This document shows positions 1 through 64,000 of a stretch of 64,000 nucleotides of DNA, piece by piece. This DNA comes from an uncultured Nitrososphaerota archaeon (GTDB lineage Archaea > Thermoproteota > EX4484-205 > JAAOZP01), in the NCBI GenBank assembly GCA_964416155.1, contig CAYQCW010000001.1, positions 170,943 through 234,942 on the forward strand, given 5' to 3'. The position numbers and the translations under genes were made by a program. The notes under the pieces were generated by a model. That model had not been told where the DNA came from. It made no database searches and saw only the letters and a program-made list of their open reading frames with translations. How positions within the stretch are numbered: position 1 is the first letter of the stretch; every line of letters begins with the position of its first letter.

Positions 1-281
1 AGCCCAGAGTACTTGAGCCTAATGCCGTTCACATCGGTTTCAAAACGTCCCATACGCATTTAAAAACTATTCTGACACCCTGCTGAAGCCAAGATGCTCA
101 TCGTCTCCATGGGCTTATCTCGCCGGATTCAGCGCTTTATAAAACATCCCTCGGCCTACTAGTAAGTATTTCTTTCATGCTCATCCTCGTTTTCTGCTAT
201 AGATTCCAATAGGTCAAAGCACATGTTAAAAACGCGAGCATTCCTGCATTCTTGATTCTGAAAACTCGACGCACGCATCAT

Positions 282-1085
282 TCAATAGCAGAAAACCAGC
301 TCCAAACCGATTTTCTTAGAAGCTTCAAAGACTTTCTTCTTAACTTCATCATAATAAGAGGATTCTGAAAAGAATATTTTTCTCCATTCATCGTATAGCT
401 CCGGATATTTTTCCAAAACAACTTTTGAAACCATGCTCCAAACCATTGGCCTCAGGTTGAGCCTGTCAACATAAACATAGTCCGCCCCCGCCTTTCTAAA
501 CCTTGTCAAAAAACCCTCTAAATCGGTTTCTGAAAGAAAAGGAAGTATTGGTCCGAAGAAAACAAACGTTCTCAAACCGCTCTCTTTGGAAAGTCTTATT
601 GCTTCAAGCCTGTCCTCAGGACGTGAAGAAGCCGGCTCGAAAACCCTTCTGACCTCCTCGTCCAACGTGACCACCGTAACCCCAACCTCATTAAGCTTGT
701 TCCTCTTCAAAACATCCAGGTCTCTCACGACAAGGTTCGACTTGGTTTGAACAATCACGGGAAACCTTTTTTGAACAAGCGTCTCAAGAATTTTCCGTGT
801 CAACTCGTATTTCTTCTCAACCGGTTGATAAGGATCGGTGAGTGAACTCAAATATACTTTTCCAGTCTTCTTCCTCTCAACCTGCCTTGAAAGGACTTTC
901 AAGGCATTAGTCTTAACGTCGAGAAACTCACCCCACTCTTCCCTACTTCTCCTAAACCTAAAGGTTATTCCTGCAGCATAGCAGTATCTACATCCATGCT
1001 GACAGCCTACGTACGGGTTTACACAGTAGTCTGCAATCGCACTCCTATTCAGCAGTGTCTTACACTCAACCTCCCTGATTTTCAC
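282..1085 (-). CDS. Radical SAM protein, SPL-lyase / DNA-repair-photolyase-like family
   Basis: Carries the N-terminal motif NPYVGCQHGCRYCYA (C-x3-C-x2-C radical SAM cluster), typical of the COG1533-type family. Complete 267-aa ORF. Confidence 0.65.
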   Translation of the reverse strand: MKIREVECKTLLNRSAIADYCVNPYVGCQHGCRYCYAAGITFRFRRSREEWGEFLDVKTNALKVLSRQVERKKTGKVYLSSLTDPYQPVEKKYELTRKILETLVQKRFPVIVQTKSNLVVRDLDVLKRNKLNEVGVTVVTLDEEVRRVFEPASSRPEDRLEAIRLSKESGLRTFVFFGPILPFLSETDLEGFLTRFRKAGADYVYVDRLNLRPMVWSMVSKVVLEKYPELYDEWRKIFFSESSYYDEVKKKVFEASKKIGLELVFCY

Positions 1086-1144
1086 AGGACAATTCGAAAG
1101 GCCGTCTAAATCCTAATAAGCTTTTTATAAAAAATTTCATGGCT

Positions 1145-2212
1145 TTAATAGACAGGTCTGTTTCCAAGGAAATCAGGGTCGAGAACCCTACCTGCTAGCA
1201 GGCTTAACCCCAGAACCCTCGTCAAAGCGAATGAAACAGGGATTCGCCTCATGATGTTGAAAAGCATCCTCATCTTGAGCCCTTTTCTCAACGCCCCGCC
1301 AATGGTTTTTCTCCAGACAGAATCATATGTTTCAGTCAAGAAGCCTTCGTCGAAAAGGTTTCTTTCAAGGGCGGCTACGCAAGCATCCCCAGCGATTCTG
1401 CTGCATATCCTGCTGTAGACAAGACCGCCTAACGAAAAGGGCTTGACTTGACACGCAGCGTCCCCGACTAGAATAACCCCGCGGGCGGAGGTCCTGCTCA
1501 TTATTCCGAATCTTATAGAGTCTCCCATAAACCCGTAGCAACTAGACTCCATGTTCAGCCTCTTTAAGAGCAGCCTGAGCCTCGGCCAAGGATTACCACT
1601 GGTTAAAAGCCCCACTCTAGCCTTGCTCCTGCTTAAAGGTACAATCCAGGCGAAAACATCCTTAGAAAACTCTGATTCAAACCTCAGCTCAACAACATTC
1701 TGTTCAAAAACGCCGTTGGCCACGCATTGAAGCGCGAAGAGAAGGTTATCAGGATGCTTCAAACCAGCCAGTCTTGCGACGATAGAGTTAGGCCCGTCGG
1801 CTCCGACGAGGATTCTTCCAGAGTAGCGACCCCCCTTACTCGTGACCACGCATCCTTCCTTCAGCCCCACAACCCTCTCTCCCAGCCTAATCTCAACCCC
1901 CTCCCCTAAAGCGTTTTCAGCAAGATGCTTATCGTAGCCAGCCCTATCTATCACAAGCATGTCTTTTTTAGAGTATATTTCAAAACTCTCCTTCCCGAGG
2001 CGGAACCTAGCGGTGTCAACACCGTTTAAAATAAGGTGTGGAGGAAGCCTGCCTATCCTACAGCTGACTAGCCCTGTGCACTGCTCAGGCCTACCTATCT
2101 CACTATGCTCCTCAAGAATTATGGTTTTAAAACCCTTCTTACAGACTAATGAGCCTGTTGAAAGACCAGAGGGCCCGCCTCCAACTATCAAAGCATCGCA
2201 GCGAAGCCTCAT
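1145..2212 (-). CDS. Geranylgeranyl reductase family FAD-dependent oxidoreductase
   Basis: The N-terminal Rossmann motif DALIVGGGPSGLS and an overall length of 355 aa are typical of archaeal digeranylgeranylglycerophospholipid reductases. Confidence 0.75.
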   Translation of the reverse strand: MRLRCDALIVGGGPSGLSTGSLVCKKGFKTIILEEHSEIGRPEQCTGLVSCRIGRLPPHLILNGVDTARFRLGKESFEIYSKKDMLVIDRAGYDKHLAENALGEGVEIRLGERVVGLKEGCVVTSKGGRYSGRILVGADGPNSIVARLAGLKHPDNLLFALQCVANGVFEQNVVELRFESEFSKDVFAWIVPLSRSKARVGLLTSGNPWPRLRLLLKRLNMESSCYGFMGDSIRFGIMSRTSARGVILVGDAACQVKPFSLGGLVYSRICSRIAGDACVAALERNLFDEGFLTETYDSVWRKTIGGALRKGLKMRMLFNIMRRIPVSFALTRVLGLSLLAGRVLDPDFLGNRPVY

Positions 2213-2221
2213 TAACCCTTC

Positions 2222-2431
2222 TCATTCCTCTGTAACCAGCCCTTTATCCTTAAGTCTTTTCAAAACCGCGTCGAGCTCCCACAGGTGGCAGGGGATGGAC
2301 CTCCAGATTTTAGACAAGGGCATACGCTTCCCGCTTTTCAACGTCTCGTATACCTTTTTCTCAAGCTCTTCAAGATCAGCCTTCTCAAGCAAGTATTCAT
2401 GTGGTCCAAGGACAACCCATTCTTCAACCAT
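2222..2431 (-). CDS. Small hypothetical protein, possible winged-helix
   Basis: This 69-aa ORF sits 10 bp downstream of the reductase gene on the same strand and has a basic C-terminal helix region. No family recognised. Confidence 0.3.
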   Translation of the reverse strand: MVEEWVVLGPHEYLLEKADLEELEKKVYETLKSGKRMPLSKIWRSIPCHLWELDAVLKRLKDKGLVTEE

Positions 2432-2530
2432 CCTGAGATTTCAGCTGGGAGGCAGTATATTGGTTTTATGCTCGAGTAATCATAGCCGTATAGAATAGCT
2501 TAAATACAGGAGCCGCTTACGAGACCCGAA

Positions 2531-3715
2531 ATGTCGGGAAAAGTTGTTTCCACATACTCAGGCGGCTTGGACTCCACACTAATAACGATACTGTTGAAAG
2601 AGAAGTATGGCTATGATGAAGTGATTCCTGTTCTTGTCGACGTTGGCCAAGGGGAAGAGGAGATCAGGATCGCGTATGAAAGAGCTGAGAAGCTGGGTTT
2701 AAATATACGTTTCATAGATGCTAGGCACGAGTTCGCCACCGAATACATATTCAGATGCATCAAGGCTAATGGGAGCTATGGGGGTTATCCGGTTGGAACC
2801 TCTATGACTAGGGTTCTGATAGCTTCGAAGGCTGCTGAAATAGCTAAGAAAGAGGGGGCTGAGGGTGTTGCACATGGTTGCACAGGAAAGGGTAATGACC
2901 AGTTCAGGATGGAGGTCGCGGTTAAATACGTGGATCCAAACCTGAAGGTGATAGCACCAGTTAGAGAGCTGAACCTCTCAAGGTTCGAGGAGGAGGAACT
3001 CCTTAGGAAACACGGTATTGAGCCTAAGAAGCCTAAGGGAAAGCTTGGCGGAGACGTAAACATGTGGTCGCACTCTATTGGGAGTGGTCAGGTTGAAGAC
3101 CTTTACACGCAGTACCCTGAGGACTATATTTGGGCCGTTCACCCTGAGAAGGCACCAGACACACCGCAGAAGATTCAAATAACTTATGAGAAAGGCGTCC
3201 CTGTCGAAGTAGACGGGGTAAGAGACCCGGTTGAAATAATATTCTATCTGAACCGGGTTGGCGGGCAGCACGGCGTCGGGAGAATAGATATAATCGAAGA
3301 TGGGATGCTGTCTTTAAAATCAAGAGAGCTTTACGAGGCCCCGGCTGCAACAATACTCTTAAACACCCATGCAAACCTTGAACAGTTAACCCTTACGAAG
3401 GAGCAATTGAAAGTTAAGAGGGAGATAGACAAAATTTGGGCTGAAATAGTTTACCACGGAATGTGGTTCCACCCGTTGAGGAGGGATCTAGATGCCTTCA
3501 TAGATTCTACGCAAAAATATGTTTCCGGGAGGCTTGATGTAAAGCTTTACAAGGGGAACGTGGAGGTTGTTGGAAGAGAGTCTAAACACAGTCTCTTCTC
3601 ACCAGAGTTAAGATCTATTAAGAAGGCCGGCTTCGACCAGAGAGATGCTACGGGAGCGGTTAAGCTCTACGCTTTACCATATCAGCTTTATGGTAAGAGG
3701 GAGCAGGAGAAGTAG
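2531..3715 (+). CDS. argG: Argininosuccinate synthase
   Basis: The N-terminal PP-loop KVVSTYSGGLDST and the signature GCTGKGNDQFRME match argininosuccinate synthase, and the 394-aa length is typical. A T-tract follows the stop codon. Confidence 0.85.
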   Translation: MSGKVVSTYSGGLDSTLITILLKEKYGYDEVIPVLVDVGQGEEEIRIAYERAEKLGLNIRFIDARHEFATEYIFRCIKANGSYGGYPVGTSMTRVLIASKAAEIAKKEGAEGVAHGCTGKGNDQFRMEVAVKYVDPNLKVIAPVRELNLSRFEEEELLRKHGIEPKKPKGKLGGDVNMWSHSIGSGQVEDLYTQYPEDYIWAVHPEKAPDTPQKIQITYEKGVPVEVDGVRDPVEIIFYLNRVGGQHGVGRIDIIEDGMLSLKSRELYEAPAATILLNTHANLEQLTLTKEQLKVKREIDKIWAEIVYHGMWFHPLRRDLDAFIDSTQKYVSGRLDVKLYKGNVEVVGRESKHSLFSPELRSIKKAGFDQRDATGAVKLYALPYQLYGKREQEK

Positions 3716-3725
3716 GCCGTCTAAA

Positions 3726-3741
3726 CGCTTTTTTCAGTAAT
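3726..3741 (+). terminator. Oligo-T tract downstream of argG (archaeal-type terminator candidate)
   Basis: The sequence cgcttttttcag lies immediately after the argG stop codon. Confidence 0.25.
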
Positions 3742-3810
3742 AGAGGGCTGACTTATAAGGATTTATCCCAGGAAATTTTTTTAGGAAGCGTTTGAATGAC
3801 TTAAGCCAGA

Positions 3811-5010
3811 ATGACTCAGGAAACGGTGGTGATCTACTCTAAACACCGGCTTGCAGTATTCATAATGATTAGCTTTATAGCTGTTGGACTGATAGTGTCG
3901 TTACTCCTCCTTTATTCAGAGTTAACCCAGCTTAACGATAAGGTTGAAAGCCTAGAGTTCGCGGTGAAACGGTTAAGCGAGGATGTTAGCAGAATTAAGG
4001 ATGCTCAGCTAAGCCAAAGCATAGTCTACTTTAACGTAAGCTTCACCGAACTCTATGAGAAAACCATCAGAGGCGTAGTAATGGTGACGGGCTTAGCCCA
4101 GTCTTTTTCAAGCGAGGATGTTGGCCTCGGCTCAGGCTTCGTAGTGAAACATGGTGCATCATACTACATTTTAACGAACTACCACGTGGTGAGGGGCGCG
4201 AGCAATCTTACAGTAACGTTCTACAACAGGGAAAGCTATCCAGCTCAAGTAGTGGGCACCGACCCCTATAGCGACCTAGCCGTGTTGAATTGCACTGCCC
4301 CTTTTGAGCTCTACCATCCTCTAAACATTACTTTCAGCAGCAGCCTGAGAGTCGGGGACCTGGTGATAGCAATAGGGAACCCGTTTGGACTAACAGGCAC
4401 CATGACGACAGGCGTTGTCAGCCAGCTTGGCAGAACAATAACAAGCGAGTTCACAGGGGGCTATGCTATAGCGAACATTATTCAGACAAGCGCGCCGATA
4501 AACCCGGGTAACTCTGGGGGACCGTTGCTTAACGCTAAGGGCGAGGTGGTCGGGATGAACACCGCTATAATAAGAGACAGTCAGGGCGTGGGCTTCGCAA
4601 TCCCGTCTAACACGATTTTGAGAGAACTGCCATACTTGGTGACGACAGGTGGCTACGATATGCATCCGTGGCTTGGCTTAAGAGGGATTAATGTGAACTA
4701 CTATATTGCTAGGGCAGTAGGGTTGAACGTTACATACGGCTGGCTTATTCAAGAAGTTGTTCCCGAAGGCCCATCGTATAAGGCTGGTCTGAAGGGAGGA
4801 ACCAAGACCATGACTGTTCTAGGAACCGAGATAAAAGTTGGCGGGGACCTGATAATTTCTATAGATGAGCATCCAGTTAAGAATAGTGATGACATCGCCA
4901 AGATACTGCAGGAATACACTTACCCGGGCAAGACGGTTAACCTGACGATTATCAGGGAGGGCTGGAAGCTGGTTGTACCGGTGACTCTTGGAAAAAGACC
5001 CCCGCCTTAG
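3811..5010 (+). CDS. HtrA/DegP-family trypsin-like serine protease with N-terminal membrane anchor and C-terminal PDZ
   Basis: It has the His-region GSGFVV..YILTNYHVV and the Ser motif NPGNSGGPLLN. There is a hydrophobic N-terminal segment, and the C-terminal region resembles a PDZ domain. Confidence 0.8.
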   Translation: MTQETVVIYSKHRLAVFIMISFIAVGLIVSLLLLYSELTQLNDKVESLEFAVKRLSEDVSRIKDAQLSQSIVYFNVSFTELYEKTIRGVVMVTGLAQSFSSEDVGLGSGFVVKHGASYYILTNYHVVRGASNLTVTFYNRESYPAQVVGTDPYSDLAVLNCTAPFELYHPLNITFSSSLRVGDLVIAIGNPFGLTGTMTTGVVSQLGRTITSEFTGGYAIANIIQTSAPINPGNSGGPLLNAKGEVVGMNTAIIRDSQGVGFAIPSNTILRELPYLVTTGGYDMHPWLGLRGINVNYYIARAVGLNVTYGWLIQEVVPEGPSYKAGLKGGTKTMTVLGTEIKVGGDLIISIDEHPVKNSDDIAKILQEYTYPGKTVNLTIIREGWKLVVPVTLGKRPPP

Positions 5011-5015
5011 AACAG

Positions 5016-6164
5016 CTACTCTATAGTCTTGCTCCACATTTCCTTAGCAAGCCTACCCTCATACTTCATCAGGCTAAGCTTCTCCCTCGCGTCTTCACGC
5101 CTAGCACCATGCTTCTCAAGAAAACCCCCAACCTTCTCCATCAGTATCTCCTTTATCTCTCCGCTCAGCATCCTGCCTGAGGAGTACTCTTCCCTGATAC
5201 TTCTAAGCTTCTCATCGTCCTCCTCGAAGAAGAATTGAAGCCACTGGTATGGCACATCCACATCCGGGTTTCCGCCAAGCCTCCTGTGCTCCTCAACCGT
5301 TGACTGTCCTCCTGAAAACGCTTGAAATATCTTCCTCCGGATGCTCTTCTCATCCTCGTTAAGATAGATGGCGCTCTCCGGCTGAGAGGCACTCATCTTG
5401 CCCGAGGGGCCGGTGAGAGGAGGGAGAAACTTGCAGTGGATAGCTGCAGTCTTATAGTAGCCGAAGCTCTCGGCAATATCCCTCTGAATCCTCCAATACG
5501 GGTCCTGGTCTATCGCAGCAGGTATTAAACACCGTCTCTTCTCGAAGAAAGTCACGCATATTTGGAAAGCAGGGTAGAAGATCATCCCTATGTTCGTACT
5601 CGCGTCGAAACCGAACACGGCTCTAACCCAGCTGAAATTAACCTTCTTAGCGATCTTCAAAACCATAGGATACATGTTTCGCACATACTCCATGTCCTGG
5701 AATATGAAAGTCCTGTCAGGGTCGAACCCTACTGCAGCAATATCAAGCGCGTTCTCGTAGGACCATCTCCTAACGTCCTCAATAGTCAGATTCCTGCTTT
5801 CCTCTAGGAATTTCTCGTCGTCAGTCAACTCGATGTAAACGTTGCACCTAAACCTGTCTTGAAGCCATTTAGTGAAGTAGAAGGGAATTATGTGGCCCAG
5901 CGTCATGGGCCCGCTTGGACCCCTGCCGGTGTAGAGGAAGAAGCCTTTCCCCGTCTCATAGTCGTCTAAAACCCTGTCAAGATCCCTGTGGGAGAAGAAG
6001 ACACCCCGTCTCAGGAGAAGATGGTCTTCCCCGGCGAGCCTAACAAGCCTTTCTTTAAGCTGAGGAGTAAGAGTTTCGGTCCCAAAATCTCTCACGAGCT
6101 TCTCGTAGTCCACCACGCCTTCCACTGTCCATGGAGTAACCTTGAACTCGGCCTGCTGCCCCAT
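5016..6164 (-). CDS. trpS: Tryptophanyl-tRNA synthetase (archaeal/eukaryotic type)
   Basis: The class I motif TGRGPSGPMTLGHIIPFYFTKWLQ corresponds to HIGH (here TLGH) and closely resembles eukaryotic WARS. KMSAS corresponds to KMSKS. Length is 382 aa. Confidence 0.85.
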   Translation of the reverse strand: MGQQAEFKVTPWTVEGVVDYEKLVRDFGTETLTPQLKERLVRLAGEDHLLLRRGVFFSHRDLDRVLDDYETGKGFFLYTGRGPSGPMTLGHIIPFYFTKWLQDRFRCNVYIELTDDEKFLEESRNLTIEDVRRWSYENALDIAAVGFDPDRTFIFQDMEYVRNMYPMVLKIAKKVNFSWVRAVFGFDASTNIGMIFYPAFQICVTFFEKRRCLIPAAIDQDPYWRIQRDIAESFGYYKTAAIHCKFLPPLTGPSGKMSASQPESAIYLNEDEKSIRRKIFQAFSGGQSTVEEHRRLGGNPDVDVPYQWLQFFFEEDDEKLRSIREEYSSGRMLSGEIKEILMEKVGGFLEKHGARREDAREKLSLMKYEGRLAKEMWSKTIE

Positions 6165-6247
6165 TTCGCCGGAGAAACCCCTATGGGACTTTTTAAAGCT
6201 TGTAATAAAGGGCTTAAGTAACGTTTTTAACGTTGAGCCGAAACTAA

Positions 6248-6655
6248 TTGACCATGAAGTATAGGCTCATGGACCTGCTTGCCTGCCCAATAGACAAGGA
6301 TTTCCCCTTGAAACTAATAGTTTTCCAAGAAGAAGAAAGAAGTATTGAGTTTAAGCACGACAGCGTGATATGCGAGCTCTACTGCGGCTTAAACACAGCC
6401 CGCGTCAAAGACGCCGGCCTAAGCGCGGGGATATGTAACAAATGCATGAAAAGAGAGATACTAAACGGTTTACTAATATGCTCTAAGTGTAACAGATGGT
6501 ATCCGATCATTGACGAGATCCCCCAACTTCTTCCCGATGAATTAAGAGACTTGAAGGAAGACCTTTCCTTCCTAAGGAAATATGCTGAGAAGATTCCTAA
6601 AAACATACTTGAAGAAGGAAAGCCTTTCAACCTTGCAACATTACGCGAAAGTTAA
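6248..6655 (+). CDS. Trm112-like / zinc-ribbon protein
   Basis: The N-terminus MKYRLMDLLACPIDK is Trm112-like. The C-terminal half carries C-x2-C pairs (CNKC, CSKC) consistent with a zinc ribbon. Confidence 0.4.
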   Translation: MTMKYRLMDLLACPIDKDFPLKLIVFQEEERSIEFKHDSVICELYCGLNTARVKDAGLSAGICNKCMKREILNGLLICSKCNRWYPIIDEIPQLLPDELRDLKEDLSFLRKYAEKIPKNILEEGKPFNLATLRES

Positions 6656-6795
6656 CCTTTTCACGCCGGTTCAGAATGTGCCAAATTAGCACGCTAATTG
6701 GTGAACCATATGGCTTTAACAAGAATTTCTACGGCCTCCTTCGTTAGGAGCTTCCGGTTTAACAAGGCAAGCCTAGTGTACAATGCGCACGCTGG

Positions 6796-7569
6796 CTAAA
6801 CATTCCTGATCTCACAGACTTCGAAGAAACATTTCATCTCATCATGTATTTTTTCAAGCTCATCCGCTGGATAAACTTGCTTTTCCAGAAAAATCTTATC
6901 AAGGGTTTTAGTCGGCTTAAACTGCTGAATGAAAAATCTTCTCGCACCCTTAAGCCACCTAGCTATGGCTAAAATATCCTCTCTCGTAAGAAGCTCGGGG
7001 ACGACTGTTGTCCTAAACTCGTGCTCCGGGAAAGCCTTAATTATCTCAACGCTTTCAGCAATCCTACTACCGTCAACCGTAACCCTAACTACGCTCTCGT
7101 ATTTTTCCAACGGTGCTTTAACATCCATAGCAATATAGTCGACAAGCCTTCCCCCTATGAGCCTCCTAAGCGTTTCAGGGCTTGTTCCATTCGTATCCAG
7201 CTTAACAGAATATCCTAGATCCTTAACCCTCTTAATGAAGTTTGGAAGATCGTTGTGAAGCGTTGGCTCCCCGCCGGTTATGCATACCCCGTCCAGGAAA
7301 CGTTTCCTCACCTCCAAGAAACGAAGCACGTCGCTCTCAGGGATCAACGGTGCTCCATCATCTATAACCAGCTCGGGGTTATGGCAATACGGACAGCGAA
7401 AGTTGCAGCCGAACGTGAATAATGTGCATGCAACCCTACCCGGATAGTCTATCAGGCTTAGTTTCTGTATTCCTTTTATTATCAAGCTCCGACTACCCGA
7501 GTTTTCAAAAACGGGGGATTTAAGGTTTATTTTAAAAATAGGAAAACTATCTGTTCCCACATGTTTCAA
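6796..7569 (-). CDS. Radical SAM activating enzyme (PflA/NrdG glycyl-radical-activase-like family)
   Basis: The motif FGCNFRCPYCHN (C-x3-C-x2-C, the GC..RC.YC.N pattern) is present and the protein is 257 aa. It lies 3 bp downstream of purQ on the same strand. Confidence 0.6.
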   Translation of the reverse strand: MKHVGTDSFPIFKINLKSPVFENSGSRSLIIKGIQKLSLIDYPGRVACTLFTFGCNFRCPYCHNPELVIDDGAPLIPESDVLRFLEVRKRFLDGVCITGGEPTLHNDLPNFIKRVKDLGYSVKLDTNGTSPETLRRLIGGRLVDYIAMDVKAPLEKYESVVRVTVDGSRIAESVEIIKAFPEHEFRTTVVPELLTREDILAIARWLKGARRFFIQQFKPTKTLDKIFLEKQVYPADELEKIHDEMKCFFEVCEIRNV

Positions 7570-7571
7570 AA

Positions 7572-8441
7572 TTATTTTTCAGAACTATTATTAAGCGTCT
7601 TATTCTCACGGTATAGCGTGGACTTGCACGGATTACCTGTTGAATAATGCTGTTTATCTCTTAAGTATTTAACAATGCTCTCGAAAATCTTCCTCCCATC
7701 TGCTCTTTCAGGAGGGGCCTTACCCCACTCCGGTAGCTGCCATCCGAAGAAAGCCCTTTCAGGATGCGGCATCATCCCCATGACATTCCCCTTCCTGCTG
7801 CAAATCCCGGCGATATCGTATGTTGAGCCATTAGGATTAAACGGGTATAGACCGTTAGCATCATCCCCGTTTGGAAGAACATATCTGAAGACAATCTGTC
7901 TATTCTTCTTAAGCTCTTCCAAATCCTCTTCTGACCGTGTGAGGAACCTTCCTTCAGCATGCCCCACCGGTATTCTGAGAACCTCCCCCTTTTTCATCAT
8001 CACAGTGAAAGGAGTCTCATTGTTTTCAACCCTTAGCCAGACCCATCTGCACTCATACCTGGCTGAAGAATTGTCCGCAAGCGCTGCCGACGGGGTTTCG
8101 CTGACACCGTCTCCGGGCAGTATCCCGGCTTCAACGAGAACCTGGAAGCCGTTGCAGACGCCGAGCACAAGCCTACCCTCATTTATAAATTTCTCAAGCT
8201 CCATCCTGAGCTTTGTCAGAACCCTTTTACCCCATACTGCTCCAGCCCTCACGTAGTCCCCGTATGAGAATCCCCCGGGGAAAACGACTAGATGATAGTC
8301 GAAAAGGCTTTTCTTCTCGAGTTGATTCATATGGATTATTTCAGCATTAACACCCACCTTCTCGAGAGCAATGCTTGTTTCAAGATCGCAATTCGTGCCG
8401 CCGGTCCTGAGGACGCAAGCCTTAAACCCGTCAAGGCTCAT
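7572..8441 (-). CDS. purQ: Phosphoribosylformylglycinamidine synthase subunit PurQ (glutaminase)
   Basis: It has a class I glutamine amidotransferase fold with the catalytic GVCNGFQ. It is adjacent to purL, with 1 bp of spacing. Confidence 0.8.
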   Translation of the reverse strand: MSLDGFKACVLRTGGTNCDLETSIALEKVGVNAEIIHMNQLEKKSLFDYHLVVFPGGFSYGDYVRAGAVWGKRVLTKLRMELEKFINEGRLVLGVCNGFQVLVEAGILPGDGVSETPSAALADNSSARYECRWVWLRVENNETPFTVMMKKGEVLRIPVGHAEGRFLTRSEEDLEELKKNRQIVFRYVLPNGDDANGLYPFNPNGSTYDIAGICSRKGNVMGMMPHPERAFFGWQLPEWGKAPPERADGRKIFESIVKYLRDKQHYSTGNPCKSTLYRENKTLNNSSEK

Positions 8442-8442
8442 T

Positions 8443-10692
8443 TCAGTAACCCCTCCAGGCCTTCTTGATTTCCGACGTGCTTAACTCGCACACCTCTCTA
8501 TTCAGATCAGTCATACGCAACCCGAAGCCTCTGGCTACTCTGCCAATCATGCTGAACGGTAGTCCTGAGAACAGTTCCTCAAACCTCCTCCACCGGGCTC
8601 CATCAACCTCAACGAGGAACCTTGATGTCGACTCTGAGAAAAGAACGTAGTCGCTCCTAGCCGTGTTTGAGGGGGCCTTGCGGAGATCTAACTCTATGCC
8701 CAGGTTTTTCGATGCGACTACCATCTCAGCCGCAGCCACTCCTAAACCACCCTCCGAGAGATCGTGACACGACAACACGAGTTTCTCGTCAACCGCCCGG
8801 ATTAGAGAGTCGATCAGGCTCTTAGATAGCCTGGCATCCAGCTTAGGCACCTCTCCGCCGTCAACCCCTTTAAGCCTAAAGTATGCTGAGCCCCTCAGCT
8901 CCTCCCTGGTTAAGCCGATAATGTAAACAGGGTTCCCCTCCTCCTTAAGGCTTAAAGTAACCACGTTCCGGATGTCAGGAATTATCCCTACGCCTGTCAC
9001 TAGTAGGGTTGGCCTCACTGAGCCCAGCGGCGACTCGTTGTAAAGACTATCCTTGCCTGAGATGAATGGTGTGTCTAAAGCTCTTGAGAAATCGTAGCAA
9101 GCCTCAGCAGCCCTCAGCAACCTACCCATGTTATCCTCGTTCTCGGGGCTTCCCCAGACAAAGTTATCCAATATCGCGACCCTCCTCCCCCCGGCGGCAG
9201 CATTATTCCTTAAAGCCTCTTCTATAGAGGCTGCAGCCATCCAGTATGGGTCGGGGTAGAAAGGGTTTATTCCGCACGATATTACGATTCCCATCCAGGA
9301 ATCTCTGAGGGGCTTTATCACCGCAGCGTCGCTCGGCCCAGCCTCCTCACCGTGAAGAGGCTTAACCACCGTGCATCCCCTCACCTCGTGATCATAGGTT
9401 CTGATAACATCCTCCTTACTCCTAATATTTGGGTCTGAGAGAAGAGTCAGAATCTCTTCGGCAAGGTCAACAGGCTCCTCTAAGTCAACCCTCGCTGGTG
9501 TGAGCAAAGGTATTTTCGCCCTCCTAGTAACCTTAGGAGGGTTGAACAGGAAGCCCAGGTCTAAGTCGCATACGACGGTTTTCCTCGTGAAAACCCTGAC
9601 CCTGCCTGTTTCAACAAACCTTCCTACGACGCTTGCCTCGACATCCTCCTCGCCAAATATCTCCAGGACTCTTTCAAGGTTTTCCTCCGGCACTGAGAGA
9701 AGCATCCTCTCCTGCGATTCTGAAACCCATATCTCCCAGGGAGCCATGTCAGGAGCCTTCAGAGGAACCCTATCCAGCTCGACGTCAACACCTAGGCTTG
9801 ACCTGTATGCCATTTCCCCTGCTGCACAGGATAATCCTCCCCCACCCAGGTCAGTTATACCCGTGGCAAGCCTCTCATCCCTTATTCTTATAATAGCTCT
9901 TCTAAGCCTCTCCTCCACTATCGGGTTCGGTATTTGAACAGCCGACCTCAACTCTTCAGCCTCCTCAGTAAGCTCAGCCGATGCGAACGTCACCCCGTGA
10001 ATACCATCCCTGCCTGTTCTACCTCCCGCAAGAACAGCCAAATCCCCGTTGCGCGTGTTTTTCACGTAAGCAGCCTTGGGGAGAACCCCTATGCAGCCGC
10101 AGTACACGACAACGTTTCCAGTGTAACCCTTGTCGAAGATTACCGCTCCGGAGACATTGGGAACACCCATGTTGTTGCCGTAGCTGCCTATTCCGGCCAC
10201 TACACCCCTATATATGTAGCGGGGATGCTTAACGCCAGGGGGGAGCTCCTCATACCTGGTGTCCAACGGGCCGAAACACAGTACGTCTGTTAAAGCAACC
10301 GGCTCACCCCATACTCCGAGAATATCCCTTATTACGCCTCCTACTCCGGTTGCGGCCCCTCCGAAAGGCTCTACCGCGGAAGGATGGTTATGCGTCTCAA
10401 CCTTGGCAGCTATAGCATAACCCTTGTCGAAATCAATTATTCCAGCATTGTCCTCGAACACTGAAATACACCAGTCCTTTTCCAGTTCCCTGGTCGACCT
10501 CATTATGTACGTCTTCAAAATACTGTTGATTAAACGACCATCGTCGATAGCAACATCGCCCTTGAAAACGTTGTGAAAACAGTGTTCAGACCATGTTTGG
10601 CCAATCATCTGGAGCTCAACATCCGTCAGGGGTCTGTCTCCGAAATACTGTTTTAAATACCTCATTCTCTCCAGACTCATGCTGAGCCCCAT
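8443..10692 (-). CDS. purL: Phosphoribosylformylglycinamidine synthase subunit PurL
   Basis: This 749-aa protein has the duplicated PurM-like domains typical of PurL and is embedded between purQ and purS. Confidence 0.9.
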   Translation of the reverse strand: MGLSMSLERMRYLKQYFGDRPLTDVELQMIGQTWSEHCFHNVFKGDVAIDDGRLINSILKTYIMRSTRELEKDWCISVFEDNAGIIDFDKGYAIAAKVETHNHPSAVEPFGGAATGVGGVIRDILGVWGEPVALTDVLCFGPLDTRYEELPPGVKHPRYIYRGVVAGIGSYGNNMGVPNVSGAVIFDKGYTGNVVVYCGCIGVLPKAAYVKNTRNGDLAVLAGGRTGRDGIHGVTFASAELTEEAEELRSAVQIPNPIVEERLRRAIIRIRDERLATGITDLGGGGLSCAAGEMAYRSSLGVDVELDRVPLKAPDMAPWEIWVSESQERMLLSVPEENLERVLEIFGEEDVEASVVGRFVETGRVRVFTRKTVVCDLDLGFLFNPPKVTRRAKIPLLTPARVDLEEPVDLAEEILTLLSDPNIRSKEDVIRTYDHEVRGCTVVKPLHGEEAGPSDAAVIKPLRDSWMGIVISCGINPFYPDPYWMAAASIEEALRNNAAAGGRRVAILDNFVWGSPENEDNMGRLLRAAEACYDFSRALDTPFISGKDSLYNESPLGSVRPTLLVTGVGIIPDIRNVVTLSLKEEGNPVYIIGLTREELRGSAYFRLKGVDGGEVPKLDARLSKSLIDSLIRAVDEKLVLSCHDLSEGGLGVAAAEMVVASKNLGIELDLRKAPSNTARSDYVLFSESTSRFLVEVDGARWRRFEELFSGLPFSMIGRVARGFGLRMTDLNREVCELSTSEIKKAWRGY

Positions 10693-10775
10693 TTCCCTGC
10701 TTATCTCAAGAAGATCGTCATCGCTTGCTGAAGAAAGGCCTATAGTGTAAACCTCTAGATCCCCATACGGCTTCT

Positions 10776-10976
10776 TCAGGAGCCCCGGCTGCAGGTCGAG
10801 AGCACCTCTACGCTGTAATCATCCTTAACGGGGTTGGCCAACAGTTTTCTACACATTTCCTCCGCAAGCCTTACTGCTTCTTCACGATCGTTAGATTCAA
10901 CGTCAACAATATAGACTTTGCCGGTTTTAACCATAGTCACGGGGAAGCCGAGATCCCTTAGCGATTTAGCAGTCAC
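10776..10976 (-). CDS. purS: Phosphoribosylformylglycinamidine synthase subunit PurS (start uncertain; the conserved N-terminus continues upstream without a canonical start)
   Basis: The C-terminus EEMCRKLLANPVKDDY matches the PurS signature. In the same frame, RLRVEVKLKPGHSDPEGD lies immediately upstream of the GTG start and overlaps the 3' end of purE. Confidence 0.7.
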   Translation of the reverse strand: MTAKSLRDLGFPVTMVKTGKVYIVDVESNDREEAVRLAEEMCRKLLANPVKDDYSVEVLSTCSRGS

Positions 10977-11023
10977 ATCGCCCTCAGGGTCGGAGTGACC
11001 CGGTTTAAGCTTAACTTCAACCC

Positions 11024-11458
11024 TCAGCCTCGTTTCTTCCTTTCCTCCTTAAGCCTCTCCGCGAGCCCAGGGTATTTCAGGGACAGTATTTCAACCGCCA
11101 GTATCGCAGCATTCTTCCAGTTGTCCACGCCGACAGCAGCAACCGGTATGCCTGGAGGCATCTGGACGATTGAAAGAAGCGCGTCTAGACCACCAAGCTT
11201 AACCTCCCTTGGAACACCGATCACGGGCTTAACGGTTTTAGACGCTATAACCCCGGGCAGGGCTGCTGAAAGACCAGCCACCGCGATAAACACTTCTGCA
11301 TCACTGTTCTTAACGAAAGAGTCCAGCTCATCGGGATTCCGGTGGGCGGAGAGAACCCTGTAATCACAGTCAACATCAAATTCTTTCAAGAAGCCAACGA
11401 TGTTTCTACCGAGCTCGTCATCAGACTTGCTCCCCACTATGACGGCAGCCTTAGCCAT
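11024..11458 (-). CDS. purE: N5-carboxyaminoimidazole ribonucleotide mutase (PurE)
   Basis: The protein is 144 aa and carries AKAAVIVGSKSD..FIAVAGLSAALPGV, typical of PurE. Confidence 0.85.
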   Translation of the reverse strand: MAKAAVIVGSKSDDELGRNIVGFLKEFDVDCDYRVLSAHRNPDELDSFVKNSDAEVFIAVAGLSAALPGVIASKTVKPVIGVPREVKLGGLDALLSIVQMPPGIPVAAVGVDNWKNAAILAVEILSLKYPGLAERLKEERKKRG

Positions 11459-11460
11459 TG

Positions 11461-11715
11461 TTAAGACCCCTCGTAGAACATTTGTTTCTCAGCGAAGTGC
11501 GTGACGACTTCATTACTCCCAGCCTCCTCTATATCCTTGTGGAACGCTACTGATAGGCCCAATTCTCCTCTGCCTACCGATATGAATACTGCTGGCCTAG
11601 ACGTTTCTAGCAACTCTATTGGGCTAAGCCTCTTCTCAACCTCACTACTGTAGGAGGGGACACGTTCAATCAGGCTGATTCCCACATCAGGCTTCATTCT
11701 AACAGTCATTTTCAA
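11461..11715 (-). CDS. Hypothetical small protein encoded inside the pur operon
   Basis: This 84-aa ORF overlaps the purD start codon by 4 bp (ATGA), indicating translational coupling, and ends 3 bp before purE. No family recognised. Confidence 0.35.
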   Translation of the reverse strand: MKMTVRMKPDVGISLIERVPSYSSEVEKRLSPIELLETSRPAVFISVGRGELGLSVAFHKDIEEAGSNEVVTHFAEKQMFYEGS

Positions 11716-13217
11716 CCAACCTCCTCCAATCCTTTTCCAGGTATCCAGATCATTCTCCTACCGAGAATCCCCTTTCTCTCCCTATATTTATATATTTCTC
11801 TCGCCATGTCGGCTAGCATTATCCTCCTCTCTAAAGACTTCTCAGAACCGATGTCACTCCTGTGGAAAAGCCCCCAGCCATCTGCAAAGCTAACCTTCGA
11901 CGTAAGCCTCTCAGCAATGCTGCTTGCCTCAGGTATGGTTTCCGCAACGCCGAGACACTCTACAAGCCTGGAACCGCCACTCTCTATGATTCCAGAGTCT
12001 TTCAAATCCGCTGAAGCCCAGAAAACCCCCTCCCCATAGTCGTGAACTAGCACAGGATGGCCCTTTGCAAGATCCCTGCTCAACGGGTATCCGTGTGGCG
12101 AGACTGCTTTCACAACCGTGGCCTTCTCCTCAAACTCAATACTAACAGTGTTAAGCCTCTCGCTTATTATCGCCTCACATATTTCGACGATATCGGTCTT
12201 CAAAACGGCGAGGACGTTTAAAGCCTCAGGATCCCCAAGCCTAGAATACATTTCTATTATCGTCGGCCCCCATATGGAGGTCAGCATCATCTGCCCGGCT
12301 ACAACACCATGATATTTTCTCCCAGTTTCACGCTGAATAGCATCAACCATCATCCTAACTATTTCAGCAGATTTCTCAACCTCCTCCTCAGTAAGTATAG
12401 ACCTATCATCGTTAACACCCCATTTCAGATTCATGCCGCAACATATAGACCCCATTCCACCCGTTTCAGGGCCAAGGTCGCCGTCGAAGGCATGCTTGTT
12501 ATCTTGGACAGCGGGCATCGGCACTATCGTCCTACCGTCCGTGAAACATTGCAACGTATACTCCGGCCCCCAGACCCTCTCCTCTATCAGTATTTTGAAA
12601 TCCACGTCGCCGTAACCCTTCATGTAGTCCCTGTAGATGGATTCGACATGCTGCTTCTTCACCTTCTTCTTCTCTTCTTTCAAATAGACTTGGAAATCCT
12701 CTATCACTTTAACTCCTTTCCCACCTACCTGCCTAGCAGGCTTAAGCGCGACGCTCTCAGCATACTCTTCAACATACGGGGCAGCCTCATCGAACGTTCT
12801 GAACTTCTTATACCAGAGCCGCCCCGGAATCCCGTATTTCCACTGTAGATCCCTCATGCTCGCCTTCGACAACTCTATCTCAGCAACCTGCCTGTTCGCA
12901 CCTATGCATGGAATACCTTTCTCCTCAAGAATGTCCGGAACACCGTGGAAATTAGGCTCCTCAGGACCTATGAAAACGAAGTTGACACCAGTCTTTAAAG
13001 CGTTCTTCAAAACCGTCTCAGCATCATTAGGATCCCCAACATAATACTCGCCACCACTTTTTTTAACAATCCTGCTTATACCCGGGTTGACGAGGTCAGA
13101 GAGGCAGTAGAGCCTGAGCGAGTAACTGCTTCTCGCGAAAGCCGCTGCTACGGCATGCTCCCTCCCGCCACCGCCAACCAGAAGAACCTTCAACCAGCTA
13201 CACCTCCGGATAGACAC
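11712..13217 (-). CDS. purD: Phosphoribosylamine--glycine ligase (PurD), unusually long
   Basis: The N-terminal KVLLVGGGGREHA and ATP-grasp core match PurD. At 501 aa it exceeds the usual 420 to 440 aa, with a Lys-rich insertion and a C-terminal extension. Confidence 0.85.
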   Translation of the reverse strand: MSIRRCSWLKVLLVGGGGREHAVAAAFARSSYSLRLYCLSDLVNPGISRIVKKSGGEYYVGDPNDAETVLKNALKTGVNFVFIGPEEPNFHGVPDILEEKGIPCIGANRQVAEIELSKASMRDLQWKYGIPGRLWYKKFRTFDEAAPYVEEYAESVALKPARQVGGKGVKVIEDFQVYLKEEKKKVKKQHVESIYRDYMKGYGDVDFKILIEERVWGPEYTLQCFTDGRTIVPMPAVQDNKHAFDGDLGPETGGMGSICCGMNLKWGVNDDRSILTEEEVEKSAEIVRMMVDAIQRETGRKYHGVVAGQMMLTSIWGPTIIEMYSRLGDPEALNVLAVLKTDIVEICEAIISERLNTVSIEFEEKATVVKAVSPHGYPLSRDLAKGHPVLVHDYGEGVFWASADLKDSGIIESGGSRLVECLGVAETIPEASSIAERLTSKVSFADGWGLFHRSDIGSEKSLERRIMLADMAREIYKYRERKGILGRRMIWIPGKGLEEVG

Positions 13218-14511
13218 AGTTGAAACAGCCTAGGCAAAGCTCATCCCCTTTTAATCCGATCGCATCAATCAATCCCTCTATGCTGAGATACTTGAACGAA
13301 TCTGCGCCAACAACCTCAGCGATCTTCTCTTCAGACAAGTGTCTCCCTATGAGCTCATCCTCAGGCGGAACCTCAACGCCAAAGGGACAGTGGGAAACAA
13401 TATGCGGGCTCCCTATTCTAACGTGTATCTCCTTAGCGCCCTTCTCCTTCATCAAGTAGACTATGTTCGCAAGCGTGTTACCCCTTACGACGCTGTCGTC
13501 AATCAGCACAACCCTCTTACCTCTAACAGCCTCGCTTATCACGTTCAGCTTAAGCTGAACACCCTTGAGTCTTTCAAACTGATCCGGTCTCAGAGCACTC
13601 CTAACCCTCCTGCCAGTAAGCTCAAAACCCTTCTCTATAGGAATACCTGTCTCGTTAGAATATGCCATTGCGAATGGTATTGCCGTCTCAGGAACACCTA
13701 TCACCACGTCCGCGTCCACCCTGTCCTCCTCAGAAAGCCTCCTGCCTATGTTCCTCCTAACCCTGTATATCGGAATATCGTTAACATACGAGTCAGGCCT
13801 AGCCAAATACACGTATTCAAAGCTGCAGTAGGCCCTGCCTGATGAATCACCACCCTTAACCAAGCGTGCTGAGAAGTGTGTGAAAACCATCGCGTCCCCA
13901 GCCTCAATGTTCTCCGCAGGGCTTATCGGAACCCTCTCGCCAATAACGTCCATCACGCAGCTCTCTGAAGCAACAATCCCGCCTTCAAACCCGAATTTGC
14001 CGAGCACGAGCGGCTTAACACCGAGGCTGCACCTTCCCGCAACCATCTCCATCCGGTGGTTCACAGCAATGTAGGTGAAGCCTCCCTTACAGTTGTCGAA
14101 AAACTCTTTAACAGTCTCTATTTCCCCCCTGGGCCCGACGAAGCTTGCGAAAGCCCTCCTCAGGTTACCCTCGTAGCTTAGCGAAGCATTCCAAGAATAC
14201 CCCTCAACCCTAGTTATTCTGCCGTCTAAAGCCATTGAGACTTTCTCATTCAAGGCAAGAGGCTGAATATCCTCCTCGGCTTCAACAGGATACGGGGAAA
14301 CCGCGCCCAGGCAGATATGCCCCTCAGTCCCTAAATGGCTTAAAACATCTTCAACCAAGCCTTTACCAGATATTCTCCGCCTAGCCTGCCCTATGAGCTC
14401 CAGTCCAGCCGTCTCCTGACCCCTGTGTTGTAGAGCCAGCAACCCGTATACTCCGAAGCTCCCAGCGTTCCACCTCTCGTCGAAAAGATATATTCCCAGT
14501 ATCCCCGTCAT
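13198..14511 (-). CDS. Amidophosphoribosyltransferase-like paralog (PurF-like; N-terminal nucleophile position is Thr)
   Basis: An Ntn-type N-domain is followed by the PRTase motif VVLIDDSVVRGNT and a C-terminal Cys cluster CLGCFNC. Mature position 1 is MTGILGIY rather than MCGI. Confidence 0.7.
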   Translation of the reverse strand: MTGILGIYLFDERWNAGSFGVYGLLALQHRGQETAGLELIGQARRRISGKGLVEDVLSHLGTEGHICLGAVSPYPVEAEEDIQPLALNEKVSMALDGRITRVEGYSWNASLSYEGNLRRAFASFVGPRGEIETVKEFFDNCKGGFTYIAVNHRMEMVAGRCSLGVKPLVLGKFGFEGGIVASESCVMDVIGERVPISPAENIEAGDAMVFTHFSARLVKGGDSSGRAYCSFEYVYLARPDSYVNDIPIYRVRRNIGRRLSEEDRVDADVVIGVPETAIPFAMAYSNETGIPIEKGFELTGRRVRSALRPDQFERLKGVQLKLNVISEAVRGKRVVLIDDSVVRGNTLANIVYLMKEKGAKEIHVRIGSPHIVSHCPFGVEVPPEDELIGRHLSEEKIAEVVGADSFKYLSIEGLIDAIGLKGDELCLGCFNCVYPEV

Positions 14512-15995
14512 GTAACTCCCCCCAGCCTCGTGAACTCATCCCTCTCATAGATCCTCCTCTCATCCCTAAAGTCTGTCGAAGCCTTGGCGGTGTCAGCCAT
14601 CTTCTGAGTAAGCTCGGTCGGATACTTTCCTGTTACGCATGCTAGGCAAAGCTCGTTAACACCCATTCCCGTGGCCCTGACATAGTCCTCCAGAGGCTGG
14701 TAGAAAACCCCGTCGGCACCAACCTGTTTCGCAATACCCTCCTCGTCAAACCTGAAGCCGATAAGCTCTGTGAAAGTAGCCATGTCAACACCGTAGAAAC
14801 ACGGGTGAGTTATCCTCGGGAAAGTTATGAAGAGAAAAACCTTCTCAGCGCCAGCCCTCCTAAGCTTCCTAACCACAGTCCTAGTGGTGTCACCCCTGAC
14901 AATACTGTCGTCGACAACAATAACCTTCTTGCCCTTAAGCCTCCCGTCCATAATGTTCACCTTCTTGTCAATCGTTGAAACCCTTTCACCGGGCTCGAGA
15001 ATGAAAGCCCTCTGAGTAACATACCTGTGCCTCCTAAGAACTCTCTCCCATTTCAAGCCAGTCTCCTCATGCAGACCGTACGCAGCGTCCTCAGCCGTCT
15101 CAGGCATTGAAAGAATCACGTCAGACTTCTCAACAACATCCCTAAATCTCCTCCCCAGGTTTCTGCCAAACTCCTCCCTCACGCTGTAAACATACTTCCC
15201 GTTGAGCAGGGAATCCGGCCTAGCGAAGTAAGCATATTCAAAAGCGCAGAAAGCAGTCCTATCCTTCTTCACAAGCCTCTCCCTTTCAACACCATCCTTA
15301 CTAAAGACAACAATCTCACCAGGCTTAACATCACTCGTAAACCTCAGCCCGTTAATGTCAAACCCAACAGTCTCAGAGGAGAAAGCATTAACCGCACCGT
15401 CCTCGCTAACCCCGATGCTGAGAGGCCTTATTCCAAGCGGGTCCCTGAAGGCGAAAAGCTCCCCGTTAGACCTCAGGCCCACGACAGAAAAGGCGCCTTC
15501 AACATCCCTCATGCAGCGCTCAACACCACTAACTAAACCTCCATCAACACTCATGACAAGGATTTTTGATAAAACAACCGCGTCACAGCCCGCTTCAAAA
15601 CCCCCGGAAGCCTTCAGACGACTCCTAAGCTCATTAACGTTAACAATATTACCGTTGAAAGCGAAACCAATCTTCTCACTCCCGTGGGAAGATATTAGCG
15701 GCTGCGCATCATTCAGCCGAGAAGAGGAACCCCTATCCCCCGACGTGCCATACCTGACGTGAGCAACTCCAACACTCCCCTGCAGAAAGCCACGCCACCT
15801 AGAATACCTCTCGCCAAAAACCTGTGGAACAAGGCCAACATTCACATGCCGCCTGAAACCCTCCGCACACGTTAAAAAACCATAAGACTCATGACCCCGA
15901 TGGTTCTGTGCCACAAGCCCCCAATATAAAAGGTCGAAAACACACCTGCCGCCTAAACACTTCGCCCCAAACACGCCGCAGCTCTCGGCAAGCAT
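14508..15995 (-). CDS. purF: Amidophosphoribosyltransferase (PurF) with short propeptide
   Basis: The N-terminal MLAES is followed by CGVFG, giving a catalytic Cys after the propeptide. The PRTase motif VIVVDDSIVRGDT is present. It overlaps the upstream paralog by 4 bp. Confidence 0.85.
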   Translation of the reverse strand: MLAESCGVFGAKCLGGRCVFDLLYWGLVAQNHRGHESYGFLTCAEGFRRHVNVGLVPQVFGERYSRWRGFLQGSVGVAHVRYGTSGDRGSSSRLNDAQPLISSHGSEKIGFAFNGNIVNVNELRSRLKASGGFEAGCDAVVLSKILVMSVDGGLVSGVERCMRDVEGAFSVVGLRSNGELFAFRDPLGIRPLSIGVSEDGAVNAFSSETVGFDINGLRFTSDVKPGEIVVFSKDGVERERLVKKDRTAFCAFEYAYFARPDSLLNGKYVYSVREEFGRNLGRRFRDVVEKSDVILSMPETAEDAAYGLHEETGLKWERVLRRHRYVTQRAFILEPGERVSTIDKKVNIMDGRLKGKKVIVVDDSIVRGDTTRTVVRKLRRAGAEKVFLFITFPRITHPCFYGVDMATFTELIGFRFDEEGIAKQVGADGVFYQPLEDYVRATGMGVNELCLACVTGKYPTELTQKMADTAKASTDFRDERRIYERDEFTRLGGVT

Positions 15996-16334
15996 TTACG
16001 GCAAAAAACATTTCCGGCAGGTATTTAAAAATTCGCTAACATGAACAAGTTAAATTACCAAGTTTATGTTAAAAAACTCGAGGGATAGGCACAGTTTTGC
16101 AATATTCTACTTCCTGGTTCTCTGGAAGCGGGTTATAGTCATCCTGAGTGGAAAGCGGAATCCCAGTCGACAGGGAAAGCCAACAGCTCTTTAAGCGGAA
16201 ATTAGCGCGGGCTATACCGAACTACAAGGGTAGTGGAAGATGAACCTCGCCCCCGTATCAGAAGAACGGTACGAACCTCTCTCCGTCGAAGCTAAGCGTC
16301 CCCGTTACAGTGCCATCTAACATGCGTAGAGGCA

Positions 16335-16843
16335 CTAGGGTGGAGAGCCCTCCGCCCCTGGCTTTCCTTCCCTGAACCTCCTCAGCAGAGTATCCTCCCT
16401 AAACGGCATTGCTCTGCTATCCTCTAGCATGGCCATGCCGACTAGGGTTCCGTCAGGCAGGAAGTTGACGTGTCTCGCCCCAACTATCTTCTCACCCCCG
16501 ATTCTTTCGATCAAAGTGTCTCCATTGAGCAACAACACTCTACCATCCTCCAGCTTTACGAGAAATGCTGGGTTTCCGTTTAGCAGCCTGAAGAGGAAAC
16601 TTCCCTCTAAAACTTTCATCCCATGGGCTTCATCTATAAGCTTGTCGCTGACGAAGGGAACTTGCCGGCCATCATCTAAGAAGACTCGCCTACCAAAATA
16701 TTGCCAAAGAAGACTCTGTAGGAAACCCGCGCAGCCTTAAACTCCTTCCCGCCAATCCTATCTATCAGGATATCGTCCCTGAACAAGAGTTCTCGCTCGA
16801 ACCCCTGAACCCAGAGCGCGCGCAAATTTATACCCTGTCGCAT
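16335..16843 (-). pseudogene. Internally duplicated small repeat-protein gene disrupted by a 29-bp tandem duplication (two ORFs of 56 and 94 aa in different frames)
   Basis: The upstream ORF (ATG at 16843, stop at 16676) and the 94-aa ORF (16335..16619) encode homologous repeats, DDILIDRIGGKEFKAARVSYRVF versus GDTLIERIGGEKIVGARHVNFLP. Removing one copy of the 29-bp unit bounded by AAGAAGACTC (16678-16687 and 16707-16716) fuses them in frame. Confidence 0.4.
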
Positions 16844-17244
16844 CCCACCTTCCGACGCAGTAGCCGTAATGCTTGCAGCACCACCGTAAGAAGCAGACTA
16901 TCTGTTTTCCATGTTCCCGGCGTACCCTAGGCTAACACGCAAACTAGTAGTATGCTCGCTACCAGCAAAGAAACTGCTATAATAATGCCGGGGATCATTA
17001 AACTAGAGTTCTTTAAATCTTTCACGTGTACCACCTCCGCTTATAGGGGGTAATGGGTCATATATTGCGGAGGCCGATATCGATATATTTCACATTCGAA
17101 AAAGAACAATAGAATGCTCCAAAAAGAGGTCAAAAAATCCAATTCATCCCCATCTGCAGAATTTGGTTAAAACCTTGCTCAAGAATTTTGCTCGCGATAA
17201 CGCTCCCATATGCCTTTTTCCATGGAGCATAAAATGGTGCCGCG

Positions 17245-18174
17245 CTAAGTTAGAACATTGTCAACGCTAAGCAAGCCTAGGTCGTCGACACTAACTCCTT
17301 CAGCAAGAACCCTGTATGCTCCGACGCATCTTTTAGCAACCTCCTTAACAACTGGTTTAGGCAGCTCCGGCGGCTCCCCCTCTCCAACGAAACCCATTCT
17401 CCTTAAGCATTCTCTGAGAAACTCTTTGTCCAGGCAATGCGACTCCTGCGGTTCTCCAACCCTGTAGTATTCGACTGCCCAGAGCCTTGCGGAGTCATGT
17501 GTAGGCGGCTCATCTATCTGAATCAACTCATCCCTGTAGAAGCCAAACTCTATTTTGAAGTCGGGTATTATTATTCCTGCTTTCCGAGCCTCAGCCTCGT
17601 AAAACTCGTAAAGCTTGAGAGCAGCCTCCTCCAGCGTGCGCCAGGTATCCGCGTCAATAAGCTTCATCTCTAACGCTTCAGCCCTGGTGATCTCCCTGTC
17701 GTGGCCCACGTCGGCCTTCGTAGTGGGTGTTAACACTGGTTCCGGAAGCTCCTCAGCCATCCTTAGTCCATCTGGAAACCTTAATCCGTACATTTCCCTC
17801 CTGCCCTCCCTGTAAGCCCTCCATAATGATCCGTAAAGGTATTTCCTAATAACCCATTCAATATTGACCCTCCGAGCCTTCCTCACTAGTATGCTCCTCT
17901 CGTCCACAACGTCTATAAGATGGTTTGGAAAAACCTTTCTGCTCCTCCTCATCCAGAACACAGTCAGCTTCTGCAAGTATTCCCCCTTCCTAGGTATTGG
18001 TGTGGGAAGCACGACGTCGAACACCGAAACCCTGTCAGTGTGATAGATTAGGAGTTCCTCCCCCAGGTCGTATATGTCCCTGACCTTCCCCCTTAACGGC
18101 TTCCCGATGTTCAGGTTAGAGTATTTGACGACGAGTGTTTCCCCGCCTGTTAAAGGATCCTCCGCCAGCCACAT
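17245..18174 (-). CDS. purC: Phosphoribosylaminoimidazole-succinocarboxamide synthase (PurC/SAICAR synthetase)
   Basis: Motifs GKVRDIY and LLIYHTDRVSVFD match PurC. The longer ORF (to 18366) has a non-PurC-like N-terminus, so the start was placed at MWLAEDP. Confidence 0.8.
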   Translation of the reverse strand: MWLAEDPLTGGETLVVKYSNLNIGKPLRGKVRDIYDLGEELLIYHTDRVSVFDVVLPTPIPRKGEYLQKLTVFWMRRSRKVFPNHLIDVVDERSILVRKARRVNIEWVIRKYLYGSLWRAYREGRREMYGLRFPDGLRMAEELPEPVLTPTTKADVGHDREITRAEALEMKLIDADTWRTLEEAALKLYEFYEAEARKAGIIIPDFKIEFGFYRDELIQIDEPPTHDSARLWAVEYYRVGEPQESHCLDKEFLRECLRRMGFVGEGEPPELPKPVVKEVAKRCVGAYRVLAEGVSVDDLGLLSVDNVLT

Positions 18175-18327
18175 CAACGCCTTTTTCACACGGGTGTTTA
18201 AAAACGTTTCCAACCCTAGGGGTTTAAAGCTTATCTTTACCCTCTGCAAAAGCATATTATGGGATGCTCTGTTCCTCCACCGCCACCTGGTCAAATATAC
18301 CTTTCTACGACTCCTGAAATACCTGGC

Positions 18328-18609
18328 ATGAGAATCGTTAAAAGTTTGGGAATAATCTTTGGGCAAACAGTCAGGACGAGGGGTGCTCTTGGAAGATTTG
18401 TAGCTGGGATAGAGGCGCTGGTCGGGGGTAAGTCGGAAGTATACCTCTCGGAAATCGAGAAGGCGAGGAATGAAGCCCTTGAGAACCTGGTGAGGAAAGC
18501 AGCCTCAATGGGTGCAAACGGTGTAGTTGGCGTAGATTTCGAAACGTCTGAAATCCTAGAGGGCTTCATAGTAATCACCGCCGTGGGAACTGCTGTAAAG
18601 GTGGAGTAG
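18328..18609 (+). CDS. YbjQ/UPF0145 (DUF74) family protein
   Basis: MRIVKSLGIIFGQTVRTRG..GANGVVGVDFE is typical of the YbjQ heavy-metal-binding-like fold. Confidence 0.6.
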   Translation: MRIVKSLGIIFGQTVRTRGALGRFVAGIEALVGGKSEVYLSEIEKARNEALENLVRKAASMGANGVVGVDFETSEILEGFIVITAVGTAVKVE

Positions 18610-18698
18610 GAAGACCCTCGGCGCGCTACACGTTTTATTCGTAATTATTGATGTTGGCCCAGGAAACTGTTAAATACTTCCCTCAAGCATGCTTATCC

Positions 18699-18932
18699 AT
18701 GGTTGTTAAAGCATACGTGTTCATAGTGACGAAGCCCGGCACATCCATCGAGGTTTCAAACGAAATTAAGAGGATCAGTGGTGTTTATTCGGCTGACCCT
18801 ATCTACGGCAGGTTCGATGTGGTGGCGACGGTGGAAGCCGAGAGCCCCGAGGAATTAACTAGGCTGCTCTACGAGGTTATTGAGAAGATTCCGAATATAG
18901 TTAGAACGGAAACCTCAATAGTTTTGCAGTGA
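18699..18932 (+). CDS. Stand-alone RAM (Lrp/AsnC ligand-binding) domain protein
   Basis: MVVKAYVFIVTKPGTSIEVSNEIKRISGV..DVVATVEAESPEEL has the shape of an Lrp/AsnC C-terminal domain without an HTH. Confidence 0.5.
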   Translation: MVVKAYVFIVTKPGTSIEVSNEIKRISGVYSADPIYGRFDVVATVEAESPEELTRLLYEVIEKIPNIVRTETSIVLQ

Positions 18933-18938
18933 CTTTAA

Positions 18939-19172
18939 ATGATCAGGGCCTTCATCCTGGTTAGAACCAAGCCGGGTACTTCTGAAGAAGTCGTAAGGGC
19001 AAGAAGGATCAAGGGTGTTAAACTGGCTAATTCCGTCCTAGGAAGGTATGATGCAGTGCTGGTGATAGAATCTAAGAGCCTGGAGGAACTAAGGAAAACT
19101 ATCTACGAGGTTCTGGAGAAGCTTGAGCACGTGGAGCACACGGAGACCCTGATATCTTTCTCTCCAGATTAA
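18939..19172 (+). CDS. Stand-alone RAM (Lrp/AsnC ligand-binding) domain protein, second copy
   Basis: MIRAFILVRTKPGTSEEVV..YDAVLVIESKSLEEL matches the same fold. It sits tandem to the previous ORF, 6 bp apart. Confidence 0.55.
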   Translation: MIRAFILVRTKPGTSEEVVRARRIKGVKLANSVLGRYDAVLVIESKSLEELRKTIYEVLEKLEHVEHTETLISFSPD

Positions 19173-19234
19173 CCGGCGGTCCTTCTCACCCCATGTTTTC
19201 ATCAAACCTGTTAGTGATTTTTTTAAATCAAAGC

Positions 19235-20380
19235 TTAGACGCGATACTCAAATTTACCATCTTTCGAAATAATGATTAGCGAGTTTCCCTCAGCAGATTT
19301 TTCACACCTGCCGATTACTTGGGCACCGACATGGAACTTTTCAGATATATCTATAACAGTATCCTCAAACTCTTTCTCGACAATTATCTCTAAACCTATT
19401 CCCATGTTGAAGCTTCGATACATGTTTACCAGAGTCTCCCGGCTTTCAGCCTGAATCAGCCTAAATATTGGATCTGGTTCAGGAAGATTATCCTTCACAT
19501 ACCTTATGTTCCTCCCTATTTTCAAACATTTCGTTAACCCTCCACCAGTATTATGAATTATGGCTTTAACCTCAACACTTTTAATGACCTCGAGTATTGT
19601 TTGCAGGTAGATCCTAGTCGGCGACAATAATGCTTCCCCGATGCTCATGTTAAGCTCATCTACGAAAGAATCTATTTTGAAGCGACCGTAATACCCTTTG
19701 GCTTCTGAGCCTATCTCAGGATACTTATCCAAGTATTCTCTCGCTAACAGGCAGTGTCTCGCAAGCGTTATCCCGTTGCACATTATTCCACTGTTCTCCT
19801 TCTCCTCATATACGGATCTTCCCCCGCTTCTCAACCCGACTATAACATCCCCGGGCAAAATGTTTCTGCCAGTTATCACTTTGGAGAACTCGACTCTAGC
19901 CATCACTGTTCCTGAAACGTCGAATGTTCTGACAATATCAGGCAGGTCAGCCGTCTCGCCTCCGCTGAAAAGAATAGGAACACCGTTCCCCCTGAGCATT
20001 GAAAAAACTCTGGAGAAGCCTTTAGCAAGGCTTTTGAGGAGCTCCTGTTTTGGGACTTTAAAAGGGTTTACTGCAACATAGTCTGAAAAAGCCACTGGCG
20101 ACCCTCCTACGCAAGCCGCGTCGTCAACATTCATGGCGACAACGTCGTCGGCCAATGTTTCGAAAAACTTCTTCTCACCAGTCTCCTTATAGTAGAGGTA
20201 GGAGACAACTGGCTTTGTTCCAGCACCATCGGTATGAAGAATTATCCCCCAGGCTGGGTTTAAAGAATCCTTAACTACAGGAGAGAAGGCTTCGGGGAAA
20301 ACGTCGTCCGTAATCTTTTTCAAAAACTCCACTCCTGTCTTGCTCACGTCTATGCCGAGCTCCTCATATCTTGAAGACAT
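19235..20380 (-). CDS. purM: Phosphoribosylformylglycinamidine cyclo-ligase (PurM/AIR synthetase)
   Basis: The PurM N-domain motif DVVAMNVDDAACVGG is present and the protein is 381 aa. Confidence 0.85.
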   Translation of the reverse strand: MSSRYEELGIDVSKTGVEFLKKITDDVFPEAFSPVVKDSLNPAWGIILHTDGAGTKPVVSYLYYKETGEKKFFETLADDVVAMNVDDAACVGGSPVAFSDYVAVNPFKVPKQELLKSLAKGFSRVFSMLRGNGVPILFSGGETADLPDIVRTFDVSGTVMARVEFSKVITGRNILPGDVIVGLRSGGRSVYEEKENSGIMCNGITLARHCLLAREYLDKYPEIGSEAKGYYGRFKIDSFVDELNMSIGEALLSPTRIYLQTILEVIKSVEVKAIIHNTGGGLTKCLKIGRNIRYVKDNLPEPDPIFRLIQAESRETLVNMYRSFNMGIGLEIIVEKEFEDTVIDISEKFHVGAQVIGRCEKSAEGNSLIIISKDGKFEYRV

Positions 20381-20487
20381 TCCTGAGATTATTCCAGCGT
20401 AGAACTCTTAAATCTTTAAACTCTCCTCTAGTTGACGCACTACTCATTATTTTTCGAAAGATCGACCCGCTTATTTTTTGGGCTTTA

Positions 20488-21498
20488 TTAGCGTATGTGT
20501 AAAACCGGCTTTGGTCTATAGGGCTCTTCCAAGTACTTGACCTCGTCGTCCGTCAGCTTCACGCTTAACGCCCCCACCGCTTCCTCCAAGTGTTCCACCT
20601 TCGTTGTGCCTATTATGGGCGCCGTGACACCCTTGTGGAAAAGCCACGCTAAGGCGACTTGAGTCGGCGTCACACCCTTGTTTTCCGCGGTTTCCACAAC
20701 CCTCTTAACTATCTCAGCGTTTTCAGGAGGCTCAATGTAGGCCCTGTAAGCGTAAAACCCAGTGTCCGGCTGTAGGCGTTCACTGTCCTTCGGGCCGACG
20801 ATGAGCCTGCCCTCCTTCAAGTATCTGCCGGTGAGAACCCCAGCGGCGTTCGGGCTGTAAGGGATCAGCGCAATATCGTGCACCTTGCAGAAAGGAATCA
20901 TCTCCCTCTCCTCTTCACGGTATAGCAGGTTGTAGAGGTTCTGCATGCTTACGAACTTCTCATACTTTTTCATCTCGCTGGTGAAGAGGGCTGTGGCGAA
21001 CTGCCATGTCCACATGCTTGACGCACCTATGTACCTCGCCTTCCCCTGGCGCACTAAACCGGTTAATGTGGACAGGGTTTCGTCAATCCCCGTGGAATAG
21101 TCCCACCTGTGTATCTGGTATAGGTCAACGTAACCAGTCTTAAGCCTGCTCAACGACCCCTCTATCTGCCTCAAAATATGCTTCCTAGAAAGCCCCGAGT
21201 CGTTTGGCTTGTCCCCCATTGGGAAGAACACTTTTGTAGCCACTACTGCGTCCTCCCTTCTCCCCTGCAGAAACTCCCCCAGTATCTCCTCGGACATTCC
21301 CCTCGAGTACACGTTGGCGGTGTCGTAGAAGTTTATGCCGAGGTCCCACGCCCTGTTCAAAACCTTGAACGCCTCCTCTTTGCCGGAAACCCAACCCCCA
21401 CCCCCGAAGGGCTGCAAGGCTGGGTCACCAAAAGACATGGCTCCTAAGCAGATCTTTGAAACCTTAAGGCCAGACCAGCCTAAACGGACATATTCCAT
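20488..21498 (-). CDS. Aldo/keto reductase
   Basis: The N-terminus MEYVRLGWSGLKVSKICLGAMSFG is typical of aldo/keto reductases, as is the 336-aa length. Confidence 0.85.
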   Translation of the reverse strand: MEYVRLGWSGLKVSKICLGAMSFGDPALQPFGGGGWVSGKEEAFKVLNRAWDLGINFYDTANVYSRGMSEEILGEFLQGRREDAVVATKVFFPMGDKPNDSGLSRKHILRQIEGSLSRLKTGYVDLYQIHRWDYSTGIDETLSTLTGLVRQGKARYIGASSMWTWQFATALFTSEMKKYEKFVSMQNLYNLLYREEEREMIPFCKVHDIALIPYSPNAAGVLTGRYLKEGRLIVGPKDSERLQPDTGFYAYRAYIEPPENAEIVKRVVETAENKGVTPTQVALAWLFHKGVTAPIIGTTKVEHLEEAVGALSVKLTDDEVKYLEEPYRPKPVLHIR

Positions 21499-21606
21499 TT
21501 GTTGAAGTATGCTTTTTATAAGATAAATAAACTTTTGCTACGCCCAGCAGTTCCGTAGCGCCCCTAGCTTTTCTTTAGCGCACACTCGTTGAGAATTAAG
21601 AATAGT

Positions 21607-22347
21607 TTAAGCTACTTTTTTAAGGCCCTCCATAAACCTGCAGGCTTCCTCATAGGTCTGGGGTGTTCCGATGTCAAACCAGTATCCCCGGAAAACGTAG
21701 CCGTAGACAGGCTCGTTCCCGCATAGCCAAGATACGAAGTGTCCGGGACTATCCCTGTGCCCGCCCTCTTCAACGTATCTCTTGATTTTTACGAGCGACC
21801 TCCATGGAAACATGTAGATAGCGGTGGCTATAATGGTTGAACTCGGGTTTACAGGCTTCTCGACGAAATCCACTATTCTACTATCTTCAGCAAGCTTGAC
21901 GCAGGAATACATTTTAACAAGCTCAATGTTCCCAACATCGTAAAGCGCTACAACCGGCGCATTCTTACTGCGGTAGAACTCGAGGAATTCCGTCAAATCA
22001 AGCGAGAAAAGGTTGTCGCCTGCTATAACTAGGTATTCGTCCTCACCGATATTGTCAACAAGCATCGCCAGCGATAATATTGTCCCAAGCTTCTCCTCCT
22101 CCCGCGTACTCCCCTCGACCTGGAGCCTCGTGTTAACATAGCCTCTGGATCCAAGCCATTCTCTAAAATCCTTTTCAAACTTCCTGTTCACGGTGATGAT
22201 GACCTCGCTCGGGTTTAAGATACTTATTTTCTCCATGGTGTAGTCTATTATCGGCCTGTCGCAAACCTTAACCAGCGGCTTCGCCATGTGCACTCCAAGA
22301 TTTTGAAGACGCTTCGCAAAGCCTCCAGCAGGAACTATTACCCTCAA
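21607..22347 (-). CDS. Sugar-phosphate nucleotidyltransferase (NTP-transferase family)
   Basis: MRVIVPAGGFAKRL matches the G-x-G-x-R nucleotide-binding motif. The protein is 246 aa. Confidence 0.7.
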   Translation of the reverse strand: MRVIVPAGGFAKRLQNLGVHMAKPLVKVCDRPIIDYTMEKISILNPSEVIITVNRKFEKDFREWLGSRGYVNTRLQVEGSTREEEKLGTILSLAMLVDNIGEDEYLVIAGDNLFSLDLTEFLEFYRSKNAPVVALYDVGNIELVKMYSCVKLAEDSRIVDFVEKPVNPSSTIIATAIYMFPWRSLVKIKRYVEEGGHRDSPGHFVSWLCGNEPVYGYVFRGYWFDIGTPQTYEEACRFMEGLKKVA

Positions 22348-22474
22348 GACTCCTAAGCGTTATTATTGAAGAGGTTGAAATAAACTTTCCCCCAGAATAT
22401 TAGCGTAAGAGTGTTGTGAAAACATTTATATTTTAAGAGTCTTCTCCTGTGAACACGGATGTGGAAAACCAAGC

Positions 22475-23902
22475 ATGAGTGAGAAAAATACTCTTGTATT
22501 CACAATAGACGCTCAAATAACTCCTTCAGATTACACGGATCTAGTTGACTTCATATATCGGAACTATGTGGCTCCTAATTTGAAGCATTTTGCAAACGTC
22601 GTCAGAAGCACCTCTGAAACAGGGTTTTTCCTCTTCTTTACTGCCGTTGACCCGGATAGGAAATGGTATATCGACGTTCAGATAAGCATTGGAAAACCAA
22701 TCAATGTTAGAATGGTTTTAAGCAACAGCGAGGTTCCAGGATCAGCCGTAAACTGGTTGAGAAGCAGCCTAGTGGCTGCGGTCAGGTTTTTCGAAGAACA
22801 GCTTAGAAAAACAACCGTCTACTTCACCTGGGTCGAGGGCGAGGAAATAATACCTGAAAGGGTTCTTGAAGCCCGTAAGAATTTTGTCTACCGGATGTTT
22901 TCAGAAAGCATGCTTCTCCTTTTCATCCTATTCACCTCGCTCAGCATCATTCTATTCCTAATCTTGGGGTCTTATGCTCCAATAACACTCGTATTAATGC
23001 AGTTCATCCTAATTCTTTTCTCAGACAGGATTATTGGGAGAATGGGAGATTGGCATATCACTGAGAAAAACCCTCTAATACATGTTTTCCAGTATAGTAT
23101 TCCAGTTTCAGAATACAAATCCTTTCTAAACAAGTATGGTGGAGAAATTTTCTCGAAGATTAAGAAAGAGATTTACATCAAGACCCTAGCCGTCAGGAAG
23201 CCAATAGACTATGAAATATGCGCAGAAGTGTTGTCCCATTATGGGTTTGAGTGTAACCCTGAAAAAGCCTCAGCGAAGATCGTGAACTTGTATGAGATTG
23301 TAAAACAGGCTGCGGAGAAGTTTGAGCTTCCAGTGCCCAAGATCGTTGTCTCTAACACGACTCTGCCTAATGCTGCAGCCTCTGGGCCTTATCCGAGCCG
23401 TGGGGTAATCCTAGTGACCACAGGGCTGCTTGTCCAGCTTGACGAAAAGGAGGTTCTAAGCGTTATTGGACATGAGTTCAGCCATCTTAAAGGGAGGGAT
23501 CCGTTGTTTCTCTTTCTCCTGACCTCAATAGAGTATCTTCTCAGGTTTTACGTTTTCTGGCCGCTGCTATACTTCCTAGGATACTTCTATCTTATAATTG
23601 CTCTTGGAGCCGTCTACTTCATAGCTAAGTTTTTCGAGTCCAAGGCTGACTTAGAGTCTGCCATCAGAATAGGTGAGCCGCAGAACCTTGCAAACGCGTT
23701 GAGGAAAATAGGTTTTCGCAGGCTTCAGCTAGAGATGCGACGAGGATACGCTATTCAAGAATGGTTAGGATGGGATCCGCACCCACCTCTCTATTTCAGA
23801 ATATCTAGGCTGGAGAGCCTTAGGGACCCCAGTAGGATAAGGCATCCCTTGATAAGATCTATAAAAGACAATATACTTGGTTTCTTGGAAATAATTGGAT
23901 GA
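22475..23902 (+). CDS. Membrane metalloprotease, M48/HtpX-like HExxH, with a roughly 130-aa N-terminal domain of unknown family
   Basis: Hydrophobic helices flank VIGHEFSHLKGRD, the HExxH zinc motif in the HtpX-like arrangement. No family was recognised for the N-terminal soluble domain. Confidence 0.55.
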   Translation: MSEKNTLVFTIDAQITPSDYTDLVDFIYRNYVAPNLKHFANVVRSTSETGFFLFFTAVDPDRKWYIDVQISIGKPINVRMVLSNSEVPGSAVNWLRSSLVAAVRFFEEQLRKTTVYFTWVEGEEIIPERVLEARKNFVYRMFSESMLLLFILFTSLSIILFLILGSYAPITLVLMQFILILFSDRIIGRMGDWHITEKNPLIHVFQYSIPVSEYKSFLNKYGGEIFSKIKKEIYIKTLAVRKPIDYEICAEVLSHYGFECNPEKASAKIVNLYEIVKQAAEKFELPVPKIVVSNTTLPNAAASGPYPSRGVILVTTGLLVQLDEKEVLSVIGHEFSHLKGRDPLFLFLLTSIEYLLRFYVFWPLLYFLGYFYLIIALGAVYFIAKFFESKADLESAIRIGEPQNLANALRKIGFRRLQLEMRRGYAIQEWLGWDPHPPLYFRISRLESLRDPSRIRHPLIRSIKDNILGFLEIIG

Positions 23903-24483
23903 AAACCCGGAAGATTAGTTTAAAAATTATTAAAGCCACCCTCCATTCTTATTCGGAGTTGAAGTTCAAGGGAATAATCTTAGCAATGCTTGTCTTAGTT
24001 TCTGTTATCATCCTCTCTATTTCTACGAGATATACGAGCATTCCTCAGGCAAATTATACTAGCGGGAAAATTTTAAGCGTTCCTTTCGTCAAGCAGGGAC
24101 CCGACCTTTGCTCCGAGGCCTCCGCCAGCATGGTTCTTCTATATTACAGTCTAAACTTCTCGCAAGAAGAAATAAACGCGATGGGATTCGATAAGTTTGA
24201 GAACATGCTTACCTTCTTAGACAAGCATATTTACTGCTCATATAAATCGCTTTCAGTAGAAGAATTGAGAGAAGAAATTCGAAAAGGCAATCCCGTAATT
24301 ATCAGGTTAAGAATTGGGATTAGCCTCCATACGGTAGTGGCTGTTGGATATGAAAATGATTGGATAATTGTGCACGACCCTGCGTCAGGACCCTTCGTAC
24401 TGCTAAGGGTGGATGAATCGTTCATTTCTTCTTGGGCAGCGACTAACTACGCTTCAATAGTTTCACGTGGCCGTAGGCCTTGA
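23899..24483 (+). CDS. Membrane-anchored C39-like (papain-fold) cysteine peptidase domain protein
   Basis: After an N-terminal TM helix come QGPDLCSEASASMVLLYY (Cys motif) and LHTVVAVGYENDWIIVHDP (His motif), as in the Peptidase_C39_2 family. The start overlaps the upstream stop as ATGA. Confidence 0.45.
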   Translation: MKTRKISLKIIKATLHSYSELKFKGIILAMLVLVSVIILSISTRYTSIPQANYTSGKILSVPFVKQGPDLCSEASASMVLLYYSLNFSQEEINAMGFDKFENMLTFLDKHIYCSYKSLSVEELREEIRKGNPVIIRLRIGISLHTVVAVGYENDWIIVHDPASGPFVLLRVDESFISSWAATNYASIVSRGRRP

Positions 24484-24561
24484 AACATTATTTTCTCTCC
24501 TGATAAAGTATTTTTCCAGCCGCAGAAATTCATAAATCTAAGCATCCAGGAGGAAGGCCGA

Positions 24562-25479
24562 ATGAAACCGGATCCATTATGCATCCCATGCACCGTAAAT
24601 GCCGCCCTAGACATAGCCCTTAAAGCGACTAATGACCAAGACACTATCAGGGAGATACTTTTAGAGAGCTTAAGATGGATTCCGAAGGCCTTCGAGGAGG
24701 ATGCTTCACCGAACGTCCTTCACTCGCAAGTATGCAGGATTACTCGAAAAATAGCCGGAGTGAGAGACCCGTTTAAGCATGTGAAGACTGTTTCAAATGA
24801 AATTGCCTTAAAGGTTTATCCAAGCCTATGTGAAATGCTTGAATCAATCAGGAATGATGTCGAAGTACTTAGGTTTTCCCTCAAAGCATCCATAATTGGA
24901 AATATGATGGATTTTGAGGTGAAAAATTATCGCTTCAATCTTGAAAGCCTAGAATCACGGTTTAAAGACTATTTGAAGGAGCCTTTGGTGATCGACGACG
25001 TGGATAAGCTGTGTGATGCAATCAGCGGCGGGAAGAAGATCCTTTATCTAGCGGATAATGCGGGGGAAATAGTTTTCGATAAGCTTGTCGCGAAATGTCT
25101 GAAAGAGAGATGGGGGTGCAGTGTTACGATGGTTGTTAAAGACGGGCCTGTTTTGAACGATGCGACTCTGGAAGATGCGGAGTACGTCAGGCTTGGCGAT
25201 GCATGTGACAAAATCGTTACTACGGGGGACGACACTATAGGAGTTGTTTTTGACAGGGTTTCGGAGGAGTTTAAGCAAGCCCTGAAGGAATCAGACATAG
25301 TGATATCTAAAGGACAAGGAAACCTCGAGTCTCTCACTGGGCTTGAAAAGAATATTGGCAAGCCTGTTTGCTATGTTCTGAGAGTCAAATGTGAAGTAGT
25401 CGGCAGAAACCTCGATGTCCCAAAGGATTCTAACGTGGTTAAGCTTATAAGGTTCCACAAGTTTCAAAAACTTTATTAG
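24562..25479 (+). CDS. DUF89/ARMT1-like (damage-control phosphatase family) protein
   Basis: Motifs ILYLADNAGEIVFD (DNxGE) and VISKGQGN (KGxxN) match this family. There is an N-terminal C-x-x-C, and the protein is 305 aa. Confidence 0.55.
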   Translation: MKPDPLCIPCTVNAALDIALKATNDQDTIREILLESLRWIPKAFEEDASPNVLHSQVCRITRKIAGVRDPFKHVKTVSNEIALKVYPSLCEMLESIRNDVEVLRFSLKASIIGNMMDFEVKNYRFNLESLESRFKDYLKEPLVIDDVDKLCDAISGGKKILYLADNAGEIVFDKLVAKCLKERWGCSVTMVVKDGPVLNDATLEDAEYVRLGDACDKIVTTGDDTIGVVFDRVSEEFKQALKESDIVISKGQGNLESLTGLEKNIGKPVCYVLRVKCEVVGRNLDVPKDSNVVKLIRFHKFQKLY

Positions 25480-25502
25480 GTTTTACTCTTAAATTACCAT
25501 CT

Positions 25503-26363
25503 ATGAAGAAGGGGATAAATCTTTGGAGCATTGAATGGCCCAGCATTCTGAGGGAACTCGACAATAAGAAGGTTGCCAGGAAGATTAAGGAGATCGGTTA
25601 TGATGGGGTTGAGCTTGTCTTTGACGACAGTAGTTTCGACCCGACTAGGAAGACGGAGGAGGAGATACGGAGAACAGCTGAGGATTTCAAGTCGGAGAGT
25701 CTTGAAATACCCAGCGTGGCGACAGGCGTCTTCTGGAAGTACAATCTCGGCTCAAACGATGAAAAAACTAGGAGCAAAGGCGTCGAGTACGGCAAGGCTG
25801 GTGTTAAAATGGCCAGCATCGTAGGAGCCTCATCGATCCTTGTTGTTCCGGGTGTTGCCTCTCCCGAGACACCTTATGAAGAGCTTTATGTTAATGCTCT
25901 AAATTCGGTGAAAAAACTCGCAGAGTTCGCAGAGGATTATGACGTGACGATAGCTGTTGAAAACGTCTGGAACAAGTTCCTCTACTCTCCCATGGAGTTT
26001 AAGAAATTCATTACGGATGTAGGAATGAGGAATGTTAAAGTATATCTTGACGTTGCCAACCTTATGGCGATATCTCATCCTGAAAACTGGATACATAGCC
26101 TGGGAAACATGGTGTCAAACGTTCACGCCAAGGATTTCGATACTAATATTGGAAATATTAATGGGTTTAGGAACGTGCTTAAAGGAAACGTGGACTGGAG
26201 GAAGATTATCAAGCTGCTTAAAGCAGTAGGATACAACGGTTATCTGACTGTAGAGTGTCCCCCAAGTTTTAATCCCTTGTTGAAGTCTCCCACTGTTCAA
26301 GATATTATGAGGAATGCTGAGGAAAACTGTAGGGCGCTTAAGGAAATCACTAAAGGATTTTGA
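25503..26363 (+). CDS. Sugar phosphate isomerase/epimerase (xylose-isomerase-like TIM barrel)
   Basis: The AP-endonuclease-2/xylose-isomerase-like barrel pattern is present (GYDGVEL.., HAKD, E-rich metal ligands). The protein is 286 aa. Confidence 0.6.
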   Translation: MKKGINLWSIEWPSILRELDNKKVARKIKEIGYDGVELVFDDSSFDPTRKTEEEIRRTAEDFKSESLEIPSVATGVFWKYNLGSNDEKTRSKGVEYGKAGVKMASIVGASSILVVPGVASPETPYEELYVNALNSVKKLAEFAEDYDVTIAVENVWNKFLYSPMEFKKFITDVGMRNVKVYLDVANLMAISHPENWIHSLGNMVSNVHAKDFDTNIGNINGFRNVLKGNVDWRKIIKLLKAVGYNGYLTVECPPSFNPLLKSPTVQDIMRNAEENCRALKEITKGF

Positions 26364-26366
26364 GTC

Positions 26367-26858
26367 TTGAAAAGAATACAGATAAGGAGGAAGGAGGCAG
26401 CTAGGTTTATCGAAGATGCTAAAAACCAAAAAATCTCTTTTAAACTAGACAAGCCGGAGTCTGCGGAGATAGTTGAGCTGGAAGATGCTAAAATACTTCT
26501 TTTAAACCGAACCCCCGCCCTAATAATTTTTCCAGACGGAAGGATCATTCCACATCTTCAAGGCCTTGGAAGAATAACGGTCTGTCCGATAGTGGTTGTT
26601 GACAAGGGTGCTGTAGAATACGTGGTTAAGGGGGCTGACGTGATGATGCCGGGAGTAGTTAAACACAGTAGTTTCAGCAAAGGGGACACTGTTGCAGTTG
26701 TTTCAGAAGACTATGTTGCAATAGCAGTAGGAGTGGCTCTTCAAGACTCTGGGGAAATCGTTAAAGAGGTAAAAGGAAAGATCGTTAAAAATCTGCATAA
26801 GCCCAACGACAAGTTTTTCGTAGGGGTCTCTGGCTTAACCCAGTCCAACAGTGTTTAG
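26367..26858 (+). CDS. PUA-domain protein (pre-PUA plus PUA)
   Basis: The C-terminal segment GAVEYVVKGADVMMPGV matches the PUA fold. It lies 3 bp after the preceding gene. Confidence 0.55.
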   Translation: MKRIQIRRKEAARFIEDAKNQKISFKLDKPESAEIVELEDAKILLLNRTPALIIFPDGRIIPHLQGLGRITVCPIVVVDKGAVEYVVKGADVMMPGVVKHSSFSKGDTVAVVSEDYVAIAVGVALQDSGEIVKEVKGKIVKNLHKPNDKFFVGVSGLTQSNSV

Positions 26859-26917
26859 GACGGTGGCATGCGACGAAAAGTTTTCCACCACTGGCCACAG
26901 TAATTGAGAACAGGCCT

Positions 26918-27304
26918 CTACCCTTTCTCAACAAGTATTTCCTCACCGTCCCTAATCTTTTTTAAGACTTCGAGATCTCCCTCTATCTTAGCGAAAACGT
27001 TGACAGGACTGTATGCAACTATCTTCCCCTTCCTTGAAATGGGGGTTGGGCCGAAGAAGATGCAGAGGGCTCTTCCAGGAGGCCAGTAGGCAACGTCTCC
27101 TTTCTCAACCTCTCTCCGCGAATTCTCCTCCGGCAGGATAACGGGTATTTCAAAATATATTTCCTCGCCCCAGGTGTTTGCAAACCCTTTAAAAGGCAGT
27201 GCCTTAAGAATACCCTCGACAGTTTTGGGGTTTAACCCAGGTAGAAGTACAGCCCTCCTTACACCTATTAGCCTGCTTTTAATGAGGATTGCTTCTGGCA
27301 ACAC
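26918..27304 (-). CDS. Hypothetical protein (possibly cyclophilin-like fold)
   Basis: 128-aa ORF with no decisive motif. Confidence 0.3.
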   Translation of the reverse strand: MLPEAILIKSRLIGVRRAVLLPGLNPKTVEGILKALPFKGFANTWGEEIYFEIPVILPEENSRREVEKGDVAYWPPGRALCIFFGPTPISRKGKIVAYSPVNVFAKIEGDLEVLKKIRDGEEILVEKG

Positions 27305-27338
27305 AGTATTGAGAACATTAGGCGGTTTAAAAACTTAG

Positions 27339-29348
27339 CTAGACCGGGAACAATACATATTTAACCAGTATTGTTTCAAAAGTTAGAGCCGTCATTATAA
27401 TGCTCTTCATAAGAATCGTTAAAGAGGGGCCGGCCACATCTTTAAGCGGGTCTCCAAAAGTATCACCCGTCACGACTGCGGACCGCAGATCCTCATCATT
27501 GCTTCCAGACAATTCGAAAATCTTCTTAGTGTTGTCGAAAGCCCCCCCTATGAGGATATATTTAATCCCTAAGATGGCGCTTGAACCCAGCAAGCCTATA
27601 AGCATGCCGGCTAAAGCATTAACCCCGAAGAGCAGCCCGAAGCCGAGGAACACGGCCTCAGCGATTAAAACCGGCGGGATCATCTGCCTCAAAGCGTTTA
27701 GCGTCGCTATTTTAACACACCTATCATAAGCAGGAGTATTTAACCCGGAGAGTATCTCAGGTTTCTCTCTAAATTGCTTCCTCACCTCGTCAACCATCAC
27801 TTGAGTCGTAGAGTTCACCGCGCTCATTATGTATGAGGAGAAGAGGAATGGGATAGCTATGCCTATTAGGAGGCCAGCCGTGTGAAACGGGTTCGTCAAG
27901 TCAACAGGCCTTTTGCCAACAACGTAATAATAGGTCATTAAGGCTATGAACGCTGTGAAGGTGCCGCTCGCCAGGGCAAAAGCCTTCGTGTATGCTTTAG
28001 TAGTGTTTCCAATGGCGTCAAGAGCGTCGAACGCTCCATTATTACCTTCACCACACATCTCGTTTATTCCGCCGGCATTGTCAACTATCGGCCCGAAAGC
28101 ATCCCAAGCCATAACTGTCCCTATGAGTATGTCCGTCCCCAAGTTTGCTGCCACCAGACCGTAAATATTGCCTGTGACTAGGTAAGAAAAAATCGCGGCG
28201 GTTGAAACCAGGAACACCGGTATTACCGCCCCCCTTAAACCATAGGCTAAGCCATTTATCATGTTTATGGCAGCACCCCTTTTAGCCGACTCATACATGC
28301 TTTTAACCGGCGAGGAGTTTACACCAGTGTAATGGTTTGAGACGACAGCCATGAGCAGTGTCACGATCAACCCGCTTAACCCAGCGTAGAAAAGGGCGAC
28401 ATCCCTCATGAAGAGGGTTGAAACGAAGAAGAGACCTACTGCTGAAGAAACCGTTGAGACAACTAGGCTCATCAGAAAACTCTTCGCAGGATTGCTGATT
28501 TTAAGCGCAACCATAATGCTGATTATGGTGGAAAGCAACCCTACTGAAAGAAAGAGCGGCGAGAACAGGAGGATCATATGCCCATACTTATCCAAGAATC
28601 CTAGTCCTATTATCATACTAGTAACCATGTCTCCGCTTAGAGTTTCGAACAGGTCGGCACCTCTTCCAGCACAGTCGCCAACATTATCCCCGACCAAGTC
28701 AGCGATCACCGCTGGGTTACGAGGATCATCCTCAGTAAGCCCGTATTCAAGCTTTCCAACCAGGTCGGCGCCGATGTCTGCACTCTTGGTGAATATCCCG
28801 CCGCCTATCTGGATGAAGATTGCAGTCAGGCTGGCACCCATTGCGTATCCTGTTAGAAACTCTACGCTGAGCCCAGACGAGTCCTGCCCTATGAGTGAAA
28901 CCAAGATTAATACTCCGAGCAGGCTCAGGCTTGCAACCGAAAGGCCCGTCACCGAGCCTCCGCTTAAAGCTGTTTTCAAACCTTTAGAGACGTTCCCGTT
29001 TACCGATTCCATTGTCCTAGCGTTTGCCTTTACAGCCACCTTCATCCCTGTGAAACCCGAGGCTAGAGACAATGCTGCTCCAAGCATGAAAGCGAATGCG
29101 GCCTTAACCCCAAGGAGAATCAGGAGAAGAATGGTTACGGCAGCGTCGAAAACTATGATGACGGAATACTCTGTGCGGAGAAACGCTGAGGCGCCTGATT
29201 CAATGTAGCTAGCTATTCTGGCTGCTCGAGGGTTTTTCATTTGATGTTTAAGAACATTAAGAGCTAAAACTATGATTGCGAGCAAGCTCGCTAAAACGGA
29301 GCCCGAAACGATTATCTCCGAGGCAGACGGAAGTCCTGTTGCAGTCAA
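27339..29348 (-). CDS. hppA: Membrane-bound proton-translocating pyrophosphatase (V-type H+-PPase)
   Basis: Signature motifs GGIFTKSADIGADLVGK and DNVGDCAGRGADLFE are present. The protein is 669 aa and polytopic. Confidence 0.95.
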   Translation of the reverse strand: MTATGLPSASEIIVSGSVLASLLAIIVLALNVLKHQMKNPRAARIASYIESGASAFLRTEYSVIIVFDAAVTILLLILLGVKAAFAFMLGAALSLASGFTGMKVAVKANARTMESVNGNVSKGLKTALSGGSVTGLSVASLSLLGVLILVSLIGQDSSGLSVEFLTGYAMGASLTAIFIQIGGGIFTKSADIGADLVGKLEYGLTEDDPRNPAVIADLVGDNVGDCAGRGADLFETLSGDMVTSMIIGLGFLDKYGHMILLFSPLFLSVGLLSTIISIMVALKISNPAKSFLMSLVVSTVSSAVGLFFVSTLFMRDVALFYAGLSGLIVTLLMAVVSNHYTGVNSSPVKSMYESAKRGAAINMINGLAYGLRGAVIPVFLVSTAAIFSYLVTGNIYGLVAANLGTDILIGTVMAWDAFGPIVDNAGGINEMCGEGNNGAFDALDAIGNTTKAYTKAFALASGTFTAFIALMTYYYVVGKRPVDLTNPFHTAGLLIGIAIPFLFSSYIMSAVNSTTQVMVDEVRKQFREKPEILSGLNTPAYDRCVKIATLNALRQMIPPVLIAEAVFLGFGLLFGVNALAGMLIGLLGSSAILGIKYILIGGAFDNTKKIFELSGSNDEDLRSAVVTGDTFGDPLKDVAGPSLTILMKSIIMTALTFETILVKYVLFPV

Positions 29349-29494
29349 CCTGAGCCACCATGTCCACCGGTTAAGCCTCTCCCAGAGTCGGGCTATTTTT
29401 AAACATTACGTATGGAATGTCAACGCTTTTAGAACATGTTCCCCCGATTTCCCCCTTTGAAAGCTTTAATAATATAGTTTTAAACCATACCGGC

Positions 29495-30004
29495 ATGAGG
29501 AGAATCCTGCTTGTTTCTCATTGCATACTTAACCCGTATAGTAGGGCAGTGGGATTACTGCGGGAGGAAAAAGTGAAAGCATCCAGGAGGATTATCGGAG
29601 CCCTTCTACAGGATTTGGAAACAGGAGTAATACAGCTCCCCTGTCCAGAACTACTCTACGAAGGTTTAGGCAGGAAGCCGGCTGCTAGAGAATCCTATGA
29701 TAACCCTGAGTTTAGAGAAATATGCAAGAAGATAGCTGACCAAGCCGCGAAAATTGCGGCAGAATACGAGCGTGAAGGCGTCAGAATCACGGCATACTTG
29801 GGCGTAGAGGGAAGCCCGTCCTGCGGTGTCGAATGGACCCATTTTATGACCGATAAGCCGGAGAAGGGTAGAGGAGTTTTCACAGAGATTCTTTACGAGG
29901 CTATGAGCAATGCTGGGATCAAGATTAGTCTTCTAGGCTTGCCTGAAAAGGAGAAGTACGGGAGCCTGGAGGAGCTTTCGAGGAAGCTTGAAGCATTAAC
30001 GTAG
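29495..30004 (+). CDS. DUF523-like (TudS-like) small Cys-containing protein
   Basis: It has HCILNPYSR, CPELLYEGLG and EGSPSCGV (SPSCG-like), with three Cys spaced as in 4Fe-4S DUF523 proteins. The start was placed at MRRILL. Confidence 0.4.
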   Translation: MRRILLVSHCILNPYSRAVGLLREEKVKASRRIIGALLQDLETGVIQLPCPELLYEGLGRKPAARESYDNPEFREICKKIADQAAKIAAEYEREGVRITAYLGVEGSPSCGVEWTHFMTDKPEKGRGVFTEILYEAMSNAGIKISLLGLPEKEKYGSLEELSRKLEALT

Positions 30005-30061
30005 AGAAATTTATTAACGAGAGCAAACCTTTTTAAAACACCTTAAAGCGATGCTGTAGGC

Positions 30062-30907
30062 ATGGATTACGGTTTCGACACGTGGATATACTCTATACTT
30101 GATGTTGAGAAGGCTCTTGGAAGGCTTAGCGAAAAGGGCTTAGGGTTTGTTGAATTGTCTTACGAACACTTGTCTAAGATTTTTAAAGATGAAACTGTTG
30201 ACTTGAAGGCTTTGAGAAACATTAAGGAGGCTGCGGACAGCCTTGGCGTCAGTATTATTCAAGTCCACGGGCCTTTTGGAGAAATCGATTTAGAACTGGC
30301 TTCAGAAGACTCTTCCCAGAGGGAGAGGGCGCTTAGAAAAATCTTCAACTGGATCAAGTATACTGGCGAGCTCGAATGGGGTGTGCTTGTGCTACATACT
30401 GCGAGGATAAGAGTTTCAGAGAAACACGATTTCCAGAGGCTTGTTGAGAAGACTAGGCTTGCCAATTTGAGGTTTTTCAAAGAGGTTTCCAAATACGCTT
30501 CAGAGCACGGTGTTAAGATAGCTGTGGAAAACAGGCTTGAACCCTGCTATGGCTCTCTGCCCAAAGATCTCTTAGAATTGGTTGAGGAGACTGGCAGTGA
30601 AAGCATAGGAATATGCTTTGATACTGGGCATGCTAATGTGAACAAGCTGAGTGCATCTTCAATGGTTGAAATACTTAGAGGGCATCTCATAGCTACTCAC
30701 ATCCATGATAACGATGGCCATCATGATCAGCACTTGCCTCCTTTAATGGGAAGTATAAACTGGGACCAGGTGATAAATGCTTTCTCAAGAGTAGGCTATG
30801 GGAAGCCTTTGATCCTAGAGATCCACGAGTATGGTAGACTGGATCTGGATGACAATGTAGTCAGAGCAACCACAACCCTGATGAACAGCCTACTTGGAAA
30901 AAGCTAA
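30062..30907 (+). CDS. Sugar phosphate isomerase/epimerase (xylose-isomerase-like TIM barrel), paralog
   Basis: It shares the TIM-barrel pattern with 25503..26363 (..GFVELS.., HTAR, ENR.., DTGHAN, HIHDN). A 7-bp perfect hairpin follows the stop codon. Confidence 0.6.
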   Translation: MDYGFDTWIYSILDVEKALGRLSEKGLGFVELSYEHLSKIFKDETVDLKALRNIKEAADSLGVSIIQVHGPFGEIDLELASEDSSQRERALRKIFNWIKYTGELEWGVLVLHTARIRVSEKHDFQRLVEKTRLANLRFFKEVSKYASEHGVKIAVENRLEPCYGSLPKDLLELVEETGSESIGICFDTGHANVNKLSASSMVEILRGHLIATHIHDNDGHHDQHLPPLMGSINWDQVINAFSRVGYGKPLILEIHEYGRLDLDDNVVRATTTLMNSLLGKS

Positions 30908-31280
30908 CTAGTTCTATTTGAACTAGATGAGGTTCTACTGCTTGAACCGTCATAATTAGGACTCACGTTTATCAAATCTTTATCACCGGCTTTCTCAACC
31001 CGGAGGTTGACTGTTTTCAAATCATGCTGCGCGCGCTAGCCCGTTCGCAACGAGGAATGCCTTAACCTGTTGAATATAATCCGGTTTCACAGTAATGTTT
31101 ACGGGGAGTGTTGAAACATACGCTGCCAAGGTTGATCTTGAAACCTCCGTCCAGTCATCTACGTTCCCAACCTGGTAGACACCTATCCTACTGGTTTGAG
31201 GATTATAAAACACAACCATGGTGACGTAGGCCACTTGAGCGCTTATCGAGTAAAACGGTAGTATAAATAGCGGTGTGTTA

Positions 31281-31601
31281 TTAACAAGCCGACCATAAGG
31301 CTGCCCTCAACCCATGACCCCGCGCGTCTGGTGTAGAGTCAATATTTGTTGAACAGCAGGATGGTGAAGAATACTTTCCATTATCGCGAAGCCTCGGAAC
31401 CCTGTTTTGAAACAGGATGAACTCCTTACTGCCAGGAGTGAAAACATAAGCGCCGACAATGTTCACGGAATCTCCGGGGTTCTGCTGATAGTTCTCAACT
31501 ATGCACAGGGCCACGTACCGGTTTTCCAAGGAAACGTATCTTATGTCGAAAACGCTTTGCGAATATATTCTTCCACTGGAGTCTCTAGGATAGTCCAGCA
31601 T
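31281..31601 (-). CDS. Hypothetical protein (possibly a remnant)
   Basis: 106-aa ORF in a low-density stretch. No motif recognised. Confidence 0.2.
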   Translation of the reverse strand: MLDYPRDSSGRIYSQSVFDIRYVSLENRYVALCIVENYQQNPGDSVNIVGAYVFTPGSKEFILFQNRVPRLRDNGKYSSPSCCSTNIDSTPDARGHGLRAALWSAC

Positions 31602-31928
31602 ACCTGTGCTCCTATACTAGGAGTCGTAATCCGAGCTTTAAATCCTGTAAGTATTGTAAACGTCTATTATGCTTCACATAATGTTTTTAATGTATCTTAC
31701 CTGCGGCTTAAGCCAAGACGGTATTGGCCTAACCCAAGAAGGATATAGGGATTTAAGCGCGTTAACAACATAGTTATCACTGTTCAAGGACTCATATGTA
31801 GCCTTGAATACTGACGTCTGAAACGTTTACCGGATTATGGAGAAAAGCCTTCTCAAGCAGCCTCCGTTTTCCACGCCATACTTCTCCGTGGCAGCGTAGC
31901 CAGTGTAAACAGGCTTCTCAACAAAGGT

Positions 31929-32222
31929 TTAGAAAGCAAGGTAAAGATTCCCGTCGGGGTCTACAACCGGATATGGTGCTGGCACACCCGTCCTAGGGTC
32001 GGTTTCAACGACTAGAAGCGGCGCTTTTATCGCTGAAATCCTTTCGCAAGCGCCTCTAGTGATCAAAGCGTTTAAAGCATCCCCGTAGCCTCCTGAAGCT
32101 ATGTCGAGCCTTCCTTTAAGAAGGAAGTAGGCCGCGCGAACCCATCCTGAGAAAACATAGTCAGGCGGGCCGGTGTATTTCACAGTTCCAGCTTCCCTCC
32201 ATTTGCCCGTGTCAACGAACAC
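31929..32222 (-). CDS. Hypothetical protein
   Basis: 97-aa ORF with no family recognised. Confidence 0.25.
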   Translation of the reverse strand: MFVDTGKWREAGTVKYTGPPDYVFSGWVRAAYFLLKGRLDIASGGYGDALNALITRGACERISAIKAPLLVVETDPRTGVPAPYPVVDPDGNLYLAF

Positions 32223-32318
32223 TATTTCCCTTTCTCTGAAAAGCCCCCCCTAGACCATAGTATACGGGAGGCGCGCGCTACCCAGCAAGCTTTTAAGCTT
32301 ATCTTAGGGGAACTGTTT

Positions 32319-33368
32319 TTGCGAAAGCACCTAAGGTTTTTAACCCTCCAACCCGACAATGACGCGGCCTTGAGCAGAACACTTGGCAAGGTTCCTCCGA
32401 GAATACTTGAGAGAATAGTGTTTTCAAACCTCGGTGCCACCAGCAGGAGAGTTATTGTCGGCCCAGGCATAGGCGTCGACAACAGCGTGATATCTTTAGA
32501 TGGTGTTAAGATAATTGTTTCAAGCGACCCTGTTACGGGAGCTAGGGAGAACCTAGGCAGGATTGGCGTCGACGTTTCAACCAACGACGTAGCACTCACA
32601 GGGGTGAAGCCGGAGTTTCTCCTCATCGTGCTGATCCTCCCTCCTGCAGCTAGCCATGAGGAGATCAGGAGGATAATGAGGCAGGCCAGCGTTGAGGCCG
32701 AGAGGCTTGGGGTCGCTATTGTTGGTGGGCACACGGAGTACGCAAGTATCGTGGAGAACCCTGTTTTCGTGGGGACGGCAATAGGATGGACTAGGCGTAG
32801 GAGGCTTATTACGTCAAGCGGAGCTAAAGCCGGTGAAAACATAGTGATGGTTGGGGAGGCTGGTGTTGAAGGAACCTCCATTCTCGCTTCCGACCTTAGG
32901 GAGAAGCTGGTGGATAAGGGTGTTCCGTCGCAAGTCTTGGGGAGAGCGAGAAGGCTTGTTAAAAACCTGAGCATAGTTGAGCCCGCGCTGGTCTCCGCAG
33001 AATATGCTTCAGCAATGCATGACCCTACTGAAGGCGGTGTGCTCGGCGGTATATTCGAAATATGCGAAGCCTCTGGGAAGGGATGCGTCATAAACATTCA
33101 GTCAATACCAGTCAGGAGGGAGACTAGAATAATATGCGAGAGGCTTGGGATAGACCCTCTTAGGCTCGTAAGCTCCGGAACCCTTTTGGCAACAGTGAGC
33201 GAGTCTAAAACAGCGAGGCTGCTGAGAAAGCTTCACGAGAGGGGTTTTAAGGCACGCGTCATAGGAAGGGTGACGAGAAACAGGGGTGAAAAGATTGGGC
33301 TACTCGGCAGTGGAGAAATCAGGATAAACGAGCTTCCTCAAGACGAGCTTTGGAAAGCTATCGGCTGA
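32319..33368 (+). CDS. AIR-synthase-related protein (PurM superfamily; ThiL/HypE-like)
   Basis: VIVGPGIGVDNSVI and GGHTEY match the PurM-like N and C domains. The start may lie downstream of 32319. Confidence 0.6.
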   Translation: MRKHLRFLTLQPDNDAALSRTLGKVPPRILERIVFSNLGATSRRVIVGPGIGVDNSVISLDGVKIIVSSDPVTGARENLGRIGVDVSTNDVALTGVKPEFLLIVLILPPAASHEEIRRIMRQASVEAERLGVAIVGGHTEYASIVENPVFVGTAIGWTRRRRLITSSGAKAGENIVMVGEAGVEGTSILASDLREKLVDKGVPSQVLGRARRLVKNLSIVEPALVSAEYASAMHDPTEGGVLGGIFEICEASGKGCVINIQSIPVRRETRIICERLGIDPLRLVSSGTLLATVSESKTARLLRKLHERGFKARVIGRVTRNRGEKIGLLGSGEIRINELPQDELWKAIG

Positions 33369-34104
33369 ATAACCTTGGCTGACCTATCCTCCTCCTAACC
33401 GCGTTGTAAAGCGGCACAGCTATAAGCGTCCCAAGGAAGGCTTGAGCAAAGTTCGCAGGCACCTCGAATATTGCTCCCAGCTGATATAGGAAAAGCTGAT
33501 AGAAGAAGTATCCTAAAACCATTTCGAAACCCCCTATGAAACACGGCACTATTAACAACAGGTTCTCCCTGTAAACTCTCAATATAAAGATCAGCGAAGC
33601 CGCTAGAACAATAAGGATTGAGAAGAGGATAGGTTGATAGGCTACTGTAGCAGAGTATTTTCCAAGCAACGACACCTCAGCCTCCCCGGAGAAAAGAACT
33701 ATGACTAATATTATTCCGAGAATCACTGCGGGAACCGGTAGGAAAACAGTTAAGAGGCGAGTGCTACGGGACTCGCTTCGCGCGAAAACCTCGTGGAGGA
33801 AGCCGGTTAGAAAGCCTTCAACACCTTTAATGATCAGGGTGGCGGGAGCATACACAGTATACCCTAAGAATAGGTCGCTCAGCATAGATCCTAATCCGCC
33901 TGCGACAAACCCTACAAAGGGGCCGAATAATAAAGCGGTTAGGAAGACCATGGAGTCACCCAGGTTAAAGTATCCCCTAGTTGCCGGAATGTAGATTGAG
34001 ATGGATGCTGTCGCCACTAAGACCAGTGTGGTAGACAGGGCTGTTGAAGAGACAAGCCTAGCCTTTGAATCGTTTCGGCCGAGCACGAGTAGAGAATCCA
34101 CCAA
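33358..34104 (-). CDS. ECF-transporter S-component-like membrane protein
   Basis: GYFNLGDSMVFLTALLFGP..GGLGSMLSDL..KGVEG fits the S-component pattern. About 6 TM helices. Confidence 0.45.
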   Translation of the reverse strand: MVDSLLVLGRNDSKARLVSSTALSTTLVLVATASISIYIPATRGYFNLGDSMVFLTALLFGPFVGFVAGGLGSMLSDLFLGYTVYAPATLIIKGVEGFLTGFLHEVFARSESRSTRLLTVFLPVPAVILGIILVIVLFSGEAEVSLLGKYSATVAYQPILFSILIVLAASLIFILRVYRENLLLIVPCFIGGFEMVLGYFFYQLFLYQLGAIFEVPANFAQAFLGTLIAVPLYNAVRRRIGQPRLFSR

Positions 34105-34256
34105 TGGAATAAAAAACTTACCTTCATATCATCTTATATTAAGGTCTCTGTCTTTAGCGCACTACCCCCATACTTTGAATAGGGTTTCGGTTTCCAGGCA
34201 TGGGCCCATCCCGCGGCTTCAGGGCTGCGTAAAGCCCGCTAAGCTACTTCTCAATC

Positions 34257-35078
34257 TTACTGTTTCAAAGCCAGTTTCAAAAGGTAGCATGCTGAAAACA
34301 GGATGATCGAGACTAAGGCTATTGCGCCGCTAGTCGGAATATCGTAGAGCAATGATACTGCAATACCCCCCAGCCCAGATATAACTTCAACTATGAAAGC
34401 CGCTAGCAGCATCATGCCTACGCGGCGGGCTAGCAGCCTCGAGACCGCTGCAGGGATTACGAGAAGCGTGACGGAAAGAAGAATGCCCATGGTTCTCGCC
34501 ACGACAGCGGCAGTTATCGCTGAAACAGCGAATAGCAGCGAGTCGTATAGTCCAGTTTTAAGGCCGAATGATTCAGCAGTCTCAATGTCGAAGCAAATAT
34601 AGATAAACTCCCCGTAAAACATTATGGTGGCAATCAGTGCAACGGTTGATGCAGCCGCCAGGCTGAGCACATCCATTTCTGAAAGTAGTAGAAGGTCGCT
34701 CACAAGATAACTGTCAACCAAAATCCTCCTGTCTATCGGCAGGTAGCTTCTTATGATCGTGTAGAGCATCACGCTTACAGCAAGGGAAACGCTGAGCATC
34801 ATGCCCAAGGCTTGCTGACTGCTCCTACCGACACGGGAAACAAGTATGGATGTTGCCACGCAGAATACTATTGCAAATACAAACGGGTCTCCCACCCCTG
34901 GAAGAAAAGCCTGGATTAAAACACCTACTGCTGCACCCCCTAAGGCGGCGTGTGAAATCTCAGGAGTAATGTAGAGAGCTCCTCTTAAAAGCATGATTGC
35001 TGAAATCGGTGCTGAGAACGATGTGAAAATAACCCCTAGGATTGCTCTTAAAACAAACGGGTCAAGCATGTTTATCAC
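34257..35078 (-). CDS. Metal ABC transporter permease (ABC-3/ZnuB-MntB-like)
   Basis: A 273-aa polytopic protein that overlaps the ATPase gene. Confidence 0.7.
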   Translation of the reverse strand: MINMLDPFVLRAILGVIFTSFSAPISAIMLLRGALYITPEISHAALGGAAVGVLIQAFLPGVGDPFVFAIVFCVATSILVSRVGRSSQQALGMMLSVSLAVSVMLYTIIRSYLPIDRRILVDSYLVSDLLLLSEMDVLSLAAASTVALIATIMFYGEFIYICFDIETAESFGLKTGLYDSLLFAVSAITAAVVARTMGILLSVTLLVIPAAVSRLLARRVGMMLLAAFIVEVISGLGGIAVSLLYDIPTSGAIALVSIILFSACYLLKLALKQ

Positions 35079-35841
35079 CCAGTATTAAGATCCTTCGACC
35101 CTCTCTTTCAACAGTTCTTAAACAGGGATAGAAAGGTTTCAGCCTATCCTCGCTTAAAACCACACTTGGATCGCCGTATAAGCATACAAACCTGTTTAAA
35201 ACAAGAATCCTGTCGGTAAGCTCTATTATAGGGTCAACCTCGTGATCCACGATAACTATGGTTCTTCCCCTCTCCTTCAACGTTTTGAAAACTTTAATCA
35301 AGTATTCCTGACTCTCGGAATCTAGCCCTGCGAACACCTCGTCCAGCAGTAGAAGCAGCGGGTCGGATGCTAATGCCCTCGCTATCAGGACCCTTCTCTG
35401 CTGCCCCCCGCTTAGCTCGTTGAAAAAGGACCCCCAGTGTTCCTCCATACCTAAGCATGCTAGAGCCCTTCTCGCGGATTCAACATCATCCTTTGAAACA
35501 GCTCTGGGAAAACTTTTTCTCAAGACTATCCCCATCAGGACGGCTTCGTTCACCCTTAACGGGGTTTCGTAGGAAACCATGTCTTTCTGCGGGACGTAGC
35601 CAACGAGCCTTCTGAGCCTGCCGTAGTCAGTCACGGGGTTTAACCCGAGCACTTTAACGCTTCCCTTGAAAGGCTTAACCATGCCTAGGAGAAGCCTTAA
35701 AAGCGTAGTCTTGCCAGCACCGTTCGGCCCGACGACAGTTATGAACGACGGGGACTCAACCTGGAAGCTAACATCCTCCAACGCCATGTACCCATCCAGC
35801 CTCACGGAAACGTTTTCGACAGATATCACTGGAACACTCAT
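35062..35841 (-). CDS. Metal ABC transporter ATP-binding protein (ZnuC/MntA-like)
   Basis: Walker A GPNGAGKTT, the signature LSGGQQRR and Walker B LLLLDE are all present. Confidence 0.85.
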   Translation of the reverse strand: MSVPVISVENVSVRLDGYMALEDVSFQVESPSFITVVGPNGAGKTTLLRLLLGMVKPFKGSVKVLGLNPVTDYGRLRRLVGYVPQKDMVSYETPLRVNEAVLMGIVLRKSFPRAVSKDDVESARRALACLGMEEHWGSFFNELSGGQQRRVLIARALASDPLLLLLDEVFAGLDSESQEYLIKVFKTLKERGRTIVIVDHEVDPIIELTDRILVLNRFVCLYGDPSVVLSEDRLKPFYPCLRTVEREGRRILILGDKHA

Positions 35842-36857
35842 GATTTACTCCTCCTAACCAAGATTATTGTTTCAAGCACGATCACCAGCAGGGCTGCAAG
35901 CGTTGTCAGAAGGTAAATGTTAAGCCCGCTTGAAACAGTACCCCGCTCAGATAAGAGTGCACCGTAAACCTGCCCAGCATTATAGTACATTACTGAATCG
36001 TAATCCTTCACACCGCTTGCCGAAACTACTGAAACGTAAGCTATGTTGCAACCCGTATCCTTAGAGACTTCTCGCAGAGCATTCTGGATCCCACTCATCA
36101 ATAAAGCAGTGTCGGAGACAACTATGCAAGCATACTCTCCAGACTTAAGCCCGTCGTAAACCCTGCTCAACGATCCTGGGCTTATAGCCTCGCCTTCACC
36201 AACCAGCACAGCACCTGCTTTCAAACCCATGGCTTCAACAACGTATTGCTCTTCATAGAAACCTATGACAACCCTCCTCCCAGACGAACCATGCTTCTCC
36301 GAAAGCCTTTCAAGAAAAATCTTTAGAGACGACACTTTCTCCTCGAAAAGCCTGTAGTTAAACCAGTATTCCTCTGAATGCTCAGGCCTCAAGGTTGAAA
36401 GCCTGTCTCTCAGAGCTCTCGCAATCAGGACAGCATTATCGGGCAGAAGCCAGAAGCCGTGAGTATTCCTCCCTCCCTCCAGCTCAAGAATAGTGCCATT
36501 TCTCTCAACCAGCTCAAGCAGGTTTAGCGATATTGAACCGGTTTCAACACCTCTTTCCTCTGCAACCCGTTTCACAAGGTCCTCCTCCCACTCCATGTGG
36601 CCGGTTATAACGATCAGGTCAGCATCGGAAGCGTTTCTCACAACACTGGGAGTAAGGGTGAAGCCATGTGGCTCAGCATCACCGGGAACAATCGAATAGA
36701 CTTCCCCAGTACTGCCTGTTACAGAGGAGACAATCGGTCTCAGAATATCCAGCGTGACAACTATCTTTGTCTTCCCATCCAGCCTAGCATAAGTAGGCAT
36801 GGGTAAAAATGTTAGGAGTAACGTGAGGAGCATGATTCCAACCGTGTTCCTCAGCAA
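35838..36857 (-). CDS. Metal-binding periplasmic/surface substrate-binding protein (TroA/ZnuA-like), N-terminal anchor
   Basis: There is an N-terminal hydrophobic segment, the protein is 339 aa, and it is operonic with the permease and ATPase. Confidence 0.6.
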   Translation of the reverse strand: MLRNTVGIMLLTLLLTFLPMPTYARLDGKTKIVVTLDILRPIVSSVTGSTGEVYSIVPGDAEPHGFTLTPSVVRNASDADLIVITGHMEWEEDLVKRVAEERGVETGSISLNLLELVERNGTILELEGGRNTHGFWLLPDNAVLIARALRDRLSTLRPEHSEEYWFNYRLFEEKVSSLKIFLERLSEKHGSSGRRVVIGFYEEQYVVEAMGLKAGAVLVGEGEAISPGSLSRVYDGLKSGEYACIVVSDTALLMSGIQNALREVSKDTGCNIAYVSVVSASGVKDYDSVMYYNAGQVYGALLSERGTVSSGLNIYLLTTLAALLVIVLETIILVRRSKS

Positions 36858-37300
36858 CCGGACCTGCCTCCTGGAATATGGTTTCTATGAGGACAGGTCT
36901 TAGGATGGCCGAGAGCACTACACATGGAGTCAACAATCTTATCAGGAAGATATTGTTCAACCATGCTCGCGAATTCGCAAGCATCCTCCAGACTGATTGA
37001 AAGAACCCTGTACACGTATGTTTCGAAAACCCTGTGGTTCCTGATTATCCTGTTGACCTCCTCCAATCCTTTTTTCGAAAGGCTCGCTCCCCTCCAAAGA
37101 TATCTTTTAAGCATGCCCTTTTCCTCTAGTCTTCCAAGATATTCGCTTGCAGTCGCACATGAAACCCCCATCGCATCCGCTACTTCAAGGCTTCCAACCA
37201 TATCTCTTCCTGAAAGCAGTTTGAAAACCATCTTAAGATACTCAATCTCTTTCCCAGTCAGGCTCTTCGAAGCATGTTTTGAAGCTCCCGATTCAGGCAT
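36851..37300 (-). CDS. DtxR/MntR-family metal-dependent transcriptional regulator
   Basis: An HTH plus LGHPKTCPHRNHIP (the DtxR metal-site/dimerisation signature LG.P..CPHG..IP) identify the family. It is the first gene of the metal-uptake operon. Confidence 0.75.
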   Translation of the reverse strand: MPESGASKHASKSLTGKEIEYLKMVFKLLSGRDMVGSLEVADAMGVSCATASEYLGRLEEKGMLKRYLWRGASLSKKGLEEVNRIIRNHRVFETYVYRVLSISLEDACEFASMVEQYLPDKIVDSMCSALGHPKTCPHRNHIPGGRSGC

Positions 37301-37463
37301 GCGTTAATTTTAAGGAAGCTCCTAAATTTAAGTTTTCAAGGCAGGCTCCCATTAAGGGGCCTTATTCCACTGTTGATTAATCCCGTTACAGTGGATACGG
37401 GTGTATAAATAGGGTTTTTCAACTATTGTTTTTATTATGTTGCTATATTTGTTTAAAGCATGG

Positions 37464-37484
37464 TTGTGTCGTTTTGCGACACAA
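37464..37484. promoter_or_regulatory. Perfect 8-5-8 palindrome TTGTGTCG-TTTTG-CGACACAA (operator-like site)
   Basis: Read directly from the sequence. It lies in the AT-rich island, upstream of the small ORFs and about 165 bp upstream of the mntR-like start. Confidence 0.3.
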
Positions 37485-37611
37485 TCCTTTAATATCTCTA
37501 CGAATTATTGTGAGATAGGTTTGAAGGAGCTCAAACCGGTTCCGATTACATTTTCCTCCAACCATGTTCTTATTTGCCTTACGTTGTCTCCTTCTTTTCG
37601 GAGAATGAGAC

Positions 37612-37878
37612 TTGGTAAGCGTGTCTGAAGATTGGGCAAAGAAAATACTTGTTTCTATCGATAAAACGACATATAAACTTGTCGGAGTACCTGATTGGTC
37701 AAGCCATCGGGGTACTAGGATTACTATCGAGCTCCATGTGGTGGAGGAGAACAAGGATGAGGAGAGAGCACTTAAAGACAGTAAAGTTTTATACAGCGAC
37801 GAAATTAAAGAAGGCCGATTTATTACCGGAGAATTCTTGATGAGTGACGTATGGAAATCTACGGAGAACACTTCATGA
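37612..37878 (+). CDS. Hypothetical small protein in AT-rich island (TTG start)
   Basis: This 88-aa ORF has a stop that overlaps the next ATG as ATGA. Confidence 0.25.
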   Translation: MVSVSEDWAKKILVSIDKTTYKLVGVPDWSSHRGTRITIELHVVEENKDEERALKDSKVLYSDEIKEGRFITGEFLMSDVWKSTENTS

Positions 37879-38058
37879 AAATATTTGAAGAGCAGAAGGC
37901 GATGCTCGAAAAGTCTTTAAAGGTTAAGATTTTTGACCATAAAATTAGCATTTTTTAATCACGATGCTGAAAACTATGAGATTAGACTTGAATTTGACGG
38001 TCAAGAGATTGAAATAAGAAGGGTTTTCAGCGTTCCTTTTCCAGAGAAGACCTCATAA
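37875..38058 (+). pseudogene. Small ORF interrupted by a +1 frameshift at a T6 homopolymer (37951-37956)
   Basis: MKIFEEQKAMLEKSLKVKIFDHKISIF stops at the T-run. The next frame continues NHDAENYEIRLEFDGQEIEIRRVFSVPFPEKTS. Confidence 0.25.
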
Positions 38059-38143
38059 GTATACTCTGGAAATTTCTCGGAATGAAAAAACAGGAGAGAT
38101 ATGCTGGAGAGATAAGGCTGAGGAGGCTTATGTAAACACGTAT

Positions 38144-38350
38144 ATGCTGCTGAAGAAACACTTTGAAACACTTGAACACTTCACATATCCCAATTCTTCA
38201 GATATTGGAGGTAAGTATACTCTGAGATACAAGGGGCATCTATTTCACATAATTGTTAATCACTATTCTATGTCTATTCACTCGGATGCCCCCGTGAGCT
38301 ATTCGATGAATTTAACACTCATCAAGGATGATCAGCGCGCAAATCGATGA
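38144..38350 (+). CDS. Hypothetical small protein in AT-rich island
   Basis: 68-aa ORF in an AT-rich context. Confidence 0.2.
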   Translation: MLLKKHFETLEHFTYPNSSDIGGKYTLRYKGHLFHIIVNHYSMSIHSDAPVSYSMNLTLIKDDQRANR

Positions 38351-38537
38351 TGCGTGTACCAGCATGTTTTTGCCGTCTATTGACGTAAGAAAACATGTAA
38401 AGAGCCGATCAGGAACAATTACATCGGCTAGAGACAGATGTGCTAATATAATCCGGATTTTACGCTAGGCCTTGATTTAGATGAAAAGAACAAAAAAACA
38501 CTCGAAAAGAGGATGGGACGATGAAAATCATTCCTTT

Positions 38538-40688
38538 TCAGACGAGAAAAAACTCCTCTTTCTCGCCGAACTTCCTGTATTTCTTAAGCATATCCTCTTT
38601 CAAACTGGGTTTAACGGTTTGAAGAGCTTTTTCAAAATCCTCCTTAGTCACCTTGTCAGCATCCCTTCTCAAAGCGTTTAAGCCAGCCTCCCTGCAGAGC
38701 GCCTCCAGGTCAGCCCCAGAGTAGCCCTCAGTCCTCTTTGCAACCTCCTCCAGGCTAACGCCCTCCAAGGGCATTCTCCTCGTATGTATCTTAAGTATCT
38801 GGAGCCTTGAAGCCTCATCAGGCGGGGGAACATACAGCATTACTTCAAACCTTCCCGGCCTCATTATCGCAGGGTCGAGAAGTTCAGGCCTGTTAGTAGC
38901 GCCTATTATGATAATCCTCTCAATAGGGGTTAGCCCATCCATCTCTGTTAGAAGCTGGCTTACAACCCTCTCGGTTACGCCGCTGTCAGCCATGCTCATA
39001 CCCCTCCTCGGAGCGATCGCGTCAACCTCATCCAGGAAGATTATTGAGGGTGAGGCGAGCCTAGCTTTCCTAAACACTTCTCTTATTGCTTTCTCAGACT
39101 CTCCAACCCATTTTGAGAAGATTTCTGGACCCTTAATGCTTATGAAGTTGGCCTCGCTCTCAGTCGCGACTGCTCTAGCGAGAAGAGTCTTCCCGCATCC
39201 CGGTGGGCCGTAGAGAAGTATCGCTTTAGGAGGCGTTATACCTAGTTTTTCAAACTTCTCCGGGGTCTTTATCGGGAGCTCAACGGTCTCCCTGAGCCTC
39301 CTCTTAATCTCCTCGAGCCCCCCGACGTCACTCCACCTGACCGTGGGAACCTCAACGTATACTTCTCTCATAGCGGAGGGAGTTATTTCTTTAAACGCGT
39401 TCATGAAGTCCTCAGCCTTAACAACCATTTTCTCTAATACGGATTGAGGAATCCTCTCATCCAGCTTTATCTCAGGCAAGTATCTTCTCAAAGCCTTCAT
39501 CGCCGCCTCCCTGCATAGTGCAGCCAGGTCTGCACCAGTGTAGCCGTGCGTTATTTCAGACAGCTTCTTTAAGTCCACATCCTTGTCAAGCGGCATAGAC
39601 CTAGTGTGTATCTGAAGTATTTCAAGCCTGCCCTGCTTATCGGGCACTCCTATCTCTATCTCTCTGTCGAACCTCCCAGGCCTGCGTAAAGCAGGGTCAA
39701 TCATGTTCGGAACATTCGTTGCGCCTATGACGATCACGTCACCCCTAGCCTTCAAACCATCCATGAGCGCTAGAAGCTGAGCCACTACTCTTCTCTCAAC
39801 CTCGCCGCCAACCTCCTCCCTCTTCGGCGCTATAGCGTCAATCTCGTCTATGAAGATTATGCTCGGAGCCTTCTCCTGAGCCTCTTGGAAAACCCTTCTA
39901 AGCCTTTCCTCAGACTCGCCGTAAAACTTGCTCATTATCTCAGGCCCGTTTATAGAAAGGAAGTTGGCGTCAGACTCGTTTGCAACAGCCTTAGCAAGGA
40001 GCGTTTTACCAGTGCCAGGCGGGCCGTGGAGTAGCACGCCCTTAGGCGGCTCTATGCCCAGCCTCTGGAAAAGCTCAGGGTGTCTCAAGGGAAGCTCAAC
40101 CATCTCCCTTATTCGCTGAATCTCCTCGTGTAAACCGCCAATATCCTCGTAAGTAACCCTTGGAATAGCCAGCTTCTCAGCAGCCTCTTCGCTCACTATC
40201 TGCATCCTAGTGTCTGGAGTAACCTTCACGAAGCCTCTCGGCTTAACCCGGACCACGGTGAGGCCGAGTGCTTGGCCGCCGAAGACCGGTACTGCAACTA
40301 TATCGCCCTCGGTGAGGGGAGTGTCTATGAGCTTATCCCTAGCATAGTCTAGGAAATCCTCGTCCACGCTGGATATTCGCGTGCCCATTGGTGCTAACAC
40401 GACTTCGCTAGCGTTCTCAACCTTATCCACCTTCCTGATCTTCACGTAGTCCCCTATCGCAACCCCGGCGCTCCTCCTTATCAGGCCGTCCATCCTCACT
40501 ATCTTACGATCCTCATCCTCAGCGTAGCCGGGCCAGACTACTGCTGAAGCAGACTTCCTGCCAAGTATTTCGACAACGTCTCCAGTCTCAGCCTTAAGCT
40601 GAGCCATCTCCTTCCTCCCTATTCTAACTATCCTCCTGCCGACATCCCTCGGGCGTGCTTCAGCAACAACTAGTTGAACCTCACTCAT
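38538..40688 (-). CDS. cdc48: CDC48/VCP-like AAA+ ATPase (two AAA domains)
   Basis: An N-domain is followed by two Walker A/B modules ([24 protein letters not shown]). The protein is 716 aa. Confidence 0.95.
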
Positions 40689-40765
40689 GGTTTTCGAGAA
40701 AGGGCCCTGCCACTTAGATTTAAGCTTTCAACAAACCTGTTCACATTAGCCAGAGTAAAATAATC

Positions 40766-42544
40766 CTACTGTGCTTCCTTAGGCTCCTCCTCAATCTTCT
40801 TCAACTGACTTCTATACATTTCCAGGATCTCTTTAACGGTTGTAGCTTGCTCCGGAGACTTATCGTCCCTAAGCTTCCCCGTATACTTCGGGAAGCGGCC
40901 GGCGAAGCCTGACCCTTCTCTAACCAAGCCTAGGCCGCACGTGTGAACTGGGCTCAGGGTTATTTCGGAGACTATTATCTCAATGACGATCCTGGGCTCA
41001 ACCCAAACGTCAGCCTCAATCTTAGAATCCACCCTGGGATGCCTATGCTCAATCCTGTATTTGCCGACAAGCTCGGCGAACTTCTCAAGATCCTCGTCTG
41101 TAAAACCGGTTCCGCATTTAGCAAACGTTCTAAACATGTCCTCCTCAGGGTCATAGGCGGCTAGAAGATACGCGCCGTACCTGCCTGCTCTCTTCCCCCT
41201 ACCGTGGAAAGCCCCGACCATAACCAGGTCTATGGTGTCAGCGACCTCGACCTTATACTCCCTCTTCAGCTTTATCCAGCTCCACTCCCTGGCACCAGCC
41301 CTATAAGGTGCTTTCAAATCTTTAACAACAAGCCCCTCGCAGCCCTCTGAAATAGCCTCCTCCATGAAGCTCTCTATCTCCCTAGGATCTTTTGAAACGA
41401 TTTGTCTAACCAGCTTAACCCTCTCGTCTTCAACAATAATCCTGCTTAACGCAGACCTCCGTTCAACGTATGTTTTCTGAGTATAATCCATCTCATCAGC
41501 ATACAGTAGGTCGAAGAAGAACATGGCAACAGGATATTCTTTCATCGCCTCCTCCACGCCATACTTCCTCCTCCTGTGCATAAGCTCTTGAAACGGCAGC
41601 AGCTCTCCAGTATTCGGGTTTATCGCCACGCATTCAGCTTCAAGAATAGCCTCCCGGGCCTTCACATTCCTCCTAGCTAGCTCTATAGCGTCAGGATAGT
41701 GGCTAGTAATGTTTTCCAGCCGTCGTGAGAAAAGCATAATGCCACCACCATTCTTATGAATCTGGACGCGCTCTCCGTCGAGCTTATACTCTGCAGCGGC
41801 CTCGCCGCCAAGCTTTTCAAGAACCTCTTGAACGGTTGTCAAGCGTTCCGCAAGCATCGGCCTAACAGGTTTGCCGACCGTAATCTTAAACTCTGAAACA
41901 CCGCTGAGCCCCTTCTCAGCAACAGCTCTCGCAACAGCCCCCAGGTCGCTGGAAATGTTGTATGCACGCTCTATAACCGGCCTGTTAGACTTGTCGCCGG
42001 TGAACGCTTGAGCGAGAGCATCCAGAATCGTGTAGTCAGCTATGCCGAGCCTAAGCCTCCCGGTGATTGTTCTAACAGCATACTTAGCCTCCTTCGGAGA
42101 CATGTCTATCAGCAGGGAGACGAGCAGGCTCGTCTTCAGAGTCACAGAGCCTTTCCCACCCAGCTTGGCAAGCCTGTAGAGCTTCTCGTATACTTCCAGT
42201 AGGGTTGGGTTCCTGCTTACAAGCTTCCTCTGAACCTTTCTTCCTGCAAGGGTTTCCGCCGTGCTTCCAAGGTCTCCGGTATCCTTGTAGATTTTCTCAA
42301 CAGTCTTCTGGTCAAAACCTGAGAAATCCGCTAAAGCCCTTAAGACGAGTTTGTCAGCCATCCCGAATTCTAGGCCCTCGTAGTCAGGCCTAACCTTTCC
42401 CTGAAGCAGGTAGACAAGCTTCTCAAGCTCAGCAGGGCCAGCCTTCTTAAACAGGTCTACGAGGAAGCTCGTCATCTCAATCCTTTTCGACGTCAACTCA
42501 ACTTGCTCCATCGCGTCCGCGACTTCTCCGAAAAGCATAACCAT
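40766..42544 (-). CDS. lig: ATP-dependent DNA ligase
   Basis: The KxDG adenylation motif appears as EYKLDGERVQI. This 592-aa protein is of the archaeal Lig type. Confidence 0.95.
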   Translation of the reverse strand: MVMLFGEVADAMEQVELTSKRIEMTSFLVDLFKKAGPAELEKLVYLLQGKVRPDYEGLEFGMADKLVLRALADFSGFDQKTVEKIYKDTGDLGSTAETLAGRKVQRKLVSRNPTLLEVYEKLYRLAKLGGKGSVTLKTSLLVSLLIDMSPKEAKYAVRTITGRLRLGIADYTILDALAQAFTGDKSNRPVIERAYNISSDLGAVARAVAEKGLSGVSEFKITVGKPVRPMLAERLTTVQEVLEKLGGEAAAEYKLDGERVQIHKNGGGIMLFSRRLENITSHYPDAIELARRNVKAREAILEAECVAINPNTGELLPFQELMHRRRKYGVEEAMKEYPVAMFFFDLLYADEMDYTQKTYVERRSALSRIIVEDERVKLVRQIVSKDPREIESFMEEAISEGCEGLVVKDLKAPYRAGAREWSWIKLKREYKVEVADTIDLVMVGAFHGRGKRAGRYGAYLLAAYDPEEDMFRTFAKCGTGFTDEDLEKFAELVGKYRIEHRHPRVDSKIEADVWVEPRIVIEIIVSEITLSPVHTCGLGLVREGSGFAGRFPKYTGKLRDDKSPEQATTVKEILEMYRSQLKKIEEEPKEAQ

Positions 42545-42586
42545 GGTATTAAGCGCATTTGGAGTGGTAAAAATGTTTCTGTCTCT

Positions 42587-43054
42587 TCAGAAAGAATAGG
42601 GCTGGGATTCCGAGGCGAGGAAGGCTTCTAAGAGCTTCTTGAAATCAACCGGGTCTCCTTCCCCAACTCCGGGACATTGCTCGTCGAAGATGAAAACGTA
42701 CTCCTCGTAGCCGTGTTTGACCACCTCCACGTCTTCAGGGAGGCTTAGAAGACGCTCCAACACCTTTTTCTCAACTGGGTAGAAAGGGTAAAGCCTGCAT
42801 AAAAGAGGCTTATGATCGTGGATCGTGCAAAGCCCGTTTCCGAGGAATTGGCAGAAACCTTTTTCACCAACCAGGATCATCCTACCCTCAGGGGTACGGT
42901 GTGGATTGAAGGAAGGTCGGACTCTTCTAATCTTCCCCACATCTTCTTCAGAAACCTCTGGAGTAAGACCGCAGCATTTCTCCCCGCAAAGTTTGCATTT
43001 GAAAAGCATGTTCCTCCAAGCTATCGGAAGCCTAGGGGGAATAGTTTCAACCAT
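42587..43054 (-). CDS. YkgJ/UPF0153-family Fe-S (CxxCxxxCC) protein
   Basis: CKLCGEKCCG is present together with further conserved Cys residues. Confidence 0.5.
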   Translation of the reverse strand: MVETIPPRLPIAWRNMLFKCKLCGEKCCGLTPEVSEEDVGKIRRVRPSFNPHRTPEGRMILVGEKGFCQFLGNGLCTIHDHKPLLCRLYPFYPVEKKVLERLLSLPEDVEVVKHGYEEYVFIFDEQCPGVGEGDPVDFKKLLEAFLASESQPYSF

Positions 43055-43109
43055 TTCAACAGAAACTTACAGGAACCTTTTTAAAACCTTATTCTTCAAT
43101 TGAGGAGGC

Positions 43110-43691
43110 TTGACGCGTAAAACTGCTGAAGCCTTCTCCTACCTGTTATCTAACCCTGTGGTAGGTGGCCTCGGAGGACTCGTAGTAATGCTTAGGGAGG
43201 AGGCTTTCCCAGACAGCCCTGTGCTGAACATTTTAACGGTGTTGCTCTTCTACAGCATACTTCCCTTTGTAAGCGTCTACTATCTCAGGCTGCGCGGCAA
43301 ATCAGACGTGTTTATGAGTGAAAGAAGCAGGAGGCCGAAACACTTTATTCCTGGGTTAGTAGGCTACGCGGTTTCAGCAATCGTCTTCCAAGCCTTAGGA
43401 ATGAGGCTGATGAAAACCGTTTCATCCTCATTCCTTTTAACATCGCTGATCCTTCTGCTCCTAACATTCGCGACAAAGGTGAGCATTCACGTCGCAGGCT
43501 TGACTGCAACAGTAATCCTAGTGCTTTACTCCTACTGGCCCACCGGATTAATACTCTTACCTCTGATACCTGTTTTAATGTGGGCACGCGTAAACACGGG
43601 TGAGCATACCTGCTGGCAGACGGTGTTTGGCGTCTTTACAGGCACCGTGGGCAGCCTACTCGGAATAGCGTTTTTTCCATCATGGTCTTAA
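43110..43691 (+). CDS. Hypothetical polytopic membrane protein
   Basis: 193 aa with several hydrophobic helices. Confidence 0.4.
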   Translation: MTRKTAEAFSYLLSNPVVGGLGGLVVMLREEAFPDSPVLNILTVLLFYSILPFVSVYYLRLRGKSDVFMSERSRRPKHFIPGLVGYAVSAIVFQALGMRLMKTVSSSFLLTSLILLLLTFATKVSIHVAGLTATVILVLYSYWPTGLILLPLIPVLMWARVNTGEHTCWQTVFGVFTGTVGSLLGIAFFPSWS

Positions 43692-43694
43692 CGC

Positions 43695-44438
43695 TTACCA
43701 GTGCACGGTCAAGCTACCGAGCCTAGGGAAGGCTTTCAACCCTTCTCCCTGAGCGAGAAGTACCGGTGTAAAAGACATCAAGTCGACTTTCCTAAGGATG
43801 GGGGAAAGAAGACTGTTCACATCAACCTCGTTAACCGCCATCCCCATTGTCAATGGGTTCATCGAGGGGAGTACTATTATCTTCACCCCCCTGTGCTCAC
43901 CGTGGAGGAAGCTTTTAAACCGGTGTTTAACCCCTATGGAGTCCCTTATTGAGACAACAGGGTGTTCGTGACCCATCAGAACGATGCTCCCGTCTCCTGG
44001 CAGCTCGTGTTCCTTGTCTCCGTGTATTAGAAAGTATTTCCCAAGCCTCAGAGGCGGGTCCTGAAACTCCACGTTAAGCCTTCTTAGAACAAGCCTCACA
44101 AAATTGTCATGGTTCCCCCTAACCAGCAGTGGCTCAGCGCCCAAGCTGCGAACATCGTTAACAAAATCCTGAACCTGCGTCCATTCCTCAGGATTTAAGT
44201 CTCCAAACTCGTTCTTAACATCCCCGAGGATTATAAGTCTCTTAGCAGACCTGTGGTCGAAAATGTTTCTCAAAGACTTGACCACCGGGGCGTATGTTGG
44301 GAAGGGGATGTGTACTCCTTTCTCCTCGAGCTCCCATTCTAGGCCGAGGTGAATATCGGCTACAACCATGGCGTCCAGTGATTTCACGTACAGTGCTGGT
44401 TCGAACTCAACTATTTCAACATCGTCAGTTAGCAGCAT
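43695..44438 (-). CDS. Metallophosphoesterase (calcineurin-like; Lhr-associated MPE-type)
   Basis: DIHLG, GDV.N, GNHD and GHEH match phosphoesterase motifs I to IV. The 5' end overlaps the 3' end of the Lhr gene. Confidence 0.7.
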   Translation of the reverse strand: MLLTDDVEIVEFEPALYVKSLDAMVVADIHLGLEWELEEKGVHIPFPTYAPVVKSLRNIFDHRSAKRLIILGDVKNEFGDLNPEEWTQVQDFVNDVRSLGAEPLLVRGNHDNFVRLVLRRLNVEFQDPPLRLGKYFLIHGDKEHELPGDGSIVLMGHEHPVVSIRDSIGVKHRFKSFLHGEHRGVKIIVLPSMNPLTMGMAVNEVDVNSLLSPILRKVDLMSFTPVLLAQGEGLKAFPRLGSLTVHW

Positions 44439-47073
44439 GTATTGCCGCCAGAACCTCCCTGTGAAGCCTCTCTAGAAGAGTCCTCTTATCCTCCATGAGC
44501 ACAACGTCGGAGAAGCTTGAAACAAGCAGAGAGTGGGAGAGAGGGGAAGCAACCCTGTTAGGCTTGCAGACCACTAGGCTCCTCACACCCTCTTCGAACT
44601 CGGATACAAATCTCGTCGCGTTCTTAATATCCATAACATCCTCAAGGATCTCCCTGTATGTTTCCCTCATAACTGGGAAATCCTTCAAATCCTTCACAGC
44701 TTTAAGAACGTGTTCAGAGTTCAACTGCAGTTTAGAAACTATTACCTCATGACCCTTATAGTTCCTAAGTATCATGAAGCTCCTGACAGCAACATGCCTA
44801 AACCTGTGTTTCAACATGTCTGTCTTTTCAATCGACGAGACGACGAGTTCCTGAAGGTTTGAAGAGTTCACCGATCTAACAACCTTCTCTGGATCAACCC
44901 TGTATTTTGGCGGGAGCATCAGCAGGAAACCATTATCGCTCACCGCGATCTGTATTGAAACGGATCCGAGCAGGTTTGACGCCGCCACTGCGAACGCTCT
45001 TGAAAGGACATCATTAACCCTTCTTCCCACTAGGCTGTGGAAAACAAGAATCTGCCTATCCGACTCATCAACATAGTTCTCCACTATTAACGAGCCCTTC
45101 CTGATGTACGGGAGTATACCTATGTTGTTGAAGTATTCCGCGGTTATCCTGAGATAATCGTAGAGGGCGACAGCAGTCTTCCCGTCTACCTTGAAATACT
45201 CCATGTACTGCTTAACCCTGTCCTTCTTCCTGTCGAACAGGATTGTCTGGAGCTCTCTTACCCTGAACTCGTCAATCATGTTGGCCAAGTCGTAGGAGAG
45301 GGGGAGCATCTCGGAGAACCATTGGGGCACAGTCGGCTTCTCACCCTCAGCGGGTTCGACTATAAGCTTCATCAAACGGCTTTTCAAACACCTGTATGGC
45401 CTGCCTCCGAGCAGGAAGATGTCTCCGGGGGAAAGCCTTTCGAAAAACTCCTCCTCAATGTTTCCAACAGGCCTGTTGTCCCTTGTGAAGACCTTGACCA
45501 TCGCCATGTCGGGTATCGTACCGGTGTTAGTCATGTAGATCACCCTAGCGAGATTACCCCTTCTTCCGAAAACCCCGTCAGCCTCGTCAAGCCAAATCTT
45601 CCCGTAAACCTTGTATCCCTCAAGCTGCCTGTAGTACCCGCTTAAATACCTCAGGACGCTTACGAAATCCTCTCTTGTCAGGTTTCTGAAGTTGTATGAT
45701 CTCCTAACGAGACCATATGCTTCGTCAACCCTCCATTTTCTCTCAACAGCCATGCCTACGATGTGCTGAGCCAAAACGTCAAGAGGATTCTCCGGAATAT
45801 AGGCTTCGTCAAGCTTTCCTGCTTCAGCAGCCTTAGACATTACGAGTACCTCGAGAAGATCATCCCTCTCCATGGGTATGAAGATGCCTTTTGAAACAGC
45901 CTCGAGAGAATGGCCCGAACGCCCTACTCTTTGAATCGCCCGGGTCACGGACTTGGGTGAGCCTATTTGAACCACGCAGTCTATGAAGCCGATGTCTATG
46001 CCTAGTTCAAGCGAGGTACTGGTGACAACAGCCTTAAGCCTTCCCTTCTTCAACTTGTCTTCAACGTCCAGCCTAACCTCGCGCGATAGAGAAGAATGGT
46101 GAGCAGCATACTCGTCCTCGCTTAAAACGGTTTTAGGCCTGAGCTTCTTAAGATGGTATACTACTCTCTCGGTGCTGCTCCGCGTGTTGGTGAAGATGAG
46201 AGTAGTCCTGTTACGCCTTATGATTTCGTTTATCAACCTGTACATCCTCCTGCCGAGCTCTTCAGCAGGCGTGTGGACGAGGTGATGGTGCGGCGATACG
46301 ACTTTAAGCTCGAACCTCTTTGAAGCATGAACATCCACTACGGTGCAAGGCCTCGGCGAGGAATCCTCGTAACCAGCCAGGTAGGCAGCAATCTTCTCCA
46401 AAGGGTGGATGGTTGCGGATAAGCCTATCCTCTGGAAATCTTGGCCGGAGAAGCTTCTCAGCCTTTCAAGGCTTAGCGAGAGGTGGGCACCCCTCTTAGA
46501 GCTGCAGAGCTCGTGTATCTCATCCACCACAACCCATCTGACACCCTTTAGAAAAGATCTGAATTTCGGCGCTACGAGAATTATGGAGAGGCTTTCAGGA
46601 GTGGTTATGAGTATGTGAGGAGGCTTCTTAAGCATCCTTCCCCTTTCAGAGGTTTTAGTATCACCCGTCCTAACGTGTATCCTTATCTCTGGAAGAGAGA
46701 CCCCTTTCTCCTCGGCAAGCCTCCTCAGCTCTTCCAACGGTTGTGAAAGGTTCTTCCTCACGTCATTGTTTAAAGACCGGAGGGGAGAAACATAAAGACA
46801 ATAAACCCTGTCTTCAAGCCTGCCTTCGAAACCCATTTTAATCAGATCATCCAGAATTGTTAAGAAGCATGCGAGCGTCTTACCGCTTCCGGTTGGCGCA
46901 GAGATTAAAGTGTTCTCACCCCTCCTAATAGGGATTATCCCATAGGACTGCGGCGGGGTTAACCCTTTGAACCTGCTTCTAAACCATTCGCCAACAATAG
47001 GGTGGAGTACCCTAACAACATCCTCGAGCGAACTCTTAACAGTGTAGAACCTGAAGGGCTCCCCTGACATCAC
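44425..47073 (-). CDS. lhr: Lhr-type ATP-dependent DEAD/DEAH-box helicase (Lhr-core)
   Basis: Walker A APTGSGKT and a DEIH box are present. The 882-aa length and the Lhr-specific C-terminal domains (winged-helix-like regions, not examined) are consistent with Lhr-core. Confidence 0.85.
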   Translation of the reverse strand: MMSGEPFRFYTVKSSLEDVVRVLHPIVGEWFRSRFKGLTPPQSYGIIPIRRGENTLISAPTGSGKTLACFLTILDDLIKMGFEGRLEDRVYCLYVSPLRSLNNDVRKNLSQPLEELRRLAEEKGVSLPEIRIHVRTGDTKTSERGRMLKKPPHILITTPESLSIILVAPKFRSFLKGVRWVVVDEIHELCSSKRGAHLSLSLERLRSFSGQDFQRIGLSATIHPLEKIAAYLAGYEDSSPRPCTVVDVHASKRFELKVVSPHHHLVHTPAEELGRRMYRLINEIIRRNRTTLIFTNTRSSTERVVYHLKKLRPKTVLSEDEYAAHHSSLSREVRLDVEDKLKKGRLKAVVTSTSLELGIDIGFIDCVVQIGSPKSVTRAIQRVGRSGHSLEAVSKGIFIPMERDDLLEVLVMSKAAEAGKLDEAYIPENPLDVLAQHIVGMAVERKWRVDEAYGLVRRSYNFRNLTREDFVSVLRYLSGYYRQLEGYKVYGKIWLDEADGVFGRRGNLARVIYMTNTGTIPDMAMVKVFTRDNRPVGNIEEEFFERLSPGDIFLLGGRPYRCLKSRLMKLIVEPAEGEKPTVPQWFSEMLPLSYDLANMIDEFRVRELQTILFDRKKDRVKQYMEYFKVDGKTAVALYDYLRITAEYFNNIGILPYIRKGSLIVENYVDESDRQILVFHSLVGRRVNDVLSRAFAVAASNLLGSVSIQIAVSDNGFLLMLPPKYRVDPEKVVRSVNSSNLQELVVSSIEKTDMLKHRFRHVAVRSFMILRNYKGHEVIVSKLQLNSEHVLKAVKDLKDFPVMRETYREILEDVMDIKNATRFVSEFEEGVRSLVVCKPNRVASPLSHSLLVSSFSDVVLMEDKRTLLERLHREVLAAIHAAN

Positions 47074-47120
47074 TCGGCTCCTTCAAAGCTATGCTCAAGA
47101 TAGTGTTGATAAACCTTCCC

Positions 47121-47720
47121 CTAACTCCCGCTTTTCCACCGGGGCATCACTATAAGGCCTTCATCAGGATCCCCGTAGGCCTCGTAATCACCATCGTAAA
47201 ACATTTTCGCCACGAGGGCAGCAGTAACAGCGTCAAGCTCATGATGGGTCTCCGCCTTCCCCAGCCCCCTTATTTTAAGACGCGCTAATCCTTTCCGAAG
47301 ACTCTTGACGCCGCGAGATTTACGCGGTATCCTGAGAATATCCTGAGCTCCTCCGGGATAAACCTCTATAACCCTGAAACCAGAAGAATCAAGCATCTTT
47401 TTAAGCCGGATGCCTCTTTCCGTCAGGGAGCGCATAGGCCCCAGTGTGACGGGGAAAAACCTTATGCCTCTTCTCAAAAGCTCCCTGTCGCAAACCCTAA
47501 GGTGAATACTACTCCTGACCTGTAGGCTGACTCTCCCCCTTGGCAGGGAGAGCGGAGCATCAACCGCGACCACCGCGGGATTGAAACGTGAAACCTTCCT
47601 CAGGATCTCCGCATCCGTATACAGCATCATTGTTTCAACGCTTAGGGACTCATCCAGGGCTGCGAAACCACTTGGCCTAGTCTCCACCCCGGCTAGATCT
47701 ATGCCTATGAAAAACATCAT
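47121..47720 (-). CDS. RNase-H-fold nuclease-like protein (DUF429-like)
   Basis: The N-terminus MMFFIGIDLAG and the 199-aa length fit the family. It overlaps the tatD stop by 4 bp. Confidence 0.4.
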   Translation of the reverse strand: MMFFIGIDLAGVETRPSGFAALDESLSVETMMLYTDAEILRKVSRFNPAVVAVDAPLSLPRGRVSLQVRSSIHLRVCDRELLRRGIRFFPVTLGPMRSLTERGIRLKKMLDSSGFRVIEVYPGGAQDILRIPRKSRGVKSLRKGLARLKIRGLGKAETHHELDAVTAALVAKMFYDGDYEAYGDPDEGLIVMPRWKSGS

Positions 47721-48478
47721 ATTCTCAACCCAAACAGCCTGAGAGCGTTCCTAGTGGTTTCCTCAGCAACAGTATCCTGATCGACTTTTTTAATCCTAGC
47801 TATCTCCCTGAGGCTGAAAACAATGTTTGCAGGCTCATTCCTCTTAAACGGGTCAACCCCGAGAACCGGCGAGTCTGACTCCAGCAGAATGTTTTCCAAC
47901 GGGAGCCTGGCTGCAAGCTTCTGCTTCTGCGGCGACCTCACTATTGAGGGTGGAATGCTGAAGAAGAAGCCTGCTTCAACACTCTTCATAGCGTACGAGG
48001 CCTTCCCGTCGAAAGCATGCATCAAAACCCTTTTAGCATTGTTTGCAACCAGTATGTCGATAGCCTCTCTACCGGCGCTTCTCGAGTGAACTATAATCGG
48101 CACATCAAGCTTTTTAGCAAGCCCTATGAAATTTTCGAAAACCCCGATAAGCCTAGCCCTGTCCTCGCGACTCCTAACCGTATAGTAGTCTAGGCCAACC
48201 TCGCCGACTCCGATTATCCGACTCTTGTTGTCAAGGATGAGTTGCGTAACTTCCTCATGTCTGACGGAGAAGGGGGCTCCGTAGTCAATACCTATGGTCG
48301 AGTAAACATAGCCCTTGAATCTTTCCGAAATCCTCAGAGATCTTAAGCCACCATCCGGGCCCAGCCCACAGTCCACGATGGCTGCTAAACCGTTCTCCCT
48401 AGCTTTCAACACAACGGTATCCAGGTCGGTTTCGAAAGAACTATCGCTCAAATGCGCATGCACATCTATGAGCCGCAA
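47717..48478 (-). CDS. tatD: TatD-family metal-dependent hydrolase/DNase
   Basis: MRLIDVHAHL and the metal-ligand His/Glu/Asp pattern match TatD. The protein is 253 aa. Confidence 0.85.
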   Translation of the reverse strand: MRLIDVHAHLSDSSFETDLDTVVLKARENGLAAIVDCGLGPDGGLRSLRISERFKGYVYSTIGIDYGAPFSVRHEEVTQLILDNKSRIIGVGEVGLDYYTVRSREDRARLIGVFENFIGLAKKLDVPIIVHSRSAGREAIDILVANNAKRVLMHAFDGKASYAMKSVEAGFFFSIPPSIVRSPQKQKLAARLPLENILLESDSPVLGVDPFKRNEPANIVFSLREIARIKKVDQDTVAEETTRNALRLFGLRI

Positions 48479-48546
48479 GGAGACGAGTCAGCCTGTTCGA
48501 AGACAGAGATAAACCTTTAACTACCTTAAATCCTCATTAAGCCGGA

Positions 48547-48750
48547 ATGGTTAAGAAGGCGGGCACCAGGCTATACGTGCTTAACAAGAGGCTGGGTGGG
48601 AAAACATACTCTGCGACAATGCTGTATTTACCGAGTAAGATCGTTAACGATTCCGCGTTCCCCCTGAGAAAGAAGAGCAGGCTCGTCGTGAGAATAGTTG
48701 GCGACAAGATAGTTGTTGAGAGCGAGAAGACCGGTAGGAGGAAGCCTTAA
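48547..48750 (+). CDS. AbrB/MazE/SpoVT-like swapped-hairpin DNA-binding protein
   Basis: LYLPSKIVNDSAF..SRLVVRIVGDKIVVE resembles the SpoVT/AbrB domain. Confidence 0.35.
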   Translation: MVKKAGTRLYVLNKRLGGKTYSATMLYLPSKIVNDSAFPLRKKSRLVVRIVGDKIVVESEKTGRRKP

Positions 48751-49133
48751 CTAAGCCTATGCTTGAAACCGGTGAAAGCCGTGTAAATTATTATGAATTG
48801 TTCAAGCTCCCTTAGGAAGCCTGTGCTTATATGCCATGAACCTTCTCTTTTCTCCACGATCCCGGCCCCCACAACCCCCCTAATCATGTTGTAAAACTGG
48901 CCCACCGTGATCCTTCTTTTCCCCACCCAGCTTTTCCACTCGCTCACATTCATGCCTGAAGAGCCTCTGGAAACAAGCTCCTCGCAGAAAACCTTTGCCT
49001 CAGACGCTAAAAGGGGGCTTCTCCAGAAAACCCTGGAAAACATCTCTTCTACGGTAGCGGGAACCCTGCCCGCTTTAAAAAGTATCGTAGTCCCTTTATG
49101 CGTCTGCCTACCCCTCCGGCTCCTCCTAGGCAT
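48747..49133 (-). CDS. Hypothetical basic protein
   Basis: 128-aa ORF, convergent with the previous gene. Confidence 0.3.
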   Translation of the reverse strand: MPRRSRRGRQTHKGTTILFKAGRVPATVEEMFSRVFWRSPLLASEAKVFCEELVSRGSSGMNVSEWKSWVGKRRITVGQFYNMIRGVVGAGIVEKREGSWHISTGFLRELEQFIIIYTAFTGFKHRLS

Positions 49134-49319
49134 ACTGTCTGCTTCTAAACGCTCAGAGAAAAGCCTTACTGACCTGCACCATTAACATCGCTGTCAAAGT
49201 GGCGATGAAAAGCACTCTGGTGAAGCAGCCCATAGGCTGCATGCATAGCAGGATCCACGTAGCCCTGAGCTTAACGGGATTGAGAGGCATAACTGAGGAA
49301 CCCGTTGGTGAGTGCCGCA

Positions 49320-51872
49320 CTAGGCTAGGACGTCATACTCTTCCGAGACTGGGGGCGGCTGAGGCCTACGCCTCCTTATCCAGAGCAGCGACATTGAAAC
49401 AGCCAAAACGACAGCGAAGCTTATGACCACAAGGATCAAGTATAGATTGCTCACTCTAAAGAAAACCTCTTTAACACCAGTATTACCGTAAGGATCGGTG
49501 GCATTGATCACCATCCTGTATTCTCCAACCGGATTAGTAACTGGGAGATAATAGTCTCCAACCCACTTGCCACCCTGGTATCTGAGGCTTATGATGCTCG
49601 CGAGGGTACCGGAGGAGACCGTTGCAGTCACGTCTCCGTCTTCAAGACTTGAAGAATCCGGGTATTTAACGATTGTTCTTAAAGAAACTGTTTCAAACCC
49701 CGCCTGATAACTCTCCTTCAAAGCCTCCATTTCAAAGCTTAGAACAGCCCGGGTTATTTCAACGGGAACCATGTATAAACCATAGTTTTCAAAAGAGTCT
49801 TTAACGGTAACGTTTAACACGTACTGTCCCACGGGAGCACTCCGAGGGGCGCTGATGTTTCCAATCCAAGCTTCGGCTGAGAACCCTAGCTGGGCGAGAG
49901 CCTGCGCAACACCATTATGAACCAGCTTAGCGTCCACGAAGGCGCCTTTCTCCCTAGAAACGTTCTCCACCGTAAGAACCTCCTTAGAAGGGTATTTCAC
50001 CACCACTTTGACGGGTATTTTCTCGGTTCTGGAGAACCTGCTGCCAAGCGGGGTTAACAGCTGTATGATTAGCCTAGCTGGAACAATCCTTATTTCCCGA
50101 GAGAAATCCCCACTGTTCCCCATCTCGTCTACCGCTGTTATCATAAGGATCCATCCTCCCGTTTCCTCGCCCACCGGGATCTTCCAAGACAGACCCCAGT
50201 CTCCCAAGCTGGTCTTGTCGAAGTTAAACGGGCCCTTTCTAGTCTGACCCTTGATAAGTTCAAGAGTCACGCTGCCGGATGGCAAGGGTGTTCCATCAGG
50301 GTATGCAACGCCAACCGAGACGTTTAGCCTAACAGACCTTTCATAGGTAGCGTTAAGCTGGTTTTTTAGAGTTATCCTCAGCTTAGCAGTGGTGAGAGTA
50401 AACGTTCTGTTTCCGGAGCCAGTGTTTCCATACTGGTCTGAAGCCTCCACCTTAACCATGTAGCTACCCAAGGGGGCGGATGGTTCTGTCTTAATACTCT
50501 TGAACCAGTAGCCTTCGCGAAAGTAATCCATGAATATTTCTCTCCCCTGAACCCCGCCGTAGACCAGTCTTATCCTAACAACCCCGTTCCAAGGCAGGCT
50601 TGAACCATCCTTGTACTTAACTTGAACCGTTATGTTTACCGGCTTAACCCTTTCATAAGTTGTAGCATCCATTTCTACAGTAACGTTTAAAACCGCCCTG
50701 ACCAGGGTGACCTTAACAGCATCAGTAACCACCTTCATGTTTTTAAAGTCCAACGCATCATCACACTCTATGGAAGCAGAGAGGACGCCGAGCTGAATGT
50801 CCACGGGAACCGTTATCTGCCTACCAACTTCCCCTTTAGAATCCGTCTCCAGCCTCTGGCTGAAAACCACGTGCGTCGAGTTTTTCAAGTAGAGCGTCGC
50901 TGACCCGCTGCGCACCAGCCCACCAGCCTTAACCATGATTATTGACTTACGCTCCCATACCCGTGGAACATCCCAGATGCCGAAGTGATACTCTGTTACG
51001 CAGCCACTCCTGTTAACCCGCATAGTGTAGGTTCCCGGAGAAGGGTTGGTCAAGTTTATTGTGCGGGAGAACCCGCCAGTAGAATTAGCCGTTATGGAAT
51101 AGGTTGCAAGAACCGAACCATTTGGACGGATTATTTTAAGGTCGAATGATGATGTAAAAAACTGGTCTCCACTAATCTTCACCTGAACACTGCTGGAAGA
51201 AGCATACACAGGCTTGTCCGTGAGAATTATCGGGGAGACGAGCATTGAGAACTCGTCGAAAAAGGTTTTCACACCGTCTTGAGGCGGGTCAAAAACGCCG
51301 AGGGAGAGGTTCACCTGCTTCACAAGGAACAGTTTAACACCGGTAGCGATAGAGATTGTTTGACTACCATTATAAAGTATTGTTAAAGCATCCGATGAAG
51401 CATCCAGCCATATGGTTAAATTGTACCATTTTCCAGTCGAGAAAGTTGCGCCGTCATTCCTCCTATCTAGCCTGTAGGCCACTAGCTTCATATCGAGAAA
51501 GCCAAGCTTAACCTCGTACGTTGAAGAATCTGTAAGCACGAGGATCATCTTGGTAAAATTGAAGCTTGTGCCATTGTTTATCTTCATCATGAAGCTTGTT
51601 TTGAAGGATCCCTTAGCGTTTAAGACAGAGTATATGTATCCACGGTTCCCGGATGAAACGTTTATGCTTAGGCAGGGGCCCCGGAAGCCGTAAGGAGAAA
51701 AAGAGTAGCCTGAGCCCGTGAAGGATCCTGAGGGAGATATGCTTAGATTATTGGTGAAGGAAGAGTTGTAAGCAGGTATGAAGCACCCGTCGGCCTCAAC
51801 TCCGACCGGCATTATTAGGATTGCTAAGAGCAGCAATGCTGCAACCAGTATTACCATGCTATCCTTTGGCAT
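49320..51872 (-). CDS. Large secreted cell-surface protein with Ig-like repeats, many N-glycosylation sequons, C-terminal TM anchor and basic tail
   Basis: There is an N-terminal signal MPKDSMVILVAALLLLAILIMP, repetitive beta-rich segments, and numerous N-x-S/T sites. The C-terminus LYLILVVISFAVVLAVSMSLLWIRRRRPQPPP is hydrophobic then basic. Confidence 0.6.
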   Translation of the reverse strand: MPKDSMVILVAALLLLAILIMPVGVEADGCFIPAYNSSFTNNLSISPSGSFTGSGYSFSPYGFRGPCLSINVSSGNRGYIYSVLNAKGSFKTSFMMKINNGTSFNFTKMILVLTDSSTYEVKLGFLDMKLVAYRLDRRNDGATFSTGKWYNLTIWLDASSDALTILYNGSQTISIATGVKLFLVKQVNLSLGVFDPPQDGVKTFFDEFSMLVSPIILTDKPVYASSSSVQVKISGDQFFTSSFDLKIIRPNGSVLATYSITANSTGGFSRTINLTNPSPGTYTMRVNRSGCVTEYHFGIWDVPRVWERKSIIMVKAGGLVRSGSATLYLKNSTHVVFSQRLETDSKGEVGRQITVPVDIQLGVLSASIECDDALDFKNMKVVTDAVKVTLVRAVLNVTVEMDATTYERVKPVNITVQVKYKDGSSLPWNGVVRIRLVYGGVQGREIFMDYFREGYWFKSIKTEPSAPLGSYMVKVEASDQYGNTGSGNRTFTLTTAKLRITLKNQLNATYERSVRLNVSVGVAYPDGTPLPSGSVTLELIKGQTRKGPFNFDKTSLGDWGLSWKIPVGEETGGWILMITAVDEMGNSGDFSREIRIVPARLIIQLLTPLGSRFSRTEKIPVKVVVKYPSKEVLTVENVSREKGAFVDAKLVHNGVAQALAQLGFSAEAWIGNISAPRSAPVGQYVLNVTVKDSFENYGLYMVPVEITRAVLSFEMEALKESYQAGFETVSLRTIVKYPDSSSLEDGDVTATVSSGTLASIISLRYQGGKWVGDYYLPVTNPVGEYRMVINATDPYGNTGVKEVFFRVSNLYLILVVISFAVVLAVSMSLLWIRRRRPQPPPVSEEYDVLA

Positions 51873-51963
51873 CTGTGATGCTTCCTTATCAAGCGTTTTA
51901 AAGGTTTTGTTAGGTTTGTATAAAAATAAAATAGTATGGTTTCCGGTGGAGGCTTAACCCCGT

Positions 51964-52584
51964 TCACTTGCCACCGTAAAAAAGCCTCTTCACTCTGAAC
52001 AACACTTTTCTAAACCACCCTCTTTTTTCAACCTTCAACTCTCCCTTTAAAACCATGTCTAAAACACTCCTATAAGCATCAGGATTTCTTAAAGCTAGGA
52101 GTAGAAGCGTCTCCTCGCTCAACCTAGATCCCTTCAGAGGAGTATGGCCATTCTCCATGTTTTTTAAAAGCTTCTTCTCGCTTTTCCTCAAGCCAATAAT
52201 GTTCAAGGCTAGGAGAATTAATCCTGCTGCGAAAAAAACTATGGTCTGCAAGTATGTTGCCGGATCTTTCTGAGAAATATTCCCAGTATCCTGCATAATC
52301 GCGCCCCCCGGAGGCGAGCCTGAAAACCTTGCGTCGTATTTAACGAGCAGCGTGGAATCCTGAGCTAATGTTTTAAAAGATTCAGGCCTGAAAACCGTTA
52401 AAGAAACGTTGTTGGCCAAATATAGTTCAACAAGTGTCCTGTTGCAGAGGAAAGCAGTTACACGCATTGAAACATGAGTCTCGTTTCCCATAATCGTGCT
52501 TGAGGGGCCTGCACACGTGTTAAGGCAAGTATTGAAAAGCACGGCTAAGAGGAACGTTAAGCACGTTTTTACACGCATCGTCAA
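51964..52584 (-). CDS. Hypothetical secreted/membrane protein
   Basis: An N-terminal signal-like segment and one internal TM segment are present. Confidence 0.35.
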   Translation of the reverse strand: MTMRVKTCLTFLLAVLFNTCLNTCAGPSSTIMGNETHVSMRVTAFLCNRTLVELYLANNVSLTVFRPESFKTLAQDSTLLVKYDARFSGSPPGGAIMQDTGNISQKDPATYLQTIVFFAAGLILLALNIIGLRKSEKKLLKNMENGHTPLKGSRLSEETLLLLALRNPDAYRSVLDMVLKGELKVEKRGWFRKVLFRVKRLFYGGK

Positions 52585-52735
52585 CTCTATTTTTAAACTT
52601 GAGAGGATGCTGATAAGCCCCCATGCGTCACGGCATCAATCCGCCCATCTTATCCTCATCCTTAATCAGATTTTTGAGGCGGTTTTCATCTGCCGGAGAA
52701 TAATATTGAGAGAAGGTATTTAAGCATTAAGCACA

Positions 52736-53197
52736 TCATGGTTCCGAACCGGTCAGCTTTAAAATCTGTCGCGAAATATTCCTCCAGTGAGAACCCCTCC
52801 AGTATAACTTGCCACACGCCTTACACCTCCAGATTAAACCCACGTTTTTAGGAGCACCGGGATTTTTCTCAGCCTCATCAGGGGGCAAGAGCTCAAGCTC
52901 ACCGTTGCAAACCGTGCACCTTAAAGAATCCTCCTGGAGAAACAGCTTAAACCTCTCCACCAGCAGCCTTAACACCTCCTCCTCCGTTAAACCCTTGGTT
53001 AAAACAACTTCAACACTCTTTCTCTCAGCGATTTTCGCGAGCTCATCGTCAGAAGTCACAAGCACACGGCCGCCTAGAGCCAGTTGAACAATATCCTCGT
53101 CACCAACACTATTCAAGTAGAGGGTGTCGTAACCCATTATCCTAAGCCATTTAGCCACATAGCCATGCATACTGTCAACCAGAAACCTCTGGCCCAA
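52736..53197 (-). CDS. Mut7-C RNase domain protein (DUF82; PIN-like plus Zn ribbon)
   Basis: RFLVDSMHGYVAKWLRIMGYDT is followed by C-terminal CTVCNG..CKACG. Confidence 0.7.
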   Translation of the reverse strand: MGQRFLVDSMHGYVAKWLRIMGYDTLYLNSVGDEDIVQLALGGRVLVTSDDELAKIAERKSVEVVLTKGLTEEEVLRLLVERFKLFLQEDSLRCTVCNGELELLPPDEAEKNPGAPKNVGLIWRCKACGKLYWRGSHWRNISRQILKLTGSEP

Positions 53198-54080
53198 TCC
53201 TGACAGCCTTTAGAAAATCCATTTCAGTCAAGAAGCCTTCCAGAGAGCCGGATTTAACCACAAGGGCTGAGCCGTAACTGCTCCTCTTAACTATCTCCCA
53301 AGCCTCAGCTATCCTGACCTGCGGATCCAAAATAGGCGGATCCCTCACGGTGAAGTCTACGACGCTCATGGACATAAGCTCGCCCAGCGTCCTTCCAGCA
53401 TACTTGAAGAACTCCCTACCGCCGAGGAACCTGGCTATTGAACGGGAGGAGAATAACCCGACTGGCTTAGAGCCCTCCAAGCATGGTAAACGCCTGTGCC
53501 CAGAGCTCACCATGGTTTCAACACCTTCCCTCAGCCTCCTGTCTATTGAGATGCAAACCGGGGACTTAGACATATAGTCCTCGACGAACCCGCTTTCCAG
53601 AGAATAGTTAAACCTCTCCAGAACGTCCCGGACTGTTAAAACAGCCTTGAGCCGGTTGCTCTTATCCACTACTGCGAGACTGCTAAAACCGTTCTTCATC
53701 ATCAACATTATTGACTCCGGCATGCTTTCAGACTGGCCTATGCTTACCACGTCTTTACTCATGATTCTAGCCACAGGCGTCGACATTATGCTCACGACAG
53801 GCGTCCCGGGAGAATCTCTAGACCTCCAAAGCAGGTGTTTAACTGCCTCCATCGGTGTTACGATCCCCTCTAGAAGACCGCTTGCTGTCGCCACGAAAAC
53901 TCTTCTAAAGCCTCTTGCAACCATTGTTTCAAGCAGCCGTGACAATGGGGTGGTCTTGGTTACTGAGAGCGGCGGGGAGGTAGCATAGTATAGTACTGTG
54001 GAAGGCGAAGGGTAAGACTGCACCCTCATTCGAGGGCGACCCTTCATGTATCTTAATCCCTTCTCCCTATCCCTGCTCAA
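53175..54080 (-). CDS. CBS-domain protein (four CBS repeats); true start probably internal
   Basis: Repeated CBS-like segments are visible. The N-terminal 10 to 20 codons are probably not translated. Confidence 0.6.
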   Translation of the reverse strand: MSRDREKGLRYMKGRPRMRVQSYPSPSTVLYYATSPPLSVTKTTPLSRLLETMVARGFRRVFVATASGLLEGIVTPMEAVKHLLWRSRDSPGTPVVSIMSTPVARIMSKDVVSIGQSESMPESIMLMMKNGFSSLAVVDKSNRLKAVLTVRDVLERFNYSLESGFVEDYMSKSPVCISIDRRLREGVETMVSSGHRRLPCLEGSKPVGLFSSRSIARFLGGREFFKYAGRTLGELMSMSVVDFTVRDPPILDPQVRIAEAWEIVKRSSYGSALVVKSGSLEGFLTEMDFLKAVRIGPEVSG

Positions 54081-54082
54081 CT

Positions 54083-54652
54083 CTACTCTTCAGAGGCGAT
54101 CTTAAGATCAGCCATGCAGTCTTCGCATAGAAGCCTTCCTTCAACGATGCTTAGGGAGTCGAACCACATTCCGCACTCCTCGCAGAACCCTTCGTAAAAC
54201 TCTTTTCTTATTATGCTTCTGGAACGCTGCGTGGCTGTTTTTTCAACCAGCTCGTATATTGCAGGTATAGCGTAGACCAAGTCTCTCTCCGACACTATTC
54301 CCACAAGCTTCCCTCCCCTTTCGATGCCGAGCTTCTTGATTTTGCTTCTCCTCATCTTGTCGAGAGCCTCTACAATACTGCTGTCGCTGCTAATCTTCTT
54401 CAAGGGGTTAGACATGGCTTCCCTCACTTTCACAAGCCGAGGATCCTTGGATTTGGCGACAACCTTCTCTATAACATCCCTCTCAGTAATTATTCCGATA
54501 TCTTTCCCCTCATCGTTCACAACGATTAGCGAGCTTATATCGTGGTGAACCATTTGGATAACAGCCGCGTGAACAGACTCATCAGGGCCTATCGATATAA
54601 CCGGATAACTCATAACCTCGTCCACGGTTAACGCCTTCCTGCTCGGCTTCAA
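54083..54652 (-). CDS. CBS-pair protein with C-terminal Zn-ribbon
   Basis: A CBS pair is followed by CEECG..CEDC. Confidence 0.65.
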   Translation of the reverse strand: MKPSRKALTVDEVMSYPVISIGPDESVHAAVIQMVHHDISSLIVVNDEGKDIGIITERDVIEKVVAKSKDPRLVKVREAMSNPLKKISSDSSIVEALDKMRRSKIKKLGIERGGKLVGIVSERDLVYAIPAIYELVEKTATQRSRSIIRKEFYEGFCEECGMWFDSLSIVEGRLLCEDCMADLKIASEE

Positions 54653-54750
54653 CCCCCTCCCCTTTTTGGCTAACTATTATCTCTCAGAGTATTTAAACTA
54701 ATAGGGGTTAAATTTATCTAGAGGGACTGTGAGAAATAACCGTCTTAAAA

Positions 54751-55059
54751 ATGGGCGGGTCTAAGAAGCTTCGCTTAAGCCAGCTGGAGAAGAGGCAGAA
54801 GGAGGAGAGTAAGAAGGAGAAGGCTGAACGCTTAAAAAGCGAGAAGAAGGTTGGGGAAATCCTCAGCGACGAGGATGATAAGATGCTTGAGAAGCTTAAA
54901 GGCGTCAAGGTTTTAACACCCTACGTTGTCTTCAGCCAAACCGGCTTGAAAATTGGGGAGGCCAAGAGGCTTCTGAAACGGTTGGAGGAAAGAGGCTTAG
55001 TGAAGAGGGTTACTGGCAACAGTAGCGTTCCCGTTTACACTTTTCCTCAAACCGCTTAA
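54751..55059 (+). CDS. rps25e: Ribosomal protein S25e (eS25)
   Basis: A Lys/Glu-rich N-terminus is followed by a C-terminal winged helix LTPYVVFSQTGLKIGEAKRLLKRLEERGLV. Confidence 0.75.
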   Translation: MGGSKKLRLSQLEKRQKEESKKEKAERLKSEKKVGEILSDEDDKMLEKLKGVKVLTPYVVFSQTGLKIGEAKRLLKRLEERGLVKRVTGNSSVPVYTFPQTA

Positions 55060-55430
55060 ACACGTGAAACAGAAACCACTTCCCCCTCCCTAAGGTTTTT
55101 CAAGGGCTCGAGCGGAGTCGACACTTTTCCGATAAGAGTGACGTTTAGAAACCTGCAGTCGGGCGAGTCAGACGTGAAGAAAACCAGTCCTTGAAAGCGG
55201 GGAGAATATCCTACATCCCCCTGGGAGGCTTCTGAAAGAGTTTTTTCAACCCCGATTTTCAAACCCATGGTTAAGTACAAGTAAGCGTCTCCCTTCCCCA
55301 CAACACCTATCTTCGGAAGGGAGCCTCCTAACGCTGAGAAAACTCTCGGTGAGAAGCCTCTTTTAACACTAAATCTGCAGACGTCACTGTCACCCGAAAC
55401 TATTTTTAACTCGAGCACGTCCATCGACAT
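55056..55430 (-). CDS. Hypothetical protein
   Basis: 124-aa ORF with no motif recognised. Confidence 0.3.
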   Translation of the reverse strand: MSMDVLELKIVSGDSDVCRFSVKRGFSPRVFSALGGSLPKIGVVGKGDAYLYLTMGLKIGVEKTLSEASQGDVGYSPRFQGLVFFTSDSPDCRFLNVTLIGKVSTPLEPLKNLREGEVVSVSRV

Positions 55431-55475
55431 AAAAGTTTAACAGAAACCCTTTGCAACATACTAATAAGGCTTAGG

Positions 55476-55706
55476 GTGGTTGGATTGTTCATACTCATAG
55501 GGCCTCCGGACTCTGAGGAAAGGCTGAAACGCTTAGAGAAGGAGAAGGAAAGGCTTGAAAAAGAGTATGAGGATCTTCAGAAAAAATTTGAACAGGGAAA
55601 GATAAGCAAGGAGGAGTATGAGAAGAAGAAGCACGATATTGAGAGGGAGTTCGTAGAGGTTATGGACAGGATAGTCCAGTATAAGGCTTTTTCAAGCGGC
55701 TTTTAG
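55476..55706 (+). CDS. Hypothetical coiled-coil small protein
   Basis: K/E-rich heptad-like sequence. Confidence 0.3.
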   Translation: MVGLFILIGPPDSEERLKRLEKEKERLEKEYEDLQKKFEQGKISKEEYEKKKHDIEREFVEVMDRIVQYKAFSSGF

Positions 55707-55835
55707 GGTTTTCAGAGGTATTTCTAATGCGTGTCTGCTGGCGGGTTCTGAAGACCGTTTTAAGCAAGCTTTCGACTACTAATTGAAGAACACCACCTCA
55801 ACGGCTTGTTTCAGCCGATTCCGGTTTAGAAAGGC

Positions 55836-55843
55836 TTAAAAAT
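55836..55843 (+). promoter_or_regulatory. TATA-box-like element TTAAAAAT upstream of the thermosome gene
   Basis: It lies about 32 to 39 bp upstream of the ATG at 55875, which would fit a leaderless or short-leader archaeal transcript. Confidence 0.3.
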
Positions 55844-55874
55844 GGGTTTTCTCTGGTAGAGTGCGGTGAGTAAA

Positions 55875-57494
55875 ATGAGTTCCTCGCAAGTAAAGGTTAT
55901 TCCCTCGATAATTCTGAAAGAGGGAAGCAGGAGGAGCTTTGAAAAGGAGGCTCAGCTTTACAATCTTCTGGCATCAGAGGTGATTTTCGAAACCGTAAGG
56001 TCAGCCCTAGGCCCCCTAGGCTACAGGAAAATCCTTGTGGATACGTTCGGCGATACTACGATAACCGGCGACGGGGCGACGATAATGAGCGAGCTGGAGG
56101 TTGAGCATCCTGCTGCAAAGCTGATTGTGGATGCGGCTAAGTCTCAGAACAAGGAGGTTGGAGACGGGGTTACAAGCCTAGTGGTGTTGACCCATTTAAT
56201 GTTCAAGGAAGCCGATTCCCTTATGAAGATGGGAATACATCCCTCGATAATAATCGACGCGTATACTGAGGGGGTTAGGAAGGCTCTGGACGCTTTGAAG
56301 AGCGAGCTCGCCATCAAGATCGACCCGAGAGACCCTGACGTCTTAAGGAAAACAGTATTATCGGCAATACCCTTATCACTAAACACGGCGGTAAGGGAGA
56401 GACTCGCCGACATATCTGTTGAAGCAGTTAAAAAGATAATTGAGAAAGGCGTTGAGAACACTAGAGTTTTCGACGAATTCTTAAAAACCGAGAAGAAGAG
56501 TGGCGGTTCGATTCTAGACACCCAACTGGTGGAGGGTGTTGCACTTGACAAGGAGATTGTACATCCCGACATGCCTAAAAGGGTTGAGAACGCAAAGATA
56601 GCTCTCTTAGACATGCCGATTGAAGTTAAGAAGACTGAGACCGACGAGAGGCTGAAATTCAGCGACGCTAGAATGATCAGGGAATTCCTCAAGACGGAGC
56701 AGAAAATGATGAGCAACATTGTTAATAAGCTTTCAGAGTTGAAAGTTAACGTGGTTTTTGCCCAGAAGGGCATAGACGACTACGCCCAATATCTTTTGGC
56801 AAAGAAGGGAATAATGAGCCTGAGGAGAGTTAAGAAATCAGACATGGAGAAGCTCGCGCTCGCCACCGGGGCGAAAATCGTTAGTGTTCTGGAAGACTTG
56901 AGCGAGGATAAACTTGGGTTCGCAGGCATTGTGGAGGAGAGGAAAACAGGTGGAGAGAAATGGACGTTCGTCGAGCAGGTTCCGAACAAAGCGGTTCACA
57001 CGATCCTTGTGAGAGGGGAGAACGACAAGATTGTCGACGAGGCGGAGAGAATAGTTAAAAACTGCATTGCTGTTCAGAGGGCGCTTGTCGAGGAACCCGA
57101 CGTGCTGCCGGGTGGCGGAGCTGCTGAAGTCTTCCTCTCACGTAAACTTGCGGAGATGGCTAAGGGGGGAAAGGAGGGCATTGTGCTAGAATCATTAAGC
57201 AGAGTGTTCGACTCATACGTGAAGCAGATTGTAGCTAATTCAGGCGGGGATCCAGACGAGGTTTTAACCGAGCTTAAGGCAAGGCACGCTAAGGGGGAGA
57301 AGAGAAACGGTTTTGACGCTTTCAGCGGAAGAATCACGGATGTTATTGAAAAAGGCATTTTCGACTCTTTCAGGGTTAAGAAAATGGCATGCTTGGCTGC
57401 CCTTGAAACGGCCACCATGCTTCTAAGGGTGGACGACGTAATAATGGCGGCGAAAATGAAGCCTCCAAAGGGGAAGGAAGGCGGGGCGGAATAA
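55875..57494 (+). CDS. ths: Thermosome subunit (group II chaperonin)
   Basis: GPLGYRKILVDTFGDTTITGDGATI and VGDGVTS match the group II chaperonin signature. The start was taken at the ATG at 55875 rather than the GTG at 55866. Confidence 0.95.
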   Translation: MSSSQVKVIPSIILKEGSRRSFEKEAQLYNLLASEVIFETVRSALGPLGYRKILVDTFGDTTITGDGATIMSELEVEHPAAKLIVDAAKSQNKEVGDGVTSLVVLTHLMFKEADSLMKMGIHPSIIIDAYTEGVRKALDALKSELAIKIDPRDPDVLRKTVLSAIPLSLNTAVRERLADISVEAVKKIIEKGVENTRVFDEFLKTEKKSGGSILDTQLVEGVALDKEIVHPDMPKRVENAKIALLDMPIEVKKTETDERLKFSDARMIREFLKTEQKMMSNIVNKLSELKVNVVFAQKGIDDYAQYLLAKKGIMSLRRVKKSDMEKLALATGAKIVSVLEDLSEDKLGFAGIVEERKTGGEKWTFVEQVPNKAVHTILVRGENDKIVDEAERIVKNCIAVQRALVEEPDVLPGGGAAEVFLSRKLAEMAKGGKEGIVLESLSRVFDSYVKQIVANSGGDPDEVLTELKARHAKGEKRNGFDAFSGRITDVIEKGIFDSFRVKKMACLAALETATMLLRVDDVIMAAKMKPPKGKEGGAE

Positions 57495-57531
57495 TAGAAA
57501 TGACATTCAACATGGAAGTTGAAGCTAAACG

Positions 57532-57813
57532 TTGAGCATCTCATCTTTGAAAAACAGTATTGAGAAGAGAATTGAGGTTTCCAAAAAGAGGTTGACGAAG
57601 TTTGAGAAGGCGAGGATAATAGGTTTAAGATCTCTTGAACTATCTCTGGGCGCTCCCCCGTTGATACTCGTCGAGCAGAGCAGTAGGCTTAGTGCCGCCG
57701 AAATAGCGACGCAAGAGGTTGAGAAAAAGATCCTCCCGCTGATAATCGGCAGAAGGATGCCTGACGGAAGCTATGTTTATGTCCCGTTAAGCGACTTAGA
57801 AATAGAGGATTAA
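57532..57813 (+). CDS. rpoK: DNA-directed RNA polymerase subunit K (Rpo6)
   Basis: LTKFEKARIIGLRSLELSLGAPPLI matches the Rpo6/omega signature. The start is a TTG. Confidence 0.75.
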   Translation: MSISSLKNSIEKRIEVSKKRLTKFEKARIIGLRSLELSLGAPPLILVEQSSRLSAAEIATQEVEKKILPLIIGRRMPDGSYVYVPLSDLEIED

Positions 57814-57956
57814 AAACCGCCTATTAAGGCCAGTTAGGCACTTTTAAAGTCGGGACTCGAATGGAGCATTATTAAGCCTTTATACTGGTGAGCAGAAAGA
57901 TTTTTATTCTTGCTACTCAACCCTCCCTACGCAAGGAGGAGGTGTAAGAGTAAACC

Positions 57957-58253
57957 ATGTGCGCACAAACCACTGGACCGTCTCCTAACGTGGTGCTCGT
58001 AGGCAAGAAGCCAGCATTAGTATACGCGGTTGCTGCATTAATGCAGTTAACGTCTGAGCAGAACGAGGTCACCCTGAAGGCAAGGGGAAGAGCAATATCG
58101 AAGGCTGTTGACGTCGTGGAGATACTTAAAAGAAGGTTCCTCGGGAACCAGATGGTTCTGAAAAACGTTCAGATAGGCACGGAGACATTCCAGACACCGG
58201 ACAACAGGCAAAGGTTCATCTCGACAATAGAGATAACTGTTTCAAAGGCTTAA
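57957..58253 (+). CDS. albA: Alba DNA/RNA-binding protein
   Basis: NVVLVGKKPALVYAVAAL and LKARGRAISKAVDVVEI match Alba. There is an SD-like GGAGGAGGTG upstream, and the protein is 98 aa. Confidence 0.9.
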   Translation: MCAQTTGPSPNVVLVGKKPALVYAVAALMQLTSEQNEVTLKARGRAISKAVDVVEILKRRFLGNQMVLKNVQIGTETFQTPDNRQRFISTIEITVSKA

Positions 58254-58280
58254 AGAAAGCAAACTAACACAACCATCATT

Positions 58281-58290
58281 ATGTTTTTTA
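58281..58290. terminator. Oligo-T tract between convergent alba and acetyltransferase genes
   Basis: The T-run tgtttttta sits in a 64-bp convergent intergenic region. Confidence 0.25.
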
Positions 58291-58317
58291 ATGTCCCGAT
58301 TGCTCAGTTCCTCAGCT

Positions 58318-58815
58318 TTAACGAAGTTTTTTAACCATCAGCAACCCGGCTGTTCCATCCAAATAGTAATGAGGAATCTCGCGAACAACATGATAGCTAA
58401 GAGCCTTGTAAAGCCTAATCGCCTTCTCATTATTAACCCTTACCTCGAGGAAGCTCTCGTCGACAGAGTTGCGAATCATCTCATCCAACACTGAGGTCAT
58501 GAGGGTTTTCCCTATCCCCTTTCCGTGAAACTGCTTTTTAACGGCCAGACTCACCACATGGCCCTTTCTCACTATATTGAAGCCTCCTTCCGAGGGAAAG
58601 CCTGTTTCAATTCTGCACATTACATACCCGACGACTTCCCCGGTGCTAGCAAGAATCGCCACGAGGAAATAGTTTGGAAACCTTTCAAGCAGATCCATGA
58701 AGAAGGAAGGCGGATAGTTCTCAGGAAGCTCTAGCCTGTTTATCTCAATAACGCTCGGAAGATGCTCTGGCTCCGCATGCTTAATTACCACCTCGTCAGT
58801 CAAGGCGGCAACCAT
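58318..58815 (-). CDS. GNAT N-acetyltransferase (RimI/Ard1-like)
   Basis: It has the acetyl-CoA motif GHVVSLAVKKQFHGKGIGKTL. The start was placed at MVAALTDE, which also avoids overlap with the upstream gene. Confidence 0.75.
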   Translation of the reverse strand: MVAALTDEVVIKHAEPEHLPSVIEINRLELPENYPPSFFMDLLERFPNYFLVAILASTGEVVGYVMCRIETGFPSEGGFNIVRKGHVVSLAVKKQFHGKGIGKTLMTSVLDEMIRNSVDESFLEVRVNNEKAIRLYKALSYHVVREIPHYYLDGTAGLLMVKKLR

Positions 58816-58861
58816 TTTCCCGTGTCTTCCGAGCACACCGGCCTCTTTAAAACTATTATGC

Positions 58862-59875
58862 TTACTCTTTAAACGTGTTTTCAGGGGTCTCGGAACATAA
58901 AACAGTGAAGGAGGCATGGGTGACAATGCCTGTTTTCGAGCCCTTGGCTAGAAACAGGCGGGAAGCCCTGTAGGCGTCGAGAAGAGTATCGTGAGCCCTA
59001 CAGTCTAGAACGGTTCTGAGGAGAGACTCAGGAATCGCTGAAACCACGTGCACGGTTTTCCCGTTTAACAGGTTTCTGCAGAAACCAATGTACTTCGCTA
59101 TTAGAGGCGAATCCGGCGCAGCATTCTCAGCAACCATGTCTGGGGATAAGCCTAGGCCTTTCAGCCCTTCAATAGCAAGTATAATCCTGTCGCAATCCAC
59201 ACCCTGCAAGCAATTCGGGATTATTGTCATCGCTCTGCTTAAAGACTCGTCGAAAGGGGTTCCGCCGGCCGATGCTACGAGAATCTGGACGGAAGTTTGA
59301 GTCGAAACCAAGCTGGATTGAAGAATGCTTAACGCCTCGTAAGCCTCAACAGGGTTTCCTGAAATAACCTTTGGATCACCGGCCAGTGGAATAAGCAGAA
59401 TAACCTTCAGGTCAACATTATTGCGAAGCTCGCTTAAATAGGGTTTTAAATCGATTTTCCCGCCTGACTCAGCTGCTTCGAGAAAACCCGATGCAAACTC
59501 CTTCCAAAGCTCAGGGTAAAACGGGAAAAGATTCTCGCCCAAACCCCTAAACCCGATTAGAGGATCCGGGTGGGGACAGCTCACAAGGCAGACTGACCGC
59601 ATGGAATCCTCCATGGTTGAAACAGGGCTTAGCAAGTCGAAGCTTAACAGCTCCCTGAAGCTTCCTGCGATGCCCTCCTTTAAAACAGCTGGAAGCGTGG
59701 GATCCACGAGTAGAGCAGCCTCGCCCTTGACAGATTCTTTCAGAATGTTCTTCAAAGACGAAAGCAACATAGAGTAGTCGGAGACGAGTTCCCTGGATAC
59801 GACCCAGGCTAAATCCTCATGGTCAATCCTGATGCTTATGCTTGTCGACCCGTATGGCAACCAGACCGCTGGCAA
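58862..59875 (-). CDS. Hypothetical protein (N-terminus weakly resembles LarA/DUF2088 start)
   Basis: Only the first motif, MPAVWLPYGSTSISI, resembles the LarA N-terminal domain, and downstream LarA motifs were not recognised. The protein is 337 aa. Confidence 0.3.
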   Translation of the reverse strand: MPAVWLPYGSTSISIRIDHEDLAWVVSRELVSDYSMLLSSLKNILKESVKGEAALLVDPTLPAVLKEGIAGSFRELLSFDLLSPVSTMEDSMRSVCLVSCPHPDPLIGFRGLGENLFPFYPELWKEFASGFLEAAESGGKIDLKPYLSELRNNVDLKVILLIPLAGDPKVISGNPVEAYEALSILQSSLVSTQTSVQILVASAGGTPFDESLSRAMTIIPNCLQGVDCDRIILAIEGLKGLGLSPDMVAENAAPDSPLIAKYIGFCRNLLNGKTVHVVSAIPESLLRTVLDCRAHDTLLDAYRASRLFLAKGSKTGIVTHASFTVLCSETPENTFKE

Positions 59876-60023
59876 CCCTGCTCACCCCCAGGCTTGGAGA
59901 CGGGTAATGTGGTGCTTTTTAATAACTGTTTATGTTGAAAAAACAGGGTTAAGACACTTTGTCAAACATTTTTAGCTTTTCTTGGAAAAAGTTAAATAGG
60001 ATTAATTAGATAATAAAGGGCGT

Positions 60024-60458
60024 ATGTTTAGCTGGGAGTCGGACTTTGAAGAAGCGGTGAAGACAGTAAATATTTACCGTAAAAAACTTCAAACTTTGAA
60101 AACAATGAGGGAAACAGGGAAAATATCCGATAAAACAGCCGATTTCCTACAGAAAGAGTTTGAAAACTATGTGAAGGCCATCGAGGCGAAGAAGCAGACA
60201 GTCATGGAGAAGCTTGCGAACAGGATGAAGGAGGTTCAGCAGCAGATAGACATTATAGAGAAGCTGACAGCTAACAACGAGATCAGGTACTCAGCGCAGG
60301 AGATTGCGGACGAAAGATATAACAAAATAGCCATTGCGCTGAACTACGCTATGGAGGAGAGCAGGAACGAGTATGAAAGCTTGAAGGAAGCCATGGCTAT
60401 ACTGGAGAAGCTGCCTGACCTTATGAGTCAAAGCGAAAGCGAACCCGTTGAAACCTAG
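60024..60458 (+). CDS. Hypothetical coiled-coil protein
   Basis: A 144-aa ORF with heptad periodicity. Confidence 0.3.
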   Translation: MFSWESDFEEAVKTVNIYRKKLQTLKTMRETGKISDKTADFLQKEFENYVKAIEAKKQTVMEKLANRMKEVQQQIDIIEKLTANNEIRYSAQEIADERYNKIAIALNYAMEESRNEYESLKEAMAILEKLPDLMSQSESEPVET

Positions 60459-60787
60459 GAAGCCACTCCGGATTCCTTAGATACTTTTTCAAGCCTTATG
60501 CCCTTGTCGAATACTAATTCATATATTTGGTTTATCTGAGGGCTTCCAAGAGCCCTGTACTCGCTCTCCGTGAGATAGACTATCAGCCGGGGGCTCCCAT
60601 GCCTCGGCATGAGCCCAGCTTGCTGAAGACTGTTTAAAACACCCCTAACCATCTCCTGCGCGTACAGAACATCCTCAGAAGACTTGTCGAAAACGCCTGA
60701 AGGGGCTATCGACGTGAAGTCCACCCTCACACCCGGCTCGCCCTCAACCTCAACGCTGCCTATGAAAGTTACTTTAACCCTAACCAT
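60455..60787 (-). CDS. Hypothetical protein
   Basis: The start was chosen at MVRVKVTF inside the 129-aa ORF. Confidence 0.3.
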   Translation of the reverse strand: MVRVKVTFIGSVEVEGEPGVRVDFTSIAPSGVFDKSSEDVLYAQEMVRGVLNSLQQAGLMPRHGSPRLIVYLTESEYRALGSPQINQIYELVFDKGIRLEKVSKESGVAS

Positions 60788-60895
60788 CGTCCAAACATCC
60801 CCAAACCGCCTAATAAAGTTATCCCGGCAGTATTGATTAAGCATTTCCCCCTCAGCAAACGTTTTTAAGCAGAATGGTGTAAGCTAGGCCTTTGA

Positions 60896-62215
60896 ATGTT
60901 AATGATTAGAGAAAAGGATTTTGAAGATAATGAGGAGGAGAGGACGAGGGCTGTTGACACGCTCCTTAAACTAAGCAAGCAGAAGCATGACCCGGATGCT
61001 TGGAGGATGCTGAAGGAAATACTCTACCCCCCCAGAAAGCTGGATGTCGACGTGATTATAGATGACACTACTCTAAGAGAGGGTCTCCAGATGGCTGGCT
61101 TGACAACGCCGGCACCTGAGGACCTAGCCGAGATAGGTAGGCTGCTCTACGAGATCGGTGTTGAGAGAATAGAGGCCATGACATACACTCCGACCGATAG
61201 GGATGCGATAAGGATGATGATTGACAATGGACTCGGAGGGATTCTTGCAGGATGGAGTAGGGCTGACAAGCACGATGTAGACGAGATTCTCAAGCTGGAT
61301 TTGAAACAGATAGGGATAAGCTACCCCGTTTCATACTATCATTTCGCTAAATGGCCCGGCGAGCATATCTACAATCTCGTGAGCAAAGTGGTTGAGACCG
61401 TAGAGTACGCTGTAGACCATGGTTTAAAGGTTTTCGTGCATGGAGAGGATAGCACGAGGGCAGACTGGGGTTTTGAGAGAAAGTTTGTGAACGCTGTTGC
61501 AGAGGCGGGTGCAGAGGTTTACAGAATATGCGACACAGTGGGAGTCGGGTGCTCCCTTCCAGACCATCCTCTTCCAAACGGGATACCTGCGAAGATTAAA
61601 CATTTGAAAAAAGAAACTAGAATTAAGAGTCTAGAGATACATGCTCACGACGACTTGGGGAACGCTGTGGAGAACACGATGGCTGCTATAAGGACAGCCT
61701 CAGGGCTGTATGAAAAGTTTTACGTTAGCACGACATTCCTAGGCATAGGGGAGAGGTCTGGCAATGCTGAGACTGAAAAAATAATACTCAACCTGTATAT
61801 TCACCATGGTCTTGAAAAGTGGAACCTATCCTTTTTGAGAGAAACGGCGAACTTCATAGCTACAGCACTGAACTACCATCTTCCAACAAACAAAGCTATA
61901 GTTGGAGACTCAGCGTTCGCCCACGAGTCAGGCATCCACCTGCAGGGAATAAGGATCGCACCAGCGATATACGAGGTATTCCCACCGGAGCTAGTGGGGC
62001 AGACGAGGAAGATCATAATTGGGAGGAGAACCGGGAAGCATGGAATAGTTTTAAAGCTCAGGGAACTCGTAAACCAAGATGTTGACGAGGACGACCCGAG
62101 GCTTAAGAAGCTGGTGGAGCTCGTAAGAAACAGCCTTCTCCAGGTTGACAGAAAATACTATTTAACCGAGGAGGAATTCAAAAAGCTCGCGAGTGAAGCA
62201 GGCTTCAACGTTTAG
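60896..62215 (+). CDS. Homocitrate/2-isopropylmalate synthase family enzyme (DRE-TIM metallolyase), divergent
   Basis: IDDTTLREGLQ and IHAHDDLGNAVENTMAAI identify the family. The protein is 439 aa, with no LeuA-type C-terminal regulatory domain and a roughly 40-aa N-terminal extension. Confidence 0.75.
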   Translation: MLMIREKDFEDNEEERTRAVDTLLKLSKQKHDPDAWRMLKEILYPPRKLDVDVIIDDTTLREGLQMAGLTTPAPEDLAEIGRLLYEIGVERIEAMTYTPTDRDAIRMMIDNGLGGILAGWSRADKHDVDEILKLDLKQIGISYPVSYYHFAKWPGEHIYNLVSKVVETVEYAVDHGLKVFVHGEDSTRADWGFERKFVNAVAEAGAEVYRICDTVGVGCSLPDHPLPNGIPAKIKHLKKETRIKSLEIHAHDDLGNAVENTMAAIRTASGLYEKFYVSTTFLGIGERSGNAETEKIILNLYIHHGLEKWNLSFLRETANFIATALNYHLPTNKAIVGDSAFAHESGIHLQGIRIAPAIYEVFPPELVGQTRKIIIGRRTGKHGIVLKLRELVNQDVDEDDPRLKKLVELVRNSLLQVDRKYYLTEEEFKKLASEAGFNV

Positions 62216-63872
62216 AGTATTTCTCCACGAGAGGAGTTAAATCTATCTCGAACCCGGCTGCAGGATTGTCTAAACCGTTCAACTCCAGCACCTCGGGATG
62301 AACCTCGCCAACAACCCCCAGTGGGCTACTGTTGAAAACAATTTTCGCAACCCTGCCCAGCGTAAACAAGGGGTCCTCACCCTTTTCGAACAAGACTGGT
62401 TCAACACACAGGCTGCTCAGCAGACTCAGGACGACTGACTTAGCCTCTGAGAAAGAGGCTGAAGAGTGCACCGATACTCCCGCCAGCGAGACCCGTGTAA
62501 CCACAGACCCTTCTTCAGAGACCCTTACAACAGGACCTGTTTCAAAAATCCTCTGAGGGTACTTCTCATGCTTATTGGAAGAGAGATTTCTTATCAAGCC
62601 TGGGAGGAGGGAATCCCTGAGCATTGTGAGCTCAACGCTGGAGGAGTTTGCCAGCCTAGCCCTCTCGCCAACAGGTCTCCTAACCATGCGGTAGTTCTGA
62701 TCCTCGTTAGTAATCAGGAAGTTGAAAACCTCAGTGAAGCCCAGACCTATCATGATTAGCCTAGCCTTGTCCTGAACCATCGTCTCAGGATGCTTCAAGC
62801 CTATTGTGGAAGCTCCAGGGTAGGTCTGGGTCAGCCTCCAAAGGCCGTACCCTATGGCGACCTCCTCAACAAGGTCGACGTTATGCATTATGTCAACCCT
62901 GTAGGGGGGAACCCCCATCTTGAACACGTTCCCGTCGTTCACCACTGAAAATCTGCATTTCAGGAAGCTCCTGTAGATCTCAGCGTTGCTAAGATTCTCC
63001 CCGAGGAGAGAATTAATATAGCTCGCTTCAACACTCATAGTCTTAGGCGTGAAATCCGGAAAAGTTTTCTCAGAGCCGTCGTCGTAAACTATCTTCACCG
63101 CCTCGATGTTCCCCCCCATGTCTTTAAACACGTATAGAAGTATGTTCAGAGCTCTGGAAGCATAATACTCATCTAAGGCGGTTACGTCTATGAAGAGGTT
63201 TCTAGTCTCAGGGGTTAAGCGAGTCAGCTCAGAGTTTATTATCGGCGGGAAGGATAAAACCTCCCCGGTGGAATCAACTATCACAGGATACTTGTCAAAC
63301 CGCTTGATAATATGGCCATATTCTAAACCCTTGTCAACCTCTTTCAAAACCTCGTTCAAAGTCATTCTCCTTTCTATTCCAAGCGGCTTAAACGAAACCG
63401 CGTCGGGGTCTGCAGCCATGTAGTAGACCGAGGGCCTAATCCTATCCAAGTCATGTATGCCGATTGAGACCTTACGCCTATTCCTGCCAATACCCTGATG
63501 CAGGACCTCTTGAACATTAATCACCTCCTTCAAATCCTCCTCGGCGAGTTCCACGTTCCTCACCACAGCGGAGCATAAGACACCCCTGATCCCTCTGAGC
63601 CTGCTGTCAAAGTGAAACTCTATCGTGGGACTTGAGAAAACAGCTTCAGGATAGCCTAGCCTGATTTCAAGGAACCCCGCATACGCCCTAGCGATGCCTG
63701 CGTGACTCGAGAAATCCGGCCTGTTCGGATTATACTCTATTTTGACGAACCCTTCGCCAACATCCTCAATGTCTGTCGCGAGCCACGGCAGGTCTTCGAC
63801 AAGCTGCTTCAACCCAACGTCAATCCCCAGGAACCTGCTCAGCCTCTCAGGGTAAACCTCTATCACAGGCAT
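62205..63872 (-). CDS. pheT: Phenylalanyl-tRNA synthetase beta subunit (archaeal type)
   Basis: This 555-aa protein has the archaeal PheT N-terminus [11 protein letters not shown]. It is followed upstream by a pheS C-terminus on the same strand. Confidence 0.9.
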
Positions 63873-64000
63873 AGCTTAACCCTCCTCAGCCAGCCTAAAT
63901 CGTTCTGGTAGAGGATGCGAATATCAGTAACGCCTAGCTTAAGCATCAGTAAACGCTCCAACCCGCCGCCCCAAGCAAGAACAGGATGATCAATACCGAG
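63869..64000 (-). CDS. pheS: Phenylalanyl-tRNA synthetase alpha subunit, C-terminal fragment (runs off the window)
   Basis: The reverse-strand translation ..[38 protein letters not shown] ends at a stop overlapping the pheT start. Confidence 0.65.

Follow-up and report, generated by a model that had tools for sequence, protein, structure and literature searches.

A gene for an HtpX-like M48 metalloprotease and a gene for a C39_2-type cysteine peptidase adjoin each other in one small archaeal lineage, probably by chance

Two protease genes that are joined by an ATGA stop/start overlap raise the question whether their products work together. In the window (the whole 64,000-nucleotide stretch of archaeal DNA analyzed here), the stop codon of an M48 metalloprotease gene overlaps at 23899–23902 with the ATG of a 194-amino acid ORF for a C39-like cysteine peptidase (23899..24483, + strand). 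The preliminary description took this pair for a hard-wired two-protease module. Our comparison favors a different answer: M48 and C39 are very likely two independent genes that became neighbors by chance. The first would encode a member of an archaeal HtpX-like M48 subfamily, with a cytoplasmic N-terminal domain, two TM hairpins, and an HExxH…E catalytic domain. The second would encode a standalone C39_2 cysteine peptidase of papain fold whose Gln-Cys-His-Asp site is intact. The closest relatives come from Brockarchaeota/Thermoproteota MAGs. The features of the locus are collected in Table 1.

Table 1. Features of the M48 and C39 genes and their products (positions in the window; C39 residues in long-form numbering)
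Feature	Position	Strand	Remarks
Candidate archaeal TATA box TTTATATTTTAA	22426..22437	+	∼40 nt 5′ of M48 ATG; by sequence inspection
M48 (HtpX-like) zinc metalloprotease gene	22475..23902	+	475 aa
M48 N-terminal soluble α+β domain, ∼residues 1–125	22475..22849	+	β-α-β4-α-β; predicted cytoplasmic
M48 TM hairpin 1, ∼residues 143–188	22901..23038	+	hydropathy; long helices 146–190 in AF2 model
HEFSH zinc-binding motif, residues 333–337 (His-333, Glu-334, His-337)	23471..23485	+	invariant in 38 sequences; aligned to HExxH of Vibrio HtpX 3cqb
Putative third zinc ligand Glu-388 (KFFESKADLES)	23636..23638	+	ligand role suggested by M48/HtpX family pattern
20-codon extension from ATGA ATG	23899..23958	+	probably not translated in C39 protein; frame comparison among relatives
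Conserved A/T-rich box TTTAAAAATTATTAAAG, candidate TATA/BRE promoter of C39 gene	23919..23935	+	∼25–35 nt 5′ of TTG
C39_2-type papain-fold cysteine peptidase gene	23959..24483	+	174 aa from conserved TTG; 194 aa if from 23899
C39 N-terminal signal-anchor or signal-peptide helix, residues 24–44	23968..24030	+	hydropathy; helix 3–44 in AF2 model
Gln-66…Cys-71 (QGPDLC), oxyanion-hole Gln and catalytic Cys	24094..24111	+	aligned to LahT150 Gln, Cys
His-144…Asp-160 (LHTVV…HDP), catalytic His and Asp	24328..24378	+	aligned to 3erv, LahT150 His and Asp

The assignment of the first ORF as an HtpX-like M48 protease was confirmed. Residues 271–448 match PF01435 with 62 bits (gathering score 20.3), and the catalytic fold resembles solved M48 structures. 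The GHEFSHLKG core lies between two hydrophobic hairpins, the second of which is predicted at residues ∼344–388. His-333, Glu-334, His-337, Glu-388, and Asp-392 are invariant in 38 homologues. The four predicted membrane segments form two hairpins around the catalytic domain, as in HtpX, with hydropathy stretches at 141–188 and 358–389 and helices in the AF2 model. Because they are organized as two hairpins, the N-terminal domain and the catalytic domain are predicted to share one side of the membrane; by analogy with HtpX, the catalytic domain would face the cytoplasm. When the PDB was searched with the M48 profile, only the HtpX fragment 3cqb was matched, and nothing matched the N-terminal domain.

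In contrast to HtpX of E. coli and Vibrio (M48B), a protease for membrane protein quality control, the archaeal M48 is ∼180 residues longer. It possesses an additional N-terminal α+β domain of ∼125 amino acids, and its stretch from TM2 to the M48 core is ∼80 residues longer. Compared with eight NCBIfam HtpX equivalog models, it scores 39–73 bits (best 73.1 vs 341), far below the cut-offs of 245–422, and is therefore not an HtpX equivalog. Ste24p/ZMPSTE24 (M48A) features a membrane chamber of seven helices and acts on prenylated CAAX substrates, whereas only four TM helices are predicted for the archaeal M48, at 18–21% identity. The enzyme most likely serves in quality control by cleaving damaged or misassembled membrane proteins.

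The N-terminal domain had been described as novel. This holds insofar as no Pfam or NCBIfam model matched it and literature searches returned no description of it. However, its fold is a common one (TBP-like/KA1-like α+β in fold comparisons), and the domain belongs to the regular architecture of an archaeal M48 family that is widespread and conserved at full length. The best 120 homologues all measure ∼470–490 amino acids, with a query coverage of ∼100%. A library-wide phmmer search with residues 1–135 retrieved only 69 representatives; we looked for the domain in other architectures, and it was N-terminal in every case, in full-length proteins of 466–489 amino acids. Shorter matches in this search may be fragments, and there was one weak match of 1827 amino acids (P0219).

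The domain is probably a regulatory module that binds substrates, partners, or the membrane. Its fold class (Bet v 1/SRPBCC, KA1) frequently binds lipids or small ligands. This would also suit a BlaR1/M56-like signaling protease, in which the N-terminal domain senses a ligand and triggers the cleavage of a regulator, as opposed to general quality control. A weak Pfam M56 match (E = 0.0019) and database entries that name some homologues “M56 family” point the same way. We nevertheless regard such a role as improbable: the M56 score of 17.8 bits is far under the cut-off of 31, the NCBIfam models most similar to M48 are HtpX models without exception, and no regulator gene is conserved next to M48. 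At two loci, M48 orthologues lie beside LonB/SOD or GrpE/Hsp70, an anecdotal observation that fits proteostasis.

The second ORF matches PF13529 (Peptidase_C39_2, clan CA) over residues 59–162 (43.9 bits, gathering score 24, E = 4.6e-11), which together with its predicted N-terminal helix bears out the proposed membrane-anchored C39_2 peptidase. The motifs QGPDLCSEASASMVL and LHTVVAVGYEND..HDP contain the active-site residues: among 31 homologues, at least 90% retain Gln-66 and Cys-71, while His-144 and Asp-160 are invariant, in line with the Cys and His motifs of the preliminary description. The AF2 model (pLDDT 89.9) assumes a papain-like α+β fold. Foldseek aligned it with 3erv (5.8e-8), 6mpz (3e-6), and AvrRpt2 (4e-6), with PCAT1 and ComA also among the top matches, and profile searches of the PDB returned 3erv (2e-12) and LahT150 6mpz (2e-7). 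PeiR is likewise among the fold matches; a role similar to that of a pseudomurein peptidase was set aside because this resemblance is generic and only at the clan level.

Both the best profile and the best fold match are of the type represented by the putative C39-like peptidase 3erv from B. anthracis and YvpB from B. subtilis (PF13529). Like these, C39 is a standalone exported papain-fold protein with aligned Cys and His, but it is archaeal, shorter, and only 18% identical. Seven Lys/Arg residues ahead of its helix suggest an N-in orientation with the catalytic domain outside, and the single helix would anchor the enzyme to the outer face of the membrane or release it there. C39 most likely acts on an extracytoplasmic protein or peptide, which it would trim or mature. 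Literature searches on the bacterial YvpB-type proteins found no functional characterization, and searches on Peptidase_C39_2/YvpB and archaeal HtpX found no functional study of either archaeal subfamily. The C39 family is small and occurs in Brockarchaeota, Bathyarchaeia, Hecatellales, Nitrososphaeria, Methanomethylicota, and Hadesarchaea.

C39 also shares its clan and fold with the peptidase domains of LahT150, PCAT1, and ComA (PF03412), and Gln, Cys, His, and Asp align in both profile and structure comparisons. This similarity would be consistent with a double-glycine leader peptidase acting in trans, on precursors of ribosomal peptides whose genes and exporters lie elsewhere in the genome, a function that we consider unlikely here. 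The score against PF03412, the true C39 family, is 16.3 bits and remains below the gathering threshold of 22, and in structure the protein is closest to the YvpB-like 3erv and not to a PCAT. In contrast to the PCAT domains, C39 is neither fused to an ABC transporter nor next to one: no ABC exporter lies near C39 in the window, as the preliminary description had noted, and none adjoins C39 homologues in ∼20 distinct contexts. Small ORFs with double-glycine leaders, which the preliminary description had suggested looking for, were found neither among the small ORFs of 17.4–29.5 kb nor with a loose regular expression for such leaders, which gave zero matches in six frames of the whole window. Moreover, the cytoplasm is where PCAT peptidase domains work, whereas the C39 domain is predicted outside the membrane.

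Conservation of the gene neighborhood had been named beforehand as a test that could refute the module, and the pair is not conserved in more distant relatives. In tblastn searches, M48 was found within 6 kb of C39 at only eight loci (L001-3 and L009-13), which form one shallow clade with 79–88% identity in C39, and at 0 of 27 loci with a C39 identity of ≤66%. The gene 5′ of C39 varies by lineage (GHMP kinase, EF-Tu-like GTPase, MeaB/ArgK-like GTPase, and others). Conversely, C39 is absent beside M48 in six other M48 contexts. M48 orthologues with 72% (L036/37) and 67% (L038) identity are located in the same synteny block as in the window (AIRS and NTP-transferase, M48, ARMT1-like, AP_endonuc_2 and PUA, cyclophilin-like and H+-PPase), and their M48-to-ARMT1-like gaps measure just 76 and 149 bp, without C39. 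The assembly that contains L038 (GCA_052744115.1) carries C39 on a separate contig, after a GHMP kinase gene (L004). More distant M48 orthologues adjoin MFS, LonB/SOD, GrpE/Hsp70, or RtcB.

A recurrent partner of C39 was also sought by clustering the ORFs within 3.5 kb of the gene at 35 loci. Only lineage-specific neighbors emerged (GHMP kinase, EF-Tu-like GTPase with DUF362, and MeaB/ArgK-like GTPase), and there was no protease, exporter, or precursor peptide among them. The two families are also unequally spread, with 1411 matches for M48 and 32 for C39.

The ATGA overlap is indeed present in the window, but comparison of the reading frames does not support the proposed translational coupling. 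Indels in L001-3 lead to a stop after six codons of the ATG-started C39 frame, in L013 this frame is stopped after seven codons, in L010 the ATG is replaced by ATA, and in L011 the frame is likewise interrupted or the ATG lost. Among the close relatives compared, an uninterrupted frame is confined to the window, L009/L012, P0001, and P0003, where it could be translated. In contrast, the TTG at 23959 is retained in every relative, begins 56 nt past the M48 stop in the window (56–58 nt across relatives), and is the start that gene callers chose for most C39 homologues. Doubt therefore falls on the start of the second gene and, with it, on the ATGA overlap.

Upstream of the TTG, all eight aligned loci share an invariant core of the TTTAAAAATTATTAAAG box, although three of them (L004, L014, and L015) have a gene other than M48 upstream. 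Similarity among the C39 loci ends to the left of this box. C39 thus appears to possess a promoter-like element of its own. As part of the same explanation, the overlap in the window very probably arises because the upstream frame happens to be open there, and is no conserved coupling device. Within the window's own clade, M48 and C39 lie on the same strand 0–58 nt apart, and this short gap may allow co-transcription by read-through there.

These data bear on the original proposal, in which M48 and C39 form a co-transcribed, translationally coupled membrane module that acts on a surface or secreted substrate, by processing or quality control, such as the large putative surface protein at 49320–51872. 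The shared strand, the overlap in the window, the adjacency retained at the eight closely related loci, and the predicted membrane association of both proteins would agree with such a module. It is, however, largely refuted by the lack of a conserved neighborhood, and we consider it highly improbable. In addition, the predicted topologies place the two active sites on opposite membrane faces, and nothing connects the pair to the surface protein, which is encoded 25 kb away.

The preferred explanation of two independent genes includes a rearrangement. In this scenario, C39 was relocated along with the TTG start and TATA-like box that belong to it and landed in the spacer between the M48 and ARMT1-like genes of a conserved housekeeping block, in a recent ancestor of the window's Brockarchaeota clade. 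That C39 was inserted here rather than lost elsewhere is suggested by parsimony over a few genomes. The functions of M48 and C39 are proposed from homology, and their membrane topology is predicted. Since both are independent archaeal genes whose adjacency is recent and limited to one small lineage, nothing indicates a dedicated two-protease machine, and the pairing, as a recent accident of gene order, has no significance as a module.

What the locus does highlight are two separate families: a very widespread archaeal HtpX-like family that bears a conserved N-terminal α+β domain, and, in TACK archaea, exported C39-like cysteine peptidases that make up a small family and have no exporter partner. 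Both are already present in public databases with automatic annotation, come as no surprise, and are suited to routine functional work. It is conceivable, if unlikely, that the exported C39_2 family of TACK archaea represents a dedicated, exporter-independent maturation protease, or that the conserved N-terminal domain of M48 senses lipids or the membrane and acts as the switch by which an HtpX-type protease is gated. In each case archaeal envelope or membrane proteostasis would gain a new component, for which the adjacency of the two genes is irrelevant. For a C39_2 maturation protease, the targets would be one class of proteins, either secreted or at the cell surface, and the reaction a sortase-like or leader-trimming step.

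The M48 and C39 genes encode new members of known, automatically annotated families ("M48 family metalloprotease" and "C39 family peptidase"). The product of the first ORF matches Pfam Peptidase_M48 over residues 271–448 (62 bits, cutoff 20.3) and carries GHEFSHLKG, with HEFSH at residues 333–337. The product of the second matches Peptidase_C39_2 over residues 59–162 (43.9 bits, cutoff 24) and contains the motifs QGPDLCSEASASMVL and LHTVVAVGYEND..HDP; C70 and C39 were among the weaker Pfam matches beside these two families. HtpX equivalog models from NCBIfam match the M48 protein partially and far below threshold (best 73 bits versus 341). The Pfam and NCBIfam placement, together with the motifs, thus bears out how the preliminary description assigned both ORFs. 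For both proteins, the nearest homologues are found in MAGs of Candidatus Brockarchaeota and Thermoproteota.

A search with the M48 protein gave 1411 matches, the best 120 of which are all ∼470–490 residues long, 50–92% identical at ∼100% query cover, and derive from MAGs of Brockarchaeota, Thermoproteota, Bathyarchaeota, Nitrososphaeria, and other archaea. A 38-member alignment is collinear end to end, with invariant His-333, Glu-334, His-337, Glu-388, and Asp-392 and many invariant positions in the N-terminal 130 residues as well. The AF2 model (pLDDT 81.9, pTM 0.80) comprises an N-terminal β-α-β4-α-β domain (residues ∼6–120), a helical hairpin (residues ∼146–190), an α/β region running into the catalytic core, and a second helical hairpin after HExxH. 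The N-terminal domain had been described as novel. Indeed, Pfam, NCBIfam, and the PDB profile search yielded no sequence-family name for it, but the 475-residue architecture is widespread and the modeled domain belongs to a common fold class. In a library-wide search with residues 1–135, the domain occurred only at protein N termini, in full-length matches of 466–489 residues. Residues 45–88 also matched P0219, a library protein of 1827 residues, five times but weakly (E 1.3e-4); it could be a repeat protein sharing the β-hairpin motif, or the matches could be noise. Because the first two transmembrane helices form a hairpin, the N-terminal and catalytic domains should share one side of the membrane, predicted by analogy with HtpX to be the cytoplasmic one (the catalytic side of HtpX is generally known to be the cytoplasm; see also PMC9263693). 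Most likely, the M48 protein would carry out quality control on membrane proteins in the manner of HtpX, and its N-terminal domain would serve as a regulatory or binding module.

The C39 protein is a genuine Peptidase_C39_2 member, whose family forms about 30 clusters in TACK-type archaea. Across the alignment, at least 90% of members have Gln-66 and Cys-71 (194-residue numbering), and all have His-144 and Asp-160. All four residues align to the PDB profile matches, a putative C39-like peptidase from B. anthracis (PDB code 3erv, 2e-12) and the double-glycine protease LahT150 (2e-7). With the confident AF2 model (pLDDT 89.9), Foldseek retrieved both of these, AvrRpt2, the peptidase domains of PCAT1 and ComA, and other papain-like enzymes. 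Seven Lys/Arg residues precede a hydrophobic helix of ∼21 residues at the N terminus, which places the catalytic domain outside the cell by prediction, either anchored or freed by signal cleavage. The protein is probably an active extracytoplasmic cysteine peptidase. In contrast, PCAT-type C39 domains act in the cytoplasm and are fused to an ABC exporter; the PCAT-type model PF03412 scores below threshold on the C39 protein. As the preliminary description had noted for the pair, no ABC exporter adjoins C39 in any context examined; the small ORFs with double-glycine leaders that it had proposed looking for were found neither near the pair nor elsewhere in the window. Of mild interest for routine characterization are the N-terminal domain of this archaeal M48 subfamily, so far uncharacterized, and the C39_2 family, predicted to be exported yet lacking an exporter partner.

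The two genes had been taken for a hard-wired module, a view tied to their remaining neighbors in related genomes, which they do in close relatives only. Each of 35 loci with a C39 homologue was probed with the window M48 protein by tblastn. M48 lies directly upstream of C39 in only eight (L001–3 and L009–13; C39 identity 79–88%), and these share every other flanking gene with the window, so they are one region seen in closely related genomes. No M48 homologue was found within the fetched flanks of the 27 loci with C39 identity ≤66%, where the gene preceding C39 varies by lineage: a GHMP kinase (L004/5), an EF-Tu-like GTPase with DUF362 following (L006–8, L016), a MeaB/ArgK-like GTPase (L018, L020, L023–26), or an unrelated protein of about 240 residues (L021, L028, L029, L031). 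Conversely, M48 orthologues of 72% (L036/37) and 67% (L038) identity sit in exactly the synteny block of the window, with the ARMT1-like gene directly following M48 after gaps of 76 and 149 bp. One assembly, GCA_052744115.1, contains both L038, with M48 and no C39, and L004, with C39 behind the GHMP kinase on another contig. Most parsimoniously, the C39 gene would have been placed into the M48/ARMT1-like spacer in a recent ancestor of the window's clade.

Remoter M48 orthologues neighbor MFS, LonB and superoxide dismutase, GrpE/Hsp70, or RtcB and thioredoxin genes; the LonB and Hsp70 cases (L040, L041) hint anecdotally at a part in stress or proteostasis. An ARMT1-like gene, which follows C39 in the window, also directly adjoins the C39 homologue of L027 (a Methanomethylicota MAG), there on the opposite strand. 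This one case in about 20 distant contexts is probably coincidental.

The stop codon of the M48 ORF overlaps the start of the C39 ORF as ATGA, previously read as translational coupling, and this overlap is not conserved. In the junction alignment, indels in L001–3 and L011 shift the frame behind the ATG, leading to a stop after six codons; the frame ends after seven codons in L013, and L010 has ATA instead. It is open only in the window, L009/L012, and two short library contigs (P0001, P0003). A TTG followed by AAG or AGG is kept in every aligned locus and starts the 173–175-residue form that gene callers give for most homologues. About 25–35 nt upstream of it lies an A/T-rich box, TTTAAAAATTATTAAAG, also written AAAATTnTTAAA(G/A), whose core does not vary among the eight aligned loci (window, L001, L004, L009, L010, L013, L014, and L015). 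L004, L014, and L015 have a different upstream gene, and similarity ends just left of the box. Given the general traits of archaeal promoters, its position and composition fit a candidate portable BRE/TATA promoter for a nearly leaderless, TTG-initiated mRNA. Because TTG and box are conserved independently of the upstream gene, the C39 gene appears to come with expression signals of its own. In the window's clade, transcription of M48 might also read through into it, though this is not needed.

The two genes of the pair appear to use separate start signals. Their active sites are predicted to face opposite sides of the membrane, the two families differ greatly in phylogenetic breadth (1411 M48 versus 32 C39 matches), and the adjacency is shallow. 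These observations are best explained by two unrelated membrane-associated proteases, which likely became neighbors through a recent change in gene order.

Coordinates of the protease pair and of other features discussed (window positions unless a locus is named)
Feature	Position	Strand	Remark
M48 gene	22475-23902	+	475 aa
C39 gene, from ATG	23899-24483	+	194 aa
A/T-rich box	23919-23935
TTG start of C39	23959
FGAM synthase, purL-like	8443-10692	-
GAR synthetase, purD	11712-13217	-
PRPP amidotransferase-like pieces	13198-15995	-	PurF
Phosphoribosyltransferase ORF	13198-14511	-	PurF piece
GATase_6/7 glutamine amidotransferase ORF	14508-15995	-	PurF piece
SAICAR synthase	17245-18366	-
YbjQ-like and two small AsnC-type ORFs	18259-19172
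AIR synthase	19235-20380	-
Putative surface protein	49320-51872	-	850 aa
L040, M48 orthologue by LonB protease and Fe/Mn superoxide dismutase	4001-7857
L041, M48 orthologue near GrpE and Hsp70	1-5419
L027, ARMT1-like gene and C39 homologue	~5000-6513

The 850-residue ORF with weak MG2, PPC, and bacterial Ig-like (Big_13) matches is probably the large surface protein once suggested as a possible substrate of the pair; it lies 25 kb away, and no link between the two was detected. The genes flanking the pair are housekeeping genes: SAICAR synthase, AIR synthase, aldo/keto reductase, and NTP-transferase upstream on the minus strand; an ARMT1-like damage-control phosphatase, a xylose-isomerase-like TIM-barrel protein, and a PUA protein downstream on the plus strand; and, beyond the latter, a cyclophilin-like protein and an H+-pyrophosphatase on the minus strand. 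Other genes in the window include pur genes and those for CDC48, DNA ligase, an Lhr helicase, a thermosome subunit, and PheRS-β. The run of purine-biosynthesis genes (8443–20380) is broken up by the YbjQ-like and AsnC-type ORFs. PurF, normally one protein, appears there as two ORFs with a 4-nt overlap; the gene may be split or frameshifted, or the sequencing may be in error.

Follow-up and report, generated by a model that had tools for sequence, protein, structure and literature searches.

A GC-poor segment between mntR and cdc48 of a hot-spring archaeon is probably the remnant of a dead orphan gene

Organization of the locus

The segment at positions 37301–38537 (to be referred to as the island) lies between two core genes of a hot-spring archaeon related to Candidatus Brockarchaeota, a group described from hot-spring and hydrothermal sediments (PMC8065059). 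Positions are those of the window, the whole 64-kb stretch of DNA that was analysed. The core genes and the conserved sequences next to them are the following.

36851–37300, minus strand: mntR-like metal-dependent repressor, the left core flank (Pfam Fe_dep_repr_C, 9e-20; Fe_dep_repress, 1.5e-8)
37301–37337, minus strand: conserved, near-palindromic TTTAAATTTAGG-like stretch directly 5′ of the mntR start, presumably the mntR promoter/operator; aligns in the window, L010, L011 and L090
38351–38537, minus strand: 3′ flank of cdc48, about 75% identical to the sequence downstream of cdc48 in L010 and absent from L011
38538–40688, minus strand: Cdc48/VCP-type AAA+ ATPase, the right core flank (Pfam CDC48_N, CDC48_2 and two AAA)

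The mntR-like gene is the first in a ZnuABC-type metal-uptake operon, the further genes of which are ZnuA, ABC_tran and ABC-3. In Cdc48 protein sequence, the window is 98% identical to locus L010, from a Candidatus Brockarchaeota MAG (JAFNIX010000005.1), and 92% identical to locus L011, from a Thermoproteota MAG of a Chinese hot spring (JAWCNV010000001.1). Two sister strains, represented by loci L090 and L091, have the same mntR–island–cdc48 arrangement, with flanks about 99% identical to those in the window. One sister strain originates in the Bakreshwar hot spring, India (PMC9241837), which is also the source of run SRR8369165.

The GC content of the island is 0.385, compared to a window mean of 0.481 (z = −3.6, with a standard deviation of 0.027 for 1237-nt windows). 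This is the minimum in the 64 kb, and none of the 6030 non-overlapping 1237-nt windows is as low; the runner-up stretch, at 23851, has a GC content of 0.414. The values for the 5′ part of the island, the ORF remnants and the cdc48 3′ flank are 0.376, 0.387 and 0.390, respectively, with 0.462 for the neighboring mntR gene and 0.517 for cdc48. The short ORFs of the island are spread over three frames.

37612–37878, plus strand: 88-codon ORF
From the ATG at 37875, plus strand: 27-codon ORF
After the T-run, ending at 38058, plus strand: ORF of about 33 codons
38082–38135, plus strand: 17-codon ORF
38144–38350, plus strand: 68-codon ORF

An ATGA start/stop overlap is located at 37875–37878 and a run of six T residues at 37951–37956. 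A preliminary description of this DNA had pointed to the AT-rich composition, the short ORFs in three frames, the ATGA overlap, a frameshift at the T6 run and a hairpin, AGCCGAT(N13)ATCGGCT. All of these are present in the sequence. The composition is the lowest in GC of all 1237-nt stretches, the frameshift is real, as three relatives carry five bases at that site, and the hairpin is found at 38403–38429, one base away from the position first given. The same description had seen no adjacent tRNA or integrase, in agreement with a tRNA scan of the whole window, which found none, and with the genes scanned within about 10 kb of the island, none of which encodes an integrase or transposase. A repeat search detected only short, chance-level repeats besides one 13-nt internal repeat, and no significant flanking repeats.

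Homologues of the encoded protein

The 88-residue ORF is called as a gene in four assemblies. It has one non-identical homologue among 5.8 billion clustered proteins, P0002 (134 residues, 73% identity), encoded on L005, a 983-nt contig from another metagenome. This contig has a GC content of 37%, and carries the gene and its leader next to a different left neighbor, an ORF for which no homologue was found. An exhaustive HMMER search, with the repaired 245-residue sequence as the query, finds two more variants, P0003 (123 residues, locus L090) and P0005 (52 residues, locus L091). Strain variants and L005 are the only relatives present in 5.8 billion clustered proteins and 1.84 billion representatives. 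No further relatives are found in phage, plasmid, viral-contig and JGI metagenome-contig collections, and exact-protein look-ups for more strain variants (with S25e and a 94-residue ORF) returned the window's own strain only.

Scans of the fragments and of the repaired protein against Pfam, PHROGs, NCBIfam and PADLOC gave sub-threshold noise only, and a sequence search of the PDB gave nothing better than E = 0.5. The protein thus belongs to no family in these collections, and we refer to its gene as the orphan gene. A model from AlphaFold2, with an alignment of three sequences, has a mean pLDDT of 38 and a pTM of 0.26 and is unusable.

One further HMMER match, the 347-residue repeat protein P0004 (E = 2e-14), was rejected as a match by chance, its score being inflated by six near-identical repeats. 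Each matching stretch is only about 29 residues, the overall identity is 38%, and P0004 also matches eight unrelated Pfam families, with no significant stretch.

Structure of the orphan gene

By comparison with the sequences of its relatives, the short ORFs are pieces of a single plus-strand gene, located at 37612–38350. Its length is 148 codons or more, reaching about 245 if the last ORF is part of it.

37338–37440, no strand: AT-rich spacer with two small hairpins, in the window strain only, inside the 208-nt segment missing from L090 and L091
37441–37611, plus strand: putative promoter and 5′ leader of the orphan gene, conserved with L005 despite the different left neighbor
37612–37854, plus strand: piece 1, 81 codons with a TTG start (ATG in L005), 73% identical to P0002
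37852–37856, plus strand: frameshift 1, one G lost (TGG-GAA to TGGAA); GGG in L005, GG in the window, L090 and L091
37855–37955, plus strand: piece 2, 34 codons, in a frame different from that of piece 1; the two are continuous in L005 (P0002, 134 residues)
37951–37956, plus strand: frameshift 2, the T6 run, with one T gained in the window strain only; TTTTT in L090 and in L091, TTCTT in L005
37957–38058, plus strand: piece 3, 33 codons and a TAA stop, aligns with L005
38018–38350, plus strand: piece 4, a 111-codon open frame in the third frame, fused in frame to pieces 2 and 3 in L090 (P0003)
38335–38340, plus strand: GCGCGC in the 3′-terminal part of piece 4, close to the right boundary of the variable segment

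Pieces 1 and 2 make up one ORF in L005, and pieces 2 to 4 make up one ORF in L090, so the four are fragments of one gene. They follow one another in frames 1, 0, 1 and 2 (start coordinate modulo 3). Piece 4, which takes in the 68-codon ORF (38144–38350), is probably the C-terminal part of the same gene, with weaker support than that for the other pieces. It is covered only by near-identical strains, with no distant homologue, and its codon score is −0.09. The 13-nt internal repeat, TAAGTATACTCTG, is found in this piece, at 38056 and 38212. There is probably a third frameshift in the gene, besides those at 37854/55 and in the T6 run. As no intact copy was found among the homologues, the join between pieces 3 and 4, the true C-terminus and the full ancestral frame are a reconstruction.

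Upstream of piece 1, the segment at 37441–37611 contains a TATA-like sequence, CCTTTAATATCT (37486–37497), a hairpin in the leader (37518–37537) and a short upstream ORF at 37564, and its position suggests that it functioned as the promoter. In L005, the leader hairpin keeps its pairing, as one pair has changed to a wobble pair possible on the plus strand only. The spacer further upstream (37338–37440), with hairpins such as CCACTGT (37367–37373) and ACAGTGG (37388–37394), gives no alignment with L005, L010 or L011.

Short adjacent ORFs with an ATGA overlap have the typical look of translationally coupled pairs, and the preliminary description had considered a toxin/antitoxin cassette or a regulatory small-protein cassette for this island. 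The overlap falls within piece 2, and in L005 the same bases are inside the continuous codon series F-M-Q, so the ATGA is an accident of the frameshift. The ORFs that would make up either cassette are fused in L005 and L090, as fragments of one gene, no Pfam, NCBIfam, PADLOC or PHROG toxin or antitoxin family is matched, and two separately conserved genes are not found. Overlapping genes of a cassette of either kind are exceedingly improbable here. The small adjacent ORFs with a four-base overlap resemble Type II toxin–antitoxin systems in appearance only; unlike those, they are nowhere conserved as a pair.

Order of the lesions

Four independent public assemblies are 100% identical over the island, and the frame breaks are thus not assembly errors of one data set. 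The loss of the G residue is common to the window, L090 and L091, so this lesion, the oldest in the series, predates the divergence of these strains. It was followed by the gain of a T in the window strain and by deletions in L090 and L091. Both of these sister strains lack the same 208 nt (37338–37545), carrying the putative promoter and deleted between TTTTC microhomologies, as well as 5 nt at the start codon. A deletion in the middle of the gene removes 112 nt in L090 and 156 nt in L091. Moreover, L005 has a 1-nt loss of its own, in an A-run within the region of piece 3.

Past and present selection

Between the window and L005, the repaired frame has a dN/dS ratio of 0.14 over 140 codons (0.13, 0.15 and 0.21 for pieces 1, 2 and 3, respectively), compared to 1.2–1.8 for the two other sense frames, and 58 of the 94 differences are at third positions. 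The low ratio indicates that the sequence was formerly a real gene.

The longest ORF in the island is on the minus strand (37443–37871, 142 residues), and it might be the true gene, with the plus-strand ORFs as its shadow. Over piece 1, the frame of this minus-strand ORF has the same wobble positions as the sense frame, is stop-free in both sequences, and has a dN/dS ratio of 0.138. This is equal to that of the sense frame, so dN/dS gives no choice of strand there. The sense strand of piece 1 is favored by its codon score, by the continuity of the ORF in L005 and L090, and by the conserved TATA-like box and leader located upstream. The codon scores of the sense frames are +0.11, +0.32 and +0.37 for pieces 1, 2 and 3, compared to 0.26 ± 0.06 for host genes and a mean of −0.15 for the antisense frames of host genes. 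The antisense score is −0.12 over piece 1 and −0.24 for the whole minus-strand ORF, which is antisense-like and outside the host range. In addition, the constraint runs on into pieces 2 and 3, where the antisense frame has stops. The minus-strand product is Ser/Leu-rich and of low complexity, its L005 version has only 80 residues and a different end, with gaps of 13 nt and 5 nt over the C-terminal part, and no gene caller reports it. A minus-strand gene is therefore given very little weight, and the plus-strand gene is the reading followed here.

The recent substitutions have a different pattern from the older ones. In the coding remnant, there are 12 nonsynonymous and 2 synonymous changes relative to L090, and 15 nonsynonymous and 2 synonymous changes relative to L091; these are small counts, of 14–17 changes. 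The divergence of the island from the two sister strains is 0.011–0.025 per site, with pS of 0.019–0.020 and pN of 0.004–0.005 for the flanking genes. Changes that are mostly nonsynonymous, at about the neutral rate, argue that the orphan gene is now a pseudogene. A record of purifying selection in the comparison with its homologue (dN/dS of 0.14 over 140 codons), disabling lesions relative to the homologues (the 1-nt loss at 37854/55, the added T of the T6 run and the further deletions of the sister strains L090 and L091) and relaxed selection among the strains (12:2 and 15:2, in small counts) are all found in this gene. It therefore appears, from these sequence comparisons, to have lost its function, and the series of lesions is the normal course of pseudogene decay.

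Some of the remains could still be functional, if the 88-residue N-terminal fragment were made, or a protein from pieces 2 and 3, or if the homopolymer runs were on/off switches. Gene callers report the 88-residue ORF in all assemblies, and three of the four 1-nt lesions are in homopolymer runs (G2/G3, T5/T6, and A6 in L005). The product of pieces 2 and 3 could be made through a +1 shift at AUU-UUU-UAA, with the stop codon in the A site and the Phe tRNA able to re-pair one base on. A well-known +1 shift site is that of bacterial prfB (CUU-UGA-C). Like it, the T-run of the island has a re-pairable UUU in the P site, within U6, followed by an in-frame UAA, an arrangement typical of known +1 shift sites. 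Unlike the prfB site, the run is recent and specific to one strain, with no stimulatory element or conservation seen. T6 is a new mutation and the sister strains have T5, the 1-nt loss upstream already parts piece 1 from piece 2, and the sister strains are without the promoter and the start region. Moreover, the recent substitutions are overwhelmingly nonsynonymous in each piece, frameshift 1 has no canonical slippery heptamer, and runs of 5–6 bases are short for phase variation. With the run newly mutated, the ORF broken upstream and the promoter deleted in the sisters, a functional fragment or a +1 shift is unlikely.

Hairpins and possible RNA functions

A search of the whole window against Rfam gave no match at the gathering scores, and at E values up to 10 there are only three matches in the island, all well below the gathering scores. 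The fold z-scores of the island segments, from −0.4 to −2.0, are ordinary. They are −1.0 (plus strand) and −2.05 (minus strand) for the spacer at 37338–37440, and −1.8 (plus strand) and −0.4 (minus strand) for the cdc48 3′ flank. This flank has hairpins at 38363–38397 and 38403–38429, and a T-rich, terminator-like run on the plus strand at 38483–38499. By our own estimate, 1.2 kb of sequence should contain about one 7-bp stem with a loop of at most 15 nt, and the hairpins of the island are no more than expected by chance.

If the island were mainly functional non-coding sequence, it might act as a regulatory RNA, or belong to a neighboring transcript, as an extended 3′ UTR of cdc48 or an extended leader of the mntR operon. 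About 150–190 nt beside cdc48 are common to the window and L010, the hairpin at 38403–38429 keeps six of its seven pairs in L010 (allowing G–U on the cdc48 strand), and the leader hairpin at 37518–37537 is retained in L005. No covariance model is matched, however, and no structure beyond chance is found; the whole segment is absent from L011, and parts of it are deleted in the sister strains. Moreover, the third-position pattern of substitutions is that of a coding history. A mainly non-coding function is thus quite improbable, and the remnant of a protein-coding gene is the preferred reading of the island.

A variable slot between mntR and cdc48

On the mntR side, BLAST homology to L010 and to L090 and L091 ends at 37331–37337. 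On the cdc48 side, homology to L010 begins at 38391, with weak similarity reaching down to about 38350. The window-specific segment is located at about 37338–38390. Only 67 nt separate cdc48 from mntR and the same operon in L011. In L010, a 7.3-kb block is present between the shared 150 nt or so next to cdc48 and the mntR operon. Its genes encode a zinc-finger protein of the C2H2 type, two P-type cation ATPases, of which one is split, a zinc-ribbon protein and a fragment of an MFS protein. These differing contents indicate that the site between cdc48 and mntR is a variable hotspot. The three contents, 67 nt, the 1.06-kb orphan gene and the 7.3-kb cation-ATPase block, are all lower in GC than their surroundings.

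The island is thus absent from the same site in close relatives, and it has an atypical composition. Besides its low overall GC content (0.385 compared to 0.481), the GC3 of the orphan gene is 0.41, compared to 0.545 ± 0.049 in host genes, and its GC content is low at every codon position. With three contents at one junction in three related genomes, the locus resembles flexible genomic islets at a fixed hotspot. Unlike such islets, the edges of the island are without a tRNA, integrase, recombinase or direct repeats, and no transposase, flanking repeats, or viral or plasmid match was found that would point to a donor or to mobility. Nor does anything mark the island as an IS element or MITE: no second copy is present in the window or in 1.3 Mb of related loci, and its inverted repeats are short and imperfect. 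The remnant of a mobile element, which the preliminary description had also considered, is a possibility at this clearly variable hotspot, although no integrase, transposase, terminal repeat or tRNA was found.

Composition and patchy distribution suggest a horizontal origin of the orphan gene. An AT-richer source is favored by the low GC content at all codon positions, by the absence of the gene from L011, and by the L005 contig, with its GC content of 37% and a different neighbor. A less probable alternative is that the gene was lost from L011 and replaced in L010.

GC-rich filler at deletion junctions

A filler of the form (GCCGCG..)GCGCGCGC followed by TA, absent from the undeleted sequence, is found at no fewer than five junctions of deletions or replacements in this lineage. 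In the mid-gene deletion of the orphan gene, the filler is GCGCGCGCTA in L090 and GCCGCGAGCGCGCGCT in L091.

Three copies of GCGCGCGC are present in the window (at 16816, 31029 and 32271), compared to 0.19 expected, and 0 of 100 shuffles reached three. All three are in gene-poor gaps, and motifs similar to the filler are found in other gene-poor gaps as well. Two of the copies are within a second pseudogene (30908–32318, minus strand), the remnant of a 941-residue gene that is intact in L011 (17883–20708). They bridge a loss of about 1.3 kb near the N-terminus and an internal loss of about 113 nt. L096, a strain-variant contig from another part of the genome, was fetched to test the filler. 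It matches the window only from 17148 onward, after an initial 884 nt of sequence unrelated to the window (GC 0.38), and the junction sequence is GCCGCGCGCGCTA. The window has ten alternating-GC runs of 6 nt or longer, six of which fall in the non-coding 12% of its length (P = 5e-4). One of them, the GCGCGC at 38335–38340, is the same kind of motif as the filler, and may mark another junction.

Nothing on this GC motif was found in the literature. Tentatively, the island could be one case of a lineage-specific loss or swap of DNA that leaves a GCGCGCGC-TA filler, through a sequence-specific process. The filler might be the footprint left by an unrecognised cut-and-paste element whose GC ends are palindromic, or the product of a break-repair pathway that synthesises alternating GC. 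If confirmed genome-wide, the filler would be a new signature of archaeal DNA rearrangement, and could lead to an enzyme or an element.

Discussion

The island is most probably the remnant of one dead orphan protein-coding gene, probably acquired, in a variable slot between mntR and cdc48. The gene would have entered this slot from an AT-richer source, and was under purifying selection for most of its history. Its inactivation in this lineage presumably began with the 1-nt loss at 37854/55, followed by neutral drift. The window strain then added a T, and its sisters lost the putative promoter, the start codon region and 112–156 nt from the center of the gene. These lesions account for the short ORFs, the ATGA overlap and the changes of frame, and there is no cassette of small genes.

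The preliminary description had suggested decaying, horizontally acquired DNA, and this is supported. The gene is absent from L011 and replaced in L010, its GC3 is low, it carries frameshifts and neutral-looking substitutions, and its only distant homologue is on a contig of 37% GC with a different neighbor. Intact conserved genes in related genomes, which would speak against decay, were not found.

ORFans and pseudogenes of prokaryotes are commonly short, AT-rich and confined to a narrow lineage, are located between core genes, and are broken by homopolymer frameshifts and deletions. The orphan gene resembles these AT-rich ORFan pseudogenes. It is short, AT-richer than its host and without homologues beyond a narrow lineage, and it is situated between core genes and inactivated by frameshifts in homopolymer runs and by deletions. 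It differs from them in that no link to a virus or plasmid was found and in that its host is an uncultured archaeon, seen only in metagenomes. Unlike spurious ORFs, it records earlier purifying selection (dN/dS of 0.14).

The locus by itself is of little importance, as the outlier in composition is real and its explanation is ordinary. Annotation of the short ORFs as small proteins or as a toxin–antitoxin pair is not warranted. The junction between cdc48 and mntR is marked as a slot that holds different cargo in related genomes, and the island is a clean, dated case of gene death in an uncultured archaeal phylum, with the order of the lesions readable across strains.

Alternating-GC motif at strain junctions

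A short alternating-GC motif, mostly GCGCGC(GC) followed by TA, is found at the junctions of deletions and replacements between related strains. Its sites are as follows.

Alternating-GC motif sites
Window: 16816-16823; 18621-18628; 31029-31038; 32271-32280; 38335-38340
L090 (close strain): 2867-2876
L091 (close strain): 4391-4407
L096 (strain-variant contig from another part of the genome): 881-893
L010 (locus of a Candidatus Brockarchaeota MAG): 15369-15376

The junction status of the motif was verified at window positions 31029 and 32271 and in L090, L091 and L096, and further gene-poor gaps also hold it. The motif is absent from the homologous sequence where this is undeleted; having no counterpart there, it is therefore filler. 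In the window, GCGCGCGC is observed three times, compared to an expectation of 0.19. The non-coding DNA, 12% of the window, holds 6 of the 10 alternating-GC runs (P = 5e-4).

A second pseudogene and gene-poor DNA

ORF fragments are also observed elsewhere in the window.

15996-17244: gene-poor gap, holding the pair of short ORF fragments in the next two rows, which are paralogues
16335-16619, - strand: ORF fragment of 94 aa, paralogue of the 55-aa fragment
16676-16843, - strand: ORF fragment of 55 aa, paralogue of the 94-aa fragment
30908-32318, - strand: second pseudogene, with fragments of 70, 106 and 97 aa

The three fragments of the second pseudogene are parts of one 941-aa membrane-associated protein, the gene for which is unbroken in the Thermoproteota MAG locus L011 (17883-20708). 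The protein has no match in Pfam or NCBIfam. In the window, the initial 450 or so codons have been lost, save the first four, there is an internal gap of about 113 nt, and the pieces are set apart by frameshifts.

Both fragments in the gene-poor gap contain the motif ..L/IIE/DRIGGE/K.., and the 55-aa fragment starts at a GCGCGCGC site. Together they look like another decayed repeat-protein gene. Strain L096 has unrelated DNA of 38% GC in place of this region.

A broad segment of moderately low GC (0.40-0.44), spanning several full-length genes, is located at 22000-26500, and its composition ranks second-lowest in the window.

The cdc48/mntR junction

In the Brockarchaeota MAG DRTY-6.bins.80, a 7.3-kb block (L010 12300-19630) stands at this junction, where the window has the island. 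The GC content of the block is 0.44, compared to 0.49 in the remaining locus.

Genes of the L010 block
C2H2 zinc-finger protein, 67 aa
MgtA-like P-type ATPase, split into 120 and 728 aa
second P-type ATPase, 823 aa
zinc-ribbon protein, 337 aa
MFS fragment, 94 aa

Three independent contigs (L001, L002 and L003) share one end base inside cdc48, at about window position 39165; the distance to the start of mntR is 1865 nt. This may be due to strain variation or to the resemblance between the two AAA domains within the gene.

The leader of the orphan gene has a conserved upstream ORF that is short and encodes a hydrophobic peptide. It reads MFLFALRCLLLFGE in the window (37564-37608) and MFLFAVFFFFEG... 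in L005 (468-527), a contig with a distant homologue of the gene. The window copy is in frame with the main orphan ORF, with a TGA between them, and this upstream ORF may represent either a leader peptide or a signal peptide that has been lost.

Immediately 5' of mntR is a conserved, AT-rich, near-palindromic element. Its sequence is CTTAAATTTAGG in the window (37301-37337) and CATCCTAATTTAGGATG in L011 (12175-12218), the latter a perfect 17-nt palindrome that overlaps the start codon. The element is likely the promoter together with the repressor's own operator.

Follow-up and report, generated by a model that had tools for sequence, protein, structure and literature searches.

The region analysed here spans positions 38538-48478 of a window of 64 kb (the whole stretch of DNA under analysis) from an uncultured Nitrososphaerota archaeon and contains eight genes. 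The gene calls and names proposed in an earlier note were borne out by matches to domain and family profiles, the membrane protein gene alone being without a family match. The minus strand carries cdc48 (38538-40688), encoding a Cdc48/VCP-like double-AAA+ ATPase with CDC48_N, CDC48_2 and two AAA domains (TIGR01243, 1067 bits; cut-off 803), the gene lig (40766-42544), encoding a Lig1-type ATP-dependent DNA ligase with N, adenylation and OB domains (PF04675, PF01068 and PF04679; TIGR00574, 527.5 bits, cut-off 217.8), and ykgJ (42587-43054), encoding a YkgJ-like protein with a CxxCxxCC zinc/iron-chelating domain (PF03692, 40.8 bits; cut-off 23). The same strand carries the genes for an MPE-type binuclear metallophosphoesterase of the archaeal SbcD-related kind (MPE; 43695-44438; TIGR00024, 140.5 bits, cut-off 115.2), the Lhr-core SF2 helicase (lhr; 44425-47073; NF010338, 1184 bits, cut-off 849), a DUF429 protein of the COG2410 type, predicted to be a RuvC-like RNase-H-fold nuclease (47121-47720; PF04250, 39.8 bits over residues 6-186, cut-off 23), and a TatD-family metal-dependent nuclease/hydrolase (tatD; 47717-48478; PF01026, 185.6 bits over profile positions 1-253 of 253). 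The membrane protein gene (43110-43691, plus strand) had no Pfam match and only a sub-threshold LpxE/PAP2-like match. It converges on the MPE gene, leaving 3 bp between them, and diverges from ykgJ; the region is thereby split into two blocks. The coordinates confirmed that ykgJ, lig and cdc48 follow beyond this oppositely oriented gene, but the three had been placed opposite the MPE-to-tatD genes, which was incorrect, since the membrane protein gene is the only one of the eight that is not on the minus strand.

Gene overlaps had been described as running throughout the tatD-to-MPE block. Those between tatD and the DUF429 gene (4 bp) and between lhr and the MPE gene (14 bp) were found, but the DUF429 gene and lhr are separated by a gap of 47 bp, or of 50 bp when counted from the lhr ATG at 47070. 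This ATG, unlike the GTG at 47073, was kept in 15 genomes and is the probable true start of lhr; the TTG start of tatD was likewise kept in 15 genomes. The base composition of the region was unremarkable, and Rfam and tRNA scans over it found nothing. A small gene missed in the earlier description (48547-48750, plus strand), divergent from tatD, has a translation of 67 aa that is basic and predicted to be all-beta. It was intact in 15/15 related genomes (72-88% identical), and its product matched nothing in Pfam, NCBIfam or the PDB by sequence and profile search. The single-sequence structure model of this protein (pLDDT 60) was too poor for a fold search; our impression is of an AbrB-like candidate.

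Promoter-like boxes were located by inspection of the upstream regions together with cross-genome alignments, a bacterial sigma-70/terminator scan being uninformative for an archaeon; all of those described here are read on the minus strand. A BRE/TATA-like box, AAGGTTTATC (48508-48517), precedes the start codon of tatD by about 35 nt; there, TTAAAGGTTTATCT was invariant across 15 genomes and the flanks diverged. The identical box (47108-47117) lies inside the gap between the DUF429 gene and lhr, about 38 nt ahead of the ATG of lhr, where RAAGRTTTATC was invariant in 15 genomes and the spacer down to the ATG diverged; lhr is also preceded by a Shine-Dalgarno-like GGAG. Only three exact copies of this 10-mer occur in the 64 kb. 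The 55-bp divergent intergenic region between ykgJ and the membrane protein gene holds a shared TATA-like island, AAGGTTTTAAAAAGGTTC (43073-43090), of which TTTTAAAAAGRTTC was conserved between diverging flanks. Two further promoter-like islands were found, AGAAACATTTTTACC (42566-42580) in the 42-bp gap between ykgJ and lig, with AGAAAC(A/G)TTTTTACC near-invariant in 14 genomes and both flanks diverged, and GAAAGCTTAAATC (40717-40729) in the 77-bp gap between lig and cdc48, with AAAG(C/T)TTAAAT invariant in 11 genomes. Similar TTTAWA-type boxes lie 30-40 nt ahead of many other genes of the window. The conserved boxes, as putative promoters, thus point to separate transcription units, namely tatD-DUF429, lhr-MPE and single genes. 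The presence of AAGGTTTATC before both tatD and lhr may be a sign of co-regulation and not just of a strong generic promoter, and transcription from the tatD promoter may read through into lhr.

The domains RecA1, RecA2, winged helix and Domain 4 of the Lhr core were all detected above cut-offs (PF00270, PF00271, PF19306 (WH_Lhr) and PF08494 (DEAD_assoc)), and the closest solved relative was the Lhr of M. smegmatis (5V9X, 414 bits). The phosphoesterase gene adjoins lhr downstream on the same strand, and the closest PDB match of its product was the nuclease MPE of P. putida (6NVO, E 1.8e-10). The motifs DxH, GD, GNHD (equivalent to His113) and GHEHP are retained, and the position equivalent to His81 is Asn in this clade and His in 16/17 other Lhr-linked archaeal MPEs. 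In the P. putida enzyme, His81 is reportedly essential for DNA cleavage. Among the best 80 Lhr loci, 66 were other archaeal loci (44-58% Lhr identity), and in 17 of the 55 non-Brockarchaeota loci with enough flank to be assessed, an MPE gene followed lhr on the same strand; such pairs recurred in loci of DPANN, Nitrososphaeria, Thermoplasmata, Hadesarchaea and methanogens. This recurrence in distant archaea, together with the homology of both proteins to the bacterial Lhr-Core and MPE, upholds the proposal that the pair is analogous to part of the bacterial set, and translational coupling makes lhr and the MPE gene a genuine pair. The best outgroup matches of the window Lhr include Nitrososphaeria, Methanomicrobiales and Methanosarcinales, which are said to be without aLhr2 (PMC8301817); this taxonomic distribution suggests that the window Lhr belongs to the aLhr1 group.

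The scan for Lhr placed the window in a Brockarchaeota-like lineage from hot springs. The gene order of the whole neighbourhood was kept in 14 close relatives (Lhr 85-96% identical), and each of the 15 clade genomes has the tatD-DUF429-lhr-MPE arrangement. The entire ±10 kb was collinear in these genomes, including a Zn ABC transporter, a DtxR-like repressor, an MG2 protein, CBS proteins and a Mut7-C RNase, and conservation inside the clade therefore says nothing on function. The scans of other lineages covered the best 80 loci each. TatD, DUF429, ligase or YkgJ was found within 10 kb of Lhr in 0/66 other archaeal loci, even at E≤1. From the DUF429 side, TatD, Lhr or MPE was found nearby in 0/79 other loci (52-61% identity), of which 54 had at least 800 nt upstream and 50 at least 1.5 kb downstream; 1/79 had a ligase on the opposite strand, at a distance of about 5 kb. 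YkgJ, Cdc48, Lhr and MPE were absent from three contexts of ligase orthologues elsewhere (67, 61 and 59% identity), and DUF429, Lhr and MPE were absent from three TatD contexts elsewhere (45-52% identity). In a more distant Brock-labelled lineage, TatD occurs near homologues of the membrane protein (33% identical), MG2 and CBS proteins, and DUF429, Lhr and MPE are missing. A lack of co-conservation in related genomes, which the earlier note had named as refuting its reading, is thus what was found outside one narrow clade. Only this narrow lineage of hot springs has the ligase, Cdc48, TatD and DUF429 genes close to lhr-MPE, although relatives of Lhr and DUF429 beyond the best 80 of each scan may include a second lineage arranged in the same way.

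The structure model of the DUF429 protein was confident and showed an RNase-H-like fold of RuvC-type topology with conserved acidic active-site residues, from which a RuvC-like nuclease is predicted. The resolvases of archaea are believed to be of the Hjc type. Majorek et al. 2014 (PMC3985635) placed DUF429 in clade D (RuvC-like) of the RNase H-like superfamily, and neither that paper nor a literature search yielded a biochemically characterised member. A PDB sequence search with the DUF429 profile found no solved structure. The family is very strongly conserved, as seen from the identities across the loci retrieved outside the clade, and clustering of the ORFs around the 79 loci among the best 80 revealed no conserved neighbour. 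No gene occurred in more than 8 loci, and the scattered neighbours (aminoacyl-tRNA synthetases, methionine aminopeptidase, GAPDH and PGK) were all housekeeping genes. The TatD protein scored 175.8 bits against TIGR00010, below the subfamily cut-off of 206, so that its assignment holds at the family level only. A literature search for a link between Lhr and TatD returned one unrelated bacterial paper only.

Taken together, the region is most probably a run of independently promoted housekeeping units and not one damage-response system. The lhr-MPE bicistron would be its only evolutionarily conserved functional module, as an archaeal form of the known two-gene Lhr-Core/MPE cluster whose 14-bp overlap would couple the translation of the two genes. 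By analogy with characterised homologues, from which the enzymatic activities are taken throughout, Lhr would act as a 3'->5' helicase that exposes a strand, and MPE as a Mn-dependent ssDNA endonuclease that cuts it. The tatD-DUF429 pair, joined by its 4-bp overlap, would form a second bicistronic unit immediately upstream, encoding a TatD-family and a RuvC-like RNase-H-fold nuclease, and ykgJ, lig and cdc48 would each be expressed from their own promoter-like elements past the oppositely oriented membrane protein gene. The juxtaposition of these units would be a lineage-specific outcome of genome rearrangement, and close relatives would share it only because collinearity still extends over the whole region. 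By a rough estimate that counts independent units, three nucleic-acid-enzyme units (lig, lhr-MPE and tatD-DUF429) lying next to each other among about six are not clearly beyond chance when a genome has about 1,500 genes. As a counter-point, four nucleic-acid enzymes encoded consecutively on one strand with short spacers are suggestive.

One alternative is a lineage-specific four-gene super-operon in which tatD-DUF429 was recruited to lhr-MPE in the Brockarchaeota clade and the enzymes act together. For example, Lhr would unwind stalled forks or RNA:DNA hybrids, DUF429 and MPE would cut branched or single-stranded intermediates, and TatD would trim 3' ends. The co-orientation of the four genes with their two overlaps and short gap, the identical AAGGTTTATC box before tatD and lhr, the predicted nucleic-acid activities of all four products and the occurrence in all 15 clade genomes are consistent with it. 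Against this, the conservation is indistinguishable from general synteny, the arrangement did not recur in other lineages, whichever of Lhr, DUF429 and TatD was taken as the starting point (best 80 loci for Lhr and DUF429), a conserved promoter-like box and a Shine-Dalgarno-like GGAG of its own precede lhr, and the other three are missing beside TatD in the more distant relative, all of which make the super-operon unlikely. It is quite improbable that DUF429, which is widespread in archaea, and TatD joined lhr-MPE in this clade as a co-regulated four-enzyme pathway, with AAGGTTTATC before both halves as its sign. If true, such a pathway would offer the first functional clue for DUF429, as a structure-specific nuclease working with Lhr at stalled forks or RNA:DNA hybrids.

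It is very unlikely that the region is an archaeal counterpart of the bacterial Exo-Lig-Lhr-Core-MPE operon extended by Cdc48, YkgJ, TatD and DUF429, a reading that the comparative data largely refute. The ligase gene lies 1.2 kb from the MPE gene on the same strand, and Lhr and MPE are homologous to bacterial components. However, the ligase (181 bits against TIGR04120; cut-off 400), Lhr (552 bits against TIGR04121; cut-off 850) and the phosphoesterase (88.9 bits against TIGR04123, PdeM; cut-off 150) all scored below the cut-offs, and no Exo with a Lactamase_B/β-CASP domain was found among the 20 ORFs scanned at 33.3-54.7 kb. An opposite-strand gene and separate promoter boxes intervene between MPE and lig, no ligase was found near Lhr in the other archaeal loci compared, and the ligase orthologues elsewhere, which are 57-68% identical across Nitrososphaerales and Bathyarchaeia, have unrelated neighbours. 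Moreover, a Lig1-type ligase is needed for replication in most archaea, and the window ligase is presumably the replicative one. The suggestion of an analogous archaeal damage-response set with a ligase, TatD and an RNase-H-fold protein accordingly did not hold, given the wrong ligase type, the missing Exo, the separate promoter box of lig and the lack of recurrence.

Defence systems include Lhr-like helicases (DpdJ and BrxH), TatD-like QatD and DUF429-like PDC-S44 proteins. An anti-virus defence island was rejected as extremely improbable, since the PADLOC matches were partial and at the domain level only (Lhr to DpdJ, 446 bits over the N-terminal helicase part; TatD to QatD, 69 bits; the N-terminal part of DUF429 to PDC-S44, 57 bits), the NCBIfam scores for QatD and DpdJ were far below the cut-offs, profile and PADLOC scans of the neighbourhood found no Dpd, BREX or Qat partners (QatA-C, Dpd and Brx), the base composition is unremarkable, and orthologues of all the genes, 45-68% identical, occur in many archaeal phyla in housekeeping contexts, unlike patchy defence genes.

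Only the known Lhr-MPE pair recurs and the rest is confined to the lineage, and the finding is therefore mostly ordinary; it adds one lineage to the known archaeal pair and is of little weight as it stands. What looks like an eight-gene 'repair island' is a matter of synteny and not a system, which calls for caution against over-annotating Brockarchaeota genomes. Two points may interest specialists, namely DUF429, strongly conserved, confidently modelled as RuvC-like and lacking a solved structure and conserved neighbours, and the clade-specific His-to-Asn change in the phosphoesterase at the position reported as essential in P. putida.

In comparison with known systems, the DUF429 model differs from the RuvC, RuvX (YqgF) and MOC1 fold by an insertion of about 40 residues that separates strand 4 from the helix following it, and its sequence identity with RuvC is only 15-16%. 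The region resembles the bacterial Exo-Lig-Lhr-Core-MPE cluster (TIGR04120-04123) in its homologous helicase and phosphoesterase and in a nearby same-strand ATP-dependent ligase with an N-terminal DNA-binding domain. It differs in having no Exo and in falling below the cut-offs of three equivalog models; its ligase is of the Lig1/dnl1 type, belongs to a transcription unit of its own beyond the opposite-strand gene and shows a linkage not conserved in other archaea. Deletion of aLhr1 in Sulfolobus acidocaldarius sensitised cells to helix-distorting DNA damage (PMC10003305). The window protein is likewise an archaeal Lhr-core helicase, and that phenotype supports a repair role for the enzyme type, although its placement in aLhr1 rather than aLhr2 is drawn from taxonomy only. 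Two-gene Lhr-Core/MPE clusters in archaea were already stated by Ejaz & Shuman 2018, according to the summary given in PMC7826289, and Hajj et al. 2021 found that a TIGR00024 gene adjoins alhr1/alhr2, with no further conserved neighbour (PMC8301817). The pair itself is thus already known, though not reported specifically for this lineage. The present locus matches that cluster in its four-domain Lhr core and its overlapping downstream phosphoesterase of the COG1407/TIGR00024 type on the same strand, and departs from it in the Asn that the Brockarchaeota MPE carries in place of His81 of the P. putida enzyme.

Profile searches and the ORF listing bore out all of the named genes that the earlier note had placed at this locus. 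The minus strand carries tatD (48478-47717; PF01026, 185.6 bits), a DUF429 gene (47720-47121; PF04250, 39.8 bits), lhr (47073-44425; DEAD, Helicase_C, WH_Lhr, and DEAD_assoc domains; NF010338, 1184 bits), a metallophosphoesterase gene (MPE; 44438-43695; TIGR00024, 140.5 bits against a cut-off of 115.2), a ykgJ-like gene (43054-42587; PF03692, 40.8 bits), a three-domain ATP-dependent DNA ligase gene (42544-40766; TIGR00574, 527 bits), and cdc48 (40688-38538; TIGR01243, 1067 bits). The layout had been described largely correctly, except that the genes do not fall into two opposed groups: the membrane-protein gene between MPE and ykgJ (43110-43691) is alone on the plus strand. Overlaps exist between tatD and DUF429 (4 bp) and between lhr and MPE (14 bp), but not throughout, as a gap of 47 bp separates DUF429 from lhr. 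The ATG at 47070 is the sole lhr start codon kept across all relatives, which widens this gap to 50 bp.

Relatives were collected by a scan with the Lhr protein, using one genome per species. The scan revealed 14 metagenome-assembled genomes of hot-spring origin at 85-96% identity, labelled Candidatus Brockarchaeota, Thermoproteota, or 'Thaumarchaeota', and all other archaea at 58% or less. Within this Brockarchaeota-like clade all eight genes keep an unchanged order; however, everything else within ±10 kb is also collinear, including a ZnuABC-type transporter, a DtxR-like repressor, an MG2-domain protein, two CBS proteins, and a Mut7-C RNase. The conserved gene order is plain synteny among near relatives and is uninformative about function. 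The Znu-type metal ABC transporter operon (34257-37300, minus strand; overlapping ZnuA/ZnuC/ZnuB-type genes) lies just downstream of cdc48, is preceded by the DtxR/iron-dependent-repressor family gene, and is collinear in most related genomes with a flank long enough to reach it. About 4 kb upstream of tatD, the Mut7-C gene (52736-53197, minus strand; PF01927, 119 bits) shares 23 bp with the end of a CBS-domain gene.

Next to tatD, a conserved 67-codon gene missing from the earlier note (48547-48750, plus strand) is divergently oriented across a 68-bp intergenic region and is intact in all 15 related genomes at 72-88% identity. Its basic, probably all-beta product had no match in Pfam, NCBIfam, or PDB and could be a small DNA-binding regulator, being AbrB-like by eye only.

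Outside the clade, 66 Lhr loci were found among the best 80 loci of the scan, including those of Nitrososphaeria, Aenigmarchaeota, Woesearchaeota, Desulfurococcales, Sulfolobales, Thermoplasmata, Methanomassiliicoccales, and Hadesarchaea. Of the 55 loci with enough flank, 17 had an MPE homologue immediately downstream of Lhr in the same orientation, whereas TatD, DUF429, ligase, YkgJ, and full-length Cdc48 were found within 10 kb in none of the 66, even at E≤1. The co-conservation expected of the other partners was therefore not borne out. One Conexivisphaera genome carries two Lhr paralogues about 5 kb apart on opposite strands (locus L070, 2640-4910 minus and 10001-12562 plus), which are 53% and 33% identical to the Lhr of the window.

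The reciprocal analysis started from DUF429 and covered 79 metagenomic loci at 52-61% identity, among the best 80. At least 800 nt of upstream flank were available in 54 loci and at least 1.5 kb of downstream flank in 50; none of the 79 had TatD, Lhr, or MPE nearby, and no recurrent neighbour of DUF429 appeared at all among them. Ligase orthologues at 67, 61, and 59% identity had unrelated genes as neighbours; in the nearest outgroup (L161, 67%), the ligase is divergently paired (9000-9830, minus strand) with a gene for an AP_endonuc_2 protein (xylose-isomerase-like TIM barrel / endonuclease IV-type) instead of ykgJ.

The partner genes were likewise absent near TatD orthologues at 45-52% identity. 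In an Aigarchaeota genome, genes for the small and large RFC subunits come after TatD (52% identity) in the same orientation, and an oppositely oriented Orc1/Cdc6 gene comes next (L167, 6001-10263), a replication context unlike that of the window. A distant Brockarchaeota-labelled TatD locus has homologues of the membrane, MG2, and CBS proteins within a few kb and lacks DUF429, Lhr, and MPE, which suggests that a rearrangement joined an lhr block and a tatD block in one sub-lineage. The large MG2/alpha-2-macroglobulin-like gene of the window (49320-51872, minus strand; about 850 aa) has distant homologues (26-30% identity) in two outgroup lineages, where they neighbour the ligase or TatD (L161, 16615-19164; L166, 9985-12582); this is a leftover of older synteny with no tie to DNA repair.

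Archaeal BRE/TATA promoters with short leaders are expected to place a box 30-40 nt upstream of the start codon. A TTTAWA/TTTATC-type box occurs at this distance ahead of many window genes, and its conservation was assessed by aligning orthologous intergenic regions of 15 related genomes. In the DUF429-lhr gap, RAAGRTTTATC was invariant although the spacer to the ATG had diverged, and TTAAAGGTTTATCT upstream of tatD was equally invariant. Conserved boxes within diverged surroundings also precede lig (AGAAACRTTTTTACC) and cdc48 (AAAGYTTAAAT), and one is shared in the ykgJ/membrane-gene intergenic region. Promoter function, which is inferred from conservation and position, makes six units the most economical reading of the sequence, though transcripts may read through from one unit into another: tatD-DUF429, lhr-MPE, the membrane gene, ykgJ, lig, and cdc48.

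In summary, the extended 'DNA-damage neighbourhood' probably consists of housekeeping genes with promoters of their own that came to lie side by side in this one lineage. An alternative is that tatD-DUF429 and lhr-MPE are co-regulated in this clade through an identical promoter box. The 10-mer AAGGTTTATC has only three exact copies in the 64 kb, two of which are the promoter-like boxes of lhr (47108-47117) and tatD (48508-48517); the third (24811-24820) lies inside a plus-strand ORF (24562-25479). We consider such co-regulation improbable; if true, it would be the first pointer to what the RuvC-like DUF429 family does.

DUF429 is unusually conserved (4715 database matches; named proteins from Bathyarchaeota, Aenigmarchaeota, and Nitrososphaerota) and has no solved structure in its family; its structure model is confidently RuvC-like, and it is apparently an uncharacterised housekeeping predicted nuclease of archaea. 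Ligase orthologues at 57-68% identity occur throughout Nitrososphaerales and Bathyarchaeia, a spread as would be expected for a replicative Lig1-type enzyme. The window Lhr probably belongs to the aLhr1 group, given that Nitrososphaeria, Methanomicrobiales, and Methanosarcinales, from which aLhr2 is reported absent (PMC8301817), are among its best outgroup matches. Deletion of aLhr1 sensitised S. acidocaldarius to helix-distorting damage (PMC10003305). The closest solved relative of the MPE protein is the P. putida nuclease MPE (6NVO, E 1.8e-10), and the protein retains the metal-binding motifs and an equivalent of His113. At the His81 position (residue ~81), the Brockarchaeota proteins (43695-44438, minus strand, in the window) have Asn (GDVKN); His (GD.KH) occupies this position in 16 of the 17 other homologues linked to Lhr in archaea. 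His81 is reported to be indispensable for cutting DNA yet dispensable for hydrolysing bis-pNPP (PMC7826289). The substitution may alter the substrate chemistry of the clade enzyme.

Among known systems, a defence island was rejected, as PADLOC matches were partial only and without partner genes, and the orthologues are broadly spread and housekeeping. The bacterial four-gene ligase-associated cluster (Exo-Lig-Lhr-Core-MPE) was rejected as well: the Exo gene is absent, all three equivalog models fall below their cut-offs (the ligase scores 181 bits against 400 for TIGR04120), the ligase forms a unit of its own, cut off from lhr-MPE by a gene in the opposite orientation, and the linkage of the ligase is not conserved. 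The earlier analogy with that operon holds for lhr-MPE, a pair already published, and not for the wider neighbourhood. According to Hajj et al. (PMC8301817), the TIGR00024 gene adjoins alhr1 or alhr2 in many archaea with no other conserved neighbour. The present comparisons reproduce this pattern exactly, and the window thus adds a further example of the known two-gene Lhr-MPE module.
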